Shown in pieces: positions 1-64,000 of a DNA stretch of 64,000 nucleotides. The position numbers and the translations under genes were made by a program. The notes under the pieces were generated by a model. That model saw nothing but the letters and a program-made list of their open reading frames with translations. It did no database searches and was not told where the DNA came from. Positions within the stretch are counted from its first letter, which is position 1; each line of letters begins with the position of its first letter. Source of the DNA: a phage; NCBI GenBank assembly GCA_029366385.1, contig GCA_029366385.1_4540.1, one strand, 5' to 3'.

Positions 1-160
1 AAAAAAACTTTAAATACTGTGGGCGCGCAAAATTTTTAAAATTTTCCTTGACTTTTGAGTTTTGTTTTGTATCTAACATTTTAAGATAATTTTCCTAAAC
101 TTTAAATTTTGGTTTTCAACTTTCACTTTTGTAAATTCTTAAAAAGTTTAAATAATTTGA

Positions 161-199
161 GGGATTTTTGAGATAATAGGTAGTGGGAATTTGAGATAA
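161..199. repeat. Imperfect direct repeat GGGA(T/A)TTTGAGATAA x2 (10-bp core TTTGAGATAA at 167-176 and 190-199) in AT-rich non-coding end region
   Basis: Two copies 23 bp apart; further TTTGAG copies at about 54-59 and 156-161; no ORF of 60 aa or more in 1-377. Confidence 0.4.
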
Positions 200-296
200 C
201 CTTTAATCTTATTGGTAAACCTTCAGGAACCCACCTAGATCGAATCCTAGTGATGCAAACTGAAAAAGACAAGGGTTTGTATAGGACAAAATAACA

Positions 297-330
297 GGCT
301 CTCTACGGTGCTGTAGGAGCCTTATTTCTG
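297..330. terminator. Putative bidirectional rho-independent terminator
   Basis: Stem GGCTC(t)CTAC / GTAGGAGCC with 6-nt loop; followed by TTATTTCT on + strand and by a T-rich run on - strand; lies 50 bp past the stop of the leftward gene 378-920. Confidence 0.4.
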
Positions 331-377
331 TGCTACAAAGTGACGCCTTTGTTCTAAAAATGAAAAAAGTTAAAATA

Positions 378-920
378 TCACAAATATCGTCTTTGCGGTA
401 TTTTGTCTGGGAAAAGTATTTCGATCAGTTTATTATGATATTTGCCTAAAAGATTCTGCCCTTTCCAGGTAGCAGGGTTTAGCACCCCTGGTTCATACAT
501 CCCCATTCCAATTCCGTAAACCTTATCGTAGGGGCTTGCTTCAACAAACGTTTTGTATTGGTAAAGGTGTAAGTCTGCATACAAATCTGGATTCTGTACA
601 TATTTCAAGCATAAACCTCGCATAACAATACGCTCACGGTTCTCTTCCCATACATTGTTATCAAAATCCGACACTGCCCTACCCATACGTTTGTAATAAG
701 CTTGGATCTTCTCATCTTTCCGTATCAAACTATGAGTCAGAATAGCCTGTGCAGTGTTGTGATCATTAAAAAGCAAAGCTTTACGCCACATCATGTATTG
801 TTCGACACAATTAAATGTCTGATTGTAACCTGGTTCGGTTTCTGTAAAGGGTGCAATATACCAATTACTAAACACATCTTTATGTGAAAAGAAGAATACA
901 TATTCATCAGTTATTCGCAT
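378..920 (-). CDS. NADAR-domain protein (YbiA-like N-glycosidase / ADP-ribose-processing fold)
   Basis: 180 aa; motifs FFFSHKDVFSNWY..APF, CVEQYMMWRKALLF, W..NRERIVMRGL..KYVQNP, ASPYDKVYGIG align with E. coli YbiA-type NADAR domain by eye. Confidence 0.75.
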   Translation of the reverse strand: MRITDEYVFFFSHKDVFSNWYIAPFTETEPGYNQTFNCVEQYMMWRKALLFNDHNTAQAILTHSLIRKDEKIQAYYKRMGRAVSDFDNNVWEENRERIVMRGLCLKYVQNPDLYADLHLYQYKTFVEASPYDKVYGIGMGMYEPGVLNPATWKGQNLLGKYHNKLIEILFPDKIPQRRYL

Positions 921-1095
921 TTTTCATACTCTCCAAAATTTCACGTTGCCCTTGCTGATAGGCTTTCATCAGAACTACTTTAAGGTTTGTCTCCAAGAGG
1001 TCTTCATTGTAATTATACCGCTCCACAACATATGTCAATTCATCATAAAGATCAAGAACGGGGTAGAATACAGGGTTATCTGCTAAACGTGCCAT
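907..1095 (-). CDS. Hypothetical protein
   Basis: Track ORF 907-1131; start moved to internal ATG (1095) preceded by AAGGAG at 5 nt spacing; stop overlaps start of 378-920. Confidence 0.45.
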   Translation of the reverse strand: MARLADNPVFYPVLDLYDELTYVVERYNYNEDLLETNLKVVLMKAYQQGQREILESMKNANN

Positions 1096-1108
1096 AGTTT
1101 CTCCTTTG

Positions 1109-1474
1109 TTAATCCATCCACCAGTAGCCATAAACTGCGTCTGCGTCGATGAGTTTGTGTTTGTTGTTCCGCATGTAGTCTAAGATAAGTAGACGTTTAT
1201 TGTATCTGGAGAGATTATGACCCTCTTTTCCGCCATAGTCAAAATATTTTGCAAGATCTTTACACTCAAACAAAATCAGTTCGGGAGTTTCTTCGCACTG
1301 GTCTGTCTGGTACACTTGACGAATGATCATGTATACATCGTCGTCTTCCGCTAAATGCTCTACTGGTCCACATCCAGCAGGAACAAATTCATAGTCCCAT
1401 CGGATCAGATGTTTCTCTACTGCTTCAAAGAAGTCCATTCTTTCGTTGCGCATAATTTGAACGTCAACTAACAT
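1109..1474 (-). CDS. Hypothetical protein
   Basis: 121-aa ORF; start overlaps stop of upstream gene (translational coupling). Confidence 0.5.
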   Translation of the reverse strand: MLVDVQIMRNERMDFFEAVEKHLIRWDYEFVPAGCGPVEHLAEDDDVYMIIRQVYQTDQCEETPELILFECKDLAKYFDYGGKEGHNLSRYNKRLLILDYMRNNKHKLIDADAVYGYWWMD

Positions 1475-2676
1475 GTTTCCTCCTGTAATGTTCCACCATA
1501 AAGTTTATAAATATTTTGTATTGATGCCATGCAAGATAACTCCACTGTCTCTGTGTAGCCATCTGGCATAGAATATTTGCTCACTGCTTCCGTGTGAAGG
1601 ACACGCTTACAACGCTTTTCTGCATCTTTGCATTGCTTCACAGTAGGGAAGTGCCACACTTGGCTCTGTTTCATAGTAAACACATTACGACTATTTTGTT
1701 CTTTGATACGGCGATTACTATTATTAGCAATACCAAACTTCAGTGCACAGATAATATCTTGCTCATCGTAAATATAATTAATGTAGGCTTGTTGTTGATT
1801 CATACCTGCACAACCAGGGCAACCACACCCCTTATTTAACCAATTGTTAGCACTACACACATGTTTCCCATGATCCTTGCAACCATATTCAAAATCCCCA
1901 AGTATAGAAGCTTTCCCGATCCACCCCAACCACACGTACCCTCTACGTTCTACGTCACTTTTTGCTCTAAATGTCATCTCTTCTTCAGAATATTTGTAAC
2001 TGGCAGAACAACGACAAGGGCGCATACCCTGTTTTAATGAACTACCTCTACCGATAAAATATCCCGTTCCTACCCCAGCTTTGGAAAACTCATCTATAGC
2101 ACAGATAGGGCAAAATACACTCCAAAGTATTTCGCTCCTCCCAGCTTTTTCCCCTGTATTAGTGAAGGTAGTGCCTTCGGGAAACACACCCGTACTCATG
2201 AAATCTTGTATGTGCTGATCGTCTGAAAGCTTATTGTGTTTACCTATATCCTCTAAACGACAAACTGGACAACCTTGTTTATTATTCTTAAAGTTGTCTA
2301 TGGTAGATGTGTTAAACTCGTGACCCCTATCACAACGTAAGATTACTCGTGTCTTTTTAGCTTTCAGCCATTCTCCGTAGATACCCAAGAAGCGCCAACC
2401 TCTTTTTAACGCTTCTTCTTCACACTCTTTCTCTTGGTCCTCTCTGCTCTTCGTTCTCTTCTCCCTTTTTGTTAATTCACCACAAGAAGGGCAAGACTTC
2501 CCACTTTTAAAGTTAGATATTTTACAAGTATCCCATACACCGTGCACAGGACATTCTATCAGGAGTTTAGTCTCACACCCTTTCCATTCTTTATGGCCTA
2601 AAATTTTATATCCTTTAGAGAGAGCTATGATCTCGCATTCTGCTTTATATTCTTCCCAACTTTTAGCTTTACTCAT
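1468..2676 (-). CDS. Cysteine-rich protein with three tandem zinc-ribbon-like repeats
   Basis: 402 aa; three copies of a roughly 55-aa module ending C-x2-HG-x5-7-I-x-NF-x3-K-x-GCP-x-C (ECPVHG..NFKSGKSCPSCG; RCDRGHEF..NFKNNKQGCPVC; CKDHGKHV..WLNKGCGCPGC). Confidence 0.6.
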   Translation of the reverse strand: MSKAKSWEEYKAECEIIALSKGYKILGHKEWKGCETKLLIECPVHGVWDTCKISNFKSGKSCPSCGELTKREKRTKSREDQEKECEEEALKRGWRFLGIYGEWLKAKKTRVILRCDRGHEFNTSTIDNFKNNKQGCPVCRLEDIGKHNKLSDDQHIQDFMSTGVFPEGTTFTNTGEKAGRSEILWSVFCPICAIDEFSKAGVGTGYFIGRGSSLKQGMRPCRCSASYKYSEEEMTFRAKSDVERRGYVWLGWIGKASILGDFEYGCKDHGKHVCSANNWLNKGCGCPGCAGMNQQQAYINYIYDEQDIICALKFGIANNSNRRIKEQNSRNVFTMKQSQVWHFPTVKQCKDAEKRCKRVLHTEAVSKYSMPDGYTETVELSCMASIQNIYKLYGGTLQEETC

Positions 2677-2694
2677 GATTTCATCCTATAAGAA

Positions 2695-2712
2695 ATGCCC
2701 CTTGCGGGGCAT
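2695..2712 (-). terminator. Putative terminator/attenuator hairpin
   Basis: Perfect 7-bp stem ATGCCCC / GGGGCAT with loop TTGC; on - strand followed by TTTCTTATAGG; sits between stop of 2718-3857 and RBS of 1468-2676. Confidence 0.45.
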
Positions 2713-2717
2713 CTTTA

Positions 2718-3857
2718 TTAGAACACGCTACCCAGTGTGGTGGAACGTTGTGTTACAGGTTCCAGCACCACTCGCAGAGTGTTTCCTGGTGTAGTGCTCA
2801 TAACCAGAATCTTACCACCTTCAATCAGATCACAAGTTAGACCATCAGCCGTTGCACATAGATCAATATGTGGATCACCATCTTCATCCAGGATAACATA
2901 ACTGTTGGTTTCCATTGCTTCCACTTCATCATCTTTCAAACTTTGTAGATAGATGTTCAGGGAACAAGCACCCGACAAAAACTTAGTAGGGGTGAAGTCG
3001 TGCCAGTTATTGATCCAATTCACCTTCAAGGTTTTGCCATTAGCTACGATAGAAGCCACATTCCATTTAGCATCGTTCCCTAAAGAAATACCCATCATTT
3101 CAAGACATTCTTTAAAAGTCATTTTTGGATAGAAATTCAATTCTTCTACAATGCCTTGAATAACATCGAAAGACAACTCTGTGCTAACATCCCATAAACG
3201 TTGGAAGTTATCTACGTGCTTTTTATTTACCAAGTTCTTATCCAAGTAATCTAACATAGTTTCACTAGACAGTTTATCGTAATTGAAACTGTAGTAGATA
3301 CGACTAGGACGGTTTACAAAATATTCCGAGATATAGCCACTATTTTTAGTAAGGATGTAAAGTTTATTTCCACTTCCTGTTCCATCCAACAAGGTCAACA
3401 GTGCTTCCTGATCTTCTTTCTTAGCGTACACTTTATCAAACTCGTCAAATAAAACAACAGCACGATCTGTAATTTTACTCATAAATTCTAAGAATCCAGC
3501 ATCTGTGTAAGGCTGTGTCACCAAAATGGTTGGAATACCTAAACCTTCTGTGGACATTAGGGACATGCTAATCAGTTTAGCTAACATCGTCTTACCACTG
3601 CCCTTTGTCCCTGTCAGTAACACCCCAGTATTTTTACCTTCTTTACTACGACGAGCAAATGTTTTAATAACATGTGCGGCGCGGTCTTTAGTTTCCCCAT
3701 AAAGAGTGTTCGGAAGAGAGAAACTTTCACCACGCACTAAAGAGTAGTTACCGTGCGGATCGCAGTTGACAACCCAAACTCCAGCAGGAAGTTTATTAGC
3801 TTCAACGCCATATTCCTTATTTACAACAGCTACATCTCCAAAAATAGTGTATTTCAT
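2718..3857 (-). CDS. AAA+ family ATPase
   Basis: 379 aa; Walker A GTKGSGKTMLAK, Walker B VVLFDEFDK. Confidence 0.65.
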   Translation of the reverse strand: MKYTIFGDVAVVNKEYGVEANKLPAGVWVVNCDPHGNYSLVRGESFSLPNTLYGETKDRAAHVIKTFARRSKEGKNTGVLLTGTKGSGKTMLAKLISMSLMSTEGLGIPTILVTQPYTDAGFLEFMSKITDRAVVLFDEFDKVYAKKEDQEALLTLLDGTGSGNKLYILTKNSGYISEYFVNRPSRIYYSFNYDKLSSETMLDYLDKNLVNKKHVDNFQRLWDVSTELSFDVIQGIVEELNFYPKMTFKECLEMMGISLGNDAKWNVASIVANGKTLKVNWINNWHDFTPTKFLSGACSLNIYLQSLKDDEVEAMETNSYVILDEDGDPHIDLCATADGLTCDLIEGGKILVMSTTPGNTLRVVLEPVTQRSTTLGSVF

Positions 3858-4213
3858 TAGAACGTTTCTCCTTTTAAAATAATTACTGTAAACTTTGCAG
3901 TTTTTTCACTCTTAATATTCTTGACTAATAAGTATTCTCCTCCAGGGGCATCTTTGTATTGTTTAATAGCTACTATTTCATTTTTGCAAGTAGCTATAAT
4001 CGAATAAAAAGGACGTTCCGTGTTATCTTCTTTTCCTGTATATGCCTCAATATCTTTACACTCTTCTAGAACACCATTTCCAGGTGTATAGTAAAACTTG
4101 TTGCCTGTGATCACAACATCTTTACCAATATCTGTTTTAACTGCTACAAACTTTTGAGCGTAAGTGGTGAAGCTTACGGTAGCCAGCAATGTGGCTAAGA
4201 TTAGTTTTTTCAT
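3857..4213 (-). CDS. Secreted/periplasmic protein (signal peptide)
   Basis: Track ORF 3857-4243; start moved to ATG at 4213 preceded by AGGAGGG; N-terminus MKKLILATLLATVSFTTYAQ is a typical Sec signal peptide. Confidence 0.5.
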   Translation of the reverse strand: MKKLILATLLATVSFTTYAQKFVAVKTDIGKDVVITGNKFYYTPGNGVLEECKDIEAYTGKEDNTERPFYSIIATCKNEIVAIKQYKDAPGGEYLLVKNIKSEKTAKFTVIILKGETF

Positions 4214-4224
4214 AAACTTCCCTC

Positions 4225-4389
4225 CTATTCCCACAACATACAAATCGCAGCGACAAACATATTAGCAATAGCCGCACCAAGAACTATAAACATCGCCAAT
4301 TCAGAACAATATTCACCAACCAAAGGGGATACTATTGCACAAAGTAGTCCCAATGTCAAACACAAGTTGATGATGAAGTTTAAAATCAT
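4225..4389 (-). CDS. Small hydrophobic protein (54 aa)
   Basis: Unlisted short ORF MILNFIINLCLTLGLLCAIVSPLVGEYCSELAMFIVLGAAIANMFVAAICMLWE; AAGGAG 5 nt upstream; fills the gap between flanking genes. Confidence 0.3.
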   Translation of the reverse strand: MILNFIINLCLTLGLLCAIVSPLVGEYCSELAMFIVLGAAIANMFVAAICMLWE

Positions 4390-4416
4390 ATTCTCTCCTT
4401 ACAACCAACCCTTTGC

Positions 4417-4563
4417 CTAGTAGCCTTTAGAAAATCCATCTTCCCATTCTTCGAATTCCTTTTTGTGTGTCATTGGACAGTATGGATTTACTTTATTAAA
4501 CATACCAAACTTGAACCCTGCGGTATACCCTTTCTTAAAAGCTATTGATTCTAAAGAGATCAT
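4417..4563 (-). CDS. Small protein (48 aa)
   Basis: Unlisted short ORF; GAGGAG 7 nt upstream of ATG; directly follows stop of 4577-4828. Confidence 0.35.
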   Translation of the reverse strand: MISLESIAFKKGYTAGFKFGMFNKVNPYCPMTHKKEFEEWEDGFSKGY

Positions 4564-4576
4564 ATTCTTTCTCCTC

Positions 4577-4828
4577 TTAGAACTCGACAATGATTTTGTC
4601 TAAGTGTTCTGCTTCAACTTGGGATAATGTTAACACCTGCACCAAACCTCTGTCAATACCAATTTTAATGACTTGCAAATAATCACCAAAAAGATCTGAT
4701 AAAGAAATAGCATGTTCCGTAACTACAATAACTTCATTACCTTTAGTGTATTCTTTCCACACCCGACCACATTTATAAATGTAATCTTTTTGATCTTCAG
4801 TAATCATTTTAGGTTTGATACTTAACAT
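4577..4828 (-). CDS. Hypothetical protein
   Basis: 83-aa ORF, start overlaps stop of upstream gene. Confidence 0.5.
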   Translation of the reverse strand: MLSIKPKMITEDQKDYIYKCGRVWKEYTKGNEVIVVTEHAISLSDLFGDYLQVIKIGIDRGLVQVLTLSQVEAEHLDKIIVEF

Positions 4829-5166
4829 TACATACTCCCGTATTCTGGTTCAATATTATGTTTACGACAAATGGTATCCCAACGTTCATTACCAAAACTT
4901 CTTCCATGTAGAGCGTTAAATGCGAAATGCTCTGCCAACCACAATACTACATCATCAGGATCTGTGTCAAGAGGAATTCTAAACTCTCGATCATAACGCA
5001 TACGCAGAATAAAATCCTTATCATCTTCAAGGAGATACATGTGACTTTTAGCCCGTGATGCCAAATCAAAGAAAGGAGGCTCATCTTTCCAAACGTGACG
5101 CTCAACTTCAACACCATGATCTACTACCAGAGTAGCGATCACCTCTCTCATTTCTTTACTAAACAT
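4828..5166 (-). CDS. Hypothetical protein
   Basis: Track ORF 4828-5193; start moved to ATG at 5166 preceded by GGAGGT. Confidence 0.5.
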   Translation of the reverse strand: MFSKEMREVIATLVVDHGVEVERHVWKDEPPFFDLASRAKSHMYLLEDDKDFILRMRYDREFRIPLDTDPDDVVLWLAEHFAFNALHGRSFGNERWDTICRKHNIEPEYGSM

Positions 5167-5176
5167 ATTACCTCCA

Positions 5177-5365
5177 TTAACCAATGAGTTCAACTGCTTT
5201 GCAGATGTAGATCCAAACCGGAGTGAGCATAAGAGCTATACCGAATGCACAATTCCACTTAATTCCCATTTCCTCTATTAGAGACATGATTAAGCCAACA
5301 GCACTAATAATCAGATAGATCCCTAAGAAAGCCATTGTGAAGAATTCAGACATATTTAGCTCCAA
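5177..5365 (-). CDS. Small membrane protein (two hydrophobic segments)
   Basis: 62-aa ORF with FLGIYLIISAVGLIMSLI and FGIALMLTPVWIYIC segments. Confidence 0.45.
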   Translation of the reverse strand: MELNMSEFFTMAFLGIYLIISAVGLIMSLIEEMGIKWNCAFGIALMLTPVWIYICKAVELIG

Positions 5366-5712
5366 AGATTATCAAAATAACTAGCGAATAAAAGACGGCC
5401 CTCTAACCGTGCCTTCCTTTGATCTTCAGCATACACGATTTCTGGATTACCACTATCAATAAAAGCATTCTCCATCTTTTCTAAAATATTTAACCACTCT
5501 CTTCTACCTGTCTCCTCTTCTTCATCTGTATACGGCGCACTTCTATTTGGATACAAAACACGCATCAGTTTAGTGGGGATCATGACAAACGTGCTATTGT
5601 TTGCCTTCTCACGGAAGGCTTTAATTCCTGCATAGATTACCTTCCCCAAAGCTGCATCCAAATCCATCAGGTCACTTTCTTCTATTTGAATTTCATCGTG
5701 TACAATTTTCAT
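5356..5712 (-). CDS. Hypothetical protein
   Basis: 118-aa ORF in co-directional overlapping series. Confidence 0.5.
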   Translation of the reverse strand: MKIVHDEIQIEESDLMDLDAALGKVIYAGIKAFREKANNSTFVMIPTKLMRVLYPNRSAPYTDEEEETGRREWLNILEKMENAFIDSGNPEIVYAEDQRKARLEGRLLFASYFDNLWS

Positions 5713-5996
5713 CGTGCCTTCTCCCGATCTGCGTCCAATTTCAACAAGAAGGTTGCATACTCTTCTGAGCCTTGATGCAAGAACATACGATAAGAACTTA
5801 CCAGTTTCTTGGTCGTTGTATAACGTTCCATTTCCCCAACAACACCTCCACCCAGGGTGTAGAGCACAACACCCTCAAACCCAACATGAGTTACTACTTC
5901 AACCAAGTCTGTGTTATCCCAATGGTAGTTAGGTGACACAATAAGATCGCCAACTGCCAGTTTAATGTTTGCTACTTCATTTTGTGAATAATACAT
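5709..5996 (-). CDS. Hypothetical protein
   Basis: 95-aa ORF; ATGA start/stop overlap with downstream gene. Confidence 0.5.
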   Translation of the reverse strand: MYYSQNEVANIKLAVGDLIVSPNYHWDNTDLVEVVTHVGFEGVVLYTLGGGVVGEMERYTTTKKLVSSYRMFLHQGSEEYATFLLKLDADREKAR

Positions 5997-6008
5997 TTGG
6001 TTCTCCTC

Positions 6009-6302
6009 TCACATTAAGACACGTTTTGTATCGATGGGTGCATTATCAAACATGTTAAGAACATTGTCAAGCAGTTTTACTAATTCATTTGTAATTTGTT
6101 CTTTTGAACGGGAGGAAGTGAGCACTTTGCTTTCACCAACGATATGCATAACTTTTATAGGAGCATCTAAAATAATGTTGTGCTGACGATCCTCTTCAAA
6201 AGAAGCCAACCATTTCTCGTTGTTACCGTGTAAGGCTACAATGACACCAAAACCGTTAATTGTCTCAGAAATATTCTTAGTTGCTAAAGTAATGTTCATC
6301 AT
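6009..6302 (-). CDS. Hypothetical protein
   Basis: 97-aa ORF; first gene of leftward block, RBS-like AGAGAGG upstream. Confidence 0.5.
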   Translation of the reverse strand: MMNITLATKNISETINGFGVIVALHGNNEKWLASFEEDRQHNIILDAPIKVMHIVGESKVLTSSRSKEQITNELVKLLDNVLNMFDNAPIDTKRVLM

Positions 6303-6327
6303 CTACCTCTCTTGTTAATGTTCATAT

Positions 6328-6355
6328 ATGATACCTGAAAATAATTTCAGATCAA
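6328..6355 (-). promoter_or_regulatory. Putative sigma70-like promoter for leftward block (TTGATC-N16-TATCAT on - strand)
   Basis: Reverse complement of 6328-6355 gives TTGATC, 16-nt spacer, TATCAT; located in divergent intergenic region. Confidence 0.3.
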
Positions 6356-6358
6356 GTA

Positions 6359-6386
6359 TTGACATGCTTTTTAGTCCTGTTAAGAT
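6359..6386 (+). promoter_or_regulatory. Putative sigma70-like promoter TTGACA-N16-TAAGAT for rightward block
   Basis: TTGACA 6359-6364, TAAGAT 6381-6386; 30 nt upstream of RBS AAGAGGAGA and ATG 6417. Confidence 0.45.
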
Positions 6387-6416
6387 CAACTCATACAAAA
6401 CAAGAGGAGAAAACAA

Positions 6417-6851
6417 ATGCAAAACATCAAACTGACTTGGACCGAAGCTAAAGAAGCAATGAAGGAAGGTAGACGTGTTGAGCACAGTTATTTTTGCGGT
6501 GGTGAATGGTTTGAGATGCGAGATGGTGTTATTCTCGACGAACAAGGTTATAACATGGAAACTTGGTTCAGAGGGGAAGCTTGGCAGGAAGAGGGTTGGT
6601 CTGTAATTGAAAAAGAAGACAGTAAGGAAGAAGGCGTGTTGTCTAATGTAGAACGCAAGATGAGGGAAACAAAGATACCTGCTTTGGATTTTGTATACCT
6701 GGAAGAACTTGTGGCAGCATCTTTTGTAGCAGGAAATCTTTGGAATACACCTGTTAGCCGACTGGAGAACCAAAATAACCCATCTGCTCGTAATCACAAG
6801 CTTTATAAGGGTAAAGGTCACAACAAATTAAAGAAAGGAAAGAAGAAATGA
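6417..6851 (+). CDS. Hypothetical protein, possible DUF2829-like N-terminal region
   Basis: 144 aa; strong RBS; pattern W-TEAKEAMKEGRRV ... W..EEGWSVIE recalls DUF2829; Lys-rich C-tail; antisense track ORF 6315-6821 judged spurious. Confidence 0.5.
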   Translation: MQNIKLTWTEAKEAMKEGRRVEHSYFCGGEWFEMRDGVILDEQGYNMETWFRGEAWQEEGWSVIEKEDSKEEGVLSNVERKMRETKIPALDFVYLEELVAASFVAGNLWNTPVSRLENQNNPSARNHKLYKGKGHNKLKKGKKK

Positions 6852-6994
6852 TCTACAAAAACAAGTTCACTGGTTGTCTCCGTAAATTTATCGATAAGAA
6901 AGGGTATGTTTCTCTTGACAACGGGGTTACATGGACAGAGAATGGCACTTCAGAACAGCTGATCAAAGCTTTGCCTTACTACGAGGAGGTTTAA
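6848..6994 (+). CDS. Small protein (48 aa)
   Basis: Unlisted ORF MIYKNKFTGCLRKFIDKKGYVSLDNGVTWTENGTSEQLIKALPYYEEV; ATGA overlap with upstream stop, stop abuts next ATG. Confidence 0.35.
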   Translation: MIYKNKFTGCLRKFIDKKGYVSLDNGVTWTENGTSEQLIKALPYYEEV

Positions 6995-7318
6995 ATGTCA
7001 AACAGTTTGTTTAGCGTGTCAATTGCACCACGTGTCAACATCCGTTGTCAGTTTGTTACTTTACCTGGTGTAACGCATATCACATTAGAATACGATCCTC
7101 GCTCACGAGACAACCCAATCACAGGGAAAATTGATTGTGCTTATGGAGACTTTGTTATGGATCACCAAACCCTCTTATGCTGTGTGCAACGCTTACAGGC
7201 AGGATCTTTATACATCTTTAAGAAAACAGTGTTCCAAGAGATTGCTCAAGCAGTTGAAAGCGGTATGGAGACTCTTAACGTTATGATTGAAGCAGCCAAC
7301 CAGAAGGAGGTTTTATGA
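6995..7318 (+). CDS. Hypothetical protein
   Basis: 107-aa ORF, GAGGAGG RBS. Confidence 0.5.
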   Translation: MSNSLFSVSIAPRVNIRCQFVTLPGVTHITLEYDPRSRDNPITGKIDCAYGDFVMDHQTLLCCVQRLQAGSLYIFKKTVFQEIAQAVESGMETLNVMIEAANQKEVL

Positions 7319-7572
7319 CACTTTATCACGTAACCACTGAAGGCGATACCGAAGGTCGTACTACGAAAGATTTAGGGTATGTTGAAGCAGATTCCCCTGA
7401 ACACGCAATTAAGTATTTGCATTCCATCGGTAAATATGCGACTTATGAATATACTATCTACAAGGTTGAAGTTAGCCCTATACAAGTGGCAACTCCTATG
7501 GTAGAGTTGAAACATCTTAAGGCAAAAGTAAGACCTGGTATAGTGTCCGATTACAAAGGGGAAGTAAAGTGA
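7315..7572 (+). CDS. Hypothetical protein
   Basis: 85-aa ORF, overlapping start/stop. Confidence 0.5.
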   Translation: MTLYHVTTEGDTEGRTTKDLGYVEADSPEHAIKYLHSIGKYATYEYTIYKVEVSPIQVATPMVELKHLKAKVRPGIVSDYKGEVK

Positions 7573-7781
7573 GTGGATGGATTAAAGTATCTGGTACCGA
7601 GGATGTTCCTATCGGAGAGTGGCTTGTAATCATGGCAAACGGCAAGAAGGGATTCTGTGAAGTTAACAAAACACGCAATGGCACGATAGCTGTTATCAAT
7701 GGTCATTTTTATTTTGACTTGGCACCTGTGATCGCATACCATGCACTACCAACATATGAAGAGGAGATTAACAATGGCTAA
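7569..7781 (+). CDS. Hypothetical protein
   Basis: 70-aa ORF. Confidence 0.45.
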   Translation: MSGWIKVSGTEDVPIGEWLVIMANGKKGFCEVNKTRNGTIAVINGHFYFDLAPVIAYHALPTYEEEINNG

Positions 7782-8097
7782 CAAAGAACCACATGTATAC
7801 ACTGCACTGGTAAAGCACTTGAACAAAGAACGTAACAAGATCATTGCAGATTATCGTAAATTTAAACGTAGTAGTCTAAATCGTAAATACATGCCACATG
7901 CAGCTTTTGACGCTACACGTGCAGTGTTTCGTGCAAAGATTGCAGAAATGGATAATCTGCTTAAGCTTGCACGATTATCTATTCAGGCATCCAAAGTAAC
8001 AGGAGTCACTCACTTCTTTGACTTCGATACTAAAGCACTATATGCACCAGAAGCAGGTGAACAATTGATTTATCTACTTACCAAAAATAAGTGTTGA
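7774..8097 (+). CDS. Hypothetical protein
   Basis: Track ORF 7741-8097; start moved to ATG 7774 after GAGGAG; overlaps upstream stop (ATGGCTAA). Confidence 0.5.
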   Translation: MANKEPHVYTALVKHLNKERNKIIADYRKFKRSSLNRKYMPHAAFDATRAVFRAKIAEMDNLLKLARLSIQASKVTGVTHFFDFDTKALYAPEAGEQLIYLLTKNKC

Positions 8098-8266
8098 CTT
8101 TTTTCAAAAAATATGCTACCCTAACCCCGAAGGGTCGAGCGATAGCGAGTATAGATTATGTAATAGATTAATCTCTATCGTTAGATGTTCGAAGAACAGA
8201 GAGTTAAGTACTTGTTCTTATCGGTAGATGATCGTAAGATCAAGAACAATAATAGGAGAGTGTGTT

Positions 8267-8464
8267 ATGTTAGTCAGTGAAATACTACCTGACTCTAATG
8301 GTAATCAGATCACTATTGATTGGTTTCCTGGTACTGGTACACTAGATCTAACTGCTGAATGGTCTGGTGATATTTATGGAGAAGGTGTATTATCATTGTC
8401 TACAGAACAAATGATCATCCTTCGTGACTTCTTAATTAGTTTAGATCTAGGAGAAAACAAATGA
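8267..8464 (+). CDS. Hypothetical protein
   Basis: Track ORF 8228-8464; ATG 8267 preceded by AGGAGAG. Confidence 0.45.
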   Translation: MLVSEILPDSNGNQITIDWFPGTGTLDLTAEWSGDIYGEGVLSLSTEQMIILRDFLISLDLGENK

Positions 8465-8730
8465 GTAAAACTTCTGTTGAGTTTATCGAGAAATCCCCTG
8501 TTCCAAAGTTATACCGTTTATCTGAAATTGAACCTATGTCTGTTTTCTATTACTACAACTCAGAAGTAAATGAACAAGAACGGGACTACTACTTAGCTAC
8601 AGATACAGGTGCAGTTTGCTTAACAGGTTCTCGTGCAGGAGAATACATTGCAAATAGTCGTTTTAATGAAGCAGATTCCTGTTGGGCTAAGGTTGAAACT
8701 AAGATCGTCATCAACATCATCAATCATTAA
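8461..8730 (+). CDS. Hypothetical protein
   Basis: 89-aa ORF. Confidence 0.5.
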   Translation: MSKTSVEFIEKSPVPKLYRLSEIEPMSVFYYYNSEVNEQERDYYLATDTGAVCLTGSRAGEYIANSRFNEADSCWAKVETKIVINIINH

Positions 8731-8752
8731 GATTAATCTCACAAAGAGTTAC

Positions 8753-8782
8753 TTGACATGTGCAAAGCTCTTTGTGTAGAAT
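8753..8782 (+). promoter_or_regulatory. Putative promoter TTGACA-N18-TAGAAT bracketed by 9-bp inverted repeat
   Basis: TTGACA 8753-8758, TAGAAT 8777-8782; inverted repeat CACAAAGAG (8740-8748) / CTCTTTGTG (8768-8776) flanks the -35 element. Confidence 0.35.
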
Positions 8783-8812
8783 AAAGATTCACTTACTAAG
8801 GAGACTTTATAA

Positions 8813-9010
8813 ATGGCTACAAAGAAACAGAAAATGAAATGTCTTACTCTTACTGAACTGGGTCAAGCTTCCAACTGCGTTACTGTTGGTAAGATTTATT
8901 CTACAGTTCTTGATAAAGACAACAACAGTTTTACTTTCAAAGATGATAACGGAAACCCTCAAGTTGGAATCTACCCTTCCTGTGCTTTTGGTACTTGGGA
9001 AAAAGTGTAA
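8813..9010 (+). CDS. Hypothetical protein
   Basis: 65-aa ORF, AAGGAG RBS. Confidence 0.45.
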   Translation: MATKKQKMKCLTLTELGQASNCVTVGKIYSTVLDKDNNSFTFKDDNGNPQVGIYPSCAFGTWEKV

Positions 9011-9053
9011 CTAATTAGAGGGTATACTTGTAAACAAGATTAAGGAGGCATTT

Positions 9054-9227
9054 ATGGGAGATAAACAAAGTAACATCCGTTACGCGCTTTATGGAAGAAT
9101 GGGTGCAGATTGTGAATGGATGCTTCTGTCGCAACGTATACCCTCTTACAAAGAGGCTCTTGAAAAAAGAGACTATTATAAACAAACATGGCGTTTTGTC
9201 ATTTGTAAACACTATTTGGAGGCGTGA
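9054..9227 (+). CDS. Small protein (57 aa)
   Basis: Unlisted ORF with AAGGAGG RBS; preferred over antisense track ORF 9015-9242. Confidence 0.35.
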   Translation: MGDKQSNIRYALYGRMGADCEWMLLSQRIPSYKEALEKRDYYKQTWRFVICKHYLEA

Positions 9228-9535
9228 TGAGTACATTATCATTAGCAGTTATGGTACATCAACAGTATGAAGAAGCTGTGAAAGATTCAGAAAACCCTTC
9301 TACATTGGTGTTTGAAGATCGGACTGGTCTTAAATGGGTAGAATCTTGTGGTGAACTTTACTTTTGGTATCCACAAGGTTGCACAAGTAATTCTAATCTG
9401 TATAGTTATGAATTGGAGTATCGTGCGCCTGTAGACGAAGATGATAATTACATCATGTATTATGTTAATAATGGTTGCGGTGAAATGTTTAATGTAGTAT
9501 TCTCTAAAGCCTTGAAGTCCGACGAGGAGATGTGA
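9227..9535 (+). CDS. Hypothetical protein
   Basis: Track ORF 9224-9535 (GTG) taken from the ATG at 9227. Confidence 0.5.
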   Translation: MSTLSLAVMVHQQYEEAVKDSENPSTLVFEDRTGLKWVESCGELYFWYPQGCTSNSNLYSYELEYRAPVDEDDNYIMYYVNNGCGEMFNVVFSKALKSDEEM

Positions 9536-9894
9536 TGAGAAAAGTGCTGTTTGCCTTGCTGTTATTAGCCTCTACTGGTGTTTTTGCTCGTGACGGCTTT
9601 AAGGTTGGGGCAGATCGCACTAAATTCTTCACATGGTTCGGAGGTGAAGCACTTTACCAAGACGGTAAAGATAAAATAAAATGTAAGTATGTAGAAACAT
9701 TAAAAGGTGTGGATGATTGGGGCGATGCTTATCAAGCAACAGGCTTCTCTTGTAAGAAACACCTTTACATTGTAGTAAAAGAGTTTCAAGATATAAATAA
9801 ACAACTTTTTATTTTAGTAGATCCTAGTAAATTTAATGAACGGGCAGCTTATGAAGTTGACATGTTCTTAGAATACAAGAAGGAGGAAAAATGA
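9532..9894 (+). CDS. Secreted protein (signal peptide)
   Basis: N-terminus MMRKVLFALLLLASTGVFA typical Sec signal. Confidence 0.55.
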   Translation: MMRKVLFALLLLASTGVFARDGFKVGADRTKFFTWFGGEALYQDGKDKIKCKYVETLKGVDDWGDAYQATGFSCKKHLYIVVKEFQDINKQLFILVDPSKFNERAAYEVDMFLEYKKEEK

Positions 9895-10253
9895 GAGAAA
9901 CGATTGTAGATGTTGTTATTAATGGTCAACGTTATGTGCCTGTTGTAGATAAAGCTGAACCAGATGCTTTAGATGTTGTTTTTGAAGACGATGATCTTGG
10001 CACTGTTACTGTGCGTGAATATTTCAGACGACTGCTCTCTACACTTTGGGAAGAAGAAGACAGTTTCAGTGGAAAACGTCCTTTCGGTAATTCTTGTTGG
10101 CAGTTCGATTTGATTATTGGTTTGATCGATGCTGGGTACCTGGAAGGTAAAGTTTATCGTGACGAAGATGGTGGTATAGAAGATACCGACTATGATCGAG
10201 AAGAAGCAGATAAACTAATTCAAGGTCTGATCGCACGTATGTGTTTAGGTTAA
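9891..10253 (+). CDS. Hypothetical acidic protein
   Basis: 120-aa ORF. Confidence 0.5.
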   Translation: MRETIVDVVINGQRYVPVVDKAEPDALDVVFEDDDLGTVTVREYFRRLLSTLWEEEDSFSGKRPFGNSCWQFDLIIGLIDAGYLEGKVYRDEDGGIEDTDYDREEADKLIQGLIARMCLG

Positions 10254-10254
10254 T

Positions 10255-10623
10255 ATGAAGGTATTAAACTTTTACCATTTAGGCAAAACAATCCCAGAAG
10301 GTGCTGTTTATATTGGTAGAGCAATGCCACACATGGGACTAAAAGCCTCCAAGTTTGCAAACCCTTTTAAGTTAAAAGATGATGAACCACGAGGATCAAC
10401 TATACAAAGGTATAAAGAGTGGTTGTGGGAGCAAATTCGTTGTGGTAAGATCACTCTTGAAGATTTATTAGAGCTAGAAGGGAAAGATTTAGTTTGCTTC
10501 TGCTCCCCTCAACCTTGTCATGGAGATGTATTGATAGCAGCCGTGGCTTGGGCTAGAAAAGAGTGGGACAAAAGGCATCCTACTTATGTAGACAATTATT
10601 GGATTTGGGAGGAGAATTTTTGA
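10255..10623 (+). CDS. Hypothetical protein with NPF and C-x-C-SPQPCH motifs
   Basis: 122 aa; FANPFKL and LVCFCSPQPCHGDVL; family not resolved. Confidence 0.5.
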   Translation: MKVLNFYHLGKTIPEGAVYIGRAMPHMGLKASKFANPFKLKDDEPRGSTIQRYKEWLWEQIRCGKITLEDLLELEGKDLVCFCSPQPCHGDVLIAAVAWARKEWDKRHPTYVDNYWIWEENF

Positions 10624-10973
10624 AAAATATTATTGATGTAGATGTGTTTGGTATCACAACACTACAAGACAAACAAGCAACACTGTATTATCATAAAAAA
10701 GAGGACCAAGCTTACATCTACATCGGGGCAGAAAAGTTTGGTGTTGGAGATATGGTTTTAAATGTTGAAGGAGATCTTCCTTTAGAACAAAAGTTGAAAG
10801 TTTTTCGTTTCACAGGAGATGTTAAACTAGACGGCGTTATCGCAATCCTACAAGAAGACCATTATTATATGGTAACTTTCGTTACTCCTGCTTTCTCTGG
10901 CCTTAATGGAGAAGAAGCCCTTAACGATGTTATTATCTTAAAGATTGGTAATGCTCTAAACGATGTAAACTAA
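10620..10973 (+). CDS. Hypothetical protein
   Basis: Track ORF 10563-10973; probable TTG start at 10620 after GGGAGGAG, overlapping upstream stop. Confidence 0.4.
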   Translation: MKNIIDVDVFGITTLQDKQATLYYHKKEDQAYIYIGAEKFGVGDMVLNVEGDLPLEQKLKVFRFTGDVKLDGVIAILQEDHYYMVTFVTPAFSGLNGEEALNDVIILKIGNALNDVN

Positions 10974-10983
10974 AGGAGGGAGT

Positions 10984-11493
10984 ATGTTCTTTGATGCAAA
11001 TTCTCTTTTTGTATCTACAGCAGGGCAATCTGCTGTTAATGCAGAATTTGAGGAAAGAGAAGAATGGATTGATAATCACAACTATGATCCAAGTAATTTA
11101 AACTGGTGCAGTTTGGATGTTGGTAATCTTAGTAGAGATAATGCACTTAGAGCATACTACTCTGTATATACTGTTGACAATCTTTATCAATACTATGTGT
11201 TTCGTAGTCTTATTGTTAATCTTAATTTAGCTGGACGTTTAAAGAACAATAAGGCATTCACATTGGGACATTATATTCCCTTCCGTAAAGGTGGTGTGCA
11301 TTTTCCATGTAATTGGATTATTCAAACACGAAAAGAAAACAGTTTAGCAGGAGATACCATGCCAAGATTTAAAGATAAGTGGACATGGGAAAAACAAATG
11401 GGATACATTAATGCACATTTGCCACCTAATCTAAAAGAACCTTATGCCAGCAGAGCTAAGGAAATGATGAGGATTGTCAAGAGTTTTTATTAA
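10984..11493 (+). CDS. Putative HNH-type endonuclease
   Basis: 169 aa; LGHYIPFRKGGVHFPCNWIIQTRKEN resembles HNH core (H-x2-P ... GG ... N ... N). Confidence 0.4.
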   Translation: MFFDANSLFVSTAGQSAVNAEFEEREEWIDNHNYDPSNLNWCSLDVGNLSRDNALRAYYSVYTVDNLYQYYVFRSLIVNLNLAGRLKNNKAFTLGHYIPFRKGGVHFPCNWIIQTRKENSLAGDTMPRFKDKWTWEKQMGYINAHLPPNLKEPYASRAKEMMRIVKSFY

Positions 11494-11507
11494 GAGAGGA
11501 GAAATAC

Positions 11508-13100
11508 GTGTCTACACAATTGAGTTTTACACCTACCGACGAACAATACGCTATTGAAAGTGGGTATCAAGAAAATCGTTTCGTTACAATTCAAGCTAAA
11601 TCTGGATCAGGTAAAACGTCAACGCTGTATATGTTGGCTAATGGCACAAATGATAGTATTCTATACTTGGCGTTTAACAAAAGTATGGCAGAGGAAGCTC
11701 GACGTAAAATGCCGCCTAATGTTATGTGCCGAACGCTACATTCAATCTGTTACCAGCGTCTTCCACAAAACCTTCGACACAAATTGTCTCGTCCAGAAGG
11801 TCAATATGTTAACGTAGCTGGAACTGGTAGTGAGATTGCCAAAAAATTCAAGATTCAGAACTTGATTGATAAGAATGGTAAAGTGCTACTGACTCGTGCA
11901 ATGATCGGGTTAATGGTAAAACAAACTTTAGCTAAATATGAGTTTTCTGACGATGAACATATTGGACATAAACATTTTCCTAAAGTACATATGTCAGATC
12001 TTAAACGTAAGAACATCAACGAACAAAAACTTATTAACGAAGTTGTTAAATATGCGAAGCAACTTTGGCGTGAGCGTATTGATCCTAAATCAGAAACCAT
12101 TATGACTCATGACACCTATGTGAAACTCTTCGAATTGAGTAAAGAAGATTTAGGATACGATATTATTTTTGGAGATGAATTCCAGGATGTTAACCCTGCA
12201 TTCCTGTCTATCCTTCGTAATGCTAAATCGGCTAAACGTATTGTTGTTGTGGGTGATGAATTTCAGAGTATTTATCAGTTCCGTGGAAGCCAGAACATGA
12301 TGAAGCAAACGGCTACATATGGGGTTGAGTTGCCTCTGACAGCTTGTTTTCGCTTTGGTCCTAAAGTTGCGGACATTGCTAATGCGATCCTTTCTGATCG
12401 TTCACCTCTGAAGCATCCGCTGGTAGGCAAAGGTTATGATACTGTCACTGGAAGTTTTCATTCTGATGTGGTAGATTATAGTAAACCTTACACCATTATT
12501 TTCCGTAAGAATTTGACCCTGTTGCTCGAAGCTATGGACCGAATCGCTAACGGAGAAGAGATTATTATTAACGTAGATACCAAAGATTTCATTTCTATGG
12601 TTGATAGTGTTAATGCTTTACGTAGAGGTGATTTGGACAAAGTTAAGCATGAGACAGTTCTACCTTACACTTCTTGGGAAGAATTTGTAGAGTGTGCAGA
12701 ATCAGATCCTGATGCAAAACGACTTTTAAACATTGTTGTTTCTGGTAAAGCTAATAATATTGCATACACTTTACGTATGCACCGTAACTCTCCAACGGCT
12801 AAAGTTACTTTAACTACAGCCCACAAATCAAAAGGTTTGGAATGGGATCAGGTTATTGTTGCAAATGACTTCCCTTCTAATTACGATAAGAAGGGTGAGT
12901 GGGTAGGTCTTGAAGAATCAGAACGAAATCTTCTGTATGTTGCACATACACGTTGTATTAAATGTCTGCAATGGAACCGAACTGTTCAAGAGATTTTAGA
13001 CATGCATCGTTTAGGTAAGAGCACGGCTCCTGTATCTGAAGAAGATAAGCTTATAGCTGCCCTTGCTCGTAAGATTAATCAAATCAGAGAGGATCGTTAA
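11508..13100 (+). CDS. UvrD/Rep-like superfamily 1 DNA helicase
   Basis: 530 aa, GTG start; Walker A AKSGSGKTS, DEFQD, GDEFQSIYQFRGS, TAHKSKGLEWDQV. Confidence 0.75.
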   Translation: MSTQLSFTPTDEQYAIESGYQENRFVTIQAKSGSGKTSTLYMLANGTNDSILYLAFNKSMAEEARRKMPPNVMCRTLHSICYQRLPQNLRHKLSRPEGQYVNVAGTGSEIAKKFKIQNLIDKNGKVLLTRAMIGLMVKQTLAKYEFSDDEHIGHKHFPKVHMSDLKRKNINEQKLINEVVKYAKQLWRERIDPKSETIMTHDTYVKLFELSKEDLGYDIIFGDEFQDVNPAFLSILRNAKSAKRIVVVGDEFQSIYQFRGSQNMMKQTATYGVELPLTACFRFGPKVADIANAILSDRSPLKHPLVGKGYDTVTGSFHSDVVDYSKPYTIIFRKNLTLLLEAMDRIANGEEIIINVDTKDFISMVDSVNALRRGDLDKVKHETVLPYTSWEEFVECAESDPDAKRLLNIVVSGKANNIAYTLRMHRNSPTAKVTLTTAHKSKGLEWDQVIVANDFPSNYDKKGEWVGLEESERNLLYVAHTRCIKCLQWNRTVQEILDMHRLGKSTAPVSEEDKLIAALARKINQIREDR

Positions 13101-13352
13101 ATGGCAGGGTATCACATAACAGACATTAAGAAACAACCTTATGGCAGCATAGAAAAGATTAAAGAGGAAGTAGAAGAACTTTTTGATGCTGTTGAGCAGG
13201 ATTGCAAAATAATGCAACTTGTTGAATTGTCAGATATTATAGGGGCTGTCGAGGGAGTTTTAGAACAACAGTTCCCAGATATGACTTTACAAGATTTAAT
13301 CATTATGTCCAACATTACTAAACGCGCTTTCCGCACAGGAGGAAGGTCATGA
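13101..13352 (+). CDS. Putative MazG-like nucleotide pyrophosphohydrolase
   Basis: 83 aa; EKIKEEVEELFDAVE and ELSDIIGAVEGVLEQ resemble the all-alpha NTP-PPase motifs. Confidence 0.45.
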   Translation: MAGYHITDIKKQPYGSIEKIKEEVEELFDAVEQDCKIMQLVELSDIIGAVEGVLEQQFPDMTLQDLIIMSNITKRAFRTGGRS

Positions 13353-13906
13353 ACACAAGTGTGATTGCCGAAGCCATCCAGAGTTATGGACGCTTTGCTG
13401 AAATGTTAGATGTTCCTTATTTAGTGGATGCAGATATTTTGGCATTCACACTGCCACCTGGCAAAGAAGATGCTCCTTTGGGGCATCCTAATGGGAAGTT
13501 TTATGTTGCCAGTGCCGAGCAATCATTCTTGCAAATGGAAAAGGATGGCTACGAGTTTATCGCTGGTCATCCCTACATGGCCCTGACACCATGTTACCGC
13601 ACAGAGGAAGTGTTGGATGATTCTCACTTCAACATCTTCTTGAAGCTGGAGTTGATTGAGTTCTATCCCAGCTTTGGTGAAGTGAAAGAGTATGCCGAAG
13701 AAATGCGATACTTCTTCTGGACCTACTACAAAGTCCAAACAAGAATTGTAGAAACAGAAATAGGGCTTGACGTGGAAGATATGTATGGGTTAGAATTAGG
13801 TTCGTTTGGGATGAGAACTTCTCCACAAGGTCATCCGTATTTATACGCCACTGGTATCGCAGAGCCTAGGGCATCTATTGCAATAAAACGAGGAGGGTTA
13901 TTATGA
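13349..13906 (+). CDS. Hypothetical protein
   Basis: 185-aa ORF. Confidence 0.5.
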   Translation: MNTSVIAEAIQSYGRFAEMLDVPYLVDADILAFTLPPGKEDAPLGHPNGKFYVASAEQSFLQMEKDGYEFIAGHPYMALTPCYRTEEVLDDSHFNIFLKLELIEFYPSFGEVKEYAEEMRYFFWTYYKVQTRIVETEIGLDVEDMYGLELGSFGMRTSPQGHPYLYATGIAEPRASIAIKRGGLL

Positions 13907-15252
13907 ATGTATATACACATAAGCAAGATTTGGTAACAGCGGCAAACAATCGGGGCTTGTTCGATAGGCTTTGCAAAGCTATTGAAATTGCATATGGTTG
14001 GACTAAAGAGACAGATCCTAAACTTACAGGACAATATGCTCTTTTACACGGTTGCACAAATTTTCCATACGTCTGTCACACAGTCGGGACCAATGAATTT
14101 TCTGGAGAGCCGACAGTAGGAGATAATGAGCTACGTTTTACAGGAGATGCAATGCTAGATTTAATTCTTAAGAAAACTAAAATGTTAAAAATTGAAGATG
14201 TTTACACAGACACTGGTAACCTTTCTGAAGAAGAAATTGGAGAAATGATTACTACTTTCAATAATACAACAGGGAAGAGTTTTTGGACTAAAAGCGATGC
14301 TTCCCGTCTTAAACGAGTAGACCCTGCTATTCCAGAAGACGGTAAGAAGTATCGAAAAGTTATCTTTTACGATAAAATGGCAGGTCTGGATGCGCTGCAT
14401 CTTGAGTGTGGAAGCCTTGTGCCTCCGGCTGTCAGAGAACATGAATTTGCAGTTGAGGTTGAAGCACAGGAGTTTAAAGATATGTTTTATACTAAGCATG
14501 TAAGGAAAGTGGAAGATATGGAACAACAAAAAGAGACTTTTGAACCAGAAGACACAGAGCCTACCTATATTCCTAATACAGGTATTCAACCTTGTGAAGA
14601 CTTTGTTCAAGTCCGTTACAAAAATGGTGTTTTAGAAGTATGCAAAGCCAACCACTTTGAATGGGAGAAATACGATAGTGAATGGCAGATTGAAGAATAT
14701 TTTGTTCTCCCAAGAACAGCAAAATACCAAGCCCACATTGGAGGTAAACGCCCTTGTGATGGTCCTGTTGATGTTCTTTTTCGAAATGGGGACCAAGGAA
14801 AAGGTTTGTCGGCAGAGACGCTTTATTGGAGCCACTCTGGAGATGGATCAGACATTGTAGGTTATATTAAACTTAACCCGTCTCCACGTTACCGCAAGCG
14901 TCGTCAGAAGCCGCCAGTAGGTAAGAAGAGTGTCGTTCGTGTCCTCTACACTACACAACAGACCTACACATTTAAAAATGTGGTAGACGTGCAAGTGACT
15001 GAGGAGCGAGTTTATATCCAATATGATCGTGAAGTTACAGAGGGTATCAAAGAATCGGTTACTACCGAAATTGAAAATAAGCTTGTTATGGCGATCATTG
15101 TGGAAGAAAGTAAAGTAGAGAACGGTAAAGCCTACACTGTTCGTGATAGCTTCTTGCGTAATATCGATGGAACTTGGGATTATAATGGACATGATGGGAC
15201 CGCTGTAAAGAACGGTAAGATTATGGGAAGACAATTCCTCTCCAAACAATAA
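13903..15252 (+). CDS. Hypothetical protein
   Basis: 449-aa ORF; antisense track ORFs inside it judged spurious. Confidence 0.55.
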   Translation: MNVYTHKQDLVTAANNRGLFDRLCKAIEIAYGWTKETDPKLTGQYALLHGCTNFPYVCHTVGTNEFSGEPTVGDNELRFTGDAMLDLILKKTKMLKIEDVYTDTGNLSEEEIGEMITTFNNTTGKSFWTKSDASRLKRVDPAIPEDGKKYRKVIFYDKMAGLDALHLECGSLVPPAVREHEFAVEVEAQEFKDMFYTKHVRKVEDMEQQKETFEPEDTEPTYIPNTGIQPCEDFVQVRYKNGVLEVCKANHFEWEKYDSEWQIEEYFVLPRTAKYQAHIGGKRPCDGPVDVLFRNGDQGKGLSAETLYWSHSGDGSDIVGYIKLNPSPRYRKRRQKPPVGKKSVVRVLYTTQQTYTFKNVVDVQVTEERVYIQYDREVTEGIKESVTTEIENKLVMAIIVEESKVENGKAYTVRDSFLRNIDGTWDYNGHDGTAVKNGKIMGRQFLSKQ

Positions 15253-15257
15253 AACTT

Positions 15258-15287
15258 AAAGGCGCACTTTGCGCCTTTTTTGATTTT
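15258..15287 (+). terminator. Rho-independent terminator
   Basis: 8-bp stem AAAGGCGC / GCGCCTTT, loop ACTTT, then T-run; 6 nt after stop of 13903-15252. Confidence 0.6.
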
Positions 15288-15352
15288 CCTCAAAGCTTTT
15301 TTCGGTTGGAAGAGGTAGAATAATAGTTCTACTCACAAAATAAGGATTAATA

Positions 15353-17167
15353 ATGAAAGATTTGTACCAAGATGTTTTTTCTTTTTTAGATCGCACTTCA
15401 GAAACATACACTAGAGAGAATGCAAACAAACCTTCCCACCTCGTTAACACGCATAGGGATCTCTTGGCGGGGATTTTAAGCAAACATATGGCAATGACAC
15501 AGATACTGCCAAAAAACTTGTCAGAATGGCATACAGAAGGTTTTGGACATATTCACGATTTGGATTATCTACTCTCTCCTCTTACAAACTGTTGTCTTGT
15601 TAATTATCAAGATATGTTAGAGAATGGTTTTAAGATCGGAGCCGCACAAATAGAAAAACCAAAATCTATTGGGGTAGCTACTACAGTGCTAACTCAAATC
15701 ATTCAAGCTGTTGCCTCCAGTCAGTATGGAGGTCAGACGTGTGCGCACATTGATAAAGGTCTTAGTCCTTATGTTGAAGCTAGTTTCCTTAAAAACATGG
15801 AGATAACTAAACGTCGCTACGGTTGTTATGCAAGGAAAGAAGCCCTAGAAATGACCGAACAAGATGTATATGATGCTATGCAAACTCTCTTGTATCAGGT
15901 TAATACTTTAATGAGTGTAAATGGACAATCTCCTTTTATTACAATTAGTATGGGTCTGGATACCTCTGTTTTTGGCAGAATGATCACAGCTAACTATCTT
16001 AAAGTGCATAGTAATGGTCTAGGCAAAGATCATGTAACACCTGTATTTCCTAAAGTTATTTTCTTTTTACAAGAAGGTGTTAACATGAAACCTAGTGATC
16101 CTAATTATGACCTTAAGCAACAAGCTTTGGCATGTTGTGCTGATCGCATTTATCCAGATTTTATTTCTGTTCCTTTGAACAAAGAAGTTACGGGATCAGC
16201 AGATGGTACTGTTACGAGTATGGGTTGTCGTTCCTTTTTGTCGTACTATGCCACCGAACAAGGAGAAAAATATGATGGACGATTCAACCTTGGAGTAGTT
16301 TCTATCAACTTGCCTCTGATTGCTGCGGAAGCGAGAAGTAAAGGAGAATCTTTCACCGACCTCCTTAATAAACATATGGAGATAGCCTACGATGCTCACA
16401 TGTTACGTGTAAACCGTATTAAACATACCAAAGCATCTGAAAACCCTATTCTTTTCATGGAAGGGGCTTTAGCGCGTTTAAATGCCAACGATGAAATTGG
16501 TGTTTTGTTTGAAGATGGTTATGCTTCTATTAGTATTGGTTATGTAGGTCTTGCTGAAGCTTTGGAAATCCTTTATCCAGAAGAAAAAGATAAAAAGGAG
16601 CTAGGTAAAAACATTCTGCAACATATGAAAGATGTGTGTGCTGTGTTTAAAGAGCGATCTAAGCTGGCATTTAGTCTCTATGGAACTCCAGCAGAATCTT
16701 TGTGCTATAAGTTTGCAACAGCTTTAAATGAAAAATATCCAGGTCTGGTAGAAAGAGATTATCTTACTAACTCTTTTCATCAACCTGTATGGTTGGTAAC
16801 AAATCCTTTTGAAAAATGGGATTATGAAGCAGGTTTTGCACAGATTAGTAATGGTGGTAACATAAGTTATGTCGAAACACCAAACTTAAAGAATAACTTA
16901 GAAGCTTTGGAGACTTTAGTAGACTACGCTTATGAACATATTCACTATTTTGGTATTAATCAGCCCGTGGATCAATGCTTTAAGTGTGGTTTTCATGGAG
17001 AATTTAAGGCAACGGCTAAAGGGTTTGAGTGCCCTGATTGTGGCAACCATGAAGAAGAAACTATTTCTGTAGTTAGGCGTGTATCAGGGTATCTTTCTGC
17101 TCCTAATTCACGGCCTTATAACAAAGGTAAAATGCAGGAAGTTTTGCAAAGGGAGAAACATCTTTGA
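15353..17167 (+). CDS. nrdD: Anaerobic ribonucleoside-triphosphate reductase (class III)
   Basis: 604 aa; C-terminal Zn ribbon CFKCG..CPDCG and glycyl-radical motif RRVSGYL. Confidence 0.9.
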   Translation: MKDLYQDVFSFLDRTSETYTRENANKPSHLVNTHRDLLAGILSKHMAMTQILPKNLSEWHTEGFGHIHDLDYLLSPLTNCCLVNYQDMLENGFKIGAAQIEKPKSIGVATTVLTQIIQAVASSQYGGQTCAHIDKGLSPYVEASFLKNMEITKRRYGCYARKEALEMTEQDVYDAMQTLLYQVNTLMSVNGQSPFITISMGLDTSVFGRMITANYLKVHSNGLGKDHVTPVFPKVIFFLQEGVNMKPSDPNYDLKQQALACCADRIYPDFISVPLNKEVTGSADGTVTSMGCRSFLSYYATEQGEKYDGRFNLGVVSINLPLIAAEARSKGESFTDLLNKHMEIAYDAHMLRVNRIKHTKASENPILFMEGALARLNANDEIGVLFEDGYASISIGYVGLAEALEILYPEEKDKKELGKNILQHMKDVCAVFKERSKLAFSLYGTPAESLCYKFATALNEKYPGLVERDYLTNSFHQPVWLVTNPFEKWDYEAGFAQISNGGNISYVETPNLKNNLEALETLVDYAYEHIHYFGINQPVDQCFKCGFHGEFKATAKGFECPDCGNHEEETISVVRRVSGYLSAPNSRPYNKGKMQEVLQREKHL

Positions 17168-17634
17168 ATTTTGCAGGATATGAACCTGTAGATCTTATTA
17201 ATGGTGAGGGAGTTAGGTGCTCCCTCTGGGTTAGTGGTTGTAGCCACGGTTGTCGTGGCTGTTTTAACCAAAAAGCCTGGTCTTATTCTTATGGGAAACC
17301 GTTTACTGACGAAAATGTAGAGCAAGTTTTAAAAGATTTGTCAAGACCATTTGTAAAAGGTTTAACAGTTTTAGGAGGAGAACCATTAGATCCGCAGAAT
17401 ATTCACAATGTTAAAAGCCTTATAGAAAAGGTTAGAGACGTTTATGGGTCAAGCAAAGATATAATGGTGTATACAGGATATACTTTTGAGGAAGTGCCTT
17501 TGTATATTAAAAATCTTGTTGACATTATTGTAGACGGAAAGTACGAAATAAACAATCCAACTACAAAACCTTTCAGAGGGTCAGATAATCAAAGATTATG
17601 GACCAAAACGGCAAGTGGTTGGCAATCAGATTAA
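17164..17634 (+). CDS. nrdG: Anaerobic RNR activating protein (radical SAM)
   Basis: 156 aa, TTG start overlapping nrdD stop; CSHGCRGC (Cx3Cx2C) cluster. Confidence 0.85.
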   Translation: MNFAGYEPVDLINGEGVRCSLWVSGCSHGCRGCFNQKAWSYSYGKPFTDENVEQVLKDLSRPFVKGLTVLGGEPLDPQNIHNVKSLIEKVRDVYGSSKDIMVYTGYTFEEVPLYIKNLVDIIVDGKYEINNPTTKPFRGSDNQRLWTKTASGWQSD

Positions 17635-17647
17635 CTTAGGAGGTTTC

Positions 17648-17839
17648 ATGGTTACATATTTTGCTGTAGGAGATAGAGTAGGGACGGCAGGAGAACTGTT
17701 GAAGAACAGTGATCGGGACGTTAAGGAGATTCTTGCAACCCTTGTGGATATTTTACAAAGAAAAGAGTTGCTTTCTGATCGAGATGTTGCTAAATTACTT
17801 GATATCGGAGGAGATGAACTTCAAAGACTTCCATTTTAA
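17648..17839 (+). CDS. Hypothetical protein
   Basis: Track ORF 17615-17839; ATG 17648 after TAGGAGG. Confidence 0.4.
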   Translation: MVTYFAVGDRVGTAGELLKNSDRDVKEILATLVDILQRKELLSDRDVAKLLDIGGDELQRLPF

Positions 17840-17854
17840 GTGAGGAGATAAGTA

Positions 17855-18460
17855 ATGCAACATAGTGTAGTAGTCAACATGCCGAACAGCGGAGATAAAT
17901 CTTTTGGTGTCCCTGCTAAAAAAGTGTGGAAAGCCCATTTTCATCTTACTTTATCTAACGTTAGTTCTGAAGAGTTGATGAAAGCAGCTAAGATTATTGG
18001 TGCCAAATGCACAACAATTGATTTACATCGGGATACAAAGTCTCAACGTGATCGTATGTTAACAAAGTATCAAAGCGATCTCGACACTACTTTAATGTTG
18101 CAATGTGTAGAAAAACTTGAGAATGCAGGTTTCAATGTTGTTCGTTACAAACTGGAACGAATGTTTAAACATGTTGCCTGTGTTCTTTTCATGGATCTAA
18201 GTAAAGAAAATTATGGAGAAGTTCACATTAAGACTTCAGCAAGTGATCCCGAAGTAGAAACAAACTTCTTCCGTATTTCTTCTAATGCTGAAGAAATTGA
18301 TTACCGATTTTATAATGCTCGCTTATATTCCGCAGAAGATAAGTTGCGTTTCAATGAAGCGTATGATATGCTCTTGAACAGTGGGATACAGATAAAAGGC
18401 TACCACATAGAACAAGTTGTGGTAGACAGTAACTTAAATCTTGATGCGTGGTGGGCCTAA
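17855..18460 (+). CDS. Hypothetical protein
   Basis: 201-aa ORF with RBS; contains HFHLTL but no second H-x-T/S motif. Confidence 0.5.
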   Translation: MQHSVVVNMPNSGDKSFGVPAKKVWKAHFHLTLSNVSSEELMKAAKIIGAKCTTIDLHRDTKSQRDRMLTKYQSDLDTTLMLQCVEKLENAGFNVVRYKLERMFKHVACVLFMDLSKENYGEVHIKTSASDPEVETNFFRISSNAEEIDYRFYNARLYSAEDKLRFNEAYDMLLNSGIQIKGYHIEQVVVDSNLNLDAWWA

Positions 18461-18461
18461 T

Positions 18462-19118
18462 ATGACAATAAAACATATCTCTTTTGATGTATGGAACACT
18501 CTTATTTCTGCCAATCAAAACTATGCAGATGCACGTACGCACACTATTGCGACATATGGTAGAATGTCTGAACGTGCCGCAAAAGAAGCATATAAAGATG
18601 CCAAAGAAATTATGGATAATGCTGCACTAAATGGGTGTGCAGAAGGTGTAGCATATGCATGGAATATGTTGGGAAGAAAAATAGGTTTAACCCCTGTAGA
18701 ATCTGCACAAATGCGTTTTGAGTGTGAACAATGGTTTCTTAAATTTCCTCCACATATTGCTTTAGATTTGCCAGTTTGTTTGCTATACTTGTCTGGTAAA
18801 TATGATCTTAGTATTAAAAGCAATACTAATTTTATATCTGGAGATATTTTGCGTCGTGCTTGCATGTTTGATAGTTGGAATTGTTTTGAATTTATGCATT
18901 TTTCAGACGAACATCTGTTGTGTAAACCAGATCCTAGATTCTTTGTTAGGACCGCCACATATTCAAGCATTCCTTTGAAGGCTGAAGAGATCTTACATGT
19001 TGGGGACAGCGAAGAATTTGATGGTAAATGTGTTGACATAGGGATTAACTTCTGTCATATTAAGAACCCTAACGATTTACTAGAGAAACTTAAAAGAGGA
19101 GAAATTGTAAATGCGTAA
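18462..19118 (+). CDS. HAD-superfamily-like hydrolase
   Basis: Track ORF 18441-19118 taken from ATG 18462; motif I-like ISFDVWNTL and motif IV-like LHVGDSEEFD. Confidence 0.45.
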   Translation: MTIKHISFDVWNTLISANQNYADARTHTIATYGRMSERAAKEAYKDAKEIMDNAALNGCAEGVAYAWNMLGRKIGLTPVESAQMRFECEQWFLKFPPHIALDLPVCLLYLSGKYDLSIKSNTNFISGDILRRACMFDSWNCFEFMHFSDEHLLCKPDPRFFVRTATYSSIPLKAEEILHVGDSEEFDGKCVDIGINFCHIKNPNDLLEKLKRGEIVNA

Positions 19119-19938
19119 TCAAACTCAAATTTTTGCAAATAAATTTGATGCCCTGGAAACTGCTACTTTTGATATCAAAGATTATTCAAAATTGAAATTT
19201 GGTAGTAACCAAGCTGCGCGTCGTATGGGTAAAGAATTGGCACTTCAGTTTTTTGCTCAAGTAGCAATGAAACATATTGGGGAACAATTTGTTATCATTC
19301 CTTCTCCTTATAACCATGTGCATAATGCTGCAACAATGATGACAGATCATTTTATTAATTACTTTAATATGTTACAAGCACAATATGATCAAGGTCGTTC
19401 AGCAGAACTGGATATTATTCATCGTAAAGTTAGCTATATCAACGATTATGGTTTCTTGGATAAAGCTAGTCGTAAGAAACTTATTGATGGGGATACATTC
19501 TACTGCAACAAAGAATTCTGGGGTGATAAGAAGCTTGTGTTCATTGATGATGTAAATATCACTGGAACTCATGAAGACAAACTGATTGAGATTCTTGATG
19601 AAAATCAAGTTAAAAATGATGTTTACTTCTTGTATTTTGCAAAATATGAAGGTAATCAAGCAGATACCGAAGCTAAGCTGAATTTTAACTATATTAATAC
19701 ACCAGAAGCGTTTGTTAAAATGATTAATGAAGAATGTGATGCACAGTGTCTTGTTCGTCCTATTAAGTATCTTATGGGCCAAAATCATGAAGACTTCAAA
19801 ATCATTCTTAGCCAATTGCCACACTACTATGTGGAACAACTTTTCTTCGGCTGTTTAGCTGAAGGCTACAATCGAATTGCAAAGTATGCTGAAAACTTTG
19901 AGTTCTTGGATCGTTACACAAAACAACATATTCTGTAA
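19111..19938 (+). CDS. Phosphoribosyltransferase (type I PRTase fold)
   Basis: 275 aa; PRPP-binding signature KKLVFIDDVNITGTHED. Confidence 0.55.
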   Translation: MRNQTQIFANKFDALETATFDIKDYSKLKFGSNQAARRMGKELALQFFAQVAMKHIGEQFVIIPSPYNHVHNAATMMTDHFINYFNMLQAQYDQGRSAELDIIHRKVSYINDYGFLDKASRKKLIDGDTFYCNKEFWGDKKLVFIDDVNITGTHEDKLIEILDENQVKNDVYFLYFAKYEGNQADTEAKLNFNYINTPEAFVKMINEECDAQCLVRPIKYLMGQNHEDFKIILSQLPHYYVEQLFFGCLAEGYNRIAKYAENFEFLDRYTKQHIL

Positions 19939-19947
19939 GGAGGAAAA

Positions 19948-20421
19948 ATGTTGAAGGTTGTTACTGGGAATCTGATCGATGCAGCGAAGAATGGGGAAGT
20001 GAACGTTATTGCTCATTGTTGCAATTGTATGTGTAATATGGGGGCAGGAATTGCTCCGCAAATTAAACGAGCATTCCCTTATGCATATGCGGCAGATTTA
20101 GACACAATGGCTGGTGATCAAAGTAAGTTAGGTTCTTTTAGTTTAGGGGTGCCAGACGAACAATCAGACCCTTTGGTATATAATCTATACGGGCAATACC
20201 GTTACGGATATAATGCTAAAGGTCGTCAGTTGGACTATGATGCCCTATACGATGCACTAATAGCTATGGCTAACGATTTGCTTCTCCGTGACCAAAAATG
20301 TAAGATCGGTTTACCTATGATTGGAGCGGGACATGCCGGAGGTAATTGGGCTATCATCCAAGTGATGATTGAAGAAACTTTAGTAAAAACAGGTCACGAT
20401 GTGACTATTTATAAACTTTAA
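19948..20421 (+). CDS. Macro-domain protein, TARG1/OARD1-like
   Basis: 157 aa; VIAHCCNCMCNMGAGIAPQIKRAFP aligns with human TARG1 [24 protein letters not shown], and IGLPMIGAG..VTIYKL with MPRIGCG..ITVYTL (recalled sequence). Confidence 0.75.
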   Translation: MLKVVTGNLIDAAKNGEVNVIAHCCNCMCNMGAGIAPQIKRAFPYAYAADLDTMAGDQSKLGSFSLGVPDEQSDPLVYNLYGQYRYGYNAKGRQLDYDALYDALIAMANDLLLRDQKCKIGLPMIGAGHAGGNWAIIQVMIEETLVKTGHDVTIYKL

Positions 20422-20433
20422 GAGGAGATTAGT

Positions 20434-20655
20434 ATGGGTGTTTTTGCAGGTATTGTTGCAGTGGTAAGCTTTTTTGTTATTGCTTTTATGCTTAGTTTGA
20501 TTCCAGCTTGGTTACTGTTGCTGGCTTACAACTATGTTGCTGAAGTTATGGGTCATGCAGATATCACTGTCCCAGTAACCTTCTGGACCGTGGTTTGTGT
20601 TTCGTTTATTCTGGCGGTATTACGAGGAATCTTTTCCTCTCATTCAACAAAATAA
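20434..20655 (+). CDS. Small membrane protein
   Basis: 73 aa, two hydrophobic segments. Confidence 0.45.
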   Translation: MGVFAGIVAVVSFFVIAFMLSLIPAWLLLLAYNYVAEVMGHADITVPVTFWTVVCVSFILAVLRGIFSSHSTK

Positions 20656-20658
20656 GTG

Positions 20659-20686
20659 TTGACATAGTTCTTAAAAAGAGTAAGAT
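20659..20686 (+). promoter_or_regulatory. Putative promoter TTGACA-N16-TAAGAT upstream of terC
   Basis: Same -35/-10 hexamers and spacing as the 6359 promoter. Confidence 0.45.
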
Positions 20687-20698
20687 ATATCACATGAA

Positions 20699-20717
20699 GC
20701 GGGGAATAGTTCCCCGC
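20699..20717 (+). promoter_or_regulatory. Leader stem-loop upstream of terC
   Basis: Perfect 8-bp stem GCGGGGAA / TTCCCCGC with loop TAG, between the -10 and the RBS GAGAGGAG. Confidence 0.35.
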
Positions 20718-20734
20718 AAAGAGAGGAGAAAAGA

Positions 20735-21709
20735 ATGCAACTCGGTTTCCCAATTATTGATGTAGTTGTTTTAGTTGGTATTTTAGCATTGTCTATTGGT
20801 ATCGATTTCTTTGGTCATAAAGAGAATAAAGAAATTGGAATTAAATCTGCTTTGCTTTGGTCTGTTTTTTGGATTGCTTTAGCTTTAGGATATTACGCAT
20901 TCATTTGGGTAGAACATGGTAAAGAGTTTGCCGCGCTTTTCCTAAGTGGCTATGTGTTGGAAAAGAGTCTTTCTGTAGATAACCTAATGGTGTTCATGGC
21001 AATTTTTGCAAGCTTTGGAATTAAGAGCACACATCTCCAACATAAGATTTTACTTTGGGGGATTGCAGGAGCCATTGTCTTCCGAGGTATTTTTGTTGCA
21101 GCAGGAACAGCTTTATTTAACCTGCATTGGTCGGTCCAAGTGCTGTTCGGTCTGATTGTAGCTTGGTCTGCCGTTGCTATTATCAAAGGTGGTGACGAAG
21201 AAGAGGATATCGATTACTCTAAACATTGGGCTGTTCGTTTAGTAGGTAAAATCCTGCCTGTGCACAATGCACTGGATGGTGAAAAGTTCATTACCATTAA
21301 GAATGGTATTAAATATGCAACTCCTGCTCTTCTTTGTGTGTTTGTTATTGAGCTTACAGATATTGTCTTCTCTTTTGATTCAGTTCCGGCTGTGATCGGT
21401 GTGACACAAGAACCTCTGCTAGTTTATTCTGCAATGCTGATGGCTGTTCTTGGTTTACGTGCACTTTTCTTTGTGTTAAGTGTAGCTGTGAAATATTTGG
21501 TTCACTTAGAGAAAGCTGTTGCTGTGGTTCTGGTGTTTGTTGGTGCTAAACTTATGTATCATCCGTTCGGTGAAACACTTCATGCCAAGTGGTCATTCCT
21601 CCCGCATGATATTTCCCCTAACGTAAGTCTGATGATTGTTCTAGGCACATTAGCTCTTGGTGTTATTGCAAGCTTTATCTTCCCTGAAAAAGAAGAAGCT
21701 ACTGTTTAA
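20735..21709 (+). CDS. terC: TerC-family integral membrane protein
   Basis: 324 aa, multiple TM helices; motifs EKSLSVDNLMVF and TDIVFSFDSVPAV. Confidence 0.8.
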   Translation: MQLGFPIIDVVVLVGILALSIGIDFFGHKENKEIGIKSALLWSVFWIALALGYYAFIWVEHGKEFAALFLSGYVLEKSLSVDNLMVFMAIFASFGIKSTHLQHKILLWGIAGAIVFRGIFVAAGTALFNLHWSVQVLFGLIVAWSAVAIIKGGDEEEDIDYSKHWAVRLVGKILPVHNALDGEKFITIKNGIKYATPALLCVFVIELTDIVFSFDSVPAVIGVTQEPLLVYSAMLMAVLGLRALFFVLSVAVKYLVHLEKAVAVVLVFVGAKLMYHPFGETLHAKWSFLPHDISPNVSLMIVLGTLALGVIASFIFPEKEEATV

Positions 21710-21715
21710 TAGATG

Positions 21716-21740
21716 AGCCTCCTTCGGGAGGCTATTTTAT
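21716..21740 (+). terminator. Rho-independent terminator (UUCG loop)
   Basis: Stem AGCCTCC / GGAGGCT, loop TTCG, then ATTTTAT. Confidence 0.55.
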
Positions 21741-21751
21741 AGGAGAGACTT

Positions 21752-22102
21752 ATGAGTAATTTTGATGAAATTCAAAAACTTGTTTGGGATTTACCTGGGG
21801 ATGTTGATTACGTTTCAGATTATCTTTCAAAAGTTTACCCTGGGGTAAGCGTTATGATTGTGACCAAAGATCCAATTAACCTTCCTCCTAACGTAGTAGC
21901 TTGTTGTGGAAGTGGTTCAGGAGAGGTAGAACCTGTATCTCGTTGGGAATTAACCAAAGCTGTTTCAAAACGAAACGGCGAAGTTTTGAATATTGATATC
22001 GAACAAATCTGGACTTCTCCAGCCGCCAAGTGGAATGATCCTAATGGTTGGGATTTGTTCTTCTGGGATAATGAAACTGATGATGAGGTATTTTTAAAAT
22101 GA
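21752..22102 (+). CDS. Hypothetical protein
   Basis: 116-aa ORF with AGGAGAG RBS. Confidence 0.5.
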   Translation: MSNFDEIQKLVWDLPGDVDYVSDYLSKVYPGVSVMIVTKDPINLPPNVVACCGSGSGEVEPVSRWELTKAVSKRNGEVLNIDIEQIWTSPAAKWNDPNGWDLFFWDNETDDEVFLK

Positions 22103-22344
22103 AATACTTGTTGGTTGTGTTTGAAAATATTTGTTTTGCAATAGGGTTGTTTGTTGTAATTTTTGTATTGACAAGCGTAATCAACGGCAGTAAAGTGAGT
22201 TTATACCGAGATGGAGAGCAACTTTATTGCTTCTCTGGAGATTTCAAACACAGATGTATTAATAGCCAAAACGAGGAAAGCAAATATGAAAAAACTAGCC
22301 CTGATTTTAATTGGTTGTATCTTTTTAACAGCTTGCGAGGATGA
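22099..22344 (+). CDS. Possible small membrane protein
   Basis: 81-aa ORF with ATGA overlap, but its 3' end overlaps the lipoprotein gene by about 59 nt. Confidence 0.3.
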   Translation: MKYLLVVFENICFAIGLFVVIFVLTSVINGSKVSLYRDGEQLYCFSGDFKHRCINSQNEESKYEKTSPDFNWLYLFNSLRG

Positions 22345-22723
22345 AACAAATCCCGCACAATACCAACAACCTCCTCAACAATACGCTCAACAAGGATCTG
22401 ACGGAGATACAACTATTATCAACAATGGTGGCGGTTCTAGTAGTAGCGGTGTTGGTGAGTTTGCTACAGGTATGTTGTTAGGGCATATGATGAGTGGCGG
22501 TAGTAATCGTAGCAGTGGGGATTATAACGATAACAGAACGATTATTAATAAGCATTATAATACACCTAAACCGAAAACTAATTTTTATGGTAAGCCTAAA
22601 CAAGAGATAAAAACTTATGAAAAGCCGAGACAAACTTTTAAAACAAATAGTAGCTATACAACTCGTAAATCTTACAATAGCCCTTTAAGTAAAAAGAGTT
22701 CATCTCGTAGCAAGCGACGTTAA
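22286..22723 (+). CDS. Putative lipoprotein (Gly/Ser-rich, basic C-terminus)
   Basis: Track ORF 22211-22723 taken from ATG 22286 after GAGGAAAG; lipobox-like LILIGCIFLTAC. Confidence 0.55.
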   Translation: MKKLALILIGCIFLTACEDETNPAQYQQPPQQYAQQGSDGDTTIINNGGGSSSSGVGEFATGMLLGHMMSGGSNRSSGDYNDNRTIINKHYNTPKPKTNFYGKPKQEIKTYEKPRQTFKTNSSYTTRKSYNSPLSKKSSSRSKRR

Positions 22724-22737
22724 TAAGGAGAAAAACA

Positions 22738-23331
22738 ATGACAATTTCTATTCGTACTTCCATCGTAGGTGTTAAAAGGTTGCCTAATGCTTTGCAAATC
22801 ACACGCGCTTTGAGGGATACATTCTCTGCTGTGGACGAGCATAAGATGCTTGATAATCTTTCAAATTGGCCCTATTTCCATTATTTTAAAAATGAAGATG
22901 ACGAGTTTATAGACGCTGTTTCTTATGGTTATGATTTCGGTAAGGAGGTTTCTGCTGAAGAATTTGTAGCTATGGTGTTCCCAAACGGTTTGCCTACTCG
23001 CAGTAAACGTAAAAAAGGACCAAAAAACAAGAAACGTGCTACTAATAAAGCTACCATTTTCTTTACTGATGGCACACAATATACTATTAAAGATTTTGAA
23101 GAGGTATCTTATACAGCAGGTGGGAATCTTTCTTTCTACACCATCAAAAAACAAAACTCTACGTTCAGCCATGTTTCTAACATGATTGAAATGTTAGTAG
23201 AAGATATTGAAAGCGTGGCTGTGTTAGGTATGCATAAAAGCTTTTTAATTACAAATATTTCAGATTTCAGTGCAAGTTTATCTGGCCCTGATTTTGAAGC
23301 CACGACCACGCATTTCGCTTTTAAGGTGTAA
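22738..23331 (+). CDS. Hypothetical protein
   Basis: 197-aa ORF. Confidence 0.5.
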   Translation: MTISIRTSIVGVKRLPNALQITRALRDTFSAVDEHKMLDNLSNWPYFHYFKNEDDEFIDAVSYGYDFGKEVSAEEFVAMVFPNGLPTRSKRKKGPKNKKRATNKATIFFTDGTQYTIKDFEEVSYTAGGNLSFYTIKKQNSTFSHVSNMIEMLVEDIESVAVLGMHKSFLITNISDFSASLSGPDFEATTTHFAFKV

Positions 23332-23334
23332 GTT

Positions 23335-23925
23335 ATGCATACCGAGAGAGACTTGCAACTCTTGTGGTGGGAAGTGATGCAGGAAATAAAAGAAGATTTT
23401 CCTGTTTACTACAACATGTTACATGAAGCAGGATATAAAGCTTGTGTTAGAAACAAAGTGAATAACTCTTTCGGTTGGTGCAACTACCGAGATAAAATTG
23501 TTGTTGTAAATTGGCACTTGCATAAGAACTCCACAAGAGATATGATCGTGGATACAATGAAGCACGAAATTGCTCATGCTATTGATGGTTGTATGGGTAA
23601 GTTTAGTAGACACGGTGCTCATTGGCAAAAACTGGCAGCAGAGTTAGGGGCTAATCCTAAAGCCACTTCCAAAGAGCCGTTGAACCACGAATATAAATAT
23701 GTTCTTGTTCTGGTAGATAGGTTTGCGACAAGATGTGTTAGAGGTTATAATCGTAAACCTAATCGCATGTACCCAGGTAAGCAACCTAATATGTGGTTGA
23801 AATCAGATAAAGAAGGGACCGAAGGAAAATTATGGTTGTATAAATGGGACGATTGGGTTAAAGTAGCTAAAGAGTACGGTGTTTCACCATATATAAGAGA
23901 TGCAGAAGAGGAGAATGAAGAATGA
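23335..23925 (+). CDS. SprT-like zinc metallopeptidase domain protein
   Basis: 196 aa; HEIAHAI (HExxH) followed by HGAHWQ. Confidence 0.6.
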   Translation: MHTERDLQLLWWEVMQEIKEDFPVYYNMLHEAGYKACVRNKVNNSFGWCNYRDKIVVVNWHLHKNSTRDMIVDTMKHEIAHAIDGCMGKFSRHGAHWQKLAAELGANPKATSKEPLNHEYKYVLVLVDRFATRCVRGYNRKPNRMYPGKQPNMWLKSDKEGTEGKLWLYKWDDWVKVAKEYGVSPYIRDAEEENEE

Positions 23926-25034
23926 CAAGTCCATTTTTAAAAGCAGCTACTGGCGGTCAGAAGAAACCTGAAATGAGCGTATTTGCTGCAACAACAGATG
24001 CAAGTAAATCTGTATTCGCTCCAAGCGTGTTAGATGCCAGTCCTGTTTATGCACCAGCGGCACCGCAAGAAGTTCCAGTTTTGCCTTCTATGACCCGACA
24101 AGAGATCGAAGAGATTGGGGCAGAGGCAGGAACAACCTTGCGTTCCTTGAATGCCGAGGTATTAAAACATCAACGTAGTAATCAAGGCGATCAGATGAGT
24201 GAACGACTCACAGCTTTGATTAAACAGGCAAAACAACTTGATCCAAACTCTATTAAACAAAGCAAGGGTATTACTAAACTCATTAAAAAAGTTATGGGTA
24301 TGAAAGAAGATCTGTTTGGGGAGTTTGATAATGTTAATAACCGTATTGAAGAGTTGGTAAAAAACCTTCAAATGGATATTCGCAAAGAAGAAGATTCCTT
24401 GGTATATCTTGAAAAGCTACATCAAGCTATTGGACAATATGCTGCAAGTTTGAACCGAGATATGCAGCTTCTAACAGCAACCTATGAAAAAGAAGAACAA
24501 GCTTTGGCTGCTCTTCCAGAAGATGCAGTAGAACAGCGACAAGTGATCCGAGACACTTTGGATCTTCTGGAGATTCGTATTGCAGATTTAAAAGCATTGC
24601 GCCTACTGTGTGTCCAAATGGGACCGCGTGTACAAGGTATGCAAAAAGTTTCTGCAAGCTTAATGCGATCTGCGCGTAACATAGTAAATAATGTTATTCC
24701 TGCTTACTCTGCTAACTTCTCAATGTATATCGAGAGCTTACGTCAAATGAAAGCAGCAGAGACGCAGAATAACGTTCTTGATGAATTTAACCTAGCAATT
24801 AAACTGGGTAGCGATCTTGCCACACAGAATCAGATCGAAGCAGCAGCACTGGCTAACCGTCAAGTGTTGGATATTGAAACTCTGCGTCACGATCAGGAAA
24901 ACTTGGTTAAGATGTTGGAAGAAACTAACCGCATCAATACGGAAGCCCGTGCTGCTCGTGTTGATTATATTAATGAAGTTCAATCTCTGGAAGACGGGAT
25001 GGTAGCTGCTGTGAAACGAGGGCTTGGTAAATGA
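23922..25034 (+). CDS. Putative TelA-like (toxic anion resistance family) protein
   Basis: 370 aa, long helical protein; resemblance to TelA is from recalled pattern only. Confidence 0.4.
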   Translation: MTSPFLKAATGGQKKPEMSVFAATTDASKSVFAPSVLDASPVYAPAAPQEVPVLPSMTRQEIEEIGAEAGTTLRSLNAEVLKHQRSNQGDQMSERLTALIKQAKQLDPNSIKQSKGITKLIKKVMGMKEDLFGEFDNVNNRIEELVKNLQMDIRKEEDSLVYLEKLHQAIGQYAASLNRDMQLLTATYEKEEQALAALPEDAVEQRQVIRDTLDLLEIRIADLKALRLLCVQMGPRVQGMQKVSASLMRSARNIVNNVIPAYSANFSMYIESLRQMKAAETQNNVLDEFNLAIKLGSDLATQNQIEAAALANRQVLDIETLRHDQENLVKMLEETNRINTEARAARVDYINEVQSLEDGMVAAVKRGLGK

Positions 25035-25228
25035 GAATCCGTATCTATATAATTGATGAGGACATTGGTGTCCGTTATGATGACGAAAAACGATTCGCGC
25101 CGATGGGAGGCATATATCCCCCAAGTGTTCTAGCAGTTTGTCGTGATTGTTATATTTATGAAGGTTGTCGTAACTTCCGTAAATTCGAACTCCTTGCAGA
25201 TATTGACTTCAATGAGGAGGAGGAGTAA
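25031..25228 (+). CDS. Hypothetical protein
   Basis: 65-aa ORF. Confidence 0.4.
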   Translation: MRIRIYIIDEDIGVRYDDEKRFAPMGGIYPPSVLAVCRDCYIYEGCRNFRKFELLADIDFNEEEE

Positions 25229-25401
25229 TGAAAATATTACGAGTGAATATTGAAACTGCTTGGTGTGGATGCAATGAGGTTGTGGATATCGAAATTGAAG
25301 ATGATATGTCTCAAGAGGATATAGAAGATCTTGCACACGAAACCTTTCAGGACTATTGTAATTACGGGTTCCATATTTTAGAGGAGGAAGAGGATGTTTA
25401 A
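25228..25401 (+). CDS. Small acidic protein (57 aa)
   Basis: Unlisted ORF; TAATG overlap upstream, overlaps next start. Confidence 0.4.
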   Translation: MKILRVNIETAWCGCNEVVDIEIEDDMSQEDIEDLAHETFQDYCNYGFHILEEEEDV

Positions 25402-25597
25402 CTACGATAACGACCCTAATATTATCCAGTTAACCCGACAAGAACTGATCACAATCATTGAAGATGCTTTTATTGATGGCTGGAATACACAAGACAATGA
25501 TTGGGGTGGACCCGAAGCTTTTCTGGAACATCATAAAGCTTATGGAGAATTTTGTGAAACCACTGTAGCTCTTGATAATCTGAAGGAGGGTTTGTAA
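25394..25597 (+). CDS. Hypothetical protein
   Basis: 67-aa ORF. Confidence 0.45.
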   Translation: MFNYDNDPNIIQLTRQELITIIEDAFIDGWNTQDNDWGGPEAFLEHHKAYGEFCETTVALDNLKEGL

Positions 25598-26160
25598 TGG
25601 GTTGTTTTAGCTTTTTGTGCAAAGAATCGGGCAAAGCTGCCCTTTCTACTTCTTTCGACGGATCACCTTGTTATCTCTTTCTTTTGAAGGACGGTGTTGT
25701 TATTGAAGAGATGTATGGCAACTATGATAGTTATGGTTGTGTTTTCTCTGGAAAGGAGGATGAAAATGGCGTTCGTGAAAGGTTCGAATGGGCTATGGAT
25801 TGGGGTAAGGTTTGTGATTTAATGCATTCCTCAAATCCAAGGGACGGTATTGCTATGGTGCTGGAAGAGTACTTTACAGGTGAAATCCCTACAGAACAAT
25901 CTGACGGAGATCCTAACCAAGGTTGGGGTGATGGTGAAGAAGATCCAGATTGTTTTTTCAGCACAGAAAAGAATAAGTTTAAACGTGTTGACAACCCTTA
26001 TCACAAAGTGCATAATACTCTCATTGAAACAGAAGATGACAAGATGGAAATTGAAGAAGATGATCCTCTTGTAACACTTCCTATAAGTGAGTTACAAAAG
26101 ATCACTAAGGAAGCTTACGATTTGGGCTTCAAAATTGGTAGAGGAGGTATGCGTGTTTAG
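25597..26160 (+). CDS. Hypothetical acidic protein
   Basis: 187-aa ORF. Confidence 0.5.
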   Translation: MGCFSFLCKESGKAALSTSFDGSPCYLFLLKDGVVIEEMYGNYDSYGCVFSGKEDENGVRERFEWAMDWGKVCDLMHSSNPRDGIAMVLEEYFTGEIPTEQSDGDPNQGWGDGEEDPDCFFSTEKNKFKRVDNPYHKVHNTLIETEDDKMEIEEDDPLVTLPISELQKITKEAYDLGFKIGRGGMRV

Positions 26161-26431
26161 ATTCAATATTCAAGAAGAAAAGTATCAAGATTTACCTATT
26201 GCTTTCGAAGATCTTGGCATAGGGGCCACATTCATGTATTATGATGCCTATGAAGACGCAGGGTTGGATACCTACCGTAACTTGGTGTTCATTAAAAATT
26301 CCACAAACAGTGCGATCTGTATTAATGGATCACTAGCACAACGAGGCTATACTCATTGCATCCCGCCAGATACAAATATGGTGGAAGTAGATTTAGAAGT
26401 TACCAATATTACACTTAAGAAGGAGAAATAA
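26153..26431 (+). CDS. Small protein, paralog A of 27453-27722
   Basis: Track ORF 26087-26431 taken from GTG 26153 after GAGGAGG; shares F-I-E.K...I.DL..G.TF.Y..A.....LD ... EV.L.VT.ITLK with 27453-27722. Confidence 0.5.
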   Translation: MFRFNIQEEKYQDLPIAFEDLGIGATFMYYDAYEDAGLDTYRNLVFIKNSTNSAICINGSLAQRGYTHCIPPDTNMVEVDLEVTNITLKKEK

Positions 26432-26432
26432 T

Positions 26433-27227
26433 ATGTCCGAGAAAATCAGCCTGAAAAAACGTCAAGAAAACCTTGCTTTCTCTCTGAAAAAGAATAAGAA
26501 CCTGAATGAAGGTAAGATTGTTCTTCGTGTAGCATGTGCTCTAGATATTTCTGGTAGTATGCATGGTCTATATTCTAGTGGGGTAGTAAGTGATTTTGTA
26601 GGTAAACTGCTTCCTTTTGGTATGTTGTTCGACGATAATGAACAAATTGACATGTGGGCCTTCAATACGAGTTCTCAAGAGCTTACTCCAGCAACAGCAG
26701 ACGTTTACGATGACTATGTTGGTAAATGTATGCGTAATATTCGTATTGGAGGTGGAACAAATTACGCCCCTGTAATGGCAGATATCTACGATGAGTATTT
26801 TGGCACTGTTACCAAATATGTTACCACTAAACAAGTGGTACAAGAGGAGGCTCCAAAGAAAGGCTTCTTTAATCGTCTGCTTGGTAAAACTGAAACAGTA
26901 TCTGTAGAGCGTGAAAAGGTTGTAGCTGTATCTGAACCAGGTGCTGACGTTACCCCTGGTGTTGTATTCTTCCAGACGGATGGTGAGAATGGTGATCCTA
27001 GTGCTGTTCGTCGTCTTATTGAAGAGAATAAGAATAAGCCTATCTATTGGTTCATGGTTGGCGTTGGTAATGAGAAGTTCAGCTTCCTGAAAGAACTGGC
27101 AAATGCTTATGATAATGTTGGTTTTATTGGCATTAAAGATTTAGACTTGACAGATTCAGAGCTTTATGACAAACTCTTATCTGAAGAGTTCGGAGAGTGG
27201 GTTGTTAAAGTAGGTGCTAAAAAATGA
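26433..27227 (+). CDS. von Willebrand factor A (vWA) domain protein, TerY-like, with TerD-like N-terminal segment
   Basis: 264 aa; MIDAS-type ALDISGSM; N-terminus MSEKISLKK resembles the TerD N-terminus. Confidence 0.65.
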   Translation: MSEKISLKKRQENLAFSLKKNKNLNEGKIVLRVACALDISGSMHGLYSSGVVSDFVGKLLPFGMLFDDNEQIDMWAFNTSSQELTPATADVYDDYVGKCMRNIRIGGGTNYAPVMADIYDEYFGTVTKYVTTKQVVQEEAPKKGFFNRLLGKTETVSVEREKVVAVSEPGADVTPGVVFFQTDGENGDPSAVRRLIEENKNKPIYWFMVGVGNEKFSFLKELANAYDNVGFIGIKDLDLTDSELYDKLLSEEFGEWVVKVGAKK

Positions 27228-27472
27228 TCGACGAGCTTGCCTCTCAAGTCGTAGAAAATTATTGGCGCGAGAGAGAAGCTTTCATTATGCGCAGTCTCAA
27301 AGAATATTTCATTGGGACTGTGCGGATGGAAGATATTGTAAGTAGAGTAGAGATTCATGTATGGCCTGATTATGAAGAATGGGTTGACAAAGAAAATGAA
27401 AATGCTATAATTCTTCGTATATACAAACCGGAGATAACATTAGGAGGAAGAAGTGTTAAACTTCGAAATTGA
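27224..27472 (+). CDS. Hypothetical protein
   Basis: 82-aa ORF. Confidence 0.45.
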   Translation: MIDELASQVVENYWREREAFIMRSLKEYFIGTVRMEDIVSRVEIHVWPDYEEWVDKENENAIILRIYKPEITLGGRSVKLRN

Positions 27473-27722
27473 TGAGCAAAAAATAAATAAACGATGCCTT
27501 ACCATTAAAGATTTGGATGTAGGAGATACTTTCGTCTATGAAAATGCATTTGACGAAAATGGTTTAGACCTTAGTGAAGTCATTGTTTATTTAAAAGTAG
27601 ATGATGGGGAAAATGATTATTCTGCTGTAGAACTAAACCATCATGCACAATTAGTAGCAATCCAAAACACATCTAAGCTTTTGGAAGTAGAATTGACTGT
27701 AACTGGTATTACACTTAAATAA
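27453..27722 (+). CDS. Small protein, paralog B of 26153-26431
   Basis: 89 aa, GTG start after AGGAGG. Confidence 0.5.
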   Translation: MLNFEIDEQKINKRCLTIKDLDVGDTFVYENAFDENGLDLSEVIVYLKVDDGENDYSAVELNHHAQLVAIQNTSKLLEVELTVTGITLK

Positions 27723-27737
27723 TAGAGGAGACAAAAG

Positions 27738-28340
27738 ATGACTGATAAAATTTCCCTGAAAAAAGGCTCTAGCGAAAAAATTTCCCTGAAGAAAGTTGCT
27801 CCGGCTCTGAAAGAACTGCGCCTGGAATTCTCTTGGAAATCTGATTCTAAACTGGATCTGGATGTAAGTGCACTGGTTTGTCGTCACAATGCCGCTGGCA
27901 ATCCGGAAATGCTGTCTGCACGTCATCTGGTTTGCTATGCTAACAAGTTTGATCCTGAACGTTCTACCTTCGCTGGTGACGATGTTCGTGATGGAACTGG
28001 CAGCATGGAGCAGATTGATATTACTCTGGCTAAAATCTCTCCTGATGCACAAGAGATTGCCTTTGTTCTGACCATTGATGATGATACAGGTCTGAAACGT
28101 TTTGGTCATGCTTCTGAAGGTATGCTTAAAATCTTCGACTCCGAGCGCAATGTGGAAATTCTGGATTTTGACTTCCTGGCTCCTGAAGTAGCTGGCAACA
28201 CAATCTGCCACGTGGCTTCCTTGGTTCGTGAAGATGGGGAATGGAAACTGAAAGCATATGGTGTAGGTAAAGCTGGTCTGGATATTTGCGATGTGGTGAT
28301 GGCCTTCGGTGGTAAAAAAGAATGGTATGAATGTCCATAA
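27738..28340 (+). CDS. terD: TerD-domain stress protein
   Basis: 200 aa; aligns by eye with enterobacterial TerD (ISLKKG..ISLKK, FVLTIDD, DGEWKLKAYGVGKAGL); CTG/CGT/GGT-rich codon usage. Confidence 0.85.
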   Translation: MTDKISLKKGSSEKISLKKVAPALKELRLEFSWKSDSKLDLDVSALVCRHNAAGNPEMLSARHLVCYANKFDPERSTFAGDDVRDGTGSMEQIDITLAKISPDAQEIAFVLTIDDDTGLKRFGHASEGMLKIFDSERNVEILDFDFLAPEVAGNTICHVASLVREDGEWKLKAYGVGKAGLDICDVVMAFGGKKEWYECP

Positions 28341-28355
28341 TTAACAAATGATTTT

Positions 28356-28375
28356 GAGGGGGAGAAATCCCCCTC
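28356..28375 (+). terminator. Stem-loop with GAAA tetraloop (terminator-like or RNA processing site)
   Basis: 8-bp stem GAGGGGGA / TCCCCCTC; 16 nt after terD stop; no long T-run. Confidence 0.4.
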
Positions 28376-28404
28376 TTGCAATAAAGCCTCTATCGTGTTA
28401 TACT
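28376..28404 (+). promoter_or_regulatory. Putative promoter TTGCAA-N17-TATACT with extended -10 (TGt)
   Basis: TTGCAA 28376-28381, TG 28396-28397, TATACT 28399-28404. Confidence 0.4.
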
Positions 28405-28436
28405 AGAAATTCGTTAACTTAAAAAGGAGGCAAAAT

Positions 28437-28958
28437 TTGCTGATAAAAAACTTTGTAACAGTTGCGTTACTATCCTTAACTGCTTTTACATTTACACCTG
28501 TTGTGGCGAAAGCCGAAGCTGCAAACGTAAAAACCGCTAAAGTAGTTCACAAATGTACAAAGCAATATAATGATAAAATTCTATTAGCTTGTGCAATTTA
28601 CGCAGAAGGTCGCGGTCTGGGTAAAAAAGGAATGAATGCCGTTGGGAATGTGGTAATCAACAGAAGAAATGATGCCTACTTCCCTAACACAGTCAAGGGA
28701 GTCTTGTTCCAGAAAGGGCAATTCTCATATGCGAAAACTTTTAACGTGACAGAGAAAGATAAATGGCAGGAAGCAAAAGCAATAGCGGAGCGTTTACTTT
28801 ATTTAGAGAAACATTTTCCTGAATTGCGGTCTGTTTTAGATGTTACTAAAGGTGCTCTATACTTCAAGAAACGGAATATAAGGACACACTGGGAGCGTGA
28901 TATGCGTCTTGTTTATCGAGATAAAGTGCATGGTTTCTATCTACCAAAGGGGAGTTAA
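28437..28958 (+). CDS. Secreted SleB/CwlJ-type cell-wall hydrolase
   Basis: 173 aa, TTG start after AAGGAGG; signal peptide; CAIYAEGRG..GMNAVGNVVINRR..FPNTVKGVLFQKGQFS matches the SleB-type hydrolase pattern. Confidence 0.6.
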   Translation: MLIKNFVTVALLSLTAFTFTPVVAKAEAANVKTAKVVHKCTKQYNDKILLACAIYAEGRGLGKKGMNAVGNVVINRRNDAYFPNTVKGVLFQKGQFSYAKTFNVTEKDKWQEAKAIAERLLYLEKHFPELRSVLDVTKGALYFKKRNIRTHWERDMRLVYRDKVHGFYLPKGS

Positions 28959-28959
28959 A

Positions 28960-29244
28960 ATGCAAGAAGATAATACTGTTGTTGTAGCAAGTTACCTGGT
29001 TGTCGGTCTTACCGAAGAGGACGTATACTACACCCGTAAACATTTGGAAGCATACGCTACTTTGTTTATGGAAGATGAAAAGGATGTAGATAAATATAGC
29101 ATTGATATGATCAACGACAGTATTTATCCTTGTGTGGTTCTTAAAGTAGATGCTGTGCTGTGGGAGCGTTTTGCAAGGACTCATGATGCTGTAGAATGCT
29201 CCACAGTAATGTCTCAAAACAACATTTTAGGGGAGATTCACTGA
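28960..29244 (+). CDS. Hypothetical protein
   Basis: Track ORF 28897-29244 taken from ATG 28960. Confidence 0.45.
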   Translation: MQEDNTVVVASYLVVGLTEEDVYYTRKHLEAYATLFMEDEKDVDKYSIDMINDSIYPCVVLKVDAVLWERFARTHDAVECSTVMSQNNILGEIH

Positions 29245-29474
29245 TGGGAGAAGTCATTGAAGTAAATTTTCGCACTAAACAAAAAGTGCAAAAATATGTT
29301 GTTATTAAAAACATTTGCGTTGTCTGCTTCAATACTGTAATATACGATTCACGACGCGGAGAAAACGAAAATGAACCTTACATTGAAATTTCTAAGAACA
29401 AAGGTCAATGTATTTGTAAGAACTGTGCAGTAGCTATTAAGGAGGTTGTAAATGAAAACGCTTGGGACCAATGA
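29244..29474 (+). CDS. Hypothetical Cys4 zinc-ribbon protein
   Basis: Track ORF 29196-29474 taken from ATG 29244; CVVC ... CICKNC. Confidence 0.45.
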   Translation: MGEVIEVNFRTKQKVQKYVVIKNICVVCFNTVIYDSRRGENENEPYIEISKNKGQCICKNCAVAIKEVVNENAWDQ

Positions 29475-29643
29475 AACTGGCGAGATCTCTCTTCAAGAAG
29501 TGACAAACGACAAGCTGATTAAACTACGGGATGTAGCTCGTGACCATCTCCAAGAATCTTTTAAAGAATATATGGAAGCACGAGATCGTGTCATCCAAAT
29601 CCAACAAGAAATGATTAAACGTGGGATTGTAGCTGACAGTTAA
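29452..29643 (+). CDS. Hypothetical protein
   Basis: 63-aa ORF. Confidence 0.4.
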   Translation: MKTLGTNETGEISLQEVTNDKLIKLRDVARDHLQESFKEYMEARDRVIQIQQEMIKRGIVADS

Positions 29644-29659
29644 TATAACGGAGGGGAGA

Positions 29660-30223
29660 ATGATTTATTATATTACTCCCTATCTGACAGGAAATATCGG
29701 CAAGGCTATCAATGAAGCTATTGCCGTTCTTCCAGATGATAGTTGGGTGTGCTTAAGAGATACCGATACAATGTTCCTCCTGCCTGATCAACCATCTATG
29801 CTTGAAGAGCTTGTTATGTCAAACCCGCCTTTTGATGTAATAGGTGCAACTTGTAACAGGTTAGGTAGTGGTTATCAGCTTTTCTCTAACCAAATTAACG
29901 ATGATCCAGATATTCTAAACCATATAGAATATGCTAAGATTGCAAGAGAATATCATAAAGTGAGTGTTGAAGAAGTTCCTTTCGGAACACCTCTGGCAGG
30001 TTTCTTTTTGCTTTTTAGAAAATCATTGTGGAATGAAATTCCTTTCGAAGAAAAATCTATCCAATTCGACTTAATTTTCTCTCGCACTTTACATGAAAAA
30101 GGAAAGAGGTTAGGATTGATGCGGGGAATGTATCTGTTTCACATTTACAGATTAGGTCAAACAAATCCTCAACGGTCTATACATCATTTATTACACTGTC
30201 ACGATCACAGTAAAACTATTTAG
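29660..30223 (+). CDS. Putative glycosyltransferase (GT-A-like)
   Basis: 187 aa; N-terminal ITPYLTGNIGKAINEAIAVL ... CLRDTDTMF resembles GT-A nucleotide-sugar binding region. Confidence 0.4.
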   Translation: MIYYITPYLTGNIGKAINEAIAVLPDDSWVCLRDTDTMFLLPDQPSMLEELVMSNPPFDVIGATCNRLGSGYQLFSNQINDDPDILNHIEYAKIAREYHKVSVEEVPFGTPLAGFFLLFRKSLWNEIPFEEKSIQFDLIFSRTLHEKGKRLGLMRGMYLFHIYRLGQTNPQRSIHHLLHCHDHSKTI

Positions 30224-30231
30224 GAGAGAAA

Positions 30232-30915
30232 ATGGAAAATATTAAAATCGGAGTGGGTGTTATCACTGTAGGTGTCCGTCCACTTAAAGACTACCTTGTA
30301 ACAGATCCACATGCAGATTTTCGAGTATTCAACGATCCAGATCGTAAAGGTGTAGCTTACGCCAGGAATGAACTTATGCACCAGTTTTATGAAGAAGGTT
30401 ATGATTATTGGTTTATTTTTGACGACGATTGCTACCCAATCATGGAGGGATGGGAAACATATTTTGTAGATCAAGCTGTCTCTGGAGGATGGGATTTCTT
30501 TGGTATGCCGGAGTATTTCAAAGATAAAGTTGTTGGGAGTAAAGGAGAAGTTATTCTCTGGGAACTTGCAATGTGTCAATTTGCAATGTATTCTCGTGCC
30601 GTTGTTGAGAAGATGGGTTATTTCCGCCCTTACACTCACGGCTATGGTTTTGAAGATGCTGAATGGGTACACCGTTTGAAAGCTGCTGGTTTGAATCAGG
30701 GCATTCAGGCAATACCTTGTCCACTTCGTATCATGGCTTATATCCACCCAGACGATGTTTTTGGAAACAATCTTATGCCTTTTGCTAATCTGACAAAAGA
30801 AGAGAAAGAAGTTGCTATTGGCATTAACTGGGAAGAATATAAAGCGTCTTTAGAAGATATTAAAAATGGGAAAATCCGAATTTCTTATGAGGAGGCACTG
30901 GCACATGTCAAATAA
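30232..30915 (+). CDS. Glycosyltransferase family 2-like
   Basis: 227 aa; GVGVITVG ... GVAYARN ... YWFIFDDDCYP (DxD). Confidence 0.55.
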   Translation: MENIKIGVGVITVGVRPLKDYLVTDPHADFRVFNDPDRKGVAYARNELMHQFYEEGYDYWFIFDDDCYPIMEGWETYFVDQAVSGGWDFFGMPEYFKDKVVGSKGEVILWELAMCQFAMYSRAVVEKMGYFRPYTHGYGFEDAEWVHRLKAAGLNQGIQAIPCPLRIMAYIHPDDVFGNNLMPFANLTKEEKEVAIGINWEEYKASLEDIKNGKIRISYEEALAHVK

Positions 30916-31852
30916 AAAATGGACTAAACTGAAAATTGATGCAAAACCTCACAGTGGTTGTGATTATCATCGTATTGTTATACCATTTAACAACAATAAT
31001 TTTCAGCCTAAGAAAGATGTTGTCGTGTTTAACCGTATTCATTCTAAAGGGGCAGAATATGTTCTGTCCCTGAAACGTCAAGGTGTTAAGATTGTTGTAG
31101 ATTTAGATGATTTCTACCAACTTAATCCAGAACATTATTTAGCAAGTTTATATGAGTCAAACACTCATGCTATTGTAGCTATGGTTAAGCTTGCCGATGT
31201 GGTCATTGTGACTACGGAATATTTGGCATATAAGATCCGTCACTTAAATAGGAATGTTGTTGTGATCCGAAATGCACTTCCTTTTGATAGCGGACAATTC
31301 ACTTTGTCAAATGATCGTTCATCCGGTACCCCTGTTGTATGGGCTGGCGGTGCTAGTCACGAACCCGATTTACGACTAGTCTCTAATACTTTCGATGATG
31401 AACTTCTTACTATTGCAGGATATGAAGCATCGCAGAGTATCACAGGGCAAGAGTGGATTAAGATCCGTAGAAATTTACCAAACGCCAAATATAAAGCTGC
31501 TGTAAAAGATTTAGATAATTACATGAGTGTTTACGAAAGTCATGCTATTGCTATAGCTCCTTTGGTAGACAATGATTTTAATAATTGTAAAAGTAATCTC
31601 AAAATCCTTGAAGCTGGGGCAAAAGGTATTCCGATTGTTTGTTCTAAGGTATTACCTTATTTTAACCCTGTAGATGCTCGCGCTGTTGCTTACGCAGAGA
31701 ATAAAGCTGAATGGCATTACGAAATTGTTAAGCTTCTTCGCAATCCGAACTATCGGGAAGATCGCGGCTTGTTCTTAGCGGAACATGTTCGAACACATTA
31801 TAATCTGGCAGATGCAAACGAATTGCGACGCCAGGTTATTGAAAGTTTGTAG
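30905..31852 (+). CDS. Putative glycosyltransferase (GT-B-like), paralog of 31860-32804
   Basis: Track ORF 30866-31852 taken from ATG 30905 after GAGGAGG; KSNLKILEAGAKGIPIV. Confidence 0.5.
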   Translation: MSNKKWTKLKIDAKPHSGCDYHRIVIPFNNNNFQPKKDVVVFNRIHSKGAEYVLSLKRQGVKIVVDLDDFYQLNPEHYLASLYESNTHAIVAMVKLADVVIVTTEYLAYKIRHLNRNVVVIRNALPFDSGQFTLSNDRSSGTPVVWAGGASHEPDLRLVSNTFDDELLTIAGYEASQSITGQEWIKIRRNLPNAKYKAAVKDLDNYMSVYESHAIAIAPLVDNDFNNCKSNLKILEAGAKGIPIVCSKVLPYFNPVDARAVAYAENKAEWHYEIVKLLRNPNYREDRGLFLAEHVRTHYNLADANELRRQVIESL

Positions 31853-31859
31853 GTGAAGT

Positions 31860-32804
31860 ATGGGACAAATAATTCTTGACAATCGTAACGGAATCAATTA
31901 TAGTGTCTGCGATTTCCATAGGGTAGTGCTGCCTTACTCAAGGCAGTTCTCTTCACAACCTAAACACAACGTTTTCGTTTTTAACGGAGTGCCAACAAAA
32001 GGTAAAGAGGGCTTTTTAGCCCTTAAAAACCTGGGCTTTAAAATGGTTATGGATTTGGATGACTCTTTAGTTATTCCAAAAGGACACATGTTAGAAGGTA
32101 TTTTTGAATCAGGTATTCGTGAACATTTAAAATGGTTTTTAGAGCACAGTGATCTTGTTACAACTACGACACCTGCCTTGCAAGTTGAACTTTCACAATA
32201 CAATGATAATGTGCACATAATCCCTAATGGACTTCCTTACGATGAAGGTCAATTTGTGTTGACCCGTGATCGCTACTCCAAAACTCCATTAGTCTGGGCT
32301 GGAAGTGAAACACATAAACAAGATTTGGCTATCTTGCCCGATTTTGGTAAAGATCTTACAATATGTGGTTTTCGTAGGGATTCTGAAGTTTTAAGTAGTC
32401 GTGAATGGTCTTTAATCAGGGAAAATGTAGCACCAACTTGTGTTTATGAAGGTGTAAGACCATATGCCTACTACATGGAATCTTACGATGGTCATCAAAT
32501 CAGTCTTGCACCATTGATCGATAACGTGTTTAATAATGCAAAAAGCAATCTTAAAATTCTTGAGGCAGGTGCTAAGGGTTTACCTTTAATCTGCTCTCCT
32601 CGTGAGAATTATCATACACAAGAGTTTAAAGATTTGTTATTCTTTGCTGAAACACCTTCCGAGTGGAAAGATATTACGGAATACTTATTAAGTGCTCCCG
32701 ATGTTTGCATGGAGAAAGGATTAGCATTAGCTAAGTATGTCAGGACTCATTATCACATTGATGTGTTGAATGAGCGTCGTAGACTTTTATTTGAGGAGCT
32801 ATAA
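31860..32804 (+). CDS. Putative glycosyltransferase (GT-B-like), paralog of 30905-31852
   Basis: 314 aa; CDFHRVVLPY ... MDLDD ... KSNLKILEAGAKGLPLI collinear with upstream paralog. Confidence 0.5.
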   Translation: MGQIILDNRNGINYSVCDFHRVVLPYSRQFSSQPKHNVFVFNGVPTKGKEGFLALKNLGFKMVMDLDDSLVIPKGHMLEGIFESGIREHLKWFLEHSDLVTTTTPALQVELSQYNDNVHIIPNGLPYDEGQFVLTRDRYSKTPLVWAGSETHKQDLAILPDFGKDLTICGFRRDSEVLSSREWSLIRENVAPTCVYEGVRPYAYYMESYDGHQISLAPLIDNVFNNAKSNLKILEAGAKGLPLICSPRENYHTQEFKDLLFFAETPSEWKDITEYLLSAPDVCMEKGLALAKYVRTHYHIDVLNERRRLLFEEL

Positions 32805-33082
32805 TGATTAACACTTTTGATTTTGAATACACCACTCGTAACGGGAAAGCCTTGGTCGTGGAGGTGGATTACTATTATGAAGAACCTAATCCACTTTCTC
32901 GTGAAAGCGATTGGGATTACCACGGAGGGCTTTTAATTGACGGTATTCGTTTTTATGAAGGATCTACAGAAGTTTTTGAAAAAGATTTAAATATAACTGT
33001 AGCAGAAATTGCTTTCCAATTTAGAAAGCACATGGAAGAACTAGAAGCAGAATATATGATGGAGACTAACGAACCATTTTAA
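32804..33082 (+). CDS. Hypothetical protein
   Basis: 92-aa ORF. Confidence 0.5.
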   Translation: MINTFDFEYTTRNGKALVVEVDYYYEEPNPLSRESDWDYHGGLLIDGIRFYEGSTEVFEKDLNITVAEIAFQFRKHMEELEAEYMMETNEPF

Positions 33083-33094
33083 CAGGAGAACAAA

Positions 33095-34873
33095 GTGTCG
33101 CACATTATAACTAAATATGGATTTGATGTTGATCTTAGCAAGGAAGGACATACAGGTTGTCCGCGCTGCATGAAAAATGGCAAGGATCGCTCTCGTAATA
33201 ACCTGATGGTTTATGGATTAGATTCTAATGGAGAGCATAAAGGTGCTAAGTGCTTTGCGTGTGAATACACTATTCCTAGCGTAGAATGGTTACGAGAAAA
33301 TGGTGAAGTTTTAGAAGAAGAGGAGGAGATTGTGGGTTCGGAATTTAATAAACAGATTCATCGTAAAATTGTTCAAGAAACATCAACCAACCCACGTGGT
33401 TATCGAGGCATTAAAGAAAAAGTTTCATCTTTCTATGGTGTTCGTTATGAATACCGTCAGGAAGGGGATCAGATGGTAGTAGAAAGTTGTTTATATCCAA
33501 CTACCATCGGTAAAGAATTGGTTGGTTTTAAGCGTCGTATTCATCCTAAAGATTTCAGTAAACCTATTGGTCAAGTAGGTAAAGATGTAGATCTTTTTGG
33601 ACAAATTCGTTTTGCAGATCGTTCTCATACTGTTGTAATTACAGGTGGTGAACACGATGCTCTGGCAGCTTATCAAATGCTATCTGAAAACTTGGACAGT
33701 AAATATGAGCTTCCAGCCGTAGTAAGTGGCACAACTGGTGAAACCAGTATGTATAAACAAGTTCAGGCACAATATCCTTTCTTTGAAAAATTTAAGAAGA
33801 TTATTGTTTGCATGGATAACGACAAAGCAGGTAACGAGGCATTTGAAAATATTGTTAAGGTGCTGCCTCGTAACAAAGTCTACCGTATGCAGATGGATCT
33901 TAAGGATGCCAATCAGTATCTGGAAGAAGGCCGTGCAAAAGATTTCGTAAAAGCTTTTTGGAGTGCTCGTCTATACACCCCAGCAGGTGTTTATGCTTCT
34001 AATGTCTTGTATGAAGCTGCATTGGAATGCTTGGAATCCAAGATGATTACCTTGCCTCCTTTTATGCGTGTTGCTGCAAACATGTTGGGTGGTGGTTTAG
34101 TAGAGGAAGAGATTACAGTCATCCTGGCAAAGACCAGTATCGGTAAAACTTTGATGGTGAACGAGATCACCAAACATATTATTGTTGCACACCCAGAACA
34201 TACCCTAGGTATTCTGTCCTTGGAAGCGACTTATAAAAAGTATTCTCGTAACCTGTTATCCTCTTTCCTACACATTCCTCTACACAGGAAAACACCGGAA
34301 GAGAAATTTCAAATCTTGGAAGAGAATAAAGAAAAAATCCTAGATTTTTACGAAAGAGAAGATGGATCACCACGTTTTTACGTGTGTGATGATCGTGGAG
34401 CAGATGTGGAGTCTATCAAAGAAAAAGTTTTGGAGATGATCATCTATTTTGGAGTAACAATTCTTGTTATCGACCCTTATTCTGATTTGCTTTCTGGTAT
34501 GGATGTTCAAGCCCAGGAAGAGTTAGCAACATGGTTGAAGCGAATCATGAAAGAGTATGCTATAACTATTATCGTCATCTCACACGTTAAGAAGTCAGCT
34601 AATGGTGGCAATGAGCACTTAACAGAGGACGATGCAATGGGTAGTAGTTTCTTGGCTAAAGGTGCTGGTATTACCTTGGCTTTGGAACGAGATAAGGCTG
34701 CTGAAGATCCTGTAGAACGTAATACAACTCATTGCTTTATCCTAAAAAACCGTGAGTTCTCGGAGACTGGTCCAGCAGGGCAGTTTTACTATGACATTAG
34801 AACTGCAACTCTTCACGACAAAGAGCAGTATTTTAACAACCCTGCTAACTTACCTACGGATAGCAACTACTAA
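33095..34873 (+). CDS. Bifunctional DNA primase/helicase (T7 gp4-like)
   Basis: 592 aa, GTG start; N-terminal Cys4 zinc finger, TOPRIM-like region, DnaB-type Walker A AKTSIGKT. Confidence 0.85.
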   Translation: MSHIITKYGFDVDLSKEGHTGCPRCMKNGKDRSRNNLMVYGLDSNGEHKGAKCFACEYTIPSVEWLRENGEVLEEEEEIVGSEFNKQIHRKIVQETSTNPRGYRGIKEKVSSFYGVRYEYRQEGDQMVVESCLYPTTIGKELVGFKRRIHPKDFSKPIGQVGKDVDLFGQIRFADRSHTVVITGGEHDALAAYQMLSENLDSKYELPAVVSGTTGETSMYKQVQAQYPFFEKFKKIIVCMDNDKAGNEAFENIVKVLPRNKVYRMQMDLKDANQYLEEGRAKDFVKAFWSARLYTPAGVYASNVLYEAALECLESKMITLPPFMRVAANMLGGGLVEEEITVILAKTSIGKTLMVNEITKHIIVAHPEHTLGILSLEATYKKYSRNLLSSFLHIPLHRKTPEEKFQILEENKEKILDFYEREDGSPRFYVCDDRGADVESIKEKVLEMIIYFGVTILVIDPYSDLLSGMDVQAQEELATWLKRIMKEYAITIIVISHVKKSANGGNEHLTEDDAMGSSFLAKGAGITLALERDKAAEDPVERNTTHCFILKNREFSETGPAGQFYYDIRTATLHDKEQYFNNPANLPTDSNY

Positions 34874-34892
34874 GGGCTTCGGCCCTTTTATT
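34872..34892 (+). terminator. Rho-independent terminator (UUCG loop)
   Basis: Stem AAGGGC / GCCCTT, loop TTCG, then TTTTATT. Confidence 0.6.
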
Positions 34893-34903
34893 AAAAATAC
34901 CTG

Positions 34904-34932
34904 TTGACAACTTTGCGGAAGGGACTTATACT
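34904..34932 (+). promoter_or_regulatory. Putative strong promoter TTGACA-N17-TATACT
   Basis: Consensus -35, 17-nt spacer, near-consensus -10; about 35 nt upstream of ATG 34966. Confidence 0.5.
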
Positions 34933-34965
34933 TGTCTCATCAACCAAACAAGAGGAGAAGTAAAA

Positions 34966-35397
34966 ATGCGTATGACAATCGATCTGAATGCAAAAGTTAA
35001 AGCTGCTGGTGCTCTGGGTGCTGGTGTTATTAAACACAAACAAGCGTTGGCATTTGCCATCCCACACATGATTGTTGAGGATCATCCTGAAGAGTTTGCT
35101 GTAAAAGTTGTTGAGAACAATGTCTCTGTTATTGAACATCTTCCAACTGGACGTTCTTACCGTGTTGTTTCTTCTAAAGGTTTTCGTTTCGATGTAAGCC
35201 CTTCTTTCACAAAAGGTGCTGGTCGTAGTAAAGTGGGTATTCTTTCTTACAAATATTATATCGATAAAGTTGCAGATGGTGTTGCATTCTGTCGTGTAAG
35301 TGAAGGTAAAGTAGATATCATCTTTAAAAATACCAAAAACATGGTTATTTCTGATGATGGTAAAGTTGACCTCACTATTGAGTTCGCTAACAACTAA
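34966..35397 (+). CDS. Hypothetical protein, probably abundant
   Basis: 143 aa; own promoter; codon usage visibly skewed to GGT/CGT/GCT/GTT. Confidence 0.55.
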   Translation: MRMTIDLNAKVKAAGALGAGVIKHKQALAFAIPHMIVEDHPEEFAVKVVENNVSVIEHLPTGRSYRVVSSKGFRFDVSPSFTKGAGRSKVGILSYKYYIDKVADGVAFCRVSEGKVDIIFKNTKNMVISDDGKVDLTIEFANN

Positions 35398-35406
35398 GGA
35401 GGACTA

Positions 35407-36201
35407 TTGAGCAAGTTGAACACACTTGATCAATATTACACTAACCCCGCTTATGCGGGGTTCTTATGTGATAAGATCAAAGAAATTTTTGGAGAGGAAG
35501 CTAACTACGTAGAACCATCTGCGGGAGAAGGAGCTTTCTCTTCTTGTTTTAAAAACATAACTTCTTTTGATATTGACCCTAAGTTTGAAGATTGTATTGA
35601 GGCAGATTTTTTAGCTCAATCTGTTGAGTCTGTTGGTAGTGTAACGGCTTTTGTTGGTAATCCTCCATTCGGAAAAAACGCTAGTCTTGCCATTAAGTTC
35701 TTTAACCATTGTGCTGAAATGCTGGATAACGAAGGTGGTATTTGTTTTATCTTACCTCGCACATTTCAAAAAATCTTTTTTGCACACAAACTAAATCCTT
35801 ATATGCATCTTCTTCACGAAGAAGAGTGTCCCAAAGGATCTTTTATTCTTCATGGAGAACCTTGGGATGTTCCTTGTGTATTCCAAATATGGATTAAACG
35901 CAGCCAGAAGCGTTCTCCCGTTGTTTTAGGAGAGAATCGACTGTTCGTATTAGGTAACAGCAAAGACTACGACATAGCTGTTAGGAGAGCCGGAGCAAGC
36001 GCAGGTAAAGTGCTAACAGAAGAAGATTCTTTATCTGAAGCATCTACCTATTTTTTAAAAGCCTTGACTTCTGATCTTAAAACACGTATCATTGAGGCTT
36101 ACCCGTTACTTAAAACTGAAGCTAGTAAAACTGCGGGAGTAAGAAGTTTAAGTTTAAAAGAACTTCAGTGGGTTCTGGAGAACATTAGAAAGGAGGAATA
36201 G
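35407..36201 (+). CDS. N6-adenine DNA methyltransferase
   Basis: 264 aa, TTG start after TAAGGAGG; LDQYYTNP, VEPSAGEGAF (AdoMet motif I), GNPPF (motif IV). Confidence 0.7.
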   Translation: MSKLNTLDQYYTNPAYAGFLCDKIKEIFGEEANYVEPSAGEGAFSSCFKNITSFDIDPKFEDCIEADFLAQSVESVGSVTAFVGNPPFGKNASLAIKFFNHCAEMLDNEGGICFILPRTFQKIFFAHKLNPYMHLLHEEECPKGSFILHGEPWDVPCVFQIWIKRSQKRSPVVLGENRLFVLGNSKDYDIAVRRAGASAGKVLTEEDSLSEASTYFLKALTSDLKTRIIEAYPLLKTEASKTAGVRSLSLKELQWVLENIRKEE

Positions 36202-38798
36202 TGAGTAAGTTTACATGGGATATTGAAGCAAATGGATTGTTGAATAATGATACTATTGATTATTTAGCTAGTCCTTATCGTCTCAAAGACACATTTCAAA
36301 TGCACTGTATTGTCTTAGAGAACCATGAAACAGGAGAAATAGTAGCTTTCCACGATGGCCCTAAATACATTTTTGATGGTCGTCCTTATGAAGAGTCAGA
36401 TGATAAATATACATATGTTCTTAAAGAATATGTGGCGCAAGATTACACACATTTTCAACTAAAAGATTTCCCAGATTTTATTAATCATGAAGGTTATTTT
36501 AAAGACAAGCCTGAATATTTGGTTGAAATGGCTGTGGCACACAACGGTATCAACTATGACTGGTTGGCTACAAAACTGTTTTATGGATTAGATTACAGTG
36601 TTAAATATAACACGTGGGGTAAAAGCAAGGTAAAACTTATTGACTCCTTAATTTTGAGTAAAGTGTTAAACCCAGATCGAAAGATTGAGGGCAAATCAGG
36701 ACATAGCTTGGCAGCACTTTCTCGAAAGGCAGGCGGGGATGTAAAAATAGATTTCCGTAAAGAGATTCCAGAAGAAGATCGATTTAAGACTTTTGCTGCG
36801 GATATGCTTTATTACTGTATCTATGATAACAAAGCCAACACAAGTGTATATAATTACCTCATGGAAGAATGGGGTGATTATGATAAATGGGAAGGTCCAT
36901 TTGAACTTGAACAACGTGTAGCAGACATTATTACACGCCAGGAACACCGTGGGTTTGCTTTTAACATGAAACAAGCAGAAGAGAACCTTGCTTTTTTGGA
37001 TGCAGAAATGGAGCGTCTTCGTTTACTCGTTGAGCCTATTTTGCCACCTAAACCAGCAACAAAAGGTTATCTTAAAGCTTTTATTCCACCTAAGTTGCAA
37101 ATTAAAAAGAACTTAGAGCCAACTAACCATATGATCAATTTTGCTAAAAAACATGATGGTCATTTGGAAGAGAAGGATGGAGATTGGTGGTTAGTTATGC
37201 TTGGGAAAGAGTGGAAACTGCCAGTTGCAGCAGATGAACCTCTATGTGATCCTAACATCCCTGCAACATTGAACGATACAACCCATATTAAAAACTGGCT
37301 TGTAGGATTAGGTTGGGTACCGTCTGAATATAAAGATAAAGACTTGACTCTTAAATCTGGCACCAAAATTAAAAAGAGCGAGGAAGAACTTCAGAAAGGT
37401 ATTCGAGCTTACGTTGAGCAAACTCTATCTTCTAATTTTTGTCAGGATCGTTGTGATCATCTGGAGTGCACACCGGAAACCTTGGAAAGGAAGATTCAAG
37501 AGCGTATAGCAAAAGGTAAAGGTCGCGGTCTTAAAGTATTGACTAACCCATGTTTTACCAAAGGTCAGGAAAAAGAAATTTGTCCTAACCTGCAAGCTTT
37601 GGGTGAGAAGTTTCCTTATGCTACACAGATTGTAGAATACTTAACGTATAAGCATCGTAGGAACTCTATTTTAGGTGGCGGTGCTGATTGGGAAGAAGAT
37701 GAAGAAGATCAAGAATACGATAAAGGTTTCTTAGCCGCAGTAAGGGCGGATGGTCGTATTCCTACCCCAGCAGCTACATGTGATGCTGCAACCTCTCGTA
37801 TGAAGCATAGGTCTGTAGCTAATATTCCTCGTGTCACATCTTTGTTTGGATGGGAGATGCGTAACTTGTTTGGTGTAGAGGTTCCTAAATACTTCCAGAT
37901 CGGTTATGACTTCGACTCTTTGGAAGCAAAGATTGAGTCGCATTATTGTTGGCGCTACGAACCGGAGCCTCATGAATACTGTAACGCTCTCTTGTTAGAG
38001 AAGCCTAACGATGTTCATACCATGATGGCAAAACGTATTACAGATACTATTGGGCGTAAATTTGAACGTAGTCCGGCGAAATCTGTTAAATACGGGATCA
38101 CTTATGGTGCACAAGCAGACAAGGTTGCTAAAACAATTGGTAGCGATAAATACACAGGGCAACTGGTGTTCGATGCTTTCTGGGAAGCTGCATTCCCACT
38201 GGCGCGTCTTAAAGAACGTTTAAACGATTTCTGGGTTAAGACTGGTAAACAGTATGTTTTGGGTATTGACGGTCGTAAGGTTCCTACTCGTTCTGCTCAC
38301 GCGATTCTTAACTCTCTGTTCCAAAGTGGTGGGGTTATCTGTGCTAAACGTGCAATGGTTATTTATGACGACATGATCGAAGAAGAAGGGCTAAGTGTTG
38401 ACTTCTTTAAAGATGACTGGAAGAATAAAGACTTCGTGCAACAAATGATTGCATACCACGATGAAGCCCAGCTTGAAGTTTCTCGTAACCTTGTAGAATT
38501 CAAATGGTTTTCACCTGAATCATTAGGTTGGAAGAAAGTAGACGATCCTGAAGAACAAAAGAAAATTGATAAAGAATGTCTTGCTAAAGTCGAAGAATGG
38601 AAGCATAATAAGGAAAAAGAGACAGGGCAAATTTGGGCTAACATTCATGAATCTCCCAAAGGTGGATGGTTTACAGCCTATAGTCGGGCAGGTGAACTTG
38701 CTGCTTTAGCTGTTACTAAGGCTGGAGAATTTTACAATCTTAACGTTCAGCTTACTGCCGGATATGATGTGGGTAATTCCTGGGCATCCTGTCATTGA
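36201..38798 (+). CDS. Family A DNA polymerase with 3'-5' exonuclease domain
   Basis: 865 aa, GTG start; Exo I WDIEANGL, motif A DFDSLEAKI, motif B RSPAKSVKYGITYG, motif C YHDE. Confidence 0.9.
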   Translation: MSKFTWDIEANGLLNNDTIDYLASPYRLKDTFQMHCIVLENHETGEIVAFHDGPKYIFDGRPYEESDDKYTYVLKEYVAQDYTHFQLKDFPDFINHEGYFKDKPEYLVEMAVAHNGINYDWLATKLFYGLDYSVKYNTWGKSKVKLIDSLILSKVLNPDRKIEGKSGHSLAALSRKAGGDVKIDFRKEIPEEDRFKTFAADMLYYCIYDNKANTSVYNYLMEEWGDYDKWEGPFELEQRVADIITRQEHRGFAFNMKQAEENLAFLDAEMERLRLLVEPILPPKPATKGYLKAFIPPKLQIKKNLEPTNHMINFAKKHDGHLEEKDGDWWLVMLGKEWKLPVAADEPLCDPNIPATLNDTTHIKNWLVGLGWVPSEYKDKDLTLKSGTKIKKSEEELQKGIRAYVEQTLSSNFCQDRCDHLECTPETLERKIQERIAKGKGRGLKVLTNPCFTKGQEKEICPNLQALGEKFPYATQIVEYLTYKHRRNSILGGGADWEEDEEDQEYDKGFLAAVRADGRIPTPAATCDAATSRMKHRSVANIPRVTSLFGWEMRNLFGVEVPKYFQIGYDFDSLEAKIESHYCWRYEPEPHEYCNALLLEKPNDVHTMMAKRITDTIGRKFERSPAKSVKYGITYGAQADKVAKTIGSDKYTGQLVFDAFWEAAFPLARLKERLNDFWVKTGKQYVLGIDGRKVPTRSAHAILNSLFQSGGVICAKRAMVIYDDMIEEEGLSVDFFKDDWKNKDFVQQMIAYHDEAQLEVSRNLVEFKWFSPESLGWKKVDDPEEQKKIDKECLAKVEEWKHNKEKETGQIWANIHESPKGGWFTAYSRAGELAALAVTKAGEFYNLNVQLTAGYDVGNSWASCH

Positions 38799-38847
38799 TC
38801 TAACATATTGTTTTATAAGGGGCTTCTGCCCCTTTATAGGAGGAGAT

Positions 38848-39039
38848 ATGCATTACGATTTAGATTGTCTTGGTATGCCTTACCTACCAGATGCATTTGA
38901 AGGCGAAGAAGAACGTGAATGGGACGATGGTGATATTCGTTGTTGGTCTTGTGGTAAAGATATGTCTTATGAACAGCATATGCACAACGATGGCTACTGC
39001 ATACATTGCTATAATGAAATTGATCTGGAGGAAGATTAA
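38848..39039 (+). CDS. Hypothetical Cys-containing small protein
   Basis: Track ORF 38764-39039 taken from ATG 38848 after AGGAGGAG. Confidence 0.4.
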   Translation: MHYDLDCLGMPYLPDAFEGEEEREWDDGDIRCWSCGKDMSYEQHMHNDGYCIHCYNEIDLEED

Positions 39040-39206
39040 TGGGAAATGGTATCATGATTTGCTATAAAATTGTGCGTATTGTGGGAGACGAAGTTACCAC
39101 TCGGTATTTTATGATAGAGTCTCAAGCCGATGAGGTTTACAACGACTGGCTTGAAAAAGGTGGATACGATTTTGTATCTAAAGAAACTTTCCGTTTAGAG
39201 GTATAA
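39039..39206 (+). CDS. Small protein (55 aa)
   Basis: Unlisted ORF with ATG overlapping upstream stop; fills the gap before 39217. Confidence 0.35.
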   Translation: MGNGIMICYKIVRIVGDEVTTRYFMIESQADEVYNDWLEKGGYDFVSKETFRLEV

Positions 39207-39216
39207 GGAGAAAACA

Positions 39217-39435
39217 ATGCGTAAACTAGTGAGCTTTAATGTTTCAATTCTTATTGATGAACAAAATGAAGATGTTATTAAAGGTCTTGCAAATAAGATT
39301 GAAGGTGGAATGACGGAAGCAGAAGTATGGGAAGAATGTGCTCGACTTTATGAGGAAGGTGTTATTGAAGTCTTGGGAGATGAGATTAATATGGACGATA
39401 TTGTTAAAGTAACTGTGGAGCGTATCAATGACTAA
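39217..39435 (+). CDS. Hypothetical acidic protein
   Basis: 72-aa ORF. Confidence 0.45.
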   Translation: MRKLVSFNVSILIDEQNEDVIKGLANKIEGGMTEAEVWEECARLYEEGVIEVLGDEINMDDIVKVTVERIND

Positions 39436-40024
39436 ATCAAAACAAATCAATATTGCCAAAGAAATTCTTACCGTATTAAAGATCGCTGATCCTAATTCTG
39501 TCTTGGCTGGCGGTGCTGTTCGTGATTGGCGTATTCTTGATATTGCTGGACGTGATCTGGATTTTTACACGTCTCTTCCTGCACATCGATCAGAAGAGCA
39601 AATACAAGACTTGATTGCATCTGCTTTGATGGGAACTAATATTCGTAAACTAGGAAACAAAGAGGCTTCTGATAACTACGAGGGTGTTACTGGTCTTAAA
39701 CACGTTTTTGAATTTGAACGTGATGGTCAGCTTTGCAACCTTATGATTATGGACCCAAATGTAATGACAACCTTTCTGAATGAGTTTGATCTGTCCATCT
39801 GCCAGGCTGCATTTGATGGAAAGGATTGTTATTACTCTAAAGATTTTGAAACAACTTTGGAAACAGGGATCTGCTTCTTGCACAAAGATGTTAGAGAAGA
39901 TGCCAAACATGTTATTAAAATCGCTACACGTTTTCCATATCTTCGTTTTGTTAAAGAGGTTAAGGTTCCACGTCCACCTCAAGTAGATACCAAATCGGAA
40001 GAAGAAGATGATATTCCTTGGTAA
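39428..40024 (+). CDS. Nucleotidyltransferase (Pol-beta superfamily, CCA-adding/poly(A) polymerase head-like) with SSB-tip-like C-terminus
   Basis: 198 aa; LAGGAVRDWRILDIAGRDLDFY resembles GGAVRD..DxD of tRNA nucleotidyltransferase heads; ends SEEEDDIPW. Confidence 0.5.
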   Translation: MTKSKQINIAKEILTVLKIADPNSVLAGGAVRDWRILDIAGRDLDFYTSLPAHRSEEQIQDLIASALMGTNIRKLGNKEASDNYEGVTGLKHVFEFERDGQLCNLMIMDPNVMTTFLNEFDLSICQAAFDGKDCYYSKDFETTLETGICFLHKDVREDAKHVIKIATRFPYLRFVKEVKVPRPPQVDTKSEEEDDIPW

Positions 40025-40031
40025 TTAAAGC

Positions 40032-40061
40032 TTGACAATATTAAACATTTTATGATAGGAT
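40032..40061 (+). promoter_or_regulatory. Putative promoter (TTGACA, extended -10 TGaTAGGAT)
   Basis: TTGACA 40032-40037, 18-nt spacer, TAGGAT 40056-40061; ATG at 40070 leaves almost no leader. Confidence 0.3.
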
Positions 40062-40069
40062 AGCATTCA

Positions 40070-40462
40070 ATGACTGAACGTTCTAAGATAGCTGTTGAAA
40101 CTGTTTATGGAAACTATACCAGTTTGACACTAGTTGAGAAAAATGTTGTAGGTCTTGACAACTCTTTTTATTTTCAAATTTTGGTTATTCAAGGTGGAAA
40201 CAAGAAGCTAACTGCTCGTGTTGAAACATCTGAAATAATTGAAACCACTGTTACAAACAAAGAATTCATTTCACTGCAAGATACAATCCGAAACGTTATA
40301 GACGAAGAAGGCAAAGCTGCCACAATTAAACTCGGAGGTTTCCCAGTGCAAATAGTTCATTTTCCTAATGGTGAAATTGGAGTTGGAATAGGTAAAGGTA
40401 AATACCTGTTAGAGCAAGATGATATGGAAAGACTCCGCTCTTTCTGTGCAAAATTAATGTAA
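40070..40462 (+). CDS. Hypothetical protein
   Basis: 130-aa ORF, no obvious SD. Confidence 0.5.
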   Translation: MTERSKIAVETVYGNYTSLTLVEKNVVGLDNSFYFQILVIQGGNKKLTARVETSEIIETTVTNKEFISLQDTIRNVIDEEGKAATIKLGGFPVQIVHFPNGEIGVGIGKGKYLLEQDDMERLRSFCAKLM

Positions 40463-40478
40463 TGTAGAGGAGATAATA

Positions 40479-41366
40479 ATGTCCGTAATTAATACTGAAA
40501 CTGATCGTAAAGGCAAAACCGTAACTTATGCAACTGGTATCGTAGACTACGTTAAACTGGATAAATTCGCTGAACCTAAAACTTTTCATTGGGAAGGAAA
40601 AACGATTGTTTCAACTCACCGAGCTTCTCTTGTTCTGAAAGAGAAAGGTGCTAAACCAGATGAGAAAGGTGTTTGGATTTCTCTTGGTGACATTGAACTG
40701 AAAGAAGGTTATGAAAACCTGCAAGTCAAAGAAGGTGATAATTGGATCACTATTGAAAAAGGTGTAGAAGTAAGTATTGATATTGATCGCGTTGATAATA
40801 AAGGCGGTAAGACTTACTACAATACTAAAAAATCTCGTATTACAGTATTGTCTACCGATGGTGTTCAGAAGTCTAACAAATCTTCTGGCAATAAAGGTTC
40901 CAACGATGCTGCTCCTAAGCAGTCCTATAAAAAACGTGATACTGTAGGTCTGGAAACTGGTCACGCAGTAAATGGTGCACTGGAACTGATTCGTAATGGT
41001 GTTAAAGGCGATGCTTTCGATATCGCTGGGGTTGTTCAATCTGCAACTGTCACGCTGAAATCTGAAATTGCTGAATCTCGTGGCGTTGATATTAATGATT
41101 ATGATCTTGGGGCATCTGTTGGTCACGCTATTCTCAATGCTTGTAAAGACCATACCATTAAGACTGTATCTGTAGAAGATCTGATTGACTCTGCTCGTAA
41201 AGTTCTGGCTCTGTCTGATAAAGTTGCTGCTGCCATTCGTGGTTCCGCAGAACAACCTAAGAAAGAAGAGAAGAAAGAAGAGAAGAAACCTGAACCACAA
41301 CCAGAACCAACTCCAAGTAATCAAGAAGAACCTCCAATGGACTTCGACGATGATATCCCATTCTGA
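40479..41366 (+). CDS. SSB-like protein with enterobacterial SSB C-terminal tip
   Basis: 295 aa; last 12 residues EPPMDFDDDIPF match my recollection of the E. coli SSB C-terminus; Lys/Glu-rich linker; biased codon usage. Confidence 0.5.
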   Translation: MSVINTETDRKGKTVTYATGIVDYVKLDKFAEPKTFHWEGKTIVSTHRASLVLKEKGAKPDEKGVWISLGDIELKEGYENLQVKEGDNWITIEKGVEVSIDIDRVDNKGGKTYYNTKKSRITVLSTDGVQKSNKSSGNKGSNDAAPKQSYKKRDTVGLETGHAVNGALELIRNGVKGDAFDIAGVVQSATVTLKSEIAESRGVDINDYDLGASVGHAILNACKDHTIKTVSVEDLIDSARKVLALSDKVAAAIRGSAEQPKKEEKKEEKKPEPQPEPTPSNQEEPPMDFDDDIPF

Positions 41367-41398
41367 TCTTATTGATTTATAAAGAGTCTTTATAAAAG

Positions 41399-41430
41399 AA
41401 AAGGGAACCTTTGCGGGTTCCCTTTTTTAT
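41399..41430. terminator. Strong bidirectional rho-independent terminator between convergent blocks
   Basis: Stem AAAGGGAACC / GGTTCCCTTT, then TTTTTT on + strand and A-run (T-run on - strand) on the other side. Confidence 0.6.
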
Positions 41431-44105
41431 TAGTCGTAATATTTCAAACCTGTAATGAACTTCGATCCCCAATCCGCACTTGCGGCGGTGAACGTCAACA
41501 TCCAAGTTGTAGCTGTACCAGTGAAGACCTCTCGTTGCACAGTACCATCAGTGTGGTAAATGTCCACGCCAGTATGTCCATTCTTAGGAATAGTGAAGGT
41601 AACAGCACTGGTAGTGTCTCGTGCATAAGAACAAACAAATGGTGTCCCCGCCCAAACTGGATTTGTCATATCACCCATCTCAAGCTGTGGAACCCAAGCA
41701 ATAAGACCTGCCGTACCATCTCCTGCAAAAGTGTCTGATCCACTTGCATTCAAAGCTATAATCTCATAGGTTATAGATGCTTGTTTGGCAACTGTCACTT
41801 TGTGTAGAATTACACGATACCAACCATTCCCCATATTGATTATGTTTGCATCTGCACCTGTAAATGTTCCAGCTACAAGATCATAAGTCCCTTCGTTAAT
41901 CTCATCTCCTGAAGTCAATTTGAGTTTCACTTTAGTGATCCCATCTGGCTTCAAGAATACGGATGCCGCCCAGTGCTTACCTGCTGTAATATCAGAAGCT
42001 GTATTCACTGCTGATAAAATATGTTGTCCTGAAGTTGTAGAAGGTGTTAACTTGTAAGTGTTAGCTGTAGTTCCAACCGGAGAGTTGATTGTTGATGCTG
42101 TGACTGTCAAGTTCGTCTTCAACCACGGGGAAGCTGTTGTCAAGTTATTGTTGATAAAGATATGTGTACGGTTGGCTGCTACAACACGTCTACCTTGTGG
42201 AGTTGTACCAACATATTCTAAAGGTGCTACGGGAGCAGAACTCTCTGTAGGTACAAGGATATCTCCAGAAGCCCTGGCATAACGGTTACTCCTGTTGACC
42301 TTTACATCCGCCGGAATAGTTTCTTGCGTCAAATCATAGTCCATCACAATCACCACAGCATTCACTGTGAGATAAGAACTATCTTCGGCAGTTACCACAC
42401 CTTGATAAGTTGCTCTACAACCGATACGACAACCTCCATCAGCAACCGCTGTAATAACGCCTGTAACGGGGTCAACTGTTGCTACCGTAGGGTCATTAGA
42501 GAAATACTCAACAACCATACCAGGTAAGCTTGCTGCTCCTGTTGGCGTTATTTCTGCTACCATTGTTTGTGTTGTTCCTACATCCATCGCAGATAAGCTA
42601 GGGGTGTAAACACTCAATGTTGAAGCATATCCTCCAGAGGTATCTGATAAAGTTGTTCCTTCAGCATTTAAGGCTGTCATACCTGCATCAAAACCACCTT
42701 CTGCATGGAAAGTCATTAAACCAGTAGATGATATTGTCATGTTTGCAGGGGCAGAAGAAGTGTATTTAATATTGAAAAGTTTACCTCCTTCTGGGCTAAC
42801 AGAATGTGTCAACTGTTTAGTTCCACCTACAATACAAATTCCTAAAGAATCTGTAGTTAAACCAGTTGCCAGAATATCACCCGTAATCACGGAGCTTGCT
42901 ATTGGTGTGAATTTATTATAGTTTAGACCACTATTGAACAGATACGAGGCTTTCCCATCTTTCCAAATACCGGAATAATACATATCTCCATTATAAACGA
43001 AAAAGGTTCCTTGATAACCTAATTGGTTAGTAACATCCATATTCAGCGTATGAACGCTTGTGAGCTTGTTTATATCCCAAGAACCCACTCCTTCAGGTTT
43101 AACTGGTTTTCCCACTTGAAGTGGATCTCCGCTCGCAGAATCATACCCCAAACCTAAGTTTGCAGTGTAGTTCTTACCAATAGCCCACAAGGAATTATTG
43201 ATCCCAACGAAAAAAGAGTGGCGGCTTGGTGGAAACTTCCATGTTGAGAAACCTGCTGCAAAGGTATCCAGTTTAGTGTAGGTTGTTTCTGTATTAGACC
43301 TAACATATAAGTAGTTTACTGTACCCGTGCCACCGGAGGTATCTCCTACAACTATTGTCTGGGAAACTGTATTGATGTAATCTTTGACATACACTGTTTC
43401 AGTAGCTGATATCTTGGCATTGACAAAAGCTGTTGTTGTGTTATTATTACCTGCTAAACCTTTACTGGCTCCACAAACACGCAAGGTTCCCGCATTATTG
43501 ACATAAGAGCATTGGTTGTAACCTGCATCAAAAGCAACTGCTGAACTTGTTATCTGACGAGGAGTAGAAACTTCGTTAGTAGTACTTGCACCTAAACTGC
43601 CTACTGTGTTTTGACCAGATCCGTAAAGAACACCACTATTCATTAACCAGAGAGTGTTGTTATATCCTCCCTTAACTTCTTTAAGATTGGCTAAAGAGAT
43701 AGTTCCCGTTATTACAGATGGAAAGCTGGTCCAAGTGGTTACACATGCATCCGTACCACCTGCTGCTATAGATCCTACTAATCCTGCTGTCAATCCTGAA
43801 TATTGCCATCCCCCACTGTTAGTTTTAATAACAAAACAACGATCTGCGGTAAACACATCCGCTACTACAGTAGAAGCCAAGTGGAAATTATTGAATCGTG
43901 CACTACGAGTTCCATCTGCAATCTCACCAAAAAGGTTTGCGCCTTGAGTAAACAATCTACCATCATTAAGCAAAATTGCTAAACTGCTGTTAGAATTACC
44001 AGCATTATCTGGGTAATCTAAAGTGATTACTTTTTTAACAATACCCGCTGGCAGAGGAACGACACCAGTGCTGGTCATAATAGTAAATATTGGAATTGGA
44101 AACAT
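41430..44105 (-). CDS. Tail fibre / receptor-binding protein with Ig-like (Big_2-type) segment
   Basis: 891 aa; Ser/Thr/Gly/Asn-rich; TTQTMVAEITPTGAAS..VEYFSNDPTVATVDPVTGVITAVADG resembles a bacterial Ig-like domain. Confidence 0.55.
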   Translation of the reverse strand: MFPIPIFTIMTSTGVVPLPAGIVKKVITLDYPDNAGNSNSSLAILLNDGRLFTQGANLFGEIADGTRSARFNNFHLASTVVADVFTADRCFVIKTNSGGWQYSGLTAGLVGSIAAGGTDACVTTWTSFPSVITGTISLANLKEVKGGYNNTLWLMNSGVLYGSGQNTVGSLGASTTNEVSTPRQITSSAVAFDAGYNQCSYVNNAGTLRVCGASKGLAGNNNTTTAFVNAKISATETVYVKDYINTVSQTIVVGDTSGGTGTVNYLYVRSNTETTYTKLDTFAAGFSTWKFPPSRHSFFVGINNSLWAIGKNYTANLGLGYDSASGDPLQVGKPVKPEGVGSWDINKLTSVHTLNMDVTNQLGYQGTFFVYNGDMYYSGIWKDGKASYLFNSGLNYNKFTPIASSVITGDILATGLTTDSLGICIVGGTKQLTHSVSPEGGKLFNIKYTSSAPANMTISSTGLMTFHAEGGFDAGMTALNAEGTTLSDTSGGYASTLSVYTPSLSAMDVGTTQTMVAEITPTGAASLPGMVVEYFSNDPTVATVDPVTGVITAVADGGCRIGCRATYQGVVTAEDSSYLTVNAVVIVMDYDLTQETIPADVKVNRSNRYARASGDILVPTESSAPVAPLEYVGTTPQGRRVVAANRTHIFINNNLTTASPWLKTNLTVTASTINSPVGTTANTYKLTPSTTSGQHILSAVNTASDITAGKHWAASVFLKPDGITKVKLKLTSGDEINEGTYDLVAGTFTGADANIINMGNGWYRVILHKVTVAKQASITYEIIALNASGSDTFAGDGTAGLIAWVPQLEMGDMTNPVWAGTPFVCSYARDTTSAVTFTIPKNGHTGVDIYHTDGTVQREVFTGTATTWMLTFTAASADWGSKFITGLKYYD

Positions 44106-44118
44106 TTAAACCCTCCAT

Positions 44119-44143
44119 AAAAAGAAAGCCCCTTTCGGGGCTT
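44119..44143 (-). terminator. Rho-independent terminator (GAAA loop on - strand)
   Basis: On - strand: stem AAGCCCC / GGGGCTT, loop GAAA, then TCTTTTT; follows stop of 44147-46171. Confidence 0.5.
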
Positions 44144-44146
44144 CTG

Positions 44147-46171
44147 TTATCGTGTTACAACAACCATGTCCACGATATCACCCACACCAGGATACGTTAA
44201 TTGCAAAATTGTTACTGCGTTAGCAGTAGTTGCTATTTCTGTATCATTTAGTGCTCCATAAGACGCATCTAGTGTAACCGTGTGTCCCGTTGTATCTTGA
44301 ATCAAATAAATCATTGCTGAAAACGCTTTAGGTTTTGTAGAGCCAGTGACACCAGGCCATGCTCCAACTGTCAGAGCGTCAGTTACTGTAACAACATACA
44401 TATTGGAAGTTCCAGAAGGAGTCCAAGATGCTCCAGAGTTGGCAGTAGTTGTTTCAAGTTCCATGAAACCTGCTGTAACTCTAGTTGGTGTTATAGCTTC
44501 CGTAGGATCTGATCCTGATATTTCGATCCAGTTTCCATCAGAACGACCATACGTCAAGCCGTCTTGAGGGGCTTCTGGTATACTAGGAAGAGTTCCTATA
44601 AGTGTCCACGTAGAAGAATCTGTTTTCTTAAACACTGCTCCAGTGGTAGTATTGAAGGCGTAATCATTGATAACACCGTCTCCTGCGACTGGATTAGTTG
44701 TTGCTACAAACCACTGTGCGCCGTCCTTACCGTTGGTCCCATCAGTACCGTTGGTTCCATTTGTTCCAGGATCACCCTTATCTCCTTTATCCCCTTTATC
44801 CCCTTTTTCACCTTTAATACTTCCCATGTCAACAAAAGATGCGGAATTGGTGTCCTGATCGTAAGTATAGATGTAAAGATTACTAGTGTCTTCAGTTAAG
44901 TAAGCATCACCATAGTTATTGTAAACAGGGAGAGCTTCACTGTTCGGAACATGACCTTTAGCTGTAATTGATGTTCCTCCAAGACTGCCAACATTCATCC
45001 ATTCCGTAGCATCTTGAACCCAAACATACAAATCATTATTAATTTTATATGCATCACCTACTTCTCCAGTAGGAGGAAGTTCAGCTTCACTGTTCAGAAC
45101 CCCGATAATCTCTAAGCCTGATCCTGTTGCACCCACTGGTCCTTGTGGACCTAGTTCACCTTGTGGACCTCGTTCTCCTTGATCACCCTTGTCTCCTTTT
45201 GGACCTTTAAGTGAGGCAATAAAATCTACCTCTGTCCCTTCATTACCAGCATCCAGCCAACTTTGATATGCAGATTTCCCTTCATCTCCATCTGTTCCAT
45301 CAAGACCGTCTTTACCTGCCTCACCTTGTGGACCTTGAGGACCAACAATATTACCCATGTTGACCCAAGCTGTCCCGTTAGAGACATAAAGATTACCATT
45401 GATAGAATAAGCTTGGCTTACGTTTTCAGAGTTAGGTTGTGGTAAGTTACTTGTAGAAGGCAAATCCCCACGATAATCAAAACCGTTGGCGTTAACACCA
45501 GGTGCTCCCTGTGGCCCTGTAGGACCAACATCGCCTTTATCACCTTTTATAGAGGTAAGAAAATCATAAACAGATCCTGTATTACCATCTGCCAACCATA
45601 CCTCGTAAGCTGATTTACCTTCTGGCCCAAGAGAAGAAATAAGTTTCCAAACAGAACCATCCCAAGCGTAGATTACATCACCTACGATATAACCATCCCC
45701 TGCAACGTTACCTGTAGATGGTAGTTCACTAGTGCTTGCTAATGATCCTTTAATATTAAGTTGAGCACCAGTATCCCCTTTCAAAGAAGCAAGCCATTGT
45801 GCTTCTGTTCCAACAAAACCATTATCAAGTGCGATCTGATAAGCCGATTTACCAGCTTCAGGTATTGTTTCCGACAGATCATCAATCTGTTGCTGCATTG
45901 CCGTAAATTTGGCATTGATAATTGCTATATCATCAGCGGTCCCAACACTTTGCCATGCAAGGGAAGAAATACCACCTGTGGTGGCTGGCGTAGAGTTTGC
46001 TGGAACTACTTTAGGAAAAGTTCCTTTCCATTGGTAATAATTCCCTTCTGCTGCTAACAGCAAAACTTCACGGGAATTACGTAATGTAAAACCTGCCTCA
46101 AAGCTGCGACGTTTTCGATAAGTAGCTTCTACCAGATCGGCTATCGCACTATTAGGTCTTGTTAAATTCAT
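44147..46171 (-). CDS. Tail fibre protein with collagen-like Gly-X-Y repeats
   Basis: 674 aa; runs such as GEKGDKGDKGDKGDPGTNGTNGTDGTNGKDG, KGPKGDKGDQGERGPQGELGPQGPVGATG, GPTGPQGAPG. Confidence 0.65.
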   Translation of the reverse strand: MNLTRPNSAIADLVEATYRKRRSFEAGFTLRNSREVLLLAAEGNYYQWKGTFPKVVPANSTPATTGGISSLAWQSVGTADDIAIINAKFTAMQQQIDDLSETIPEAGKSAYQIALDNGFVGTEAQWLASLKGDTGAQLNIKGSLASTSELPSTGNVAGDGYIVGDVIYAWDGSVWKLISSLGPEGKSAYEVWLADGNTGSVYDFLTSIKGDKGDVGPTGPQGAPGVNANGFDYRGDLPSTSNLPQPNSENVSQAYSINGNLYVSNGTAWVNMGNIVGPQGPQGEAGKDGLDGTDGDEGKSAYQSWLDAGNEGTEVDFIASLKGPKGDKGDQGERGPQGELGPQGPVGATGSGLEIIGVLNSEAELPPTGEVGDAYKINNDLYVWVQDATEWMNVGSLGGTSITAKGHVPNSEALPVYNNYGDAYLTEDTSNLYIYTYDQDTNSASFVDMGSIKGEKGDKGDKGDKGDPGTNGTNGTDGTNGKDGAQWFVATTNPVAGDGVINDYAFNTTTGAVFKKTDSSTWTLIGTLPSIPEAPQDGLTYGRSDGNWIEISGSDPTEAITPTRVTAGFMELETTTANSGASWTPSGTSNMYVVTVTDALTVGAWPGVTGSTKPKAFSAMIYLIQDTTGHTVTLDASYGALNDTEIATTANAVTILQLTYPGVGDIVDMVVVTR
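44777..44812. repeat. Short tandem DNA repeat (CCTTTATCC units) encoding KGDKGDKGD
   Basis: Visible on + strand as TATCTCCTTTATCCCCTTTATCCCCTTTTTCACC inside the collagen-like gene. Confidence 0.5.
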
Positions 46172-46207
46172 TTATCTCTCCTATCATTAGACCATTCTAT
46201 TGGAAGA

Positions 46208-46226
46208 AGAGGGGGAATCCCCCTCT
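46208..46226 (-). terminator. Stem-loop between tail genes (terminator-like)
   Basis: 8-bp stem AGAGGGGG / CCCCCTCT, 3-nt loop; shares the GAGGGGG/CCCCCTC core with hairpin 28356-28375. Confidence 0.35.
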
Positions 46227-46232
46227 ATTCCA

Positions 46233-49200
46233 TTAGGTTGTTGGCACATCTACTACTGGCGTTGGGCGAATAACCGCAGTATTACCTACAGAAACATTAC
46301 TGGAATCATTAGGTATGGTTTTAATTCTAACTCCAGCACTTGTAGGCGTTACAATTGGATCTGCAATGTCTATTTTAACTGGGTTAGTCCACGTATCATT
46401 ATCTTGATAAGGTGCACGAGTAATAACTGTGTCCAAATCTGCTCCACCTACGCCAGCACCAGGAATACGGATACGTGTCCCTGCTGACAGAGGGTAATGA
46501 TACAACCAAGAAGCATTTGTTGCTGTCCCGTTAGGAGTCAAGTTCTGTGTCAGGAAGGTATCTCCTGCCTGTGTAGCTCGAATACCGAAAGCTGGGATAT
46601 CTGGAATATATGCCCCACTTGTTGTTACAAGGAAGAACGTATTATCCGCCTTGACTATCATATCACCTTTGTCAAACTCTTTCCCTGTTGGGAAATGCAT
46701 TCCATCAATGTTTCGACTAGGATTAGGCTCTAAGTAATAAACTTTGCCCGTTGTCCCTACAATAGCTCCAATACCACCTGCGATATTGGTATACATATTA
46801 GCTTCAACATTACAGTTGACACGATGAATATCCGAGTAACGGCAACGGCTCCACTGTGGACGACCAGTAACCATCGTCTTGCCATCTGGGTAACAGTTTA
46901 CGTTAACCATTTCAAGAACAGATTTTTCTCTACGGAAGAATCCATCATAAAATGTTCCTGGACCAGATTCAGGTTGACCAACACAATCGAAGATATTACA
47001 GGTGATGTTAGACATTGAAAGCCAAGAAGCTATACCGAACAACTGCAATGCAGCGCAACGAATATTTTCAAAGCTAACTCTGTTTTCATAACCTGGCCCA
47101 GCGGAAACTCCCGCAAAAACACGCCCAGTTTTGGTGTGAATGTTACGAACAGAATAGTTAAAACATGGGTTTGAAGGTCTACCCTGTGCCGGAACTACCG
47201 GATTACCCTCTTCGTCCAGAACTGCGTTAGTTCCCCACTCCAAATAAATCATACGGATATTACTTGCAAGTGTGCTACCGTCTGTTTTAGGCTCTCCATA
47301 AACACCGTCAATCGTAAAATCTTTACTTCCATACATTACAACTGCGCCAGTTGCCAAACCTGTCCCAACAGATACGGTTTGATCTGGATCGCCATGAATG
47401 TTTTCGATAGAAATATTACGACCAACTTCTACGTGGACAATCTGACGGCAACGTTTTGCAAAAACGTTACGAATTGTAATATTCTTGCAATATTGATCAT
47501 CAGGGATTCCGTAACCATATGGTCCTTTACCAGCTACACCGATACCGATACCCCAGTTGGACAGAGGAATAGGAGCGTTAGTCCCATCGATATTAGACAG
47601 GTAAATATTCTCAATCACACAACCATCATCATAATGTTTATTGATGACGTTCAGTTCTATCGCATCACCTTGCATGTCCATGAAGGTAAGGTTACGGAAG
47701 ACACCGCGTGTTACTGGTTCTCCTGTCCCTTGTTGAAGGATGCCATATAACCCGTTTTTAAAAGTACAATTATCAATTTCAAAAGTACCTGATATTGGGT
47801 TGCCTTGGAATACCAAGCTACCAACTTGACCTGCGCGAGGAGCACCGTCCCACAAACAATCGAACATGCGCACAGCACCACCCCAATACATAACACGAGA
47901 GTTACGGAAAGTTGTGCCTTCTACTGTAGCATTTTGCACACGATAGTCGCGTTGACCACGGAACACACCCCCACGCAAAGTGATACCTTGAATATCAAAA
48001 GAGCTTGTCGTGAAAGTCATATCGCAACCGTAAGCATCGAGAATCTTGCTTTTCGAAGCTTTTGCTGCTAACAGTGCCGCTTGGAAAGCTGCTTCTGGTG
48101 TGGTATATGTTGTTGTGTTGTTAGCAAATTCTGATAAGTAGACAACATCGAATAAATCGTTGTATGTTCCACCACGAGGGGTTAACAGTCCTTCTGTATT
48201 GGTCAGAACCCATGCATTTGGACCTAATCCACCGCTTGTCTCCAATGTATCGGAGGCCAAAATACTTTTTGGTAAACTTCCAGCCCAACGATAACGACCA
48301 GCGCCACGTCCAATCGTCTGATTTTTAGCTGTCAGAGTTACATTATTACCAAAGCTTGTAGGCAAATGAACAAACTGTCCACGCTCAACAGCCAGTGCAG
48401 AAAGGTCTACAGATCCTCCAGAATAAGTCATTACTCCAGAAACAGACAAGGATGTTAAAGTTCCTGTGATGTTAGGAGGTAATGTGTAGGAAGACTGTGC
48501 TACCGGATCATACAGAGCTTTAATCCCTGTTAACGATTGACCTGCTGTTGCGTAAGCCACCTCATCATCTAACAAACCATACTTACGAGCAATAGTTTGC
48601 AGAGGGACTTTATCCATGCTTTCTGTTAGTTCTTCCGTTTTTGTTTCTAAACTAACAAGACGGTTCTCTAGATTAGGATCTGTATCTGCTGAAGCTACGA
48701 TTTTACCAATATAAGCAAAAAGCTTGTTTGGCAGTCCTGTTGCAGGATCGTGTCCCAAAGGTTCAGATAAGATGATCTTACTATCTTCTATACGGAAAGC
48801 TTCCCCCAGAACCTGAATAACACCATTGATCGTAACAATAGCACTATCAAAGATGTAAGGAGGACTAATTACTGTTTCATAACCAGTTGCACCAGAGTAT
48901 ACCCACGGGGTGACTTCTGTTGCTAATTGTTCTGTTTTCAGTCCCCACAATACCCAGTTGTTATCTCCTACTGGAGTCCCTTGCATAGGGATTGGGTTAA
49001 CCAATGTAGCGTTAGGAGCATAGTAATAACCGCTCAATACTCCATTCTGGAAATAACGAAGTTGGTTAAAAACTGTTTCGTTTGTGCCTTGCGCCCAATC
49101 CAATGGGCTTTTAAAGAAAAAGTTGTCAACAAGGGCTTTTCTCAGGGTTGGTATCAACCCTGATTCTGTTTCAATACTCTCTGTAGCACTTCCATTAATA

Positions 49201-49286
49201 ACATCATGGAGTTGGTTAGATGAGAAAATAACCAGATCTACGCCCTGTTCGAGAGACGTTGCTGGATATGTTGGGAATGTTGCCAT
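46233..49286 (-). CDS. Tailspike protein with parallel beta-helix (pectin-lyase-like) repeats
   Basis: 1017 aa; repetitive N-I-x-I/V-x-N coils (NITIRNVFAKRC, NISIENIHGD, NYSVRNIHTKTG, FENIRCAAL). Confidence 0.6.
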   Translation of the reverse strand: MATFPTYPATSLEQGVDLVIFSSNQLHDVINGSATESIETESGLIPTLRKALVDNFFFKSPLDWAQGTNETVFNQLRYFQNGVLSGYYYAPNATLVNPIPMQGTPVGDNNWVLWGLKTEQLATEVTPWVYSGATGYETVISPPYIFDSAIVTINGVIQVLGEAFRIEDSKIILSEPLGHDPATGLPNKLFAYIGKIVASADTDPNLENRLVSLETKTEELTESMDKVPLQTIARKYGLLDDEVAYATAGQSLTGIKALYDPVAQSSYTLPPNITGTLTSLSVSGVMTYSGGSVDLSALAVERGQFVHLPTSFGNNVTLTAKNQTIGRGAGRYRWAGSLPKSILASDTLETSGGLGPNAWVLTNTEGLLTPRGGTYNDLFDVVYLSEFANNTTTYTTPEAAFQAALLAAKASKSKILDAYGCDMTFTTSSFDIQGITLRGGVFRGQRDYRVQNATVEGTTFRNSRVMYWGGAVRMFDCLWDGAPRAGQVGSLVFQGNPISGTFEIDNCTFKNGLYGILQQGTGEPVTRGVFRNLTFMDMQGDAIELNVINKHYDDGCVIENIYLSNIDGTNAPIPLSNWGIGIGVAGKGPYGYGIPDDQYCKNITIRNVFAKRCRQIVHVEVGRNISIENIHGDPDQTVSVGTGLATGAVVMYGSKDFTIDGVYGEPKTDGSTLASNIRMIYLEWGTNAVLDEEGNPVVPAQGRPSNPCFNYSVRNIHTKTGRVFAGVSAGPGYENRVSFENIRCAALQLFGIASWLSMSNITCNIFDCVGQPESGPGTFYDGFFRREKSVLEMVNVNCYPDGKTMVTGRPQWSRCRYSDIHRVNCNVEANMYTNIAGGIGAIVGTTGKVYYLEPNPSRNIDGMHFPTGKEFDKGDMIVKADNTFFLVTTSGAYIPDIPAFGIRATQAGDTFLTQNLTPNGTATNASWLYHYPLSAGTRIRIPGAGVGGADLDTVITRAPYQDNDTWTNPVKIDIADPIVTPTSAGVRIKTIPNDSSNVSVGNTAVIRPTPVVDVPTT

Positions 49287-49289
49287 TAA

Positions 49290-49625
49290 TTACCCCTTAT
49301 TCTGTGTACGTTTAACTATGTCATCTAGCATCATTTGGATAGTCGCATTCTTGAGGTCCATAATCTTTTCAATTTTTTGCTCAAGGGTGTTATTATTTGC
49401 CATTAATGTAGAGTTAATTTGATTTAGCATCTGGGTAAGTTCTGCTTTAGTTGCATAAGTTGATTCAACAAAGACCAACTTCTTCTCTAGCTCTCGACTT
49501 TTCTCCTCCATTTCCTCAAGATCAGAGCCGAATTTATCCATTTTTTGTTTGAAAAAGAACCAGATGACTCCGATTAAAGGGATTATTGCATCCTTTGCAA
49601 GTCCCCATGCTTCTTGAAATTCCAT
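49290..49625 (-). CDS. Small protein with N-terminal TM segment and coiled-coil
   Basis: 111 aa; IIPLIGVIWFFF hydrophobic segment. Confidence 0.45.
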   Translation of the reverse strand: MEFQEAWGLAKDAIIPLIGVIWFFFKQKMDKFGSDLEEMEEKSRELEKKLVFVESTYATKAELTQMLNQINSTLMANNNTLEQKIEKIMDLKNATIQMMLDDIVKRTQNKG

Positions 49626-49634
49626 AGTGATCCC

Positions 49635-50180
49635 TTATTCCGTCGGTAATGTAGGCCAATCTATAGTGTAAGGATAATCTTTTTGAAGCGGAACACGATT
49701 TAGTTTAACCACATAAACTTGAAGATTTTTAAGATAAGCTAATTCTTCTTCAGTAGCCATTTCTAAATCTTTAGCATACTGTAAAGGTGTTATAAGTGCT
49801 ACCGCTGTTTCTTGTAAAGAGCGAATTTTTGCACTAGCTTGTGTCATCAACTCTTCACGGGAATACTCTTTATCCTTAAGAGTTAAGGTTTCTAAATCCA
49901 GAACCTTGTTTCTAATATCCTCAAAAGTATCTATATTAAAGTCTACTTGTGCTATAGAAAGATCTTCAGGGCAAAGTAGGGTAGGATCAGTATTCCAAAA
50001 CACAATACGATTTTGATCATCAAAAACGACTTTCATTTTATCGTTATTGAATTCTGTGCTACGTAAATCATACCAATCGTAACCTTGATCGCAACGAAGA
50101 AAAAGAATGTTCTCTGCTTCTACCAATTCTTTTAGTTCAGGATCTTCAGGAATATATTTTTTAAAGTTTGTAAATATCAT
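49635..50180 (-). CDS. Tail fibre assembly chaperone (Tfa-like)
   Basis: 181 aa; C-terminal ITPLQYAKDLEMATEEELAYLKNLQVYVVKLNRV ... DWPTLP matches the Tfa-family pattern; sits directly downstream of fibre gene. Confidence 0.6.
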   Translation of the reverse strand: MIFTNFKKYIPEDPELKELVEAENILFLRCDQGYDWYDLRSTEFNNDKMKVVFDDQNRIVFWNTDPTLLCPEDLSIAQVDFNIDTFEDIRNKVLDLETLTLKDKEYSREELMTQASAKIRSLQETAVALITPLQYAKDLEMATEEELAYLKNLQVYVVKLNRVPLQKDYPYTIDWPTLPTE

Positions 50181-51242
50181 TTAGCCTCCAATATCGTACC
50201 AGTTTCCGTTAACGTTGCGCTGGAGGCGTTTGAAGTAAACCCCACCGATGTTATCCGCAGAGCTACGTCCTGTTTCCTGTACGATAATACCAGAAAGAAC
50301 ATAACCAGAAGAACAGATATAAGTCCAAGAAACCTCGTTCCCTGGTGGATAATACACACCTTGGCTAGTATAACGAATATCTCTTACAAAGGTTCCGTTA
50401 GCATAGTTGTAGTTATTTGTAATCTGACTTTGATGATTACTTTCTACATTGTTTATACGAGAAGAGAGGTTGTTGTTAACATTATTCAAGTTGTTTTGAA
50501 CAGTGTTAATATTCGTCTGCAATGTGTTCTGAAGGGAAGTCAAACGAGAGTTCAGATAATCTAAACGAACTAAAGCATTTCCGTTAGAAGTATCTTGTCC
50601 ACTGTTTGATCTTGGATTATCTATTAGAACATAACCTGCATCATATAAACGAACACCTGCCGATACACTACCTGTGCTAGGATTTCTACGATAAATATAA
50701 AGCTGACCTCCGCTTTGATACTCGGCAGAAATCTCACCATTTGTTTGTCCTGCAAAGTTTTTGAAGAACAGTGTTGCAGGATCTGTTGTGGAAGTACCGT
50801 TAACATAAACATCGCCACCATAAATAGCACCACCCGCATCACGTTTTACCAACACGTTTGGTGTTACTGTTGAACTAGTGGCATCTGTAATGTTTGCCGA
50901 CAAGTGATTATGACTGTTATCTTGAACCTGGATAGATAAAGTAACTTCTTTGTTACCGTTCCAAGTAGCCTCACCAGTAGCATCACCTGCCATTGTAATC
51001 TTAGTTCCCACTAAAGGCAAGTAGGTATTAGGTAAAGTTGGAAGAAAGTCATCCACCAAATAGCGAATCCATAAACCGATATTATTAAGAATCCAGTTCA
51101 TTTCTTCGCAAGTCATGATTTGACCATAATCCATACCAATTGTGCGGATGGTTTCTTTAGGTCTAATTTTGTTTGTGTTTAAAGTTCCTGGGAGCGTTAC
51201 AGTTTGTGTAGCCCAGTCAGGATAATATATTGGCTTCGCCAT
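50181..51242 (-). CDS. Tail fibre protein (distal/tip)
   Basis: 353 aa; Asn/Ser/Thr-rich with NNLNNVNNNLSSRINNVESN; followed by Tfa-like gene. Confidence 0.55.
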   Translation of the reverse strand: MAKPIYYPDWATQTVTLPGTLNTNKIRPKETIRTIGMDYGQIMTCEEMNWILNNIGLWIRYLVDDFLPTLPNTYLPLVGTKITMAGDATGEATWNGNKEVTLSIQVQDNSHNHLSANITDATSSTVTPNVLVKRDAGGAIYGGDVYVNGTSTTDPATLFFKNFAGQTNGEISAEYQSGGQLYIYRRNPSTGSVSAGVRLYDAGYVLIDNPRSNSGQDTSNGNALVRLDYLNSRLTSLQNTLQTNINTVQNNLNNVNNNLSSRINNVESNHQSQITNNYNYANGTFVRDIRYTSQGVYYPPGNEVSWTYICSSGYVLSGIIVQETGRSSADNIGGVYFKRLQRNVNGNWYDIGG

Positions 51243-51251
51243 TTAAACTCC

Positions 51252-51881
51252 TTAATCTATTTGCTTGAGAAGCGTACACATGCGTCCTGTTTCATCCCCA
51301 GTAGATTCCATGTACAGGGAACCTAAACCACCAATACCATGAGGCGGTTTGGTAGCATAATAAGAACTAAAACCAAAAGCTGATCCTGCTTTTGCTCCAA
51401 GACGGTAGCTACTGATAATAGGGAAAACACTTAGCAACTGCTCTAAAGCTTGATCAGATTGAAGACACAGGTTGTAGAAAAACACATCAAAGGTTTTATT
51501 CAAACCTACGTAAGTATTAAGCGTTTCACGCTCTGTTCCTGTGAAACGGGCGAAGATATCAATTATGTCACCACGAGTCCCCGATGAGGCTACGCGGTAA
51601 GCCCTGATTTTTAATATTGTTCTATACTCTTCATCATCAGAGCCATTACGTTCGATCCCCATTTCTTCCCCTAGAATATCTAGGTATTTGCCTGTGGCTG
51701 TAGAGATCAAGCGGTGTTTAGCAAGATAGATCATTGCCTGATCTATCTTTTGCTTTTCACTGGATACGATGTAGAGGAGCTTGACAATGTTAGGAGAAGA
51801 TTTAAAATCTTCAATCAGAAGGTTTTTAACATCTTCATTGATACTGGCCCAAGTTGTTACATGGTCAACACTCACTGCCAT
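51252..51881 (-). CDS. Structural protein, baseplate-associated (unassigned)
   Basis: 209-aa ORF in baseplate gene string. Confidence 0.45.
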   Translation of the reverse strand: MAVSVDHVTTWASINEDVKNLLIEDFKSSPNIVKLLYIVSSEKQKIDQAMIYLAKHRLISTATGKYLDILGEEMGIERNGSDDEEYRTILKIRAYRVASSGTRGDIIDIFARFTGTERETLNTYVGLNKTFDVFFYNLCLQSDQALEQLLSVFPIISSYRLGAKAGSAFGFSSYYATKPPHGIGGLGSLYMESTGDETGRMCTLLKQID

Positions 51882-51883
51882 TT

Positions 51884-53371
51884 TTACACTCCATACTCGT
51901 AAGAAATGTTATCAAGGTCAAAAGAAGGGACAACATTATAAGCAGGAACTATATTATTCTCTGTATATTTACTGTCATCCTCAGTATTAAGTTTAACATA
52001 AACACGAAGAGAAGTCAAGCGTCCAAAAGCAAGTGCTGCATAAATAACACCTTTGATTTGATCGTTCGTTACTGAAGAACCTAACTCAAAGTAAGCTTGC
52101 AGGTTTTGTAAAGCTTCTACGATGTTTTGTTTTTCTGTTCCACTTAAAGTTGTTCCGTTGACAGTTTGATAAACAAGTTTTACGGAATACATAGCAGAAG
52201 CACCAGGGGAGAAGCGAATAATTTCCTGTCTTCCATCTTCTGTTGTAACTGTTATGTTAGTTGTTCCGTGTGTCAAAGTGTTGATTGGTTTGGTTTTATA
52301 GATAACATTTGCAATTTCTTCTGCACTGCCACCATAAACTATAGTCTGGAAAGTCATAGCTGGAGCATGTTCTTGATCATGTAATGTAGGGTTATCATAA
52401 ATCTTCACCTTAGTAACACCATCTGTAAGCAACAGAGCTTTTACAATAGCTGCTCGTGTCCCTGCGTTAGCTTCATCAACGTTGTCATTAAAACGAGAGC
52501 GGAATTCTGCGTCTGTCTCAACATCTCGACCAGGAGAAAATGAATAGAAGTTACCACTGTCAAGATAACCTGTAAAGGTAGAAGATATCCCTGTAATAGA
52601 CTCGACACCAACAGGATTGTATCCTTTCTCTGCTGCAACTACCGGAATCTCACTCCACTTGGTTCCAACCGGAACACTAGCATAAAATTTAATAGGAGTT
52701 ACCAGCCCCACTGGAGTATCACTGGTTAAAGAAGTAAAACCAATTGATAAGTTACCTGAATCAGAAAATACAAGACTACGATCAGCTTCTGTTAAATTCG
52801 CCTTGATAAAAGTTTCAAGATCGGCTATAAATGTAGAAGAACCAGGTGCAAGTGTTTTACTGTTTAATCCTCCGTCTACCGCACTTTGTGCATAAAAAGT
52901 AATATTTGGAACACCTGTAGCAGTTGCATTAGCACGAGAGATTTGATAAGCTGCAATCTTAGCATTCAACATAGTTGGTGTGCTAACATAGTAGTTCATA
53001 TCACTGTCAGAGTTGAAGTAAATATCCGTGCCTAGCTCGTAAGTCCAAGCTGCTTTGTTATTACTTTTAACATATGCATAACCTGTACTTGCTGCCGCCC
53101 CTGCTCGATAGAAACCACGTTTAGAAAAGATTTCATCAAGATAAATACCTTCTGCACCATCCAGTGTTTGAGTATTATAAACCCCTTGCATACCTTCCCA
53201 CAATGTGTAATCTGTGTATGCAATTATTCTAAACAGTTGTCCGATCACAGTATCTTCCGAAGTGGCTGCATCTGCACCAAATGTGTTTTTTACTGCTGTC
53301 ATGTAGTTGTTTAAAACATCGTCAAAAGTCGGGATTACAAATCCCGCATCTGTCAAACCATATTCGTCCAT
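51884..53371 (-). CDS. Baseplate J-like (wedge) protein
   Basis: 495 aa; N-terminal region TLDGAEGIYLDEIFSKRGFYRAGAAASTGYAYV resembles Baseplate_J family. Confidence 0.5.
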   Translation of the reverse strand: MDEYGLTDAGFVIPTFDDVLNNYMTAVKNTFGADAATSEDTVIGQLFRIIAYTDYTLWEGMQGVYNTQTLDGAEGIYLDEIFSKRGFYRAGAAASTGYAYVKSNNKAAWTYELGTDIYFNSDSDMNYYVSTPTMLNAKIAAYQISRANATATGVPNITFYAQSAVDGGLNSKTLAPGSSTFIADLETFIKANLTEADRSLVFSDSGNLSIGFTSLTSDTPVGLVTPIKFYASVPVGTKWSEIPVVAAEKGYNPVGVESITGISSTFTGYLDSGNFYSFSPGRDVETDAEFRSRFNDNVDEANAGTRAAIVKALLLTDGVTKVKIYDNPTLHDQEHAPAMTFQTIVYGGSAEEIANVIYKTKPINTLTHGTTNITVTTEDGRQEIIRFSPGASAMYSVKLVYQTVNGTTLSGTEKQNIVEALQNLQAYFELGSSVTNDQIKGVIYAALAFGRLTSLRVYVKLNTEDDSKYTENNIVPAYNVVPSFDLDNISYEYGV

Positions 53372-53613
53372 TAGTCATCCTCTTTGGTAGATTGTGATCT
53401 GCCCCAGCGTAAATCAATAAGATTTTTCATGAGGCGAGAAGGAGTTATCATGAAAACAAAAGCCCAACCCATCCATTCAGGAATTTCTTTTTCTATTCCT
53501 AAAAAGATAAACATGCCTGTCATGGTTAGCATTCCCAGTGCGTTCCACACTTTAGTAGAACTGATTTTGTTGTTTGGATAAGTACAAAACATTCCGATTA
53601 AAAACTTTCTCAT
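53371..53613 (-). CDS. Small membrane protein
   Basis: 80 aa, two hydrophobic segments. Confidence 0.35.
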   Translation of the reverse strand: MRKFLIGMFCTYPNNKISSTKVWNALGMLTMTGMFIFLGIEKEIPEWMGWAFVFMITPSRLMKNLIDLRWGRSQSTKEDD

Positions 53614-53918
53614 GGTGCGTTCTCATTACTTTTTAAATCACGATATACAGCTAATTCCCCAAGGTCTACAGAACCCGCTGAATGCACAAGTACATCAGCA
53701 CTAAGACTAATGGCAGTAATACCTGGGGCAATATCAGCAGGTAGGGAATACGCCCTTTGCGTCTCCTTATCATAGATAACCTTATACCCACCCAAATCCA
53801 CACCAACTGAGAAGTAAACAACCTCAGATTGTTTAACTCCAAAGTAACGGGCTACTGCTTGTTTATTGGTTAAGATTCCGGTTGAACCTTTACCACCTTG
53901 GGAGAACATTTCGTTCAT
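53610..53918 (-). CDS. Hypothetical structural protein
   Basis: 102-aa ORF. Confidence 0.45.
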   Translation of the reverse strand: MNEMFSQGGKGSTGILTNKQAVARYFGVKQSEVVYFSVGVDLGGYKVIYDKETQRAYSLPADIAPGITAISLSADVLVHSAGSVDLGELAVYRDLKSNENAP

Positions 53919-53970
53919 AACAACCTCTTTGTTTTTCTAAGTAATGCCCCCTACAAAGAGGGGCTAAGTA

Positions 53971-55647
53971 TTATGAATGTAACCTAACATCAGCCGATAC
54001 AATGGAAGAAGCAAGGGGAACTAACGTACCATTACTATTGTAGAAACGTAAAACTAAGTTACGACCAACAACCTCTGGTAGACACACAAACCCTGCCGTT
54101 GATGCTGGGGTTACAGTACAGTTCCGGACCGCATTAGTAGTAACGTGATTTTTGAATACAACAGTAATCTCACCAGTACCGGTATCAGTAACAGAACTGA
54201 ATAGTGAGTTGCTATCTGTTATGGTGATATTTCCGTTGTTGTTCACAATACGACCGAATCGTTCCCAGTTAACGGTAAGGTTAGTTACATTATCCAGCCC
54301 AAAGAACATAGTATCTCTAGGGGTATCTATGTTCAGCACTGATATATCAGAGCAAGTTCCCTGAAATCGCAAGAATGGTTGGGTAACACTACCAGCGTTT
54401 ATCGTATCAGTGACCCCATCAATGGTTAATTGTGAGCAGGAGCCTAGCAATATTGGTGTAGACGCACCGTTACCTGCTATTTTAATGTTCTCGATACGTG
54501 AACGCTGACAACTCAGGGATATCGGGATTAAGCCATTGGTCGTAGCCGTAACTCCTGATTTAGTTTGCATATCAAAGGAGACACCACTAATCAGGAGGTT
54601 GTTAAGAAGAGAACTATCAGCAGGTGTACCACTAATACCATAGACAGTGTCGCTTCCATACTGGAGAACTTGCAAATGCCCATTCTTTATTTGAGTATCT
54701 CTAACTTCTCCGTCATCAGTGTTTAGTGCTACACCACCGTTACCACCTTGCAGCAGGAACCCATCTACCAATACTCGCTTACTATGGCGAATATTAATAA
54801 ACCACATATTACGGTCATCGACGCCTGAATAGCGACCTATAATATTTTTTGCAATAATATCCTCACAGTACGAACCATCTGACTGTACTACGGACACATA
54901 CAGAGCATGGCGACCTAAGTCTCCCTTTGCCTGGTCAGCCTCAAAATTAATACCGTCAATGAGAACTCTCTTACACCCGCCAAGAAGAACTCCATACCCG
55001 CCAGCAACAACATCAGAATGGTATCTATTACCTCTAGAATGCACATCCCTAACAACTGAGTCTGCAACTCTTGTTAGCTGCACGGAGCCTGTATAGCCAA
55101 ATGTATTAATACCAATCATTGAAATATCTGAGCAGTCATTAGCATTAACAGCATACGCCACATTACCCCCAGTTGTAGGGGCATTCACAATTAAACCAGA
55201 AACACGTATATCTCTTACTTTAACTCCGTTCTTTCCATTAATATTCACAGCTTGCGTTTTTGTAGTATTGGAGACTAAACCGCCTACCCCTTGAATTACT
55301 TGGTAGTCAGCCACAGGCGATATTACTGTTGCGATATTAATATCTTTTGCAATCTGCACATCCTGACCATTCGATAGAACTGTTTGGATATTATTGGAAT
55401 ACCCATCAGGACGACGGTCGATAGCATCTAAATCTTCCTGTAAAGTCCCCCGGTGGTTAGTGCCGATAATGGATAAACCTGAATCTGCTCCATCTGTATC
55501 TTTCAACTGGGTGGCTAAAACCACCCCAGTGTCAGTAAGAAAGTTGGAAACTGTGCTTTTAACAGTCTTATCAGGTTGGTCTAAAACCAGGTAATCAGAA
55601 CCATTAACTTTTGATGTTTCGGGTAAATTAGTAATTGTAGTTGACAT
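53971..55647 (-). CDS. Tailspike protein (beta-helix)
   Basis: 558 aa; beta-helix-like repeats (VKVRDIRVSGLIVNAP, ISMIGINTFGYTG, LIDGINFEAD, FINIRHSKRVLVDGFLLQGG). Confidence 0.5.
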   Translation of the reverse strand: MSTTITNLPETSKVNGSDYLVLDQPDKTVKSTVSNFLTDTGVVLATQLKDTDGADSGLSIIGTNHRGTLQEDLDAIDRRPDGYSNNIQTVLSNGQDVQIAKDINIATVISPVADYQVIQGVGGLVSNTTKTQAVNINGKNGVKVRDIRVSGLIVNAPTTGGNVAYAVNANDCSDISMIGINTFGYTGSVQLTRVADSVVRDVHSRGNRYHSDVVAGGYGVLLGGCKRVLIDGINFEADQAKGDLGRHALYVSVVQSDGSYCEDIIAKNIIGRYSGVDDRNMWFINIRHSKRVLVDGFLLQGGNGGVALNTDDGEVRDTQIKNGHLQVLQYGSDTVYGISGTPADSSLLNNLLISGVSFDMQTKSGVTATTNGLIPISLSCQRSRIENIKIAGNGASTPILLGSCSQLTIDGVTDTINAGSVTQPFLRFQGTCSDISVLNIDTPRDTMFFGLDNVTNLTVNWERFGRIVNNNGNITITDSNSLFSSVTDTGTGEITVVFKNHVTTNAVRNCTVTPASTAGFVCLPEVVGRNLVLRFYNSNGTLVPLASSIVSADVRLHS

Positions 55648-55655
55648 TTTTACTC

Positions 55656-57809
55656 CTATATATAAAATTTTTGTGTTGTTACTAAATCTTCTCCAGATTT
55701 AGTAGCTAATGTAATTCCACTTATGGTGGCAATCTCAACATTTACCTGTTTAAGAGTGATATCCTGTAAATAAGCGTTCAAAGGCACGTTACCCATATAG
55801 AAAACTTGGGATTGAGAATTAACTACCGTGATAGAATCGTGCATTATTTGAGGATAGGCCCATATATATTGTGTAAGTCCATTGAACTTATTGGCGTTCA
55901 ACACTATGTTACCTATAATCATTTTCCAAAGATACGTGCGGTAGTTTGATTCAGGATCAAAACCATACAAAGGTGCAAGAGTAGCATCTGGAACAAAACC
56001 TGCAAGATAGTGAATATCAGAATATTCAAAACCTAATTTTTCATGTGGTATGGTAATTGCATCAAATGCTTTCATCATTTTACCTTCCAGAAGCCAGTCG
56101 TAACACTCTGAACAATAAAAATCAAAAGCTTCAGGAATGTAGTAATCAGACGGAAAGTTAACTTTCTCCATCAAACCGTTGCCGATAATTGATGGTAAGA
56201 ACGGAAGCAATGTTACCTTGGCTCCTGGGTAAGTTGCTCTAGTATCTGTTGCAAACTTTGTAACTCTTAATCCTAGTTTACGAGACAAAAATGCATAGTA
56301 TTCGTCAAACGGCGTTCCTGTTTTATAATTATCTATTGTTCCTGCATCTTGTGCAAATAAACCTGTTTCTGTGTTGAATGCCAGTTTGGTAGTGTAATCA
56401 TATATGCAAGGCATTTTACTTGCTGTATTATACCACCACCAAGGCTCACCAATTTGAATGACAACTGGAATATTATTAGCTTGCGAAATAGATGCTATTT
56501 TATTAATAACATTTTGCAAATATTCCATACCTTCGTCAATAGTTGGAGACAACACATAACTAGGAGGTTCATACCCTGTTGCTGCAAGAGCATCGTTCCA
56601 ATCATGCTGGACCCATTCTACAGGACAAACTGTGCTCATCAATTCAAAACTTAAAGAGTTCATTATTGTGTAGCCCTTCTCGTTTGCTATAGAATGGAAG
56701 CTGTTAAGCCAAGCTTCTGTAGCCGGATTCAGGAAAACAGATTTATTTAAAGCCCAAGATGTTCCATTCCATGAGAACTCATAATAGTGAGACATTCCGT
56801 TATAATGGTTAATCATCCCACGATAACCTAGTGCATATGTATTATAAATAACTCTCTCTGGAGTCAGGTTATACATATCATCATAAGATGTGCACATGCG
56901 AATATCATGTTCAGGCTGGACAAGGTTGCTGACTTTCATCATACTGTAACCAGAAGTAGGTTCAAGAAGAATGAAAGTAAACCAAGCCTCTTGACTGGCA
57001 ATAGGTACAATCTCTTCTATTTCTTCATACCTTGCTGTAATCAAAGAGAAGAAAATATTATCTACAGCACTCATATCCAAAGGAATATCATTATTAGGGC
57101 CAGAAAAGATATTACCAAAATCTAACTTGATTGTGGCTGTTTTACCATCTTCTGAAATATCTGAAGCGTAGAATCCTAAACTGACATAATGAACACTTTT
57201 ATCCAGGAGAGTTACAGTCAAAGTCGGCACCAAAGGTTCTTCTTTAAAACCTGGCATGTTTTGACTAATTTCCATTTTAAACCAAAGTTTCTCTGAACTT
57301 AAATCTGTGTGAGGCAAATACCCAACACCTTTATGGTCATATTTGTCAACTGTGCTCCAGATAACCCCTGCCAAACCTGCTGTTGTTCTGTTTACAAATC
57401 TTGCAGTAAAAGAGTCTCCATGAGATACAATAGAACAACTTTCCGTTGCTTGAGAATCTATTGTCCAATACATAGGAGAGAACATTTTAACGTCTTTTGT
57501 AGTCCAAGTTATTGGAGTAGTATTTTCTTGGATAGTAGTTATAATACAATTGATGGTTGTTTCAACCATCATGTTATTTTGACTAATCCCTGAAACTTGG
57601 AGGGAGAAGTTAAGATCTATTGAGTTCTTTGGTCGTTCAAATACTTCAACCACAATAGTAGCAGAATCAGCATCATCAGGGAACACAAGTGTTCCCGATT
57701 TTGCAATATAATCTCTACCAGCGACTGCTGTTCCGTCAACAGTCGTGTAGTTAAATGAACTCGCATTTACTCTCTTGTCTCGCGTGACAGTAAATATAGC
57801 TTGTTTCAT
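55656..57809 (-). CDS. Large tail-associated protein, aromatic-rich (possible carbohydrate-active domain)
   Basis: 717 aa; no motif assigned. Confidence 0.45.
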   Translation of the reverse strand: MKQAIFTVTRDKRVNASSFNYTTVDGTAVAGRDYIAKSGTLVFPDDADSATIVVEVFERPKNSIDLNFSLQVSGISQNNMMVETTINCIITTIQENTTPITWTTKDVKMFSPMYWTIDSQATESCSIVSHGDSFTARFVNRTTAGLAGVIWSTVDKYDHKGVGYLPHTDLSSEKLWFKMEISQNMPGFKEEPLVPTLTVTLLDKSVHYVSLGFYASDISEDGKTATIKLDFGNIFSGPNNDIPLDMSAVDNIFFSLITARYEEIEEIVPIASQEAWFTFILLEPTSGYSMMKVSNLVQPEHDIRMCTSYDDMYNLTPERVIYNTYALGYRGMINHYNGMSHYYEFSWNGTSWALNKSVFLNPATEAWLNSFHSIANEKGYTIMNSLSFELMSTVCPVEWVQHDWNDALAATGYEPPSYVLSPTIDEGMEYLQNVINKIASISQANNIPVVIQIGEPWWWYNTASKMPCIYDYTTKLAFNTETGLFAQDAGTIDNYKTGTPFDEYYAFLSRKLGLRVTKFATDTRATYPGAKVTLLPFLPSIIGNGLMEKVNFPSDYYIPEAFDFYCSECYDWLLEGKMMKAFDAITIPHEKLGFEYSDIHYLAGFVPDATLAPLYGFDPESNYRTYLWKMIIGNIVLNANKFNGLTQYIWAYPQIMHDSITVVNSQSQVFYMGNVPLNAYLQDITLKQVNVEIATISGITLATKSGEDLVTTQKFYI

Positions 57810-57817
57810 TTTACCCC

Positions 57818-60694
57818 TTACTCGGTAACGTCCACACTAATGTTTGCCATTGTCAAAACAGTAAGTGCAGGAATATTGCTCGAATCCAAAACAGGTAATG
57901 CATTTTGGGGATTAAGTTTTTTGTATAAAGCATACAACCCAAAACCACGTAACAACTCTCCAGCGTGGAAGCCAAAGAAGACTCCGTTATCACTATCTGG
58001 TCTAGGAGCAGCACTCCAACAACCATTCATAACGTGATTAGGACCAAGAACAATATAGTTTTCCTGAATAAGTTCAAAACAGCGGTCTGCTACTATTTTA
58101 ATGTTAGGAATTTCTGAATCATATCCAGCCATCCCCATTATAGCACATCCCGCCATAAAGAGCGCAGACATGTGACTTGTAAAGTCATCTACAGGCGCAG
58201 CCACTTCTCCATTGGGATAAAATATTGTTGGTGTTCTTCCTTCGTTGTTATCTTGGAACCACTTCAGGTAGTTGATCCAGTTTTTACAAACTGTTAAAAG
58301 TTTTTCAGGAACTTCGGCTCCTCGTCGCTTTAGTTCGTATACCGTATGACACGCACAGAAGAATGCTCGTGCTTCATAACCATCCCAAGCTTTATCGTTC
58401 CAATGATACATTGTGAACTCATTTTTGTTTCCATATTTATGAGCATCCCAACGATCCCAAACATAAGCTTGTGCCATTGGCCCAGGCATTACAGGGGCAA
58501 ACTTATTATAAAACCACATTTGTGAATCATATAAAAAGTCTATACTGTTGTTCATACGAACCCAGTCAATATCTCTCCCTTTAAAACAATATAAGGATGG
58601 GTATTGATAACCTGGGTAAGGAATACCACGCCAACCGTCATATAATGCTGTGTTAGGATCACTAATATTGGAAAATGGAATGATTCCTGGAGTATAATTC
58701 AAACTGTCAAGTTTGTAGTCCAGTATTGTACAATCTCCAAGTTTTGCTGTATAAGGATTTTCAGATGAAACTGTAACCCTGAAATACATTGTGTAATCAT
58801 CACCAGCGGCTGAAGAATACAAAGATGGGATATCGTTAACGCAATAAAAGTCGATTGCCCCTGTCAAGCCATTTGCAGGTTCAGAATCCAATGCAATGTT
58901 CATCTGATCAACAGCAGTCAAGTTTATTGACGAAGGTTTTGTCTCTGTGTCATTGTGATTAGGTTGCCAAGTACTTAATTTGAAATCAGCAGGACTTAAA
59001 GCTTTAGTAACCCATGCAGAATTTGTTTTTTCTAACATGGCCCACCATCTCCAACCTGCGGAATCCGTAATAGTGATGTTAAAATCATCTGCGTATGAAC
59101 GATACGTAATAGATTTTAAATTGGTTGTTTTAGTTGGTGTTAACCAAAACCCAATAGTAAAACCACCATCTGAATCCATATTAGCAGAAACTATCTGATC
59201 ACTATTTGTCCCAGCAATACCAGTTGCATATTTATATTGTATCACAGTATTGCTTCCCCAGTCAACAATGATTCTAGGTTCAGCAATAATATATACACCA
59301 CCTCCAGGAGGTTCAGTGCGCATAAAACTGGATAAAGGTATATCCATCTTAGTCATATTAGCTGCACCAAGAGGTAAGCCACAACGATATGTCACTGTGT
59401 CTGTTTCACTCTTAGTCTTGCTTAATTCTAACTCTGGACGGAAAAGAACACCTTCCCCTGCATCATCTACGCCTTGAAACTCAATACGCAGTTTTGAATT
59501 CTGATCCACTCTGAACCAAACTGCCTGTTGTTCTAGAGTTGTTTGTGCTGAAACATCTTGGCGAATTACTGTGTATCCTAATTCGTCACGAGAATATTTA
59601 GGTGTTGCTGTAGATGGGTATGAGTAATCATACGAGATACCATCTGTAAAAGGAATTATTGCTGTCGTAGATCTACGGAAGAATTTATCAAACATATCAA
59701 TGTTTGAGTAGTCTTGACACAACAATAAAGAAGATTGCCAGCAAAGCCAGTATTTTCTCTCTCCTGTGATCTGATACATCAAGTAGTTTGCATCACACCA
59801 CCACGTTTCAGCATCGGAAGCATTATCTTGATAGCCTAACTCTACCGGAACGTTTACAGGACGGTTATGCCACATCTCATTACGCTTAAGCAGATATCCA
59901 CCGTGTTCTACAGGATTGCATGTAGCGTAGTTGAATTTATAGTCCCCGTTCACAGAAGCATTTTTAAGTTGCACTGTTCCATATTCTGCAAAGCTATGAC
60001 CAGTAGATAAAATGTTACCATCCCAATCAACTTTACGTCCTAGACGGTCTATAATCCATTCAACGTCCCACTGATCTCCATATTCTTTCCAGTTGGTTGA
60101 ACCATCTGGGTTAGTTGCATAAACTGTTGCGTTAACGGAGTTCCAACCAAGATTGCCATTGAAAGCAAACCAAGCTTTATCTAAGTATTCCCCCCAATGC
60201 GGTGCACCTTTAGGAATAACAGTCCTTCCGTTAATCCAAGTCATCATGCTACCTTTGAACCCGCCGTGCGTAGGATACCCATCATCTGTGAGAGGGTAAT
60301 GTGCTAAACGTGGTTCTTTACCATTGATGATCCAGTTGGGACGATATTTAGCTGGAGGATCAGGAATAGGTTGGCCCCCGAAGAAGTGATCTATGTAGGC
60401 TTGCCAATACTTCTCGGCAGATTCAAGATATTTTTTATCCCCTGTAGCCAAATATGCATAAGCAAAACCAGTGATAAGCACAGATTGACCTTCGGTAGTA
60501 GCGTCACCGTTTGGTTGCCCTTCCTGCGCTGTCCAGTTAATAAAGTGTCTGTTGTTCGCCAATACGTTTTGTGGGTTGATAATGTAATGCTGAACCGTAG
60601 GATCTATGGTAAGCCCAGTATTTCTTTCCAAAAACTGAACCAACCCTTCAATCAACTGAAACGTGTTGTCAATATTGTGCTTAACTTTTGACAT
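57818..60694 (-). CDS. Large tail-associated protein, possible glycoside-hydrolase-like receptor-binding protein
   Basis: 958 aa; Trp/Tyr-rich; function inferred from context only. Confidence 0.45.
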   Translation of the reverse strand: MSKVKHNIDNTFQLIEGLVQFLERNTGLTIDPTVQHYIINPQNVLANNRHFINWTAQEGQPNGDATTEGQSVLITGFAYAYLATGDKKYLESAEKYWQAYIDHFFGGQPIPDPPAKYRPNWIINGKEPRLAHYPLTDDGYPTHGGFKGSMMTWINGRTVIPKGAPHWGEYLDKAWFAFNGNLGWNSVNATVYATNPDGSTNWKEYGDQWDVEWIIDRLGRKVDWDGNILSTGHSFAEYGTVQLKNASVNGDYKFNYATCNPVEHGGYLLKRNEMWHNRPVNVPVELGYQDNASDAETWWCDANYLMYQITGERKYWLCWQSSLLLCQDYSNIDMFDKFFRRSTTAIIPFTDGISYDYSYPSTATPKYSRDELGYTVIRQDVSAQTTLEQQAVWFRVDQNSKLRIEFQGVDDAGEGVLFRPELELSKTKSETDTVTYRCGLPLGAANMTKMDIPLSSFMRTEPPGGGVYIIAEPRIIVDWGSNTVIQYKYATGIAGTNSDQIVSANMDSDGGFTIGFWLTPTKTTNLKSITYRSYADDFNITITDSAGWRWWAMLEKTNSAWVTKALSPADFKLSTWQPNHNDTETKPSSINLTAVDQMNIALDSEPANGLTGAIDFYCVNDIPSLYSSAAGDDYTMYFRVTVSSENPYTAKLGDCTILDYKLDSLNYTPGIIPFSNISDPNTALYDGWRGIPYPGYQYPSLYCFKGRDIDWVRMNNSIDFLYDSQMWFYNKFAPVMPGPMAQAYVWDRWDAHKYGNKNEFTMYHWNDKAWDGYEARAFFCACHTVYELKRRGAEVPEKLLTVCKNWINYLKWFQDNNEGRTPTIFYPNGEVAAPVDDFTSHMSALFMAGCAIMGMAGYDSEIPNIKIVADRCFELIQENYIVLGPNHVMNGCWSAAPRPDSDNGVFFGFHAGELLRGFGLYALYKKLNPQNALPVLDSSNIPALTVLTMANISVDVTE

Positions 60695-61167
60695 TAAATA
60701 ACTCCTGCTAAAACTAAGCTACCTGTCCAAGTTGCTCCATTATCATAACTGATAAACTCAAAAGTGTCTGTTGCACCTTGACGATAACTCAAAACTGGGG
60801 AACGACCAAAACTCCATTTTACAGAAGAAGGCCATACGACTTTATTTGCACCACTTCCTTGACGCAAAGCTAAAGTAAAGTTTAAAACTGCATTTGTTGC
60901 TACTGGAATATTAGTAAAACTAATTGTGCACGTTGCAGAAGATAAAGTTGCTGAAAAATATTCTGCCGAACTAATATCTAATGCCAAGGTGCTAGTTACT
61001 GTTCCCCGTGCATTCAGACGGTTTCTAGTTACCCCTGCACCACTCAACAACACTTTCAAAGAAGTTTTCTTTGTTATTCCAGCCTGATCTGTTACAAAGA
61101 AATCTGTATCAGACACAGAGGTTGTTTGTGTAAGATCAGAAATTTTGATCGTAGTTAAATCTGCCAT
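60694..61167 (-). CDS. Hypothetical structural protein
   Basis: 157-aa ORF, start/stop overlap with neighbours. Confidence 0.5.
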   Translation of the reverse strand: MADLTTIKISDLTQTTSVSDTDFFVTDQAGITKKTSLKVLLSGAGVTRNRLNARGTVTSTLALDISSAEYFSATLSSATCTISFTNIPVATNAVLNFTLALRQGSGANKVVWPSSVKWSFGRSPVLSYRQGATDTFEFISYDNGATWTGSLVLAGVI

Positions 61168-61793
61168 TACTCTTCTACTCCTGTCATAGCTGTTATACCG
61201 AAATTATTGTTTGTAGCTAATGCATCACCTTTTTCGTTAACCATGATTCTTTCCACTGCTGACTCTGTAGACCATTCATTCCACCAAGTAGAGTAGGTAT
61301 CACGTGGCAAACCAACAAAGTTGATAAAGCGATAAAGTCTATTCGAATTCTCAACAATACTGTAAGCTTCACAAATGATCGCTGCATTGTCTTCACCAGC
61401 TTCAGGGTAAATAAACTCTTCAGAAGGTTGAGTATTGAATATAGATGTTACTGTATCTGCTCCAACTGTGACCATAACTGTCATTGAGTAATAACGTTGA
61501 TCCATGTCATAAGCAGATTTATAACTGTTTATTGTATCTATGTAAACGTTTTTGGCAATCTCTGCTAAAAATATTCTGTCTACAATATCTTTCTTTCTAG
61601 CAACACCAATAATCTCTTGTAAGTAAGGAACACCGAAGTTAGTATTTAAAAACCACTCCCCACGATACGTGTTCAGAGTTATCCCAAGAGTTTGTGCTGC
61701 AATTTCTGTTCTGGTTGTAGTGAGGACCAAATCCCCATCATCCATGATGAGGTCGTTGTTTGGTCCAAGTTTTAAGTCAAAAGGGATTCCCAT
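61167..61793 (-). CDS. Baseplate protein (gp25/gpW-like or DUF2634-type)
   Basis: 208 aa; N-terminal GIPFDLKLGPNNDLIMDDGDLVL..EIAAQTLGITLNTYRGEWFLNTNFGVPYLQEIIG. Confidence 0.5.
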   Translation of the reverse strand: MGIPFDLKLGPNNDLIMDDGDLVLTTTRTEIAAQTLGITLNTYRGEWFLNTNFGVPYLQEIIGVARKKDIVDRIFLAEIAKNVYIDTINSYKSAYDMDQRYYSMTVMVTVGADTVTSIFNTQPSEEFIYPEAGEDNAAIICEAYSIVENSNRLYRFINFVGLPRDTYSTWWNEWSTESAVERIMVNEKGDALATNNNFGITAMTGVEE

Positions 61794-61794
61794 G

Positions 61795-62529
61795 TTAGGC
61801 TCCTGTTGGTTTTAAGGACTCGGCACTTGAGCTACCGCTCTGAATGTTACGAACCGTGTGCGTGTGAGTATGGAATCCGATGCCATTACCATCTGTCATC
61901 AAACCGTTCTGATCTATTTTAAGACCATTGATATCTGCTACTCCGCCTTTGAAAGTTAAATTACCACCTTTTAGATCCAAAGTCCCTGTGCCATCTGTAA
62001 TAGTAATACCGGAGGTAGTAATATCTATTTTCATCCCTTGACTATTCCATATTGAAATATTACCTGTAGGGTCGAAAGAAGCGTACGTGTTTTTGTTATT
62101 AGAAATAACTACCTTTTCAGAATCTACAGCTTCTGTTGAATCTGTTCCTGTAGCTATTTTAGGAATAAAACAAATAGGGTATAATCCACAAGGCTGCATA
62201 AAAGTGGATGATGAAGAAGTTTCCCCACTAGTTTGCAGTGCATTAGAAGGATCTCGTTCAGAAAATATAACGGTCCCTAAATCTCCTGATTTAATAGGGA
62301 ATGAGATTCTTCCTGTCCCACCACCATTAACCATGAAAGGAACATCTTCGAAAGTTGGATAATCTATTTCATCTTCACTAGATCGTGTGTTTTTAACAAT
62401 AGATTCTAAGGTGACAGTCTTAGCACCATAATTAACGCCAGTCACACGGACTGGCAGGGCTGTGTGGACTTCTGCTAATTGTTCTGTCATTAAGCCACGC
62501 ATTGCTGTGACAAAATTTAATGCGTCCAT
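61795..62529 (-). CDS. Baseplate central spike protein (gpV/gp45-like)
   Basis: 244 aa; PVRVTGVNYGAKTVTL..VPFMVNGGGTGRISFPIKSGDLGTVIFSERD resembles the gpV OB-fold; C-terminal repetitive region ending FHTHTHT. Confidence 0.5.
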   Translation of the reverse strand: MDALNFVTAMRGLMTEQLAEVHTALPVRVTGVNYGAKTVTLESIVKNTRSSEDEIDYPTFEDVPFMVNGGGTGRISFPIKSGDLGTVIFSERDPSNALQTSGETSSSSTFMQPCGLYPICFIPKIATGTDSTEAVDSEKVVISNNKNTYASFDPTGNISIWNSQGMKIDITTSGITITDGTGTLDLKGGNLTFKGGVADINGLKIDQNGLMTDGNGIGFHTHTHTVRNIQSGSSSAESLKPTGA

Positions 62530-63539
62530 TATTTCTCCTTAGTCATTATTTCAGACACGGATACACATTCCACTTCAGTAACCCACTCTTTACCTTCTTT
62601 ATCCCCATTGTGGGAAACAGAGACTACTTTAAATGGACCATCATAATCTCGGCTTTTTAACCAGATTGTTTTTTCTGGTAAGATTGCACCATTCATTTGG
62701 CATTTAAATTTAACACCGTCTGTAGGTTTCTTTGCCTTCTTAGAGGATTTGGTAACTTTTTTAGTAGGTTTAATATCATTGTGGAATGGTTCTGGGCTTC
62801 CTATTAAACCAGTTTCAGGACTAATGTAGGCGCTACGTGCACTAGACATTTGTGAACGAGGAGTGACATAAACAGATCCATCTTGTATTGACACATTGTG
62901 ATCAATACTCTTACAAATATGTTCTAGGTAATGTGAAGTGTTCCCACACATAGCTGTTGCTGAAGACAGGGTTTGGTCATTGTCTACATGTATATTACCT
63001 TCTGTAGTCCCTAAATCCTTTACCAAATCTGTCACAACACGTTTGATTTTAGTTCCTTTTGGATAACTGCGGCTTGTTCTTGCTTCTGCAATGTTAATAC
63101 CACCATCCAAACAGTGTAAAGTAGTTTTCCTGTCTACAGAGTCAAAGGTATCACTAACCCACTGGATAGTTCCTTTGAAGATCATAACCAACTCTTCACC
63201 TTCGTATCCTACCGCTAAAGCAACAGCCAAGTTATTTCGGATACCACGGTTTATATAGTTAACAGTATCATCCGAAAGGTTATAAACTACAATCTCTGCT
63301 TGGTTAGGATCTTTGTTATTATCTTTCTTAATACTGAAGGTTATTTGATGGTCTTGCAACAAATACAAATTAGAAGAGGATTTTTCTGTTGTCCCTAACT
63401 TGGTATCCAAATCTACTGTAGATTTAAATGCCGAGTTCTTAGTTCTCTTCTGTATTGTGTTTGTGGCAGAACCAATTAATAATTTGTATGCCCTGTTTAA
63501 ATTAGGGGCAGGAGCTTTTGTATACTCTCTTTCTGCCAT
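62529..63539 (-). CDS. Hypothetical baseplate/tail structural protein
   Basis: 336-aa ORF. Confidence 0.5.
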   Translation of the reverse strand: MAEREYTKAPAPNLNRAYKLLIGSATNTIQKRTKNSAFKSTVDLDTKLGTTEKSSSNLYLLQDHQITFSIKKDNNKDPNQAEIVVYNLSDDTVNYINRGIRNNLAVALAVGYEGEELVMIFKGTIQWVSDTFDSVDRKTTLHCLDGGINIAEARTSRSYPKGTKIKRVVTDLVKDLGTTEGNIHVDNDQTLSSATAMCGNTSHYLEHICKSIDHNVSIQDGSVYVTPRSQMSSARSAYISPETGLIGSPEPFHNDIKPTKKVTKSSKKAKKPTDGVKFKCQMNGAILPEKTIWLKSRDYDGPFKVVSVSHNGDKEGKEWVTEVECVSVSEIMTKEK

Positions 63540-63548
63540 ATTACCTCC

Positions 63549-63962
63549 TTACGCCTGATTAGGTTTGTTATCAATATAAACCAATACAAAACGTTTATCT
63601 CGACCTGTAGTCGTATACCCAGGACGACCATTAATCTTGACTGTATCTACTATATATAATTGACCATCTGGCACACTTTCAAGATATTTGTAAGGTTTAA
63701 GAAGATCTAAACCATTTGTAACTTTAAAAGTAATACTTGGATCGTCTCCAGATAGCCCTATTTGACATTGCCAAGACTCGTCCCTAGTGTTCCACCTTAA
63801 ACGAATGTCATAATCAACTCCATCTAAAGTTACCGTATAAGTTTGATCTGGATATTCATCTGTTTTCAAATACCACGCAAAGTATGTTGAATGATCTTGT
63901 AAATATACTGCACTATAACCAGAATTGCTTGTAGATCGGGTTGTCTTAGAATATGTCGCCAT
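63549..63962 (-). CDS. Hypothetical structural protein
   Basis: 137-aa ORF. Confidence 0.5.
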   Translation of the reverse strand: MATYSKTTRSTSNSGYSAVYLQDHSTYFAWYLKTDEYPDQTYTVTLDGVDYDIRLRWNTRDESWQCQIGLSGDDPSITFKVTNGLDLLKPYKYLESVPDGQLYIVDTVKINGRPGYTTTGRDKRFVLVYIDNKPNQA

Positions 63963-64000
63963 TATTAATTCCCCGTATTAGTTGGTGTTCCAGTGGATGA

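Follow-up and report, generated by a model that had tools for sequence, protein, structure and literature searches.

A Ter-type gene block in a phAPEC8-like Phapecoctavirus: conserved viral core and putative role in envelope hardening

Why would a virulent phage carry, within 10 kb, the kind of gene set that makes up tellurite-resistance-like (ter) loci in bacteria? The question is raised by a 64,000-nucleotide stretch of phage DNA (the window), the whole of which derives from an Escherichia coli phage, a phAPEC8-like Phapecoctavirus. An initial annotation, made from the sequence alone, had placed a Ter-type stress module at positions 18462-28340 and regarded such a set in a phage as unexpected. 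All ORFs of the block lie on the + strand at these coordinates, and profile searches confirmed all eight domain calls, the HAD hydrolase weakly. The block is real and correctly read, and it is already known. Its features, with the endolysin that follows them, are these:

18462..19118, + strand: HAD-superfamily (IA-like) hydrolase (PF00702, 1.2e-3, below threshold)
19111..19938, + strand: PRTase_3, a type I phosphoribosyltransferase, ComF-like (PF15610, 4.4e-41)
19948..20421, + strand: stand-alone macro domain, TARG1/DarG/SCO6735 clade (Pfam Macro, 7.9e-5, narrowly over the gathering score)
20434..20655, + strand: small hydrophobic protein, 73 aa (60% identity to its phi92 counterpart)
20659..20686, + strand: predicted sigma-70-like promoter, TTGACA-16-TAAGAT, in the gap upstream of terC (consensus match only)
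20735..21709, + strand: TerC/Alx-family integral membrane protein (PF03741, 3.6e-40)
21716..21733, + strand: terminator-like GC-rich hairpin with T-rich tail, just after terC
22099-22344, + strand: 81-aa protein bearing a transmembrane segment at its N terminus (49% in phi92, weak conservation)
22283-22723, + strand: lipoprotein, 146 aa (weakly conserved; phi92 counterpart 36% by tblastn)
23335..23925, + strand: SprT-like zinc metalloprotease (Pfam, 5e-9; HEIAH motif)
23922..25034, + strand: TelA, toxic anion resistance family (PF05816, 3.2e-33)
25597..26160, + strand: conserved protein, 187 aa (76% identity to phi92; Stephanstirmvirinae only)
26156..26431, + strand: phrog_11278 small protein, directly upstream of the vWA gene and paralogous to 27453-27722
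26433..27227, + strand: stand-alone vWA protein, TerF C-terminal type (PF10138, vWA-TerF-like, 4.6e-37)
27384..27411, + strand: predicted promoter with perfect sigma-70 consensus, TTGACA-16-TG-TATAAT (consensus match only)
27453..27722, + strand: second copy of phrog_11278, immediately 5' of terD
27738..28340, + strand: single TerD-domain protein (PF02342, 3.2e-28)
28437-28958: SleB-type endolysin whose N terminus has a hydrophobic, signal-like segment; next gene downstream of TerD

Close relatives carry the same block. It is 98.3% identical to that of ESCO13 and 97.7% identical to its counterpart in ZCKP1, and at least 80% of it is present in 63 phage records. In relatives its genes are annotated as "tellurite resistance," "tellurium resistance protein," TerC, TerE or TelA-like. 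The ZCKP1 paper described four ter genes in a near-identical block and proposed protection from colicins and superinfection, its authors also suggesting that surface-modifying enzymes impede superinfection. Iyer et al. (2021) had reported phage Ter systems including the PRTase and HAD, with the same functional proposal, and further published cases are ΦKp34, ΦPsa374 and tciABC of P1. With the genes annotated in neighbouring genomes and phage Ter systems in print, the claim of novelty fails.

Profile searches supported TerD, TerC and vWA on the ORFs named for them. For TerD there is a further match to the structure of the Klebsiella protein, 2KXT (1.5e-15), and the sequence is 100% identical in most Phapecoctavirus genomes (tblastn), although the motif for Ca2+ binding is degenerate in part (GDDVRDGTGSME in place of GDNRTGEGDGDDE). 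TerC, a putative divalent-metal transporter, scores 319 bits against the NCBIfam TerC/Alx model TIGR03718 (cutoff, 246), conserves the motifs LEKSLSVDNL and FSFDSVP and shares 47% identity with TerC of a Klebsiella plasmid (tblastn). The TelA call, originally tentative, is in fact a strong one, and the AF2 model of the protein (pLDDT 74.7) is all helical, with very long helices and a disordered N-terminal segment of ~55 aa. The vWA domain proposed for 26433-27227 is present but is of the TerF type rather than TerY-like; its MIDAS (DISGS ... T ... D) is intact and conserved in 13 phage homologs, and the protein is 28 to 33% identical to the corresponding domain of Klebsiella TerF.

Setting the block against phi92 and viral contigs from metagenomes, we defined a six-gene viral core, consisting of TerC, TelA, TerD, vWA, HAD and PRTase_3, and all six genes are intact here. 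Phage phi92 keeps the gene order of the block, with TerD (81%) and TelA (79%) as its two most conserved proteins, followed by TerC (71%), vWA (66%) and PRTase (65%). The core recurs in at least five distinct gene orders (contigs L009, L010, L018, L022, L023, L024 and L027) and in several independent viral lineages, which bears out the proposed Ter-type module with linked PRTase and HAD. Purifying selection on it is strong (dN/dS of 0.035 to 0.15 overall, 0.035 to 0.087 for TelA, 0.05 to 0.13 for TerD and 0.06 to 0.08 for PRTase_3), and six strong Ter-family matches in 10 kb cannot be chance. Bacterial ter loci differ in having TerB, extra TerD paralogs, an ATP-grasp enzyme and a TIM-barrel lyase, all lacking from the phage block; a search of the phage for TerB, TerZ, the ATP-grasp enzyme and the lyase found none of them, while bacterial genetics ties both TerB and TerZ to the Ter phenotypes.

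In the enzyme pair, PRTase_3 is the well-supported partner. Its PRPP loop (DDVNITGTH) is intact, D146, D147, T151, G152 and T153 are invariant among 26 homologs, and the confident AF2 model (pLDDT 92.5), which has a helical extension at the C terminus, finds its nearest PDB folds in 6-oxopurine PRTases and ComF. The HAD assignment is the weakest of the eight: of 24 homologs, at least 80% keep motifs I to IV, but neither the Pfam nor the NCBIfam HAD-IA matches reach threshold. Motif I reads D-x-W-x-T-L, with a conserved Trp in place of the usual Asp+2, and a simple phosphatase step is only putative because this general acid is missing. The HAD gene lies directly 5' of the PRTase_3 gene in 27/27 loci examined. 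Several independent viral lineages, among which gene order is shuffled, have the pair within 10 kb of Ter genes, yet XaC1, Rhizobium phages, CcrColossus, several IMG/VR contigs and rhizobial plasmids carry it with no Ter gene at that distance, so that the link is frequent and not obligatory.

The most likely role of the block, a putative one, is to harden the envelope against superinfecting phages and colicins. We assign a probability of about 0.4 to the reading that this virulent Phapecoctavirus encodes an abbreviated Ter membrane stress system that acts in this way on the infected cell. Host-type promoters would transcribe terC and terD after infection, and TerC would enter the inner membrane and transport divalent metals there, with TerD, the vWA protein with its MIDAS and TelA with its long helices assembling on the cytoplasmic face of TerC. 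PRTase_3 might couple PRPP to a base-like nucleophile, and HAD might process the product into a ligand for the Ter complex, either a riboside or a nucleotide-like compound. The envelope could then withstand second insults that breach or depolarise the inner membrane, such as DNA injection by a superinfecting phage or pore-forming colicins; superinfection would be excluded and the ongoing infection protected until scheduled lysis.

Several observations favour envelope hardening by a Ter system. The DN/DS motifs of TerC are intact, as are the nucleophile Asp and motifs II to IV of HAD, and the endolysin and four glycosyltransferases, surface-modifying enzymes of the sort noted for ZCKP1, come after the block. 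The promoter-like sites hold their positions in two genera: phi92 has counterparts before terC (L002, 15047-15074) and directly before terD (L002, 21050-21077), and the perfect-consensus site of our phage lies 42 nt upstream of the second phrog_11278-terD pair. In bacteria, phage inhibition and colicin resistance are lost when terC, terD or terZ carries an insertion, and deletion of terC in Klebsiella leads to larger plaques and to sensitivity to Zn and Mn (PMC12054061). Against it count the degenerate Ca2+ motif of TerD in this subfamily, the components missing relative to bacterial loci, the absent Asp+2 of HAD, the frequent separation of the enzyme pair from Ter genes and the lack of a match between any Ter protein of the block and the PADLOC defence models. 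The bacterial effect is also modest, with plaque size altered and the efficiency of plating changed for one of eight phages (PMC12054061), and our literature searches turned up no experimental work on a Ter gene of any phage. The P1 tciABC genes were non-essential in a CRISPRi screen, which fits an accessory role and is silent on which.

The same proteins could serve the phage with no competitor involved. TerC exporting Mn, Zn or Ca, TerD and vWA buffering or sensing metal and TelA stabilising the membrane would steady the envelope, divalent-metal balance and membrane potential, keeping energy-dependent replication going and preventing the exported endolysin from being triggered early. We hold this to be possible, if doubtful. 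It agrees with the membership of TerC in a metal-homeostasis family, the metal sensitivity of the Klebsiella mutant, the endolysin found next to the block also in phi92 and near the cassette in L024, and the SPFH/Band_7 membrane-scaffold gene adjoining the latter. However, endolysin adjacency is mainly confined to one subfamily, we found no evidence of metal dependence for the SleB-type lysin class, and the tie of the PRTase-HAD small-molecule pathway to Ter genes is left unexplained. In another reading HAD-PRTase_3, with or without the macro domain, would be a pathway of its own, auxiliary or counter-defence, acting on nucleotides, NAD or ADP-ribose, and would simply lie beside a separate Ter set in the accessory-gene arm of the phage. 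The pairs lacking nearby Ter genes would be accounted for, and here the pair directly follows nrdD and nrdG; its neighbours elsewhere include NMNAT/Nudix, PnuC with NadR-like AAA_28 or a cytidylyltransferase-like enzyme, an Otagovirus macro domain adjoins NAMPT and Prs, and terC is flanked by a promoter-like site and a terminator-like hairpin of its own. We nevertheless think two systems unlikely, as no fewer than five different gene orders place the pair among TerC, TelA, TerD and vWA or immediately next to them. Since ±10 kb is ~6 to 13% of genomes of 150 to 350 kb, repeated independent co-location would be improbable by chance, and published comparative genomics ties PRTase and HAD to Ter (Iyer et al., 2021).

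Interference with host immunity, by the Ter proteins, the small-molecule product or the DarG/TARG1-like macro domain, seems quite unlikely too. It could be aimed at the Ter system of the host, at abortive-infection effectors that disrupt membranes, at toxins acting by ADP-ribosylation or at NAD depletion. The macro domain, whose TARG1-like assignment was sustained, matches DarG models of PADLOC (7e-11) and NCBIfam, an ORF just upstream of the HAD gene (17855-18460) is a full-length PADLOC match to AbiEi, NAD-salvage genes adjoin in other phages, and mixed phage-host Ter complexes are conceivable given the identity of TerC to its enterobacterial counterpart. But the macro ORF covers only the N-terminal half of the DarG models, and it aligns best with the SCO6735/BT1257 subgroup (PDB matches: SCO6735, BT1257, DarG and TARG1; 5e3b at 8.6e-13). 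Moreover, neither it nor the AbiEi-like gene is kept with the Ter core outside the subfamily, and most laboratory hosts, such as K-12, would to our knowledge not be expected to have a ter locus. Very improbable, finally, is tellurite or heavy-metal resistance conferred on the host cell, as the family names and the annotations of relatives imply and as the XaC1 paper suggests for TerD. A virulent phage leaves no surviving host that could benefit, TerB is missing along with most genes that bacteria need to resist tellurite, and the ΦPsa374 authors, faced with the same incomplete set of genes, considered tellurium resistance unlikely.

The remaining genes are neighbours of the core. The macro domain, which shares 49% identity with the C-terminal region of phi92 gp185, is conserved beside PRTase_3 in Stephanstirmvirinae only; like the lipoprotein, it is a neighbour specific to the subfamily. 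A lipoprotein is a plausible reading of 22283-22723, since the N terminus (MKKLALILIGCIFLTAC) has a lipobox as read from the sequence, and phi92 gp180 has an annotated signal peptide; the lipoprotein ORF overlaps that of the 81-aa protein, and both (22099..22723) are accessory, candidate Ter parts at most. The SprT-like domain noted among the Ter genes is likewise genuine, but its gene is present in L015 and L016 and absent from phi92, L013, L014 and L017; a lineage-specific insert of this kind is a passenger and no core part, and several of the small ORFs are likewise passengers confined to particular lineages. The second phrog_11278 copy was not found in phi92. The 187-aa protein (120 phage records; dN/dS of 0.12) is a candidate lineage-specific partner, because it is conserved as strongly as the Ter proteins.

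The block at 18462-28340 consists of consecutive ORFs, all on the + strand, within a long one-directional arm that begins near window position 6000, at a switch in GC skew. The same arm carries a helicase, class I RNR genes, nrdD and nrdG upstream of the block, which is followed by an endolysin gene, four glycosyltransferase genes, a primase/helicase and a DNA polymerase. Escherichia phage ESCO13 (Phapecoctavirus, Stephanstirmvirinae) has the block at 98.3% identity and ZCKP1 at 97.7%; 105 phage records matched it, 63 of them containing at least 80% of its length. Its relatives in RefSeq/GenBank already bear labels such as "tellurite resistance," "integral membrane protein TerC," "TerE," "TelA-like," and "TerD family protein," as well as "macro domain-containing protein" and "putative orotate phosphoribosyltransferase." In the ZCKP1 paper, four tellurite-resistance-related genes were counted and colicin resistance and superinfection prevention were proposed, with no mention of the PRTase_3-HAD pair. 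The initial annotation had regarded a phage-borne Ter set as unexpected, a claim of novelty that falls because the block is annotated across the subfamily and phage Ter systems have already been published. The arrangement is already known and reveals no new kind of system; the additions made here are incremental, namely, a six-gene viral core, its varied gene orders, an atypical HAD motif, a degenerate TerD motif, and a division between core and passenger genes. The four glycosyltransferase genes lie in a row after the endolysin gene (29660-33000, + strand), a layout shared with ESCO13 and phi92 (Justusliebigvirus, a sister genus), and it has been suggested in the literature that such surface-modifying enzymes alter the host surface against rival phages.

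Profile searches confirmed every domain that had been assigned to the block at the outset, the HAD match being weak. The features are as follows.

Features of the block and its borders (window coordinates, strand, description)
17855-18460, +, 201-aa AbiEi-like ORF just upstream of the HAD gene (two PADLOC AbiEi models)
18462-19118, +, HAD, the weakest domain call by score; nucleophile Asp and motifs II to IV conserved in 24 homologs
19111-19938, +, PRTase_3 (Pfam, 4.4e-41), type I PRTase fold
19948-20421, +, macro domain (Pfam, 7.9e-5; DarG-type models)
20659-20686, +, promoter-like site in the gap before terC (consensus match only)
20735-21709, +, TerC (PF03741, 3.6e-40; NCBIfam TerC/Alx TIGR03718, 319 bits, cutoff 246)
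21716-21733, +, GC hairpin with T-rich tail directly after terC (consensus match only)
23335-23925, +, SprT-like (PF10263, 5e-9; HEIAH motif)
23922-25034, +, TelA (PF05816, 3.2e-33, residues 59-361)
25597-26160, +, 187-aa Cys-containing ORF, present in 120 phage records and only in Stephanstirmvirinae
26156-26431 and 27453-27722, +, phrog_11278 paralogs, the first immediately before the vWA gene and the second immediately before terD
26433-27227, +, vWA of TerF type (PF10138, 4.6e-37; MIDAS D-x-S-x-S, T and D conserved)
27384-27411, +, promoter-like site, perfect TTGACA-16-TG-TATAAT, before the second phrog_11278 copy and terD (consensus match only)
27738-28340, +, TerD (PF02342, 3.2e-28; Klebsiella TerD structure 2KXT, 1.5e-15)
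28437-28958, +, endolysin, SleB/Hydrolase_2-like, with an N-terminal hydrophobic signal-like segment, MLIKNFVTVALLSLTAFTFTPVVAKA

The broad Ter system, in the sense of Anantharaman, Iyer and Aravind, comprises a TerC-TerD-TelA-vWA hub and a PRTase/HAD biosynthetic module. The block contains a TerC-family membrane protein, with its two DN/DS motifs conserved in the homolog alignment, a TelA protein, a TerD-domain protein, a MIDAS-bearing vWA protein, and a linked PRTase and HAD, of which the HAD is the weaker half. TelA, which had been offered only tentatively, gave a strong profile match, and the vWA assignment stood, its suggested TerY affinity giving way to the TerF C-terminal type. The Ter-type reading of the block is sound. 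The Ca2+ motif of TerD is partly degenerate (GDDVRDGTGSME); this degeneration is specific to Stephanstirmvirinae, and other phage TerD proteins keep GDNxTGxGxGDDE. The TelA model shows very long helices and a disordered N terminus but is of moderate quality (pLDDT 74.7, pTM 0.46), and a Foldseek comparison with the PDB returned nothing at an E value of ≤1e-3. Its subthreshold matches were weak and all to bundles of long helices, among them ClyA-family toxins and BAR domains; we did not take this result as a sign of pore formation. No TerB match was found among the block ORFs, nor any such annotation in the inspected parts of the ESCO13 genome, and the ATP-grasp amidoligase and TIM-barrel lyase, both present in the Klebsiella locus described below, are absent from the block. 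The classical terZABCDEF operon of tellurite, phage and colicin resistance combines several TerD paralogs (TerZ, A, D, E, F) with TerB and TerC; the block departs from it in having a single TerD, a vWA protein that stands alone, and no TerB. The Ter proteins had no matches in a PADLOC scan, so this collection of defence systems does not cover the Ter genes.

The PRTase was modeled confidently with AF2 (pLDDT 92.5), as a type I core nearest to 6-oxopurine PRTases and ComF with a helical C-terminal extension, and all 26 homologs compared share its PRPP loop, DDVxITGTH. Its partner is likely a member of the HAD superfamily. Motif I reads D-V-W-N-T-L (homolog consensus D-x-W-x-T-L), which does not match the DxDx(T/V) of HAD phosphatases, with the general acid/base at Asp+2; among the HADs linked to PRTase_3 in the window and the compared loci L002 to L028, Trp occupies this position in at least 80% of the 24 homologs. 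With a conserved Trp in place of the usual Asp+2, the enzyme cannot simply be taken for a phosphatase, and the substitution hints at some chemistry other than that of standard phosphatases. Phages seem to be the main carriers of the PRTase_3-HAD family.

The remaining ORFs are more heterogeneous. The macro domain shares its fold and sequence similarity with the TARG1/DarG/SCO6735 class (PDB matches to SCO6735, BT1257, DarG and TARG1, including 5e3b at 8.6e-13, DarG 5m31 at 1e-7 and TARG1 at 2e-6), and its "GQ..." and "GAGHAGG" motifs are typical of SCO6735/BT1257. Unlike DarG, in which a C-terminal DarT-binding domain follows the macro domain and whose gene adjoins darT, it is a stand-alone protein of 157 aa, and its match to the DarG models is confined to their N-terminal half; it aligned to positions 1 to 147 of about 330, at 37.6 bits against a cutoff of 250, which does not qualify it as a DarG antitoxin, and its gene has no DarT-like neighbour in the window. 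The positions of the catalytic Lys and Asp of TARG1 are presumably not so occupied here, judging from the alignment. The SprT-like protein combines a SprT domain with HExxH, as zinc metalloproteases of this type do, and lies outside the conserved Ter core. The 187-aa ORF equals the Ter proteins in conservation (76% identity to phi92, dN/dS of about 0.12) and had no family or structure match. The phrog_11278 proteins, of which phi92 has only the copy before the vWA gene, could be adaptors or chaperones. A Pfam search at a relaxed threshold gave no matches for the block ORFs lacking an assignment, and a PDB sequence search with the PRTase, TelA, the 187-aa ORF and the 17855-18460 ORF gave nothing significant. 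This last ORF, present in Phapecoctavirus and absent from phi92, matches two PADLOC "AbiEi" antitoxin models from end to end (E values of 4.7e-13 and 4.4e-12), with no Pfam, NCBIfam or PDB match, and its product could be a phage-borne antitoxin mimic directed against AbiE. A role for it as a 2H phosphoesterase partnering the macro domain was dropped, as it has a single HxT motif and no profile support.

Phage Ter systems were described by Iyer, Anantharaman, Krishnan, Burroughs and Aravind (2021), for example in Acinetobacter phage vB_AbaM_ME3 and Caulobacter jumbo phages; smaller related tailed phages are mentioned as well, and phAPEC8 and phi92 are not named. Further published cases of phage ter genes are ΦKp34, ΦPsa374, PMBT3 (terB), XaC1 and tciABC of P1. 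As in the window, the published systems (Iyer 2021; ZCKP1, ΦKp34, ΦPsa374) have TerC, TerD, a TerF-type vWA and TelA, ME3 also has the PRTase and HAD, and a role in competition with superinfecting phages has been proposed for them. Stephanstirmvirinae, with genomes of about 150 kb, are not jumbo phages and were not named in the 2021 survey, and they differ from the other phage systems in their degenerate TerD Ca2+ motif and additional lineage-specific ORFs. We found no experiments on any phage Ter gene in the literature.

As an enterobacterial counterpart, we used the ter locus of Klebsiella plasmid pS245-2 (IncHI2/R478-type terZABCDEF), which encodes terW, DUF4236, an HpcH lyase, StiP, a PRTase, an ATP-grasp enzyme, terZ/A/B/C/D/E, an IS-disrupted terF and a HAD. 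Identity between phage and plasmid was 47% for TerC, 31% for phage TerD versus TerE, and 28 to 33% for the vWA protein versus the vWA domain of TerF. Both loci have a PRTase and a HAD gene, but BLAST showed no similarity between the plasmid and phage versions, and we rejected orthology with the enterobacterial enzymes on this ground; the PRTase of the phage is of the PRTase_3 family. TerB, the TerZ/A/E paralogs, TerW, the ATP-grasp enzyme, the HpcH-type lyase, StiP and DUF4236 are found only in the plasmid locus, whereas TelA is found only in the phage. Compared with the bacterial ter locus, the phage set is abbreviated and differently composed. TelA, TerC and TerD without TerB, the combination seen in the phage, also occur in the RK2 KilA-TelA-TelB and Bacillus subtilis yceCDEFGH (three TerD, TerC, TelA) operons, which are carried by bacteria or plasmids, not by a virus. 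These operons are not known to have a PRTase_3-HAD pair or a stand-alone TerF-type vWA.

To follow the pair beyond the subfamily, 27 PRTase_3-encoding loci from phage records, IMG/VR contigs, metagenome assemblies and rhizobial plasmids were searched with iterated profiles built from the window proteins. The HAD gene was directly upstream of PRTase_3 in all 27, with one small ORF between them in L027. Outside Stephanstirmvirinae, Ter genes lay less than 10 kb from the pair in seven loci (L009, L010, L018, L022, L023, L024 and L027), and the link between pair and Ter genes, which the initial annotation had taken from comparative genomics, was borne out in at least five gene orders, including the following.

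Gene orders linking the pair to Ter genes
Order a: TerC-TelA-TerD-X-vWA-HAD-PRTase
Order b: TelA-vWA-...-TerC-like (DUF475)-...-HAD-PRTase-TerD
Order c: TelA-HAD-PRTase-vWA-...-TerD
Order d: TerC-vWA-TerD-TerD-TelA-HAD-PRTase

Because the linkage survives rearrangement, it points to a functional connection between the pair and the Ter genes. Persistent linkage defines a six-gene viral core of TerC, TelA, TerD, the TerF-type vWA, PRTase_3 and HAD. The pair was also found without a nearby Ter gene in XaC1 (which has its own TelA and TerD elsewhere in the genome), Rhizobium phages, CcrColossus (TerD about 28 kb away), several other viral contigs and two rhizobial plasmids. Some loci have NAD-related neighbours (NMNAT/Nudix, PnuC with AAA_28, or a cytidylyltransferase-like gene), and in Otagovirus NAMPT and Prs adjoin macro, TelA, vWA and TerD. 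In Otagovirus phiPsa347 (L006, 772-11470), a macro ORF with 40% identity to that of the window adjoins genes annotated as nicotinamide phosphoribosyltransferase and ribose-phosphate pyrophosphokinase, with TelA, vWA and TerD about 3 kb away. In two T4-like jumbo phages of the XaC1 type (L003, 13941-15527; L011, 10967-12562), a 530-aa DUF2828/DUF7788 protein follows HAD-PRTase_3, and an RNA ligase and a weak 2H-SAK match are close by, which suggests an RNA-repair-like setting for the pair in such loci.

Within the subfamily, the gene order of phi92 runs HAD, PRTase, macro, small membrane protein, TerC, transmembrane ORF, lipoprotein, unassigned ORF, TelA, small ORF, 187-aa ORF, phrog_11278 ORF, vWA, TerD and endolysin. 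Amino acid identity to the window was 81% for TerD, 79% for TelA, 71% for TerC, 66% for vWA and 65% for PRTase. phi92 lacks the SprT-like gene, the 116-aa, 65-aa and 82-aa ORFs, the DUF7167 ORF, the second phrog_11278 copy and the 17855-18460 ORF. Its terC, terD and endolysin genes are each preceded by a promoter-like site in the corresponding position. The dN/dS values of the core were low, with dS saturated (TelA, 0.035 to 0.087; TerD, 0.05 to 0.13; PRTase, 0.06 to 0.08; TerC, 0.10 to 0.14; vWA, 0.15).

In bacteria, insertions in terC, terD and terZ are reported to abolish phage inhibition and colicin resistance, and deletion of terC in Klebsiella enlarges plaques (PMC12054061). The reading we favour, with a probability of only about 0.4, is that the Ter proteins expressed by the phage would form a membrane complex, that the product of the PRTase-HAD pair would tune it, and that the infected cell would then withstand both injection by later phages and colicins that form pores. 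We consider it the best explanation because of the bacterial ter genetics, the linkage and selection data, and the neighbouring surface-modification genes. Alternatively, the block might maintain envelope and metal homeostasis and so guard the timing of lysis by an exported endolysin; the endolysin gene is directly 3' of terD in the window and in phi92, behind a conserved promoter-like site, and the signal-like segment of its product suggests export before lysis, but we hold this role to be doubtful. An independent nucleotide or NAD pathway, merely juxtaposed to the Ter genes, would agree with the NAD-related neighbours in some loci and with the pairs devoid of nearby Ter genes in several; the persistence of the linkage through rearrangement argues against juxtaposition and leaves this explanation unlikely. 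Counter-defence seems improbable as the role of the block, and true metal or tellurite resistance very improbable.

Beyond exclusion by a tuned membrane complex, the six-gene cassette might conceivably be a self-contained minimal Ter machine, a proposal we put forward with considerable reserve. The PRTase_3-HAD pair would make a novel riboside or nucleotide-like ligand, this would gate a TerC-TerD-vWA-TelA membrane complex, and the gated complex would bar competing phages and colicins. Ter loci are widespread in bacteria and tied to pathogen fitness (PMC12054061), and if the PRTase_3-HAD family is indeed mainly phage-borne, no genetic system would be simpler than a virulent coliphage of about 150 kb for working out the function of Ter systems. 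That phages retain just six of the genes, with strong purifying selection on them, points to a minimal functional core, which offers a tractable coliphage model for phage and colicin exclusion, membrane potential and the PRTase-HAD product. As for annotation, the PRTase_3-HAD pair of Stephanstirmvirinae would be better labelled as Ter-associated than as "orotate phosphoribosyltransferase" and "hydrolase." Several records of "Campylobacter phages" (MG065650, MG065645 and others), as well as one Acinetobacter and one Pseudomonas phage record, encode near-identical counterparts of proteins from E. coli Phapecoctavirus or Justusliebigvirus, which suggests host mislabelling or contamination in these entries.

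Follow-up and report, generated by a model that had tools for sequence, protein, structure and literature searches.

A paired HAD hydrolase and PRTase_3 phosphoribosyltransferase near Ter genes, and an adjoining AdfM/Adpp-like macro domain, in an Escherichia coli Phapecoctavirus

A biosynthetic module of the Ter clusters, combining a phosphoribosyltransferase (PRTase) with a HAD-fold hydrolase, was reportedly predicted by Anantharaman, Iyer & Aravind in 2012. For phages, a Ter-associated PRTase + HAD module with a 'nucleoside-like metabolite' has been described (Iyer et al. 2021, PMC7824862). The PRTase domain of the competence protein ComF/ComFC (PDB 7p0h) is among the closest known systems to phage PRTases of the PRTase_3 family, and our literature search found no experiment on any PRTase_3 member or its HAD partner. 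For phage macro domains, knockout of T4 Tk.4/AdfM sensitises T4 to DarTG2, the mechanism being deduced from genetics (preprint, bioRxiv 10.1101/2025.11.20.689424), while Adpp of Vibrio phage Gary, purified, is an ADPR-1''-phosphate phosphatase (preprint, bioRxiv 10.64898/2026.01.28.702374) and is encoded between Adps and Namat in the NARP1-AP operons of Vibrio phages (bioRxiv 10.64898/2026.01.28.702374). Bas63, the NARP1 model phage, is a Felixounavirus and not a relative of the phage studied here. The macro protein SCO6735 has been shown biochemically to cleave thymidine-ADPr DNA, with Q85 and N27 as essential residues (PMC9411070).

Layout of the region

We analysed a 64,000-nucleotide stretch of phage DNA (the window), which belongs to an E. 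coli Phapecoctavirus with 98% identity to phage ESCO13. The first-pass annotation had described three consecutive genes for a HAD-like protein, a type I PRTase and a macro domain, and both their coordinates and their domain assignments were borne out (open reading frames, Pfam matches and a readable PRTase motif). The genes are tightly packed on the + strand (Table 1), the PRTase gene overlapping the HAD gene by 8 nt and the macro gene following after a gap of 9 nt; the list of open reading frames puts the HAD start further upstream, at a TTG at 18441. Since each of the three proteins is conserved in phage records that number from dozens to thousands, the trio consists of real genes and not of chance open reading frames. 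The AbiEi-like protein that precedes them is treated here as a neighbour of the HAD-PRTase pair.

Two terminator-like hairpins, found in promoter and terminator scans that report consensus matches only, bracket a gene block running from NrdD to TerC. The trio, a small predicted membrane protein and TerC all lie within this bracket, separated by gaps of 2-12 nt, so that co-expression of the pair with the macro gene is likely; given such co-expression, some coupling of the macro protein to the pair may be conceivable.

Table 1 Features of the analysed region, with positions counted from the first nucleotide of the window
Feature	Position	Strand	Length	Remarks
Second terminator-like hairpin	15258-15278			Consensus scan match only
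AbiEi-like protein	17855..18460	+	201 aa	Directly upstream of HAD, 2-nt gap; matches PADLOC 'AbiEi' models end to end
HAD-fold hydrolase	18462..19118	+	218 aa	ATG start
PRTase_3 ('ComF-like') type I phosphoribosyltransferase	19111..19938	+	275 aa	Pfam PF15610
Stand-alone macro domain	19948..20421	+	157 aa	TARG1/DarG/SCO6735/Poa1p-like class (phage AdfM/Adpp family)
Predicted membrane protein	20434..20655	+	73 aa	Between macro and TerC; hydrophobic sequence; PHROG 16065
TerC/Alx-family integral membrane protein	20735..21709	+		Pfam TerC E 3.6e-40; NCBIfam TIGR03718 319 bits, cutoff 246.4
Terminator-like hairpin	21716..21733	+		Just 3' of TerC; consensus scan match only
SprT-like metalloprotease	23335-23925			Pfam SprT-like E 5e-9; end overlaps TelA start by 4 nt
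TelA-like protein	23922..25034	+		Pfam TelA E 3.2e-33
vWA-TerF-like protein	26433..27227	+		Pfam PF10138 E 4.6e-37
TerD-domain protein	27738..28340	+		Pfam TerD E 3.2e-28

The HAD-PRTase_3 pair

Loci from phages, Rhizobiaceae replicons and Bacteroidota MAG contigs were grouped into lineages at <70% PRTase identity, and in all of these lineages (21/21), at every locus examined, HAD lies immediately upstream of PRTase_3. Moreover, each of the two families occurs in 157 of 50,697 phage records with an identical organism breakdown, and the two are fused into one protein in the metagenomic relatives P0173, P0197, P0277 and P0171. Judged by gene order and fusion, HAD and PRTase_3 are an obligate two-enzyme module, of which the window holds a minimal version with one PRTase and one HAD, unlike the tandem PRTase fusions found in some relatives.

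The PRTase matches the Pfam PRTase_3 profile over positions 15-264 of 264 with 141.5 bits (cutoff 28.7). The motif quoted in the first-pass annotation was found at residues 143-155 (VFIDDVNITGTHE), and the PRPP loop reads D146-D147-V-N-I-T-G-T-H-E, in keeping with a DDVxITGTHE loop that is invariant in the PRTase_3 family. The predicted structure (pLDDT 92.8) has a type I fold, with a PRPP-binding loop (two acidic residues, a hydrophobic stretch and T-G-T) on a Rossmann-like PRTase core, followed by a C-terminal helical domain (about residues 186-275) with no counterpart among solved structures. Among the comparisons that had been proposed, the one with PRPP synthetase/Adps showed distant resemblance at most. 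Pfam Pribosyltran gave no match, and PDB sequences searched by phmmer and by profile returned PRPP-loop matches only (E 0.3-2.5). A housekeeping salvage PRTase (HGPRT, APRT, OPRT or UPRT) was rejected for lack of any Pribosyltran/UPRTase match and of any significant match to a solved enzyme, and a NARP enzyme was rejected on the type I fold and the lack of a match to the type II NAMPT/Namat. Public records label the PRTase 'orotate phosphoribosyltransferase' and the macro gene 'phosphatase'.

The HAD protein of the window scores 19.7 bits against Pfam Hydrolase, below the cutoff of 26.4, which its orthologues and PRTase-fused relatives exceed, and it gives partial NCBIfam HAD-IA matches. The nucleophile Asp, the Ser/Thr, the Lys and the acidic motif IV of the superfamily are all present: in the family alignment, motif I is D9-V-W11-N-T13, and motifs II (S120/N121), III (K155) and IV (G181-D182...D187) are conserved across the family. 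The second Asp of DxDx(T/V) is absent; the family motif is DxWxT, with Trp11 in the window protein, and each of the 22 aligned family members, like each of five fused proteins, has Trp or Tyr at Asp+2. An FDVWNTL motif is common to this protein and PDB 2om6 (PH0253, uncharacterised), and the Trp/Tyr at Asp+2 is reminiscent of 2-haloacid dehalogenases, whose motif is DxYGT. Asp+2 is the general acid/base position of HAD phosphatases; because Trp or Tyr occupies it here, the label 'phosphatase' is not secure and, in a more radical variant, a HAD lacking this residue could carry out chemistry other than dephosphorylation.

The macro-domain protein

The macro protein scores 23.0 bits against Pfam Macro (cutoff 22), matches the PADLOC DarG model (E 7e-11) and PHROG 335 (194 bits), and finds PDB entries 5e3b, 2fg1, 5m31 and 4j5r. 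Its proposed collinearity with human TARG1 held (query 18-157 to chain 21-146, E 2e-6), but SCO6735, BT1257 and DarG outscore TARG1, and SCO6735 (PDB 5e3b) is the best PDB sequence match (E 9e-13). Among the key residues N26, Q83, G126/G128/G132 and A130, Q83 aligns with TARG1 K84, DarG K80 and SCO6735 Q85, and A130 with TARG1 D125; the catalytic Lys84/Asp125 dyad of TARG1 is absent, Gln83 and Ala130 standing at the aligned positions. The protein agrees with SCO6735 in three features: Gln in place of the catalytic Lys, Asn in the CN motif and a longer 'mobile loop'. Its Q83 and N26 correspond to Q85 and N27 of that enzyme, and the loop is 5 residues longer than in TARG1. C25, N26, Q83 and G126 are invariant in an alignment of the macro proteins of the window phage, Gary, Quinn, T4 and three other phages. 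The two observations on which the first-pass annotation would have withdrawn its proposal, a firm housekeeping grouping of the PRTase and a macro domain lacking catalytic residues, were thus not made, the SCO6735-type Gln/Asn constellation taking the place of Lys84/Asp125. Identity with the DarG antitoxin was rejected (37.6 bits where the NCBIfam cutoff is 250, covering model positions 2-147 of 338 only), and the protein differs from DarG in having Gln instead of Lys80, no C-terminal DarT-binding domain and no DarT neighbour.

The three genes had been read as one module, but the macro gene stands outside the conserved unit. Its family occurs in 2,986 phage records, compared with 157 for the pair, and about 95% of the macro's phage records lack the HAD-PRTase pair; in only four of the 21 lineages is it found within 10 kb of the pair, and the two adjoin each other only in two Stephanstirmvirinae sub-lineages. 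In lineages L012 and L013 extra genes separate PRTase from macro (a MazG reading of the 188-aa insert was rejected, Pfam support being weak at E 0.036), and the best 150 PRTase_3 relatives include no macro fusion. The 73-aa membrane protein keeps its position in lineages L010-L015. Judged by these distributions, the trio is two units, a HAD-PRTase_3 pair and an unrelated, widespread phage macro enzyme.

The closest characterised homologue of this enzyme is the Adpp of Vibrio phage Gary (42% identity over the full length, E 4e-37), with T4 Tk.4/AdfM more distant (34% identity, E 7e-22). Like AdfM, it is a stand-alone phage macro domain of ~155 aa in PHROG 335 with a C-N...Q...G-x-G constellation, and no NARP1 was found in the phage. 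Unlike Adpp, it has PRTase_3 and the 73-aa membrane protein as neighbours, and the window has no Adps and Namat within two genes of it, the arrangement by which NARP1-AP is recognised. Because macro, Adpp and AdfM have similar pairwise identities (34-42%) and identical key residues, the activities of Adpp and AdfM are not separable by sequence. Membership in the AdfM/Adpp family of phage hydrolases that process ADP-ribose, with a putative role as a counter-defence enzyme, is the best explanation of these data. Our best guess, by comparison with T4 AdfM and SCO6735, is that the protein would remove DarT2-type thymidine-linked ADP-ribose from phage DNA; dephosphorylation of ADPR-1''-phosphate, as by Adpp, may be a second and non-exclusive activity.

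The macro protein alone might instead clear ADP-ribose 1''-phosphate or 1'',2''-cyclic phosphate arising from phage RNA repair, the role of Poa1p, with no countering of immunity. Its family is annotated as Poa1p-like, its relative Adpp dephosphorylates ADPR-1P, genes for Sir2-like proteins, RNA ligase 1 and a metallophosphatase are present in the phage, and such a role has been proposed for the sirtuins of rV5-type phages (PMC9503650). However, those Sir2-like, ligase and metallophosphatase genes lie 50-100 kb from macro, the rV5-type sirtuins are not macro-linked (PMC9503650), and the T4 homologue AdfM has a defence-specific phenotype, and we consider this RNA-repair role unlikely.

Ter linkage and readings of the locus

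TerC, TelA, vWA-TerF and TerD, all above their Pfam cutoffs, lie within 20735-28340, <9 kb downstream of the pair, and vWA-TerF homologues adjoin HAD-PRTase_3 in other lineages too. Within 10 kb of the pair, TerD was found in 10, TerC in 9, vWA-TerF in 6-9 and TelA in 5 of the 21 lineages, and the linkage, which recurs in about half of them, extends over jumbo phages, myoviruses of about 150 kb and Bacteroidota contigs. TerD itself is present in 149 phage records, whose organism breakdown nearly matches that of HAD and PRTase_3. In about half of the lineages, the Rhizobiaceae plasmid copies among them, Ter genes are absent within 10 kb of the pair; since the pair is found in such settings, the module can work without Ter.

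The window thus resembles the published Ter metabolite module in its PRTase_3 enzyme, its HAD partner and its nearby TerC/TelA/vWA-TerF/TerD genes, and differs from it in the Trp at Asp+2 of the HAD and in that some copies of the pair have no Ter genes close by. The first-pass annotation had offered two interpretations, each of which survived for a different part of the trio. The biosynthetic arm of the Ter module was upheld for HAD and PRTase by PRTase_3 membership and the recurrent Ter linkage, and fell away for the macro gene; the NAD/ADP-ribose route found no backing from the PRTase (no PRPP synthetase/Adps, NAMPT/Namat or NARP1 match) and was retained for macro through its AdfM/Adpp homology.

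We infer that the most likely reaction of the PRTase is transfer of the 5-phosphoribosyl group from PRPP to a nucleophile, and that the HAD would then process the product, classically by removal of the 5'-phosphate, to a nucleoside-like small molecule, although the Trp at Asp+2 weakens this putative phosphatase step. The metabolite may serve as a signal or ligand of the Ter apparatus (TerC, TelA, vWA-TerF, TerD), which fits the published model, and could possibly be used against competing phages or envelope stress. That both halves hold, a pair making a Ter-linked metabolite and a separate counter-defence macro protein, is in our estimate somewhat better than an even chance. In a bolder and doubtful version, the DxWxT-HAD and PRTase_3 would make a novel ribosylated small molecule, either the postulated Ter ligand or an independent phage-made effector, and the block, with its macro and AbiEi-like proteins, could in this phage subfamily act as a compact counter-defence island.

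The pair lies directly downstream of NrdD/NrdG in the window, and similar surroundings elsewhere (ribonucleotide reductase in L002, thymidine kinase in L008, DHFR and PurA in Rhizobium phage TM61, dCTP deaminase/dUTPase and another PRTase in L006), together with the Ter-free copies of several lineages and of Rhizobiaceae plasmids, would suit a nucleotide-pool function, either in salvage or in shaping the precursors for phage DNA synthesis, with the Ter linkage reflecting shared early-gene neighbourhoods of large phages. We regard this as quite unlikely: the sequence of the PRTase shows no affinity to a salvage PRTase, linkage to Ter genes recurs across unrelated phage types in about half of the lineages, and dephosphorylating a fresh nucleotide would be wasteful for DNA synthesis.

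It is very doubtful that all three genes form the Ter biosynthetic arm, with macro trimming or maturing an intermediate that contains ADP-ribose or ribose-1''-phosphate. Macro does lie between the pair and TerC in one terminator-bracketed block, and the order pair-macro-TerC is kept across Phapecoctavirus, phi92-like and Klebsiella-phage relatives; yet no macro gene adjoins the pair in the other Ter-containing lineages (L002, L003, L006, L021, L022, L025, L047 and L048), the macro gene of L020 is 6 kb away, fusions to PRTase_3 are lacking as noted above, and the macro family has documented Ter-independent roles.

A single NAD+/ADP-ribose salvage or reconstitution route, replacing NARP1 or NARP2 non-orthologously, in which macro would supply ADP-ribose (from ADPR-1''P or adducts) and PRTase and HAD would rebuild a pyridine nucleotide, could draw on the likeness of macro to the Adpp of NARP1-AP operons (42% identity), the tight packing and probable co-transcription of the trio, PnuC and a NadR-like AAA_28 protein in L002, only a few genes away, a NadM/Nudix gene at a similar distance from the pair in TM61 and Sir2-like genes elsewhere in the phage, but is highly improbable, given a type I PRTase with no Namat/NAMPT similarity and only distant similarity to PRPP synthetase/Adps, a cluster with no pyrophosphokinase or adenylyltransferase, no Adps/Namat homologue in the window or in the rest of a Phapecoctavirus genome, pairs that lack macro in 17 of 21 lineages and macro genes that mostly lack the pair, and a phosphatase-type step after the PRTase that would destroy NMN rather than build NAD+.

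Returning to the two-unit reading, separating the macro gene from the pair prevents mis-annotation of the kind seen in the public labels of both, and suggests for a gene carried by about 6% of sequenced phages a counter-defence role, against DarTG2 or aRES, that can be tested. Of the 'biosynthetic' arm of Ter clusters (tellurite resistance / phage inhibition) predicted in 2012, the family of the window phage presents the simplest putative form, with one PRTase, one HAD and a minimal TerC/TelA/TerF/TerD set in a culturable E. coli phage, and would thus offer a practical system for metabolomics and knock-outs.

Gene layout and source phage

The first-pass annotation had placed a HAD hydrolase, a phosphoribosyltransferase (PRTase) and a macro domain in consecutive genes at 18462-20421, and three plus-strand open reading frames were confirmed there. 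The surrounding 17800-25100 matched dozens of Escherichia Phapecoctavirus phages over its full length at 95-98% identity. In public records of this genus (Stephanstirmvirinae; ESCO13, phAPEC8 and relatives, genomes of ~150 kb) the three genes are labelled 'hydrolase', 'hypothetical protein' or 'putative orotate phosphoribosyltransferase', and 'phosphatase' or 'macro domain-containing protein', respectively. Near-identical gene copies were present in MG065639, MG065689 and OP562383, filed as 'Campylobacter phage' or 'Acinetobacter phage vB_AbaM_ABPW7'; either the stated hosts are in error, as is probable, or there was contamination of the samples.

Features in the window and, in the last row, in compared loci
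Feature	Position	Strand	Remarks
terminator-like hairpin	15258-15278		before NrdD; sequence scan
201-aa protein	17855-18460	+	directly upstream of HAD gene; PADLOC 'AbiEi' models
HAD-fold hydrolase	18462-19118	+	ATG at 18462 per public annotations; mechanical ORF opens at TTG 18441
PRTase	19111-19938	+	8-nt overlap with HAD gene; Pfam PF15610
macro	19948-20421	+	9 nt after PRTase gene; Pfam Macro
73-aa membrane protein	between macro gene and TerC	+	predicted
TerC/Alx	20735-21709	+	downstream of 73-aa gene
terminator-like hairpin	21716-21733		after TerC; sequence scan
SprT-like zinc metalloprotease	starts 23335, overlaps TelA start	+	gene before TelA
TelA	23922-25034	+	downstream of SprT-like gene
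vWA-TerF	26433-27227	+	downstream of TelA
TerD	27738-28340	+	downstream of vWA-TerF
YqeY/GatB-like	L002:8810-9262, L008:17473-17907, L011:3715-4149, L013:3587-4021, L015:4005-4439, L021:8825-9268, L022:875-1276, L025:13311-13748		PF09424

Gaps from the 201-aa gene through HAD, PRTase and macro to the 73-aa gene measured 2, -8, 9 and 12 nt, and TerC is preceded by a 79-nt gap that contains a promoter-like site. The trio is likely co-transcribed, which in phage genomes is weak evidence of common function. Farther upstream, two genes before NrdD (13349-15252), named 'histidyl tRNA synthetase' and 'ribonucleotide reductase' in RefSeq ESCO13, had zero Pfam matches, and these names look unreliable.

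The HAD-fold hydrolase and PRTase_3 act as one unit

The PRTase matched Pfam PF15610 (PRTase_3, 'PRTase ComF-like') from end to end (141.5 bits, cutoff 28.7), and the motif quoted in the first-pass annotation was borne out within residues 143-155, VFIDDVNITGTHE. Across 32 aligned relatives (45-79% identity), SPYN..NA, RKxSYxxDYGFL, DDVxITGTHE, RPxK and E-x-Y were invariant; the AlphaFold model was confident (pLDDT 92.8, pTM 0.89), and the family profile found only sub-threshold PRPP-loop matches among all PDB sequences (E 0.3-2.5). Thus, the protein is a type I PRTase that has diverged but kept its PRPP loop intact; its C-terminal ~90 residues are helical, without structural match. It is neither an Adps-like pyrophosphokinase nor a type II enzyme of the Namat/Nampt kind, and it does not belong with the housekeeping salvage enzymes, a grouping that the first-pass annotation had named as one that would count against its reading.

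Its partner scored 19.7 bits against Pfam Hydrolase, under the 26.4 cutoff, with partial NCBIfam HAD-IA matches. The family alignment placed the nucleophile at D9, motif II at S120/N121, motif III at K155 and motif IV at G181-D182...D187, and the sole PDB sequence match was the uncharacterised PH0253 (2om6), with the same FDVWNTL motif. In HAD phosphatases the Asp+2 residue is the general acid/base, and it is substituted in dehalogenases (DxYGT). This position is Trp here, Trp or Tyr in every aligned relative (DxW/YxT), and Trp or Tyr in HAD-PRTase fusion proteins too; no earlier mention of this family-wide loss was found in the sources consulted. Retention of GDxxxD in motif IV speaks for Mg2+ binding and for phosphoryl chemistry, though, with Asp+2 replaced, 'phosphatase' can stand as a putative label only. 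Within Phapecoctavirus (records such as phAPEC8, NC_020079) the PRTase was 97-100% conserved, and the HAD protein fell into two classes with ~100% or ~77% identity to the window copy, a split suggestive of mosaic replacement at this gene.

Loci were gathered from contigs retrieved by exact protein look-up, 16 IMG/VR loci, annotated phage records and 15 GTDB-genome loci, and the HAD gene lay immediately 5' of the PRTase in every one examined (phmmer and BLAST clustering). Defined at <70% PRTase identity, 21 lineages spanned T4-like and jumbo phages, Caulobacter, Brevundimonas, Xanthomonas and Rhizobium phages, Bacteroidota MAG contigs and Rhizobium/Sinorhizobium/Ensifer replicons. Each protein was detected by tblastn in 157 phage records out of 50,697, and the organism breakdown was the same for both. 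When 1.84 billion representative proteins were searched with a profile, 836 PRTase_3 relatives emerged; among the best 150, ~13 were 486-544 aa long with PRTase_3 in the C-terminal half, tandem PRTase fusions also occurred, and none carried a macro fusion. Pfam confirmed an N-terminal HAD domain in the metagenomic proteins P0173, P0197 and P0277, and a PRTase-HAD-PRTase_3 arrangement in P0171. Gene order, co-occurrence and fusion together show that HAD and PRTase_3 act as one unit, a conserved, sometimes fused two-enzyme module frequently accompanied by Ter genes.

Ter genes and other neighbours of the pair

Downstream of the pair, the window carries the macro gene, the 73-aa gene and TerC/Alx, then SprT-like, TelA, vWA-TerF and TerD genes. 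Unsupervised clustering of all genes within 10 kb of the pair recovered TerD in 10 of the 21 lineages, TerC in 9, vWA-TerF in 6 (9 by phmmer), TelA in 5, YqeY in 6, macro in 4 and RNA ligase in 3. TerD occurred in 149 phage records, with an organism breakdown near that of the pair, minus Rhizobium phages. Since about half of the lineages have the pair without a Ter gene in view, Ter is a frequent partner, not an obligatory one. On Rhizobium johnstonii plasmid pRL10 (L049, record 107669-109142) the pair stands alone beside repA; there and on the other Rhizobium/Sinorhizobium/Ensifer replicons (L035-L046) the pair occurs at ~40% identity, and no Ter genes were detected within 10 kb. Rhizobiaceae-type replicons are a bacterial (plasmid) reservoir akin to the Rhizobium phage copies.

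A Ter-linked PRTase and HAD module was already described for phages by Iyer et al. (PMC7824862). The proposal that the trio forms the biosynthetic arm of a Ter module is therefore a published model, which genomic context supports for the HAD and PRTase genes and not for the macro gene, given its separate distribution. A literature search turned up no experiments on the PRTase/HAD arm, whether of phages or of bacteria.

Several other neighbours were recorded. The YqeY/GatB-like gene recurred within 10 kb as often as vWA-TerF or TelA, and was not found at that distance in the window (9-30 kb searched). Two other lineages have NAD-related genes a few positions downstream of the pair: a PnuC transporter plus a NadR-like AAA_28 protein in one (L002:11029-12612), and a NadM/Nudix gene in Rhizobium phage TM61 (L029:5857-6420). 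The SprT-like gene and TelA overlap by 4 nt, a translational coupling; this pairing is retained in L013 and L014 and missing from L011, L012 and L015. After TerD and an endolysin-like gene come four consecutive glycosyltransferase-like genes (29660-32804) with weak Pfam Glyco_trans_1 and TAGT matches; in an unrelated 153-kb contig (L022), three of the four are again found close to HAD-PRTase_3 and to Ter genes.

The macro domain and its substrate

The macro protein narrowly passed the Pfam Macro cutoff (23.0 bits, cutoff 22). Its collinearity with TARG1 held (query 18-157, E 2e-6), with better scores for SCO6735 (5e3b, E 9e-13), BT1257 and Thermus DarG; PADLOC DarG also matched (E 7e-11). By tblastn it occurred in 2,986 phage records, ~19 times the pair's count, including T-even, rV5-like, FelixO1-like, PB1-like and many other phages, and it adjoins the pair only in two Stephanstirmvirinae sub-lineages. 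The macro domain is a separate matter from the pair. One or two extra genes separate PRTase and macro in Klebsiella-phage-like loci: a 188-aa insert with a weak MazG-type pyrophosphohydrolase signature (L012:4024-4590, L013:9505-10071; Pfam E 0.036) and, in L013, an additional 127-aa ORF. L020 and L008 each have a distant macro homologue, 6-8 kb away from the pair.

Two PADLOC 'AbiEi' antitoxin models matched the 201-aa protein along their full length (E 5e-13), but neither Pfam nor NCBIfam gave a match, and comparison of its fold gave nothing informative; its gene is absent from phi92-like relatives (L011, L015). A possible reading is an orphan, antitoxin-like gene with a counter-defence role; together with the DarG-like macro, two putative orphan antitoxin-like genes then flank the pair.

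Among phage proteins, the macro shares 34% identity with T4 Tk.4 (E 7e-22), renamed AdfM, whose knockout makes T4 sensitive to DarTG2 (2025 preprint, bioRxiv 10.1101/2025.11.20.689424), and 42% with Adpp of Vibrio phage Gary (E 4e-37); these two are 35% identical to each other. Adpp, whose gene sits between those of Adps and Namat, was shown to be an ADPR-1''-phosphate phosphatase, and enables the NAD reconstitution pathway NARP1 to overcome aRES defence (2026 preprint, bioRxiv 10.64898/2026.01.28.702374). The operon recurs in Vibrio phage Quinn. C25-N26, Q83 and the Gly-rich loop are common to the window macro, AdfM, Adpp and aligned phage relatives. Q83 aligns with TARG1 Lys84, DarG Lys80 and SCO6735 Gln85, and A130 occupies the TARG1 Asp125 position. 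SCO6735 has no Lys/Asp dyad, requires Gln85 and Asn27, cuts DarT-made thymidine-linked ADP-ribose from DNA and protects against DarT (PMC9411070). The macro thus lacks the TARG1 catalytic residues but keeps the SCO6735-like Gln/Asn constellation of an active subclass. The loss of catalytic residues that the first-pass annotation had named as a ground for refutation therefore does not apply in substance; the macro is a member of the newly characterised AdfM/Adpp counter-defence family.

The search for Adps and Namat homologues came up empty in the window, and also in ESCO13 1-74 kb and DE16 140-151 kb, which between them span the rest of a Phapecoctavirus genome; Adpp's role inside NARP1-AP cannot apply as such here. 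T4 likewise has no NARP1, and its family member acts against DarTG2. On these grounds we tentatively favour, at somewhat under even chances, removal of DarT2-type DNA ADP-ribosylation by the macro. Hydrolysis of ADPR-1''-phosphate, for counter-defence or clearance of RNA-repair by-products, is a rather unlikely second choice; comparison of macro relatives does not separate the two activities, which may coexist in this class. Sir2-like proteins, RNA ligase 1 and a metallophosphatase are encoded outside the window (ESCO13 record 19719-20850, 51441-52926; L031, L032) and might supply the enzyme with ADP-ribose derivatives. A joint NAD-salvage pathway of the whole trio, as also proposed, is very improbable; its counter-defence element survives for the macro.

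The original observation was correct, and its reading must be split between pair and macro. The kinds of protein are known, and the Ter-linked HAD-PRTase_3 module, a prior computational prediction, gains a further case in this phage; the loss of Asp+2 throughout the HAD partner's family is, as far as the sources consulted go, a fresh point, and the pair's chemistry is now easily testable.

Follow-up and report, generated by a model that had tools for sequence, protein, structure and literature searches.

The Ter genes (TerC, TerD, TelA and TerF-type vWA) are common across bacteria, resistance plasmids and virulent phages and give resistance to tellurite, colicin and phage, and the joint working of their proteins is a long-standing puzzle. 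A compact Ter 'hub' was reportedly described by Anantharaman et al. in 2012. This hub consists of TelA, a TerF-type vWA protein, TerC/DUF475 and TerD in bacteria, plasmids and virulent phages (Iyer et al., 2021, PMC7824862), and it has also been pointed out in phage phiKp34 (PMC8386662). Similar to the compact hub, the 64,000-nucleotide stretch of phage DNA analyzed here (the window), which comes from a phAPEC8-like Phapecoctavirus with E. coli as host, encodes the same four protein families together; however, its gene order is TerC...TelA...vWA...TerD, with many small genes inserted. The TerC membrane protein (20735..21709, plus strand; PF03741, E 4e-40) and TelA (23922..25034, plus strand; PF05816, E 3e-33) belong to the same phage Ter module as the vWA protein and TerD. 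Homologous Ter modules were found in a Caballeronia plasmid, in phages Bambus, CcrSC and Cygsa01, and in a Rhizobium phage, and the synteny of the region from TerC through endolysin and glycosyltransferases to primase-helicase was kept in all relatives compared. Unlike the hubs that were compared from plasmids and other phage families, Ter modules of the window's kind carry one or two small genes, with predicted SH3-like products, beside vWA and TerD.

In the window, two such small genes, A (26153..26431) and B (27453..27722), both on the plus strand, encode proteins of 92 aa (pI 4.5) and 89 aa (pI 4.3), respectively. BLASTP aligned the two proteins with 28/89 identities (31%), 0 gaps and E=2e-13, and the phrog_11278 profile matched both in full length, A at residues 1-92 of 92 (E 9.1e-49) and B at residues 1-89 (E 8.2e-44). 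The ungapped alignment and the common family thus bear out the first-pass annotation, which had taken the two ORFs for paralogs. Both begin with GTG after AGGAGG, as it had also noted, with the AGGAGG at 26142-26147 for A and 27442-27447 for B and a spacer of 5 nt each; since both copies of phiWec179 start with ATG, the GTG start is not a family trait. In ESCO13, A and B are annotated as the hypothetical CDS gp221 and gp224 with identical starts, and B of the window differs from that of ESCO13 by three nonsynonymous and no synonymous changes, too few for dN/dS. A third family copy was looked for in the 64-kb window and none was found. Acidity is common to the whole family, with pI values of 4.3-5.5.

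The structure models of A and B (pLDDT of 83 and 89) suggest an SH3-like barrel, and both are predicted to be small acidic proteins of about 90 aa with an SH3-like beta-barrel fold. A Foldseek search of BFVD returned the family itself and weak matches to unnamed small phage proteins, and nothing else. Pfam, NCBIfam and PADLOC scans gave no match for A, B, the 82-aa ORF between vWA and B or the 187-aa ORF upstream of A, and the small proteins matched no Pfam family at E<=0.01 and no consistent family at E<=10 (20 members). The family phrog_11278, of which A and B are full-length members, is without assigned function or fold in PHROGs; the present analysis contributes its link to the Ter module, the variation in its position and the predicted SH3-like fold.

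The distribution of the small family was narrow. When 1.8e9 representatives were searched exhaustively with the family profile, 21 proteins came up at E<=0.001; 19 of these were family-sized (54-93 aa), and the other two were very long proteins matched weakly through repeats. A search of 5.8e9 clusters gave only 22 matches. Detected members were confined to isolates of Stephanstirmvirinae and to uncultured-phage contigs with a similar organisation, and tblastn with the distant members P0025 and P0026 hit only Stephanstirmvirinae-type isolates with genomes of about 145-155 kb. The related-loci search with P0026 found nothing, and a locus from the P0025 search (L023) was discarded as a false positive for its 65% GC and lack of an HMM match. 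By HMM, phiKp34, psageK4, Bambus, the Caballeronia plasmid and the IncHI2 plasmid contained no family member (no match at E<0.6). As the vWA-TerD modules of phiKp34, other phage families and plasmids are without a detectable member, the small protein is dispensable for the core module.

The association with vWA and TerD suggested by the window alone recurred in the survey of relatives: the small gene adjoined vWA and/or TerD in every context examined, and no other context was seen. It lies upstream of vWA in phi92 and Klebsiella phage 05F01, whose products are A orthologs with 64% and 41% identity, respectively, and between vWA and TerD in six further loci (L005, L006, L007, L008, L010 and L012), where it overlaps the vWA end by 8 nt in five of the six. 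This gap, which holds B in the window, is the slot of the single copy in distant relatives. A tandem pair occupies the gap in L011, and Phapecoctavirus has the gene in both positions. Since the region is collinear across these phages, synteny in general, and not function, may account for part of the conserved adjacency.

In this phage the two small genes have a parallel layout, each standing between a promoter and a large Ter gene, and, as the first-pass annotation had observed, each precedes a protein starting M-x-x-KISLKK, A the vWA-TerF-like protein and B TerD. The promoter-like P1 (25988..26016, plus strand; TTGACA-17-CATAAT, 11/12) lies some 137 nt ahead of A, inside the 187-aa gene upstream; ESCO13 and phi92 have conserved it, and phiWec179 keeps it as TTGACA-17-GATAAT although the surrounding gene is truncated. 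P2 (27384..27411, plus strand), 42 nt before B, reads TTGACA-16-TGcTATAAT, a perfect extended -10 sigma-70 consensus; it is the sole perfect sigma-70 consensus match in the 64 kb, against 0.09 expected by chance, and both its hexamers are conserved in ESCO13 and the divergent phiWec179. P2 is contained in the 82-aa ORF (27224..27472, plus strand; phrog_22387, Phapecoctavirus-specific), which shares ATGA with the vWA stop and extends into the start of B. The vWA gene has its Shine-Dalgarno sequence within the last codons of A (AAG AAG GAG AAA TAA). At 16 nt past the TerD stop, a GC-rich hairpin, GAGGGGGA-GAAA-TCCCCCTC (28356..28375, plus strand; -17.2 kcal/mol, z=-2.9), has no T-run and was not called by the terminator scan, and is probably the end of the B-TerD unit. 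Judged from these signals, the locus is predicted to comprise two tightly packed sigma-70 units, one running from P1 through A and vWA (and on to the 82-aa ORF) and the other from P2 through B and TerD to the hairpin.

The vWA-TerF-like protein (264 aa; 26433..27227, plus strand), which starts MSEKISLKK, matched PF10138 (E 5e-37) at residues 31-260 with 128.6 bits versus a gathering cut-off of 29.4, and a double hxLxK motif (residues 4-20) precedes the Pfam domain. Its DxSxS (D38, S40, S42) is intact, and D38, S40, S42, D183 and G184 are invariant, and T109 nearly so, in 12 homologs; these six residues we take to be the MIDAS metal site (DxSxS...T...D). TerD (200 aa; 27738..28340, plus strand), which starts MTDKISLKKGSSEKISLKK and has the KISLKKGSSEKISLKK hairpin as N-terminus, matched PF02342 (E 3e-28; 98.9 bits versus a cut-off of 25.3), is homologous to the solved TerD structures 2KXT (E 1.5e-15) and 3IBZ (E 2.9e-14), and conserves the GDxxR.G.G..E motif. 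The codon usage of TerD is strongly host-optimal, with CTG for 17 of 19 Leu and a GC of 0.45 vs. 0.39 for the window. Similar to TerF of IncHI2 plasmids (terZABCDEF, R478 type), the window vWA protein has its PF10138 domain after a repeated hxLxK, which in the IncHI2 TerF reads RISLEKK...VSLAKK.SVSLTK and is located at residues 177-205, in the linker between the TerD domain (1-161) and the vWA domain (212-412). Unlike TerF, with a full N-terminal TerD domain fused, the window vWA protein stands alone, and its residues 1-30 match only the TerF linker motif.

The N-termini of vWA and TerD resembled each other weakly in pairwise comparison (E=0.014), and hhalign of the two family alignments aligned only columns 1-22 with 1-20 (E 1.3e-4, probability 53%). 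The invariant positions are L7/K9 and L18/K20 in vWA, and L7/K9 and L17/K19 in TerD. This profile-level alignment and the invariant L/K positions speak against a low-complexity coincidence, and the likeness of the ISLKK starts pointed out in the first-pass annotation is thus upheld. Phages with a single small gene have the vWA motif (phi92, 05F01 and L005-L012), and it also occurs in phages without one (phiKp34, Bambus, Cygsa01, CcrSC and a Rhizobium phage) and in the Caballeronia plasmid vWA protein. The Ser codons of the two motifs differ (AGC vs. TCC), indicating no recent DNA-level copying between them, and recent gene conversion as the source of the common N-termini is ruled out by these synonymous differences. 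Across genomes the vWA and TerD motifs co-vary, the true pairing being the best of all 5040 permutations of genome pairings (p=1/5040), and amino-acid composition was ruled out as the cause, as control segments were without signal. These comparisons indicate that the KISLKK start is an ancient double hxLxK beta-hairpin element of the vWA and TerD families, older than the small-gene duplication, and that it appears to co-evolve between the vWA and TerD of one genome.

The first-pass annotation had explained the parallel layout by duplication of an ancestral pair of small and TerD-like genes, one TerD body then giving way to a vWA domain, or becoming fused with it, and ISLKK being left as a relic. 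The parallel arrangement of two units, in both of which a small gene with AGGAGG-5nt-GTG is followed by a large gene for a KISLKK protein, would fit this, as would the existence of TerD-vWA fusions (TerF proteins) and the DNA similarity of approximately 76-77% that extends from the small-gene 3' end over the RBS into the large gene, where it covers the first 9 codons, the offset staying at about 1300-1305 nt throughout. However, that similarity goes with amino-acid conservation and the motifs use different Ser codons, the TerF motif lies outside the TerD domain and directly before the vWA domain, and the vWA-TerD adjacency predates the duplication. The downstream genes are not paralogs as had been supposed, because they belong to different Pfam families and are alike only over about 20 N-terminal residues, the hhalign match covering only the first 20 columns; nor did their common N-terminus arise with the duplication, as vWA carries the hairpin motif also where a genome has a single small gene or none, and on bacterial plasmids. 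Moreover, the window vWA protein begins MSEKISLKKRQ, nearly as in L006 (MSEKVSLKKRQ), where no small gene stands in front of vWA, so this N-terminus was not imported together with copy A. Duplication of the whole pair is therefore very improbable. As relatives have the small gene before vWA only, in the vWA/TerD gap only, in tandem, or not at all, the duplication concerned the small gene alone; taken by itself, it is an unremarkable change specific to one lineage of a phage genus already known. The order vWA - small - TerD is most likely ancestral, and neighbour-joining gave bootstrap values of 69% for the A clade, 71% for the B clade and 24% for A and B as sisters.

For the role of A and B, we lean towards a lineage-specific accessory of the Ter module (TerC, TelA, vWA-TerF-like and TerD) in which only the small gene was duplicated, and which putatively acts as an adaptor. 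Some small SH3-like phage proteins are anti-defence sponges, and A and B could instead be such sponges, or independent early or host-takeover proteins, in a conserved slot with no functional tie to vWA or TerD. The synteny of the whole region in all relatives, the strong sigma-70 promoters that suggest early expression, and the lack of the small family in phiKp34 and all non-Stephanstirmvirinae Ter modules are in line with such independence; we nevertheless regard it as somewhat unlikely, because the gene moved or was duplicated at least two times (before vWA; in tandem in L011) and each time ended up immediately beside vWA or TerD, in distant relatives its start and the vWA stop overlap, the A-type 3' end carries the vWA Shine-Dalgarno, and no family member occurs in any other context. 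In size and predicted fold class A and B are similar to FeoA and other SH3-like barrel partner proteins, and like FeoA they would be small soluble barrels encoded beside a metal-related membrane system. TerD and vWA MIDAS proteins are metal-binding families and TerC is a metal-transport family, and a module so composed would suit a FeoA-like metal-handling or regulatory partner acting on TerC or on the Ca2+/metal sites of TerD and vWA. This function is quite unlikely, however, as sequence comparison, taken as far as E<=10, relates the small proteins neither to FeoA (PF04023) nor to any other Pfam family, and no conserved His/Cys/Asp cluster is evident among their invariant residues, which are mostly hydrophobic core, G24 and a G-L-D loop.

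A and B are thus likely to be accessory or adaptor subunits of the phage Ter complex, a putative role in which the small barrel, co-expressed with vWA and TerD, would serve as a stoichiometric adaptor or assembly partner, and duplication would have let one copy specialise for each large subunit. The acidic barrel might bind the lysine-rich N-terminal hairpin. A further reading, which we consider unlikely, joins the two observations: the vWA hxLxK hairpin would mimic TerD beta1-beta2 and co-evolve with TerD because vWA and TerD dock through it, by strand exchange or at a shared receptor site on TelA or TerC, and the acidic barrels of Stephanstirmvirinae would be dedicated chaperones or adaptors recognising this hairpin, with one copy for vWA and one for TerD in Phapecoctavirus. 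If true, the Ter system, long an enigma, would thereby have its first concrete wiring diagram in physical terms. During infection, the Ter module may act in membrane or ion stress, or in superinfection exclusion. The locus offers a phage-specific, duplicated candidate partner of predicted SH3-like fold that always stands against vWA and TerD, and the vWA/TerD hairpin changes in step per genome, the pattern expected from direct or common-partner contact. Both handles, the small barrel and the shared hairpin, are open to simple binding tests that could reveal the architecture of the Ter complex.

The 3-kb region carrying the two small ORFs, A (26153-26431) and B (27453-27722), was 98.3-98.7% identical to its counterparts in over 60 E. 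coli myophages of the genus Phapecoctavirus (phAPEC8-like, Stephanstirmvirinae), e.g. ESCO13, and domain family searches revealed a phage-borne Ter module encoded around it. TerC (20735-21709, PF03741) is followed by a SprT-like metallopeptidase-family protein (23335-23925, PF10263, E 5e-9), the gene of which overlaps the start of TelA (23922-25034, PF05816); several small ORFs, the A/vWA/B/TerD region, an endolysin, four glycosyltransferases and a primase-helicase come next. A precedes a stand-alone vWA-TerF-like protein (26433-27227, PF10138, 128.6 bits), and B precedes TerD (27738-28340, PF02342, 98.9 bits). Based on comparative genomics, superinfection exclusion or stress tolerance has been proposed for phage Ter modules (PMC7824862, PMC8386662).

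The first-pass annotation had regarded A and B as paralogs, and this was confirmed by an end-to-end, ungapped alignment with 28/89 identities (E=2e-13); the observation is real. As it also described, both ORFs start at GTG after AGGAGG, the spacer being 5 nt in each; the GTG start is incidental, since the phiWec179 homologues of A and B start with ATG. Both are already annotated in GenBank from the same start codons, as hypothetical proteins (gp221 and gp224 of ESCO13), and both belong over their whole length to phrog_11278 (E 9e-49 and 8e-44). A word-indexed search of 5.8e9 clusters retrieved 7 relatives of A, and 22 with the family profile, while 1.8e9 representatives, searched exhaustively with an HMM, gave 21 matches at E<=0.001, 19 of them family-sized (54-93 aa) and the other 2 being weak, repeat-type matches to very long proteins. 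By these searches, the family is very small. No Pfam, NCBIfam or PADLOC family matched the small proteins even at E<=10, and no third copy was found in the window. The pI of every family member lies in the acidic range (4.3-5.5). From the family alignment, AlphaFold2 built confident models (A, pLDDT 83.2; B, pLDDT 88.6 and pTM 0.80), in which both proteins are predicted to fold into five strands and one short helix in identical order.

All genes from a 187-aa ORF (25597-26160) through TerD are tightly packed. The first 8 nt of A still belong to the 187-aa ORF, and the stop of A lies 1 nt before the vWA ATG; the vWA Shine-Dalgarno (AAGGAG) is formed by the last codons of A, AAG AAG GAG AAA (26417-26431), which accounts for the "xEK" tail (KKEK, GEK or the like) at the C-terminus of A-type proteins, a tail that B-type and distant members do not carry. 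The vWA gene overlaps an 82-aa ORF (27224-27472) by ATGA, this ORF overlaps B by 20 nt, and 15 nt separate B from TerD. A strong promoter-like site, TTGACA-17-CATAAT (25988-26016), precedes A; it is conserved in phi92 and survives in phiWec179 despite truncation of the surrounding gene. Another, TTGACA-16-TGcTATAAT with an extended -10 TG (27384-27411), lies inside the 82-aa ORF, 42 nt 5' of B, and is conserved in ESCO13 and phiWec179; no other site in the 64 kb matches the sigma-70 consensus perfectly (0.09 perfect matches expected by chance). In phi92, which has no B, TTGACT-16-TAAAAT is found in the vWA-TerD spacer. CTG accounts for 17 of 19 leucine codons in TerD and 0 of 12 in B, and the GC contents are 0.45 and 0.31, respectively; this strikingly host-optimal codon usage suggests that TerD is very highly expressed or differs in origin. 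A stable hairpin follows TerD (28356-28375, -17.2 kcal/mol, z=-2.9).

Among the neighbouring ORFs, the 187-aa product (phrog_14928) has no Pfam family, begins with MGCFSFLC, is very acidic in its C-terminal half, and may be another Ter module component. Matched by position only, its slot holds a 187-aa gene in phi92 and a shorter 132-aa gene in phiWec179, and the slot just 5' of vWA holds a 193-229 aa gene in four uncultured relatives (L005, L006, L008 and L012). The 82-aa ORF (phrog_22387) was found only in Phapecoctavirus, with none in phi92 or 05F01, and may have arrived together with B and the promoter-like site before it. Further, phi92 encodes an extra 200-aa gene, gp171, between TerD and the endolysin (5788-6390 of its locus), the start of which lacks the TerD hairpin motif.

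The most informative evidence on the small gene is its context in relatives. In all contexts examined, the gene abuts vWA and/or TerD. In phi92 (Justusliebigvirus) and Klebsiella phage 05F01, a single copy lies directly 5' of vWA and TerD directly after vWA; the phi92 copy shares 64% identity with A. The divergent Phapecoctavirus phiWec179 carries both an A-like and a B-like copy. Six loci of uncultured phages, which share the overall synteny and encode five distinct family members, have a single copy between vWA and TerD; its start and the vWA stop overlap by 8 nt in all but one of these loci. In a further uncultured-phage locus, L011, two members stand in tandem between vWA and TerD (6001-6273 and 6283-6546), which is an independent duplication. 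In phiKp34 (Stephanstirmvirinae), two TerD genes come after vWA and no family member was detectable; none was found in the Ter modules of Otagovirus, Dolichocephalovirinae, a Rhizobium phage, Pseudomonas phage Cygsa01, a Caballeronia plasmid or IncHI2 plasmids. In the Otagovirus module of Pseudomonas phage psageK4 (2034-4070 of locus L016), two vWA genes flank an 84-aa hypothetical gene, the product of which is outside the small-barrel family. Given single, double, tandem and absent copies, the small gene is a lineage-specific add-on, and more than one event of repositioning or duplication has affected it. A neighbour-joining tree grouped A-type sequences, including phi92 and 05F01, at 69% bootstrap and B-type ones at 71%, with A and B as sisters at only 24% and their placement relative to distant single-copy sequences not recovered. 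By position, B probably occupies the ancestral slot and A the new one.

The first-pass annotation further proposed that a cassette of small protein plus TerD-like protein was duplicated and one TerD body replaced by, or fused to, vWA. The shared ISLKK N-termini are indeed a conserved motif: although the pairwise similarity in the window is marginal (E=0.014), L7, K9, L18 and K20 are invariant in 12 vWA homologs, and L7, K9, L17 and K19 in 13 TerD homologs. But the profiles of the two families align only over the first 20 columns (E 1.3e-4, probability 53%), contrary to a body swap; the Pfam vWA model starts at residue 31 of the phage protein. In the 413-aa IncHI2 TerF, the motif (ARISLEKKLETRSPRLVSLAKKASVSLTK) lies in the linker (about residues 177-205) between a TerD domain (1-161) and a vWA domain (212-412), whereas in the stand-alone vWA of the window it is N-terminal. 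In a Caballeronia plasmid and in unrelated phages, too, stand-alone vWA proteins start with it, and the window's MSEKISLKKRQ resembles MSEKVSLKKRQ of L006, which has no small gene 5' of vWA. DNA similarity of ~77% across the small-gene 3' end, ribosome-binding site and first nine codons tracks conserved amino acids, and the serine codons of the two motifs differ (AGC vs. TCC). Thus the TerF-type vWA domain carries the hairpin as an ancient appendage at its N-terminus; the hairpin resembles the first two TerD strands and is not a product of local cassette duplication, and the proposed evolutionary history is mostly wrong.

As a side observation, and the most interesting lead, the double hxLxK motifs at the N-termini of vWA and TerD show co-variation within genomes (window 26442-26492 and 27747-27794; comparison loci L014 and L016-L020). 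The vWA and TerD motifs are, respectively, LILDLEK...LILDLEK and LILDLQK...LVLDLEK in Cygsa01, LSVEK and LSVEK in CcrSC, VIDLEKK...ISLAK and VIDLSKG...INLAK in Bambus, TLDLTK...LNLEK and VLDLNK...VLDLSK in the Rhizobium phage, and KISLKK in both proteins of the window. In psageK4, the halves are in swapped order (vWA MLDLTK..LNLEK vs. TerD LNLSK..MLDLTK). When residues 2-24 were scored by local alignment in seven independent lineages, one genome each, the own vWA-TerD pairing was the single best of 5040 permutations (mean score 31.1 vs. 20.8, p=0.0002), while control segments 25-60, 61-120 and 121-190 had no pairing effect (p=0.69, 0.95 and 0.17). In each genome the two motifs are written in different synonymous codons, which rules out recent gene conversion and indicates co-evolution at the protein level. 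No prior report of this co-variation was found in the literature searched.

On the best-supported reading, the paralogs A and B serve the phage Ter module as accessory subunits with an SH3-like fold: the duplication took in the small gene alone, and each copy now heads a separate unit, driven by a promoter and containing one large partner. A and B may bind vWA or TerD, judging from their linkage, the gene overlaps and a charge complementary to that of the lysine-rich hairpin. The main rival explanation, that they are unrelated early proteins kept in place by general synteny, accords with the core module working elsewhere without them, but is weakened because each repositioning leaves the small gene against vWA or TerD. 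The region holds a known type of phage Ter module in a new form, in which an uncharacterised, putative partner protein is duplicated.
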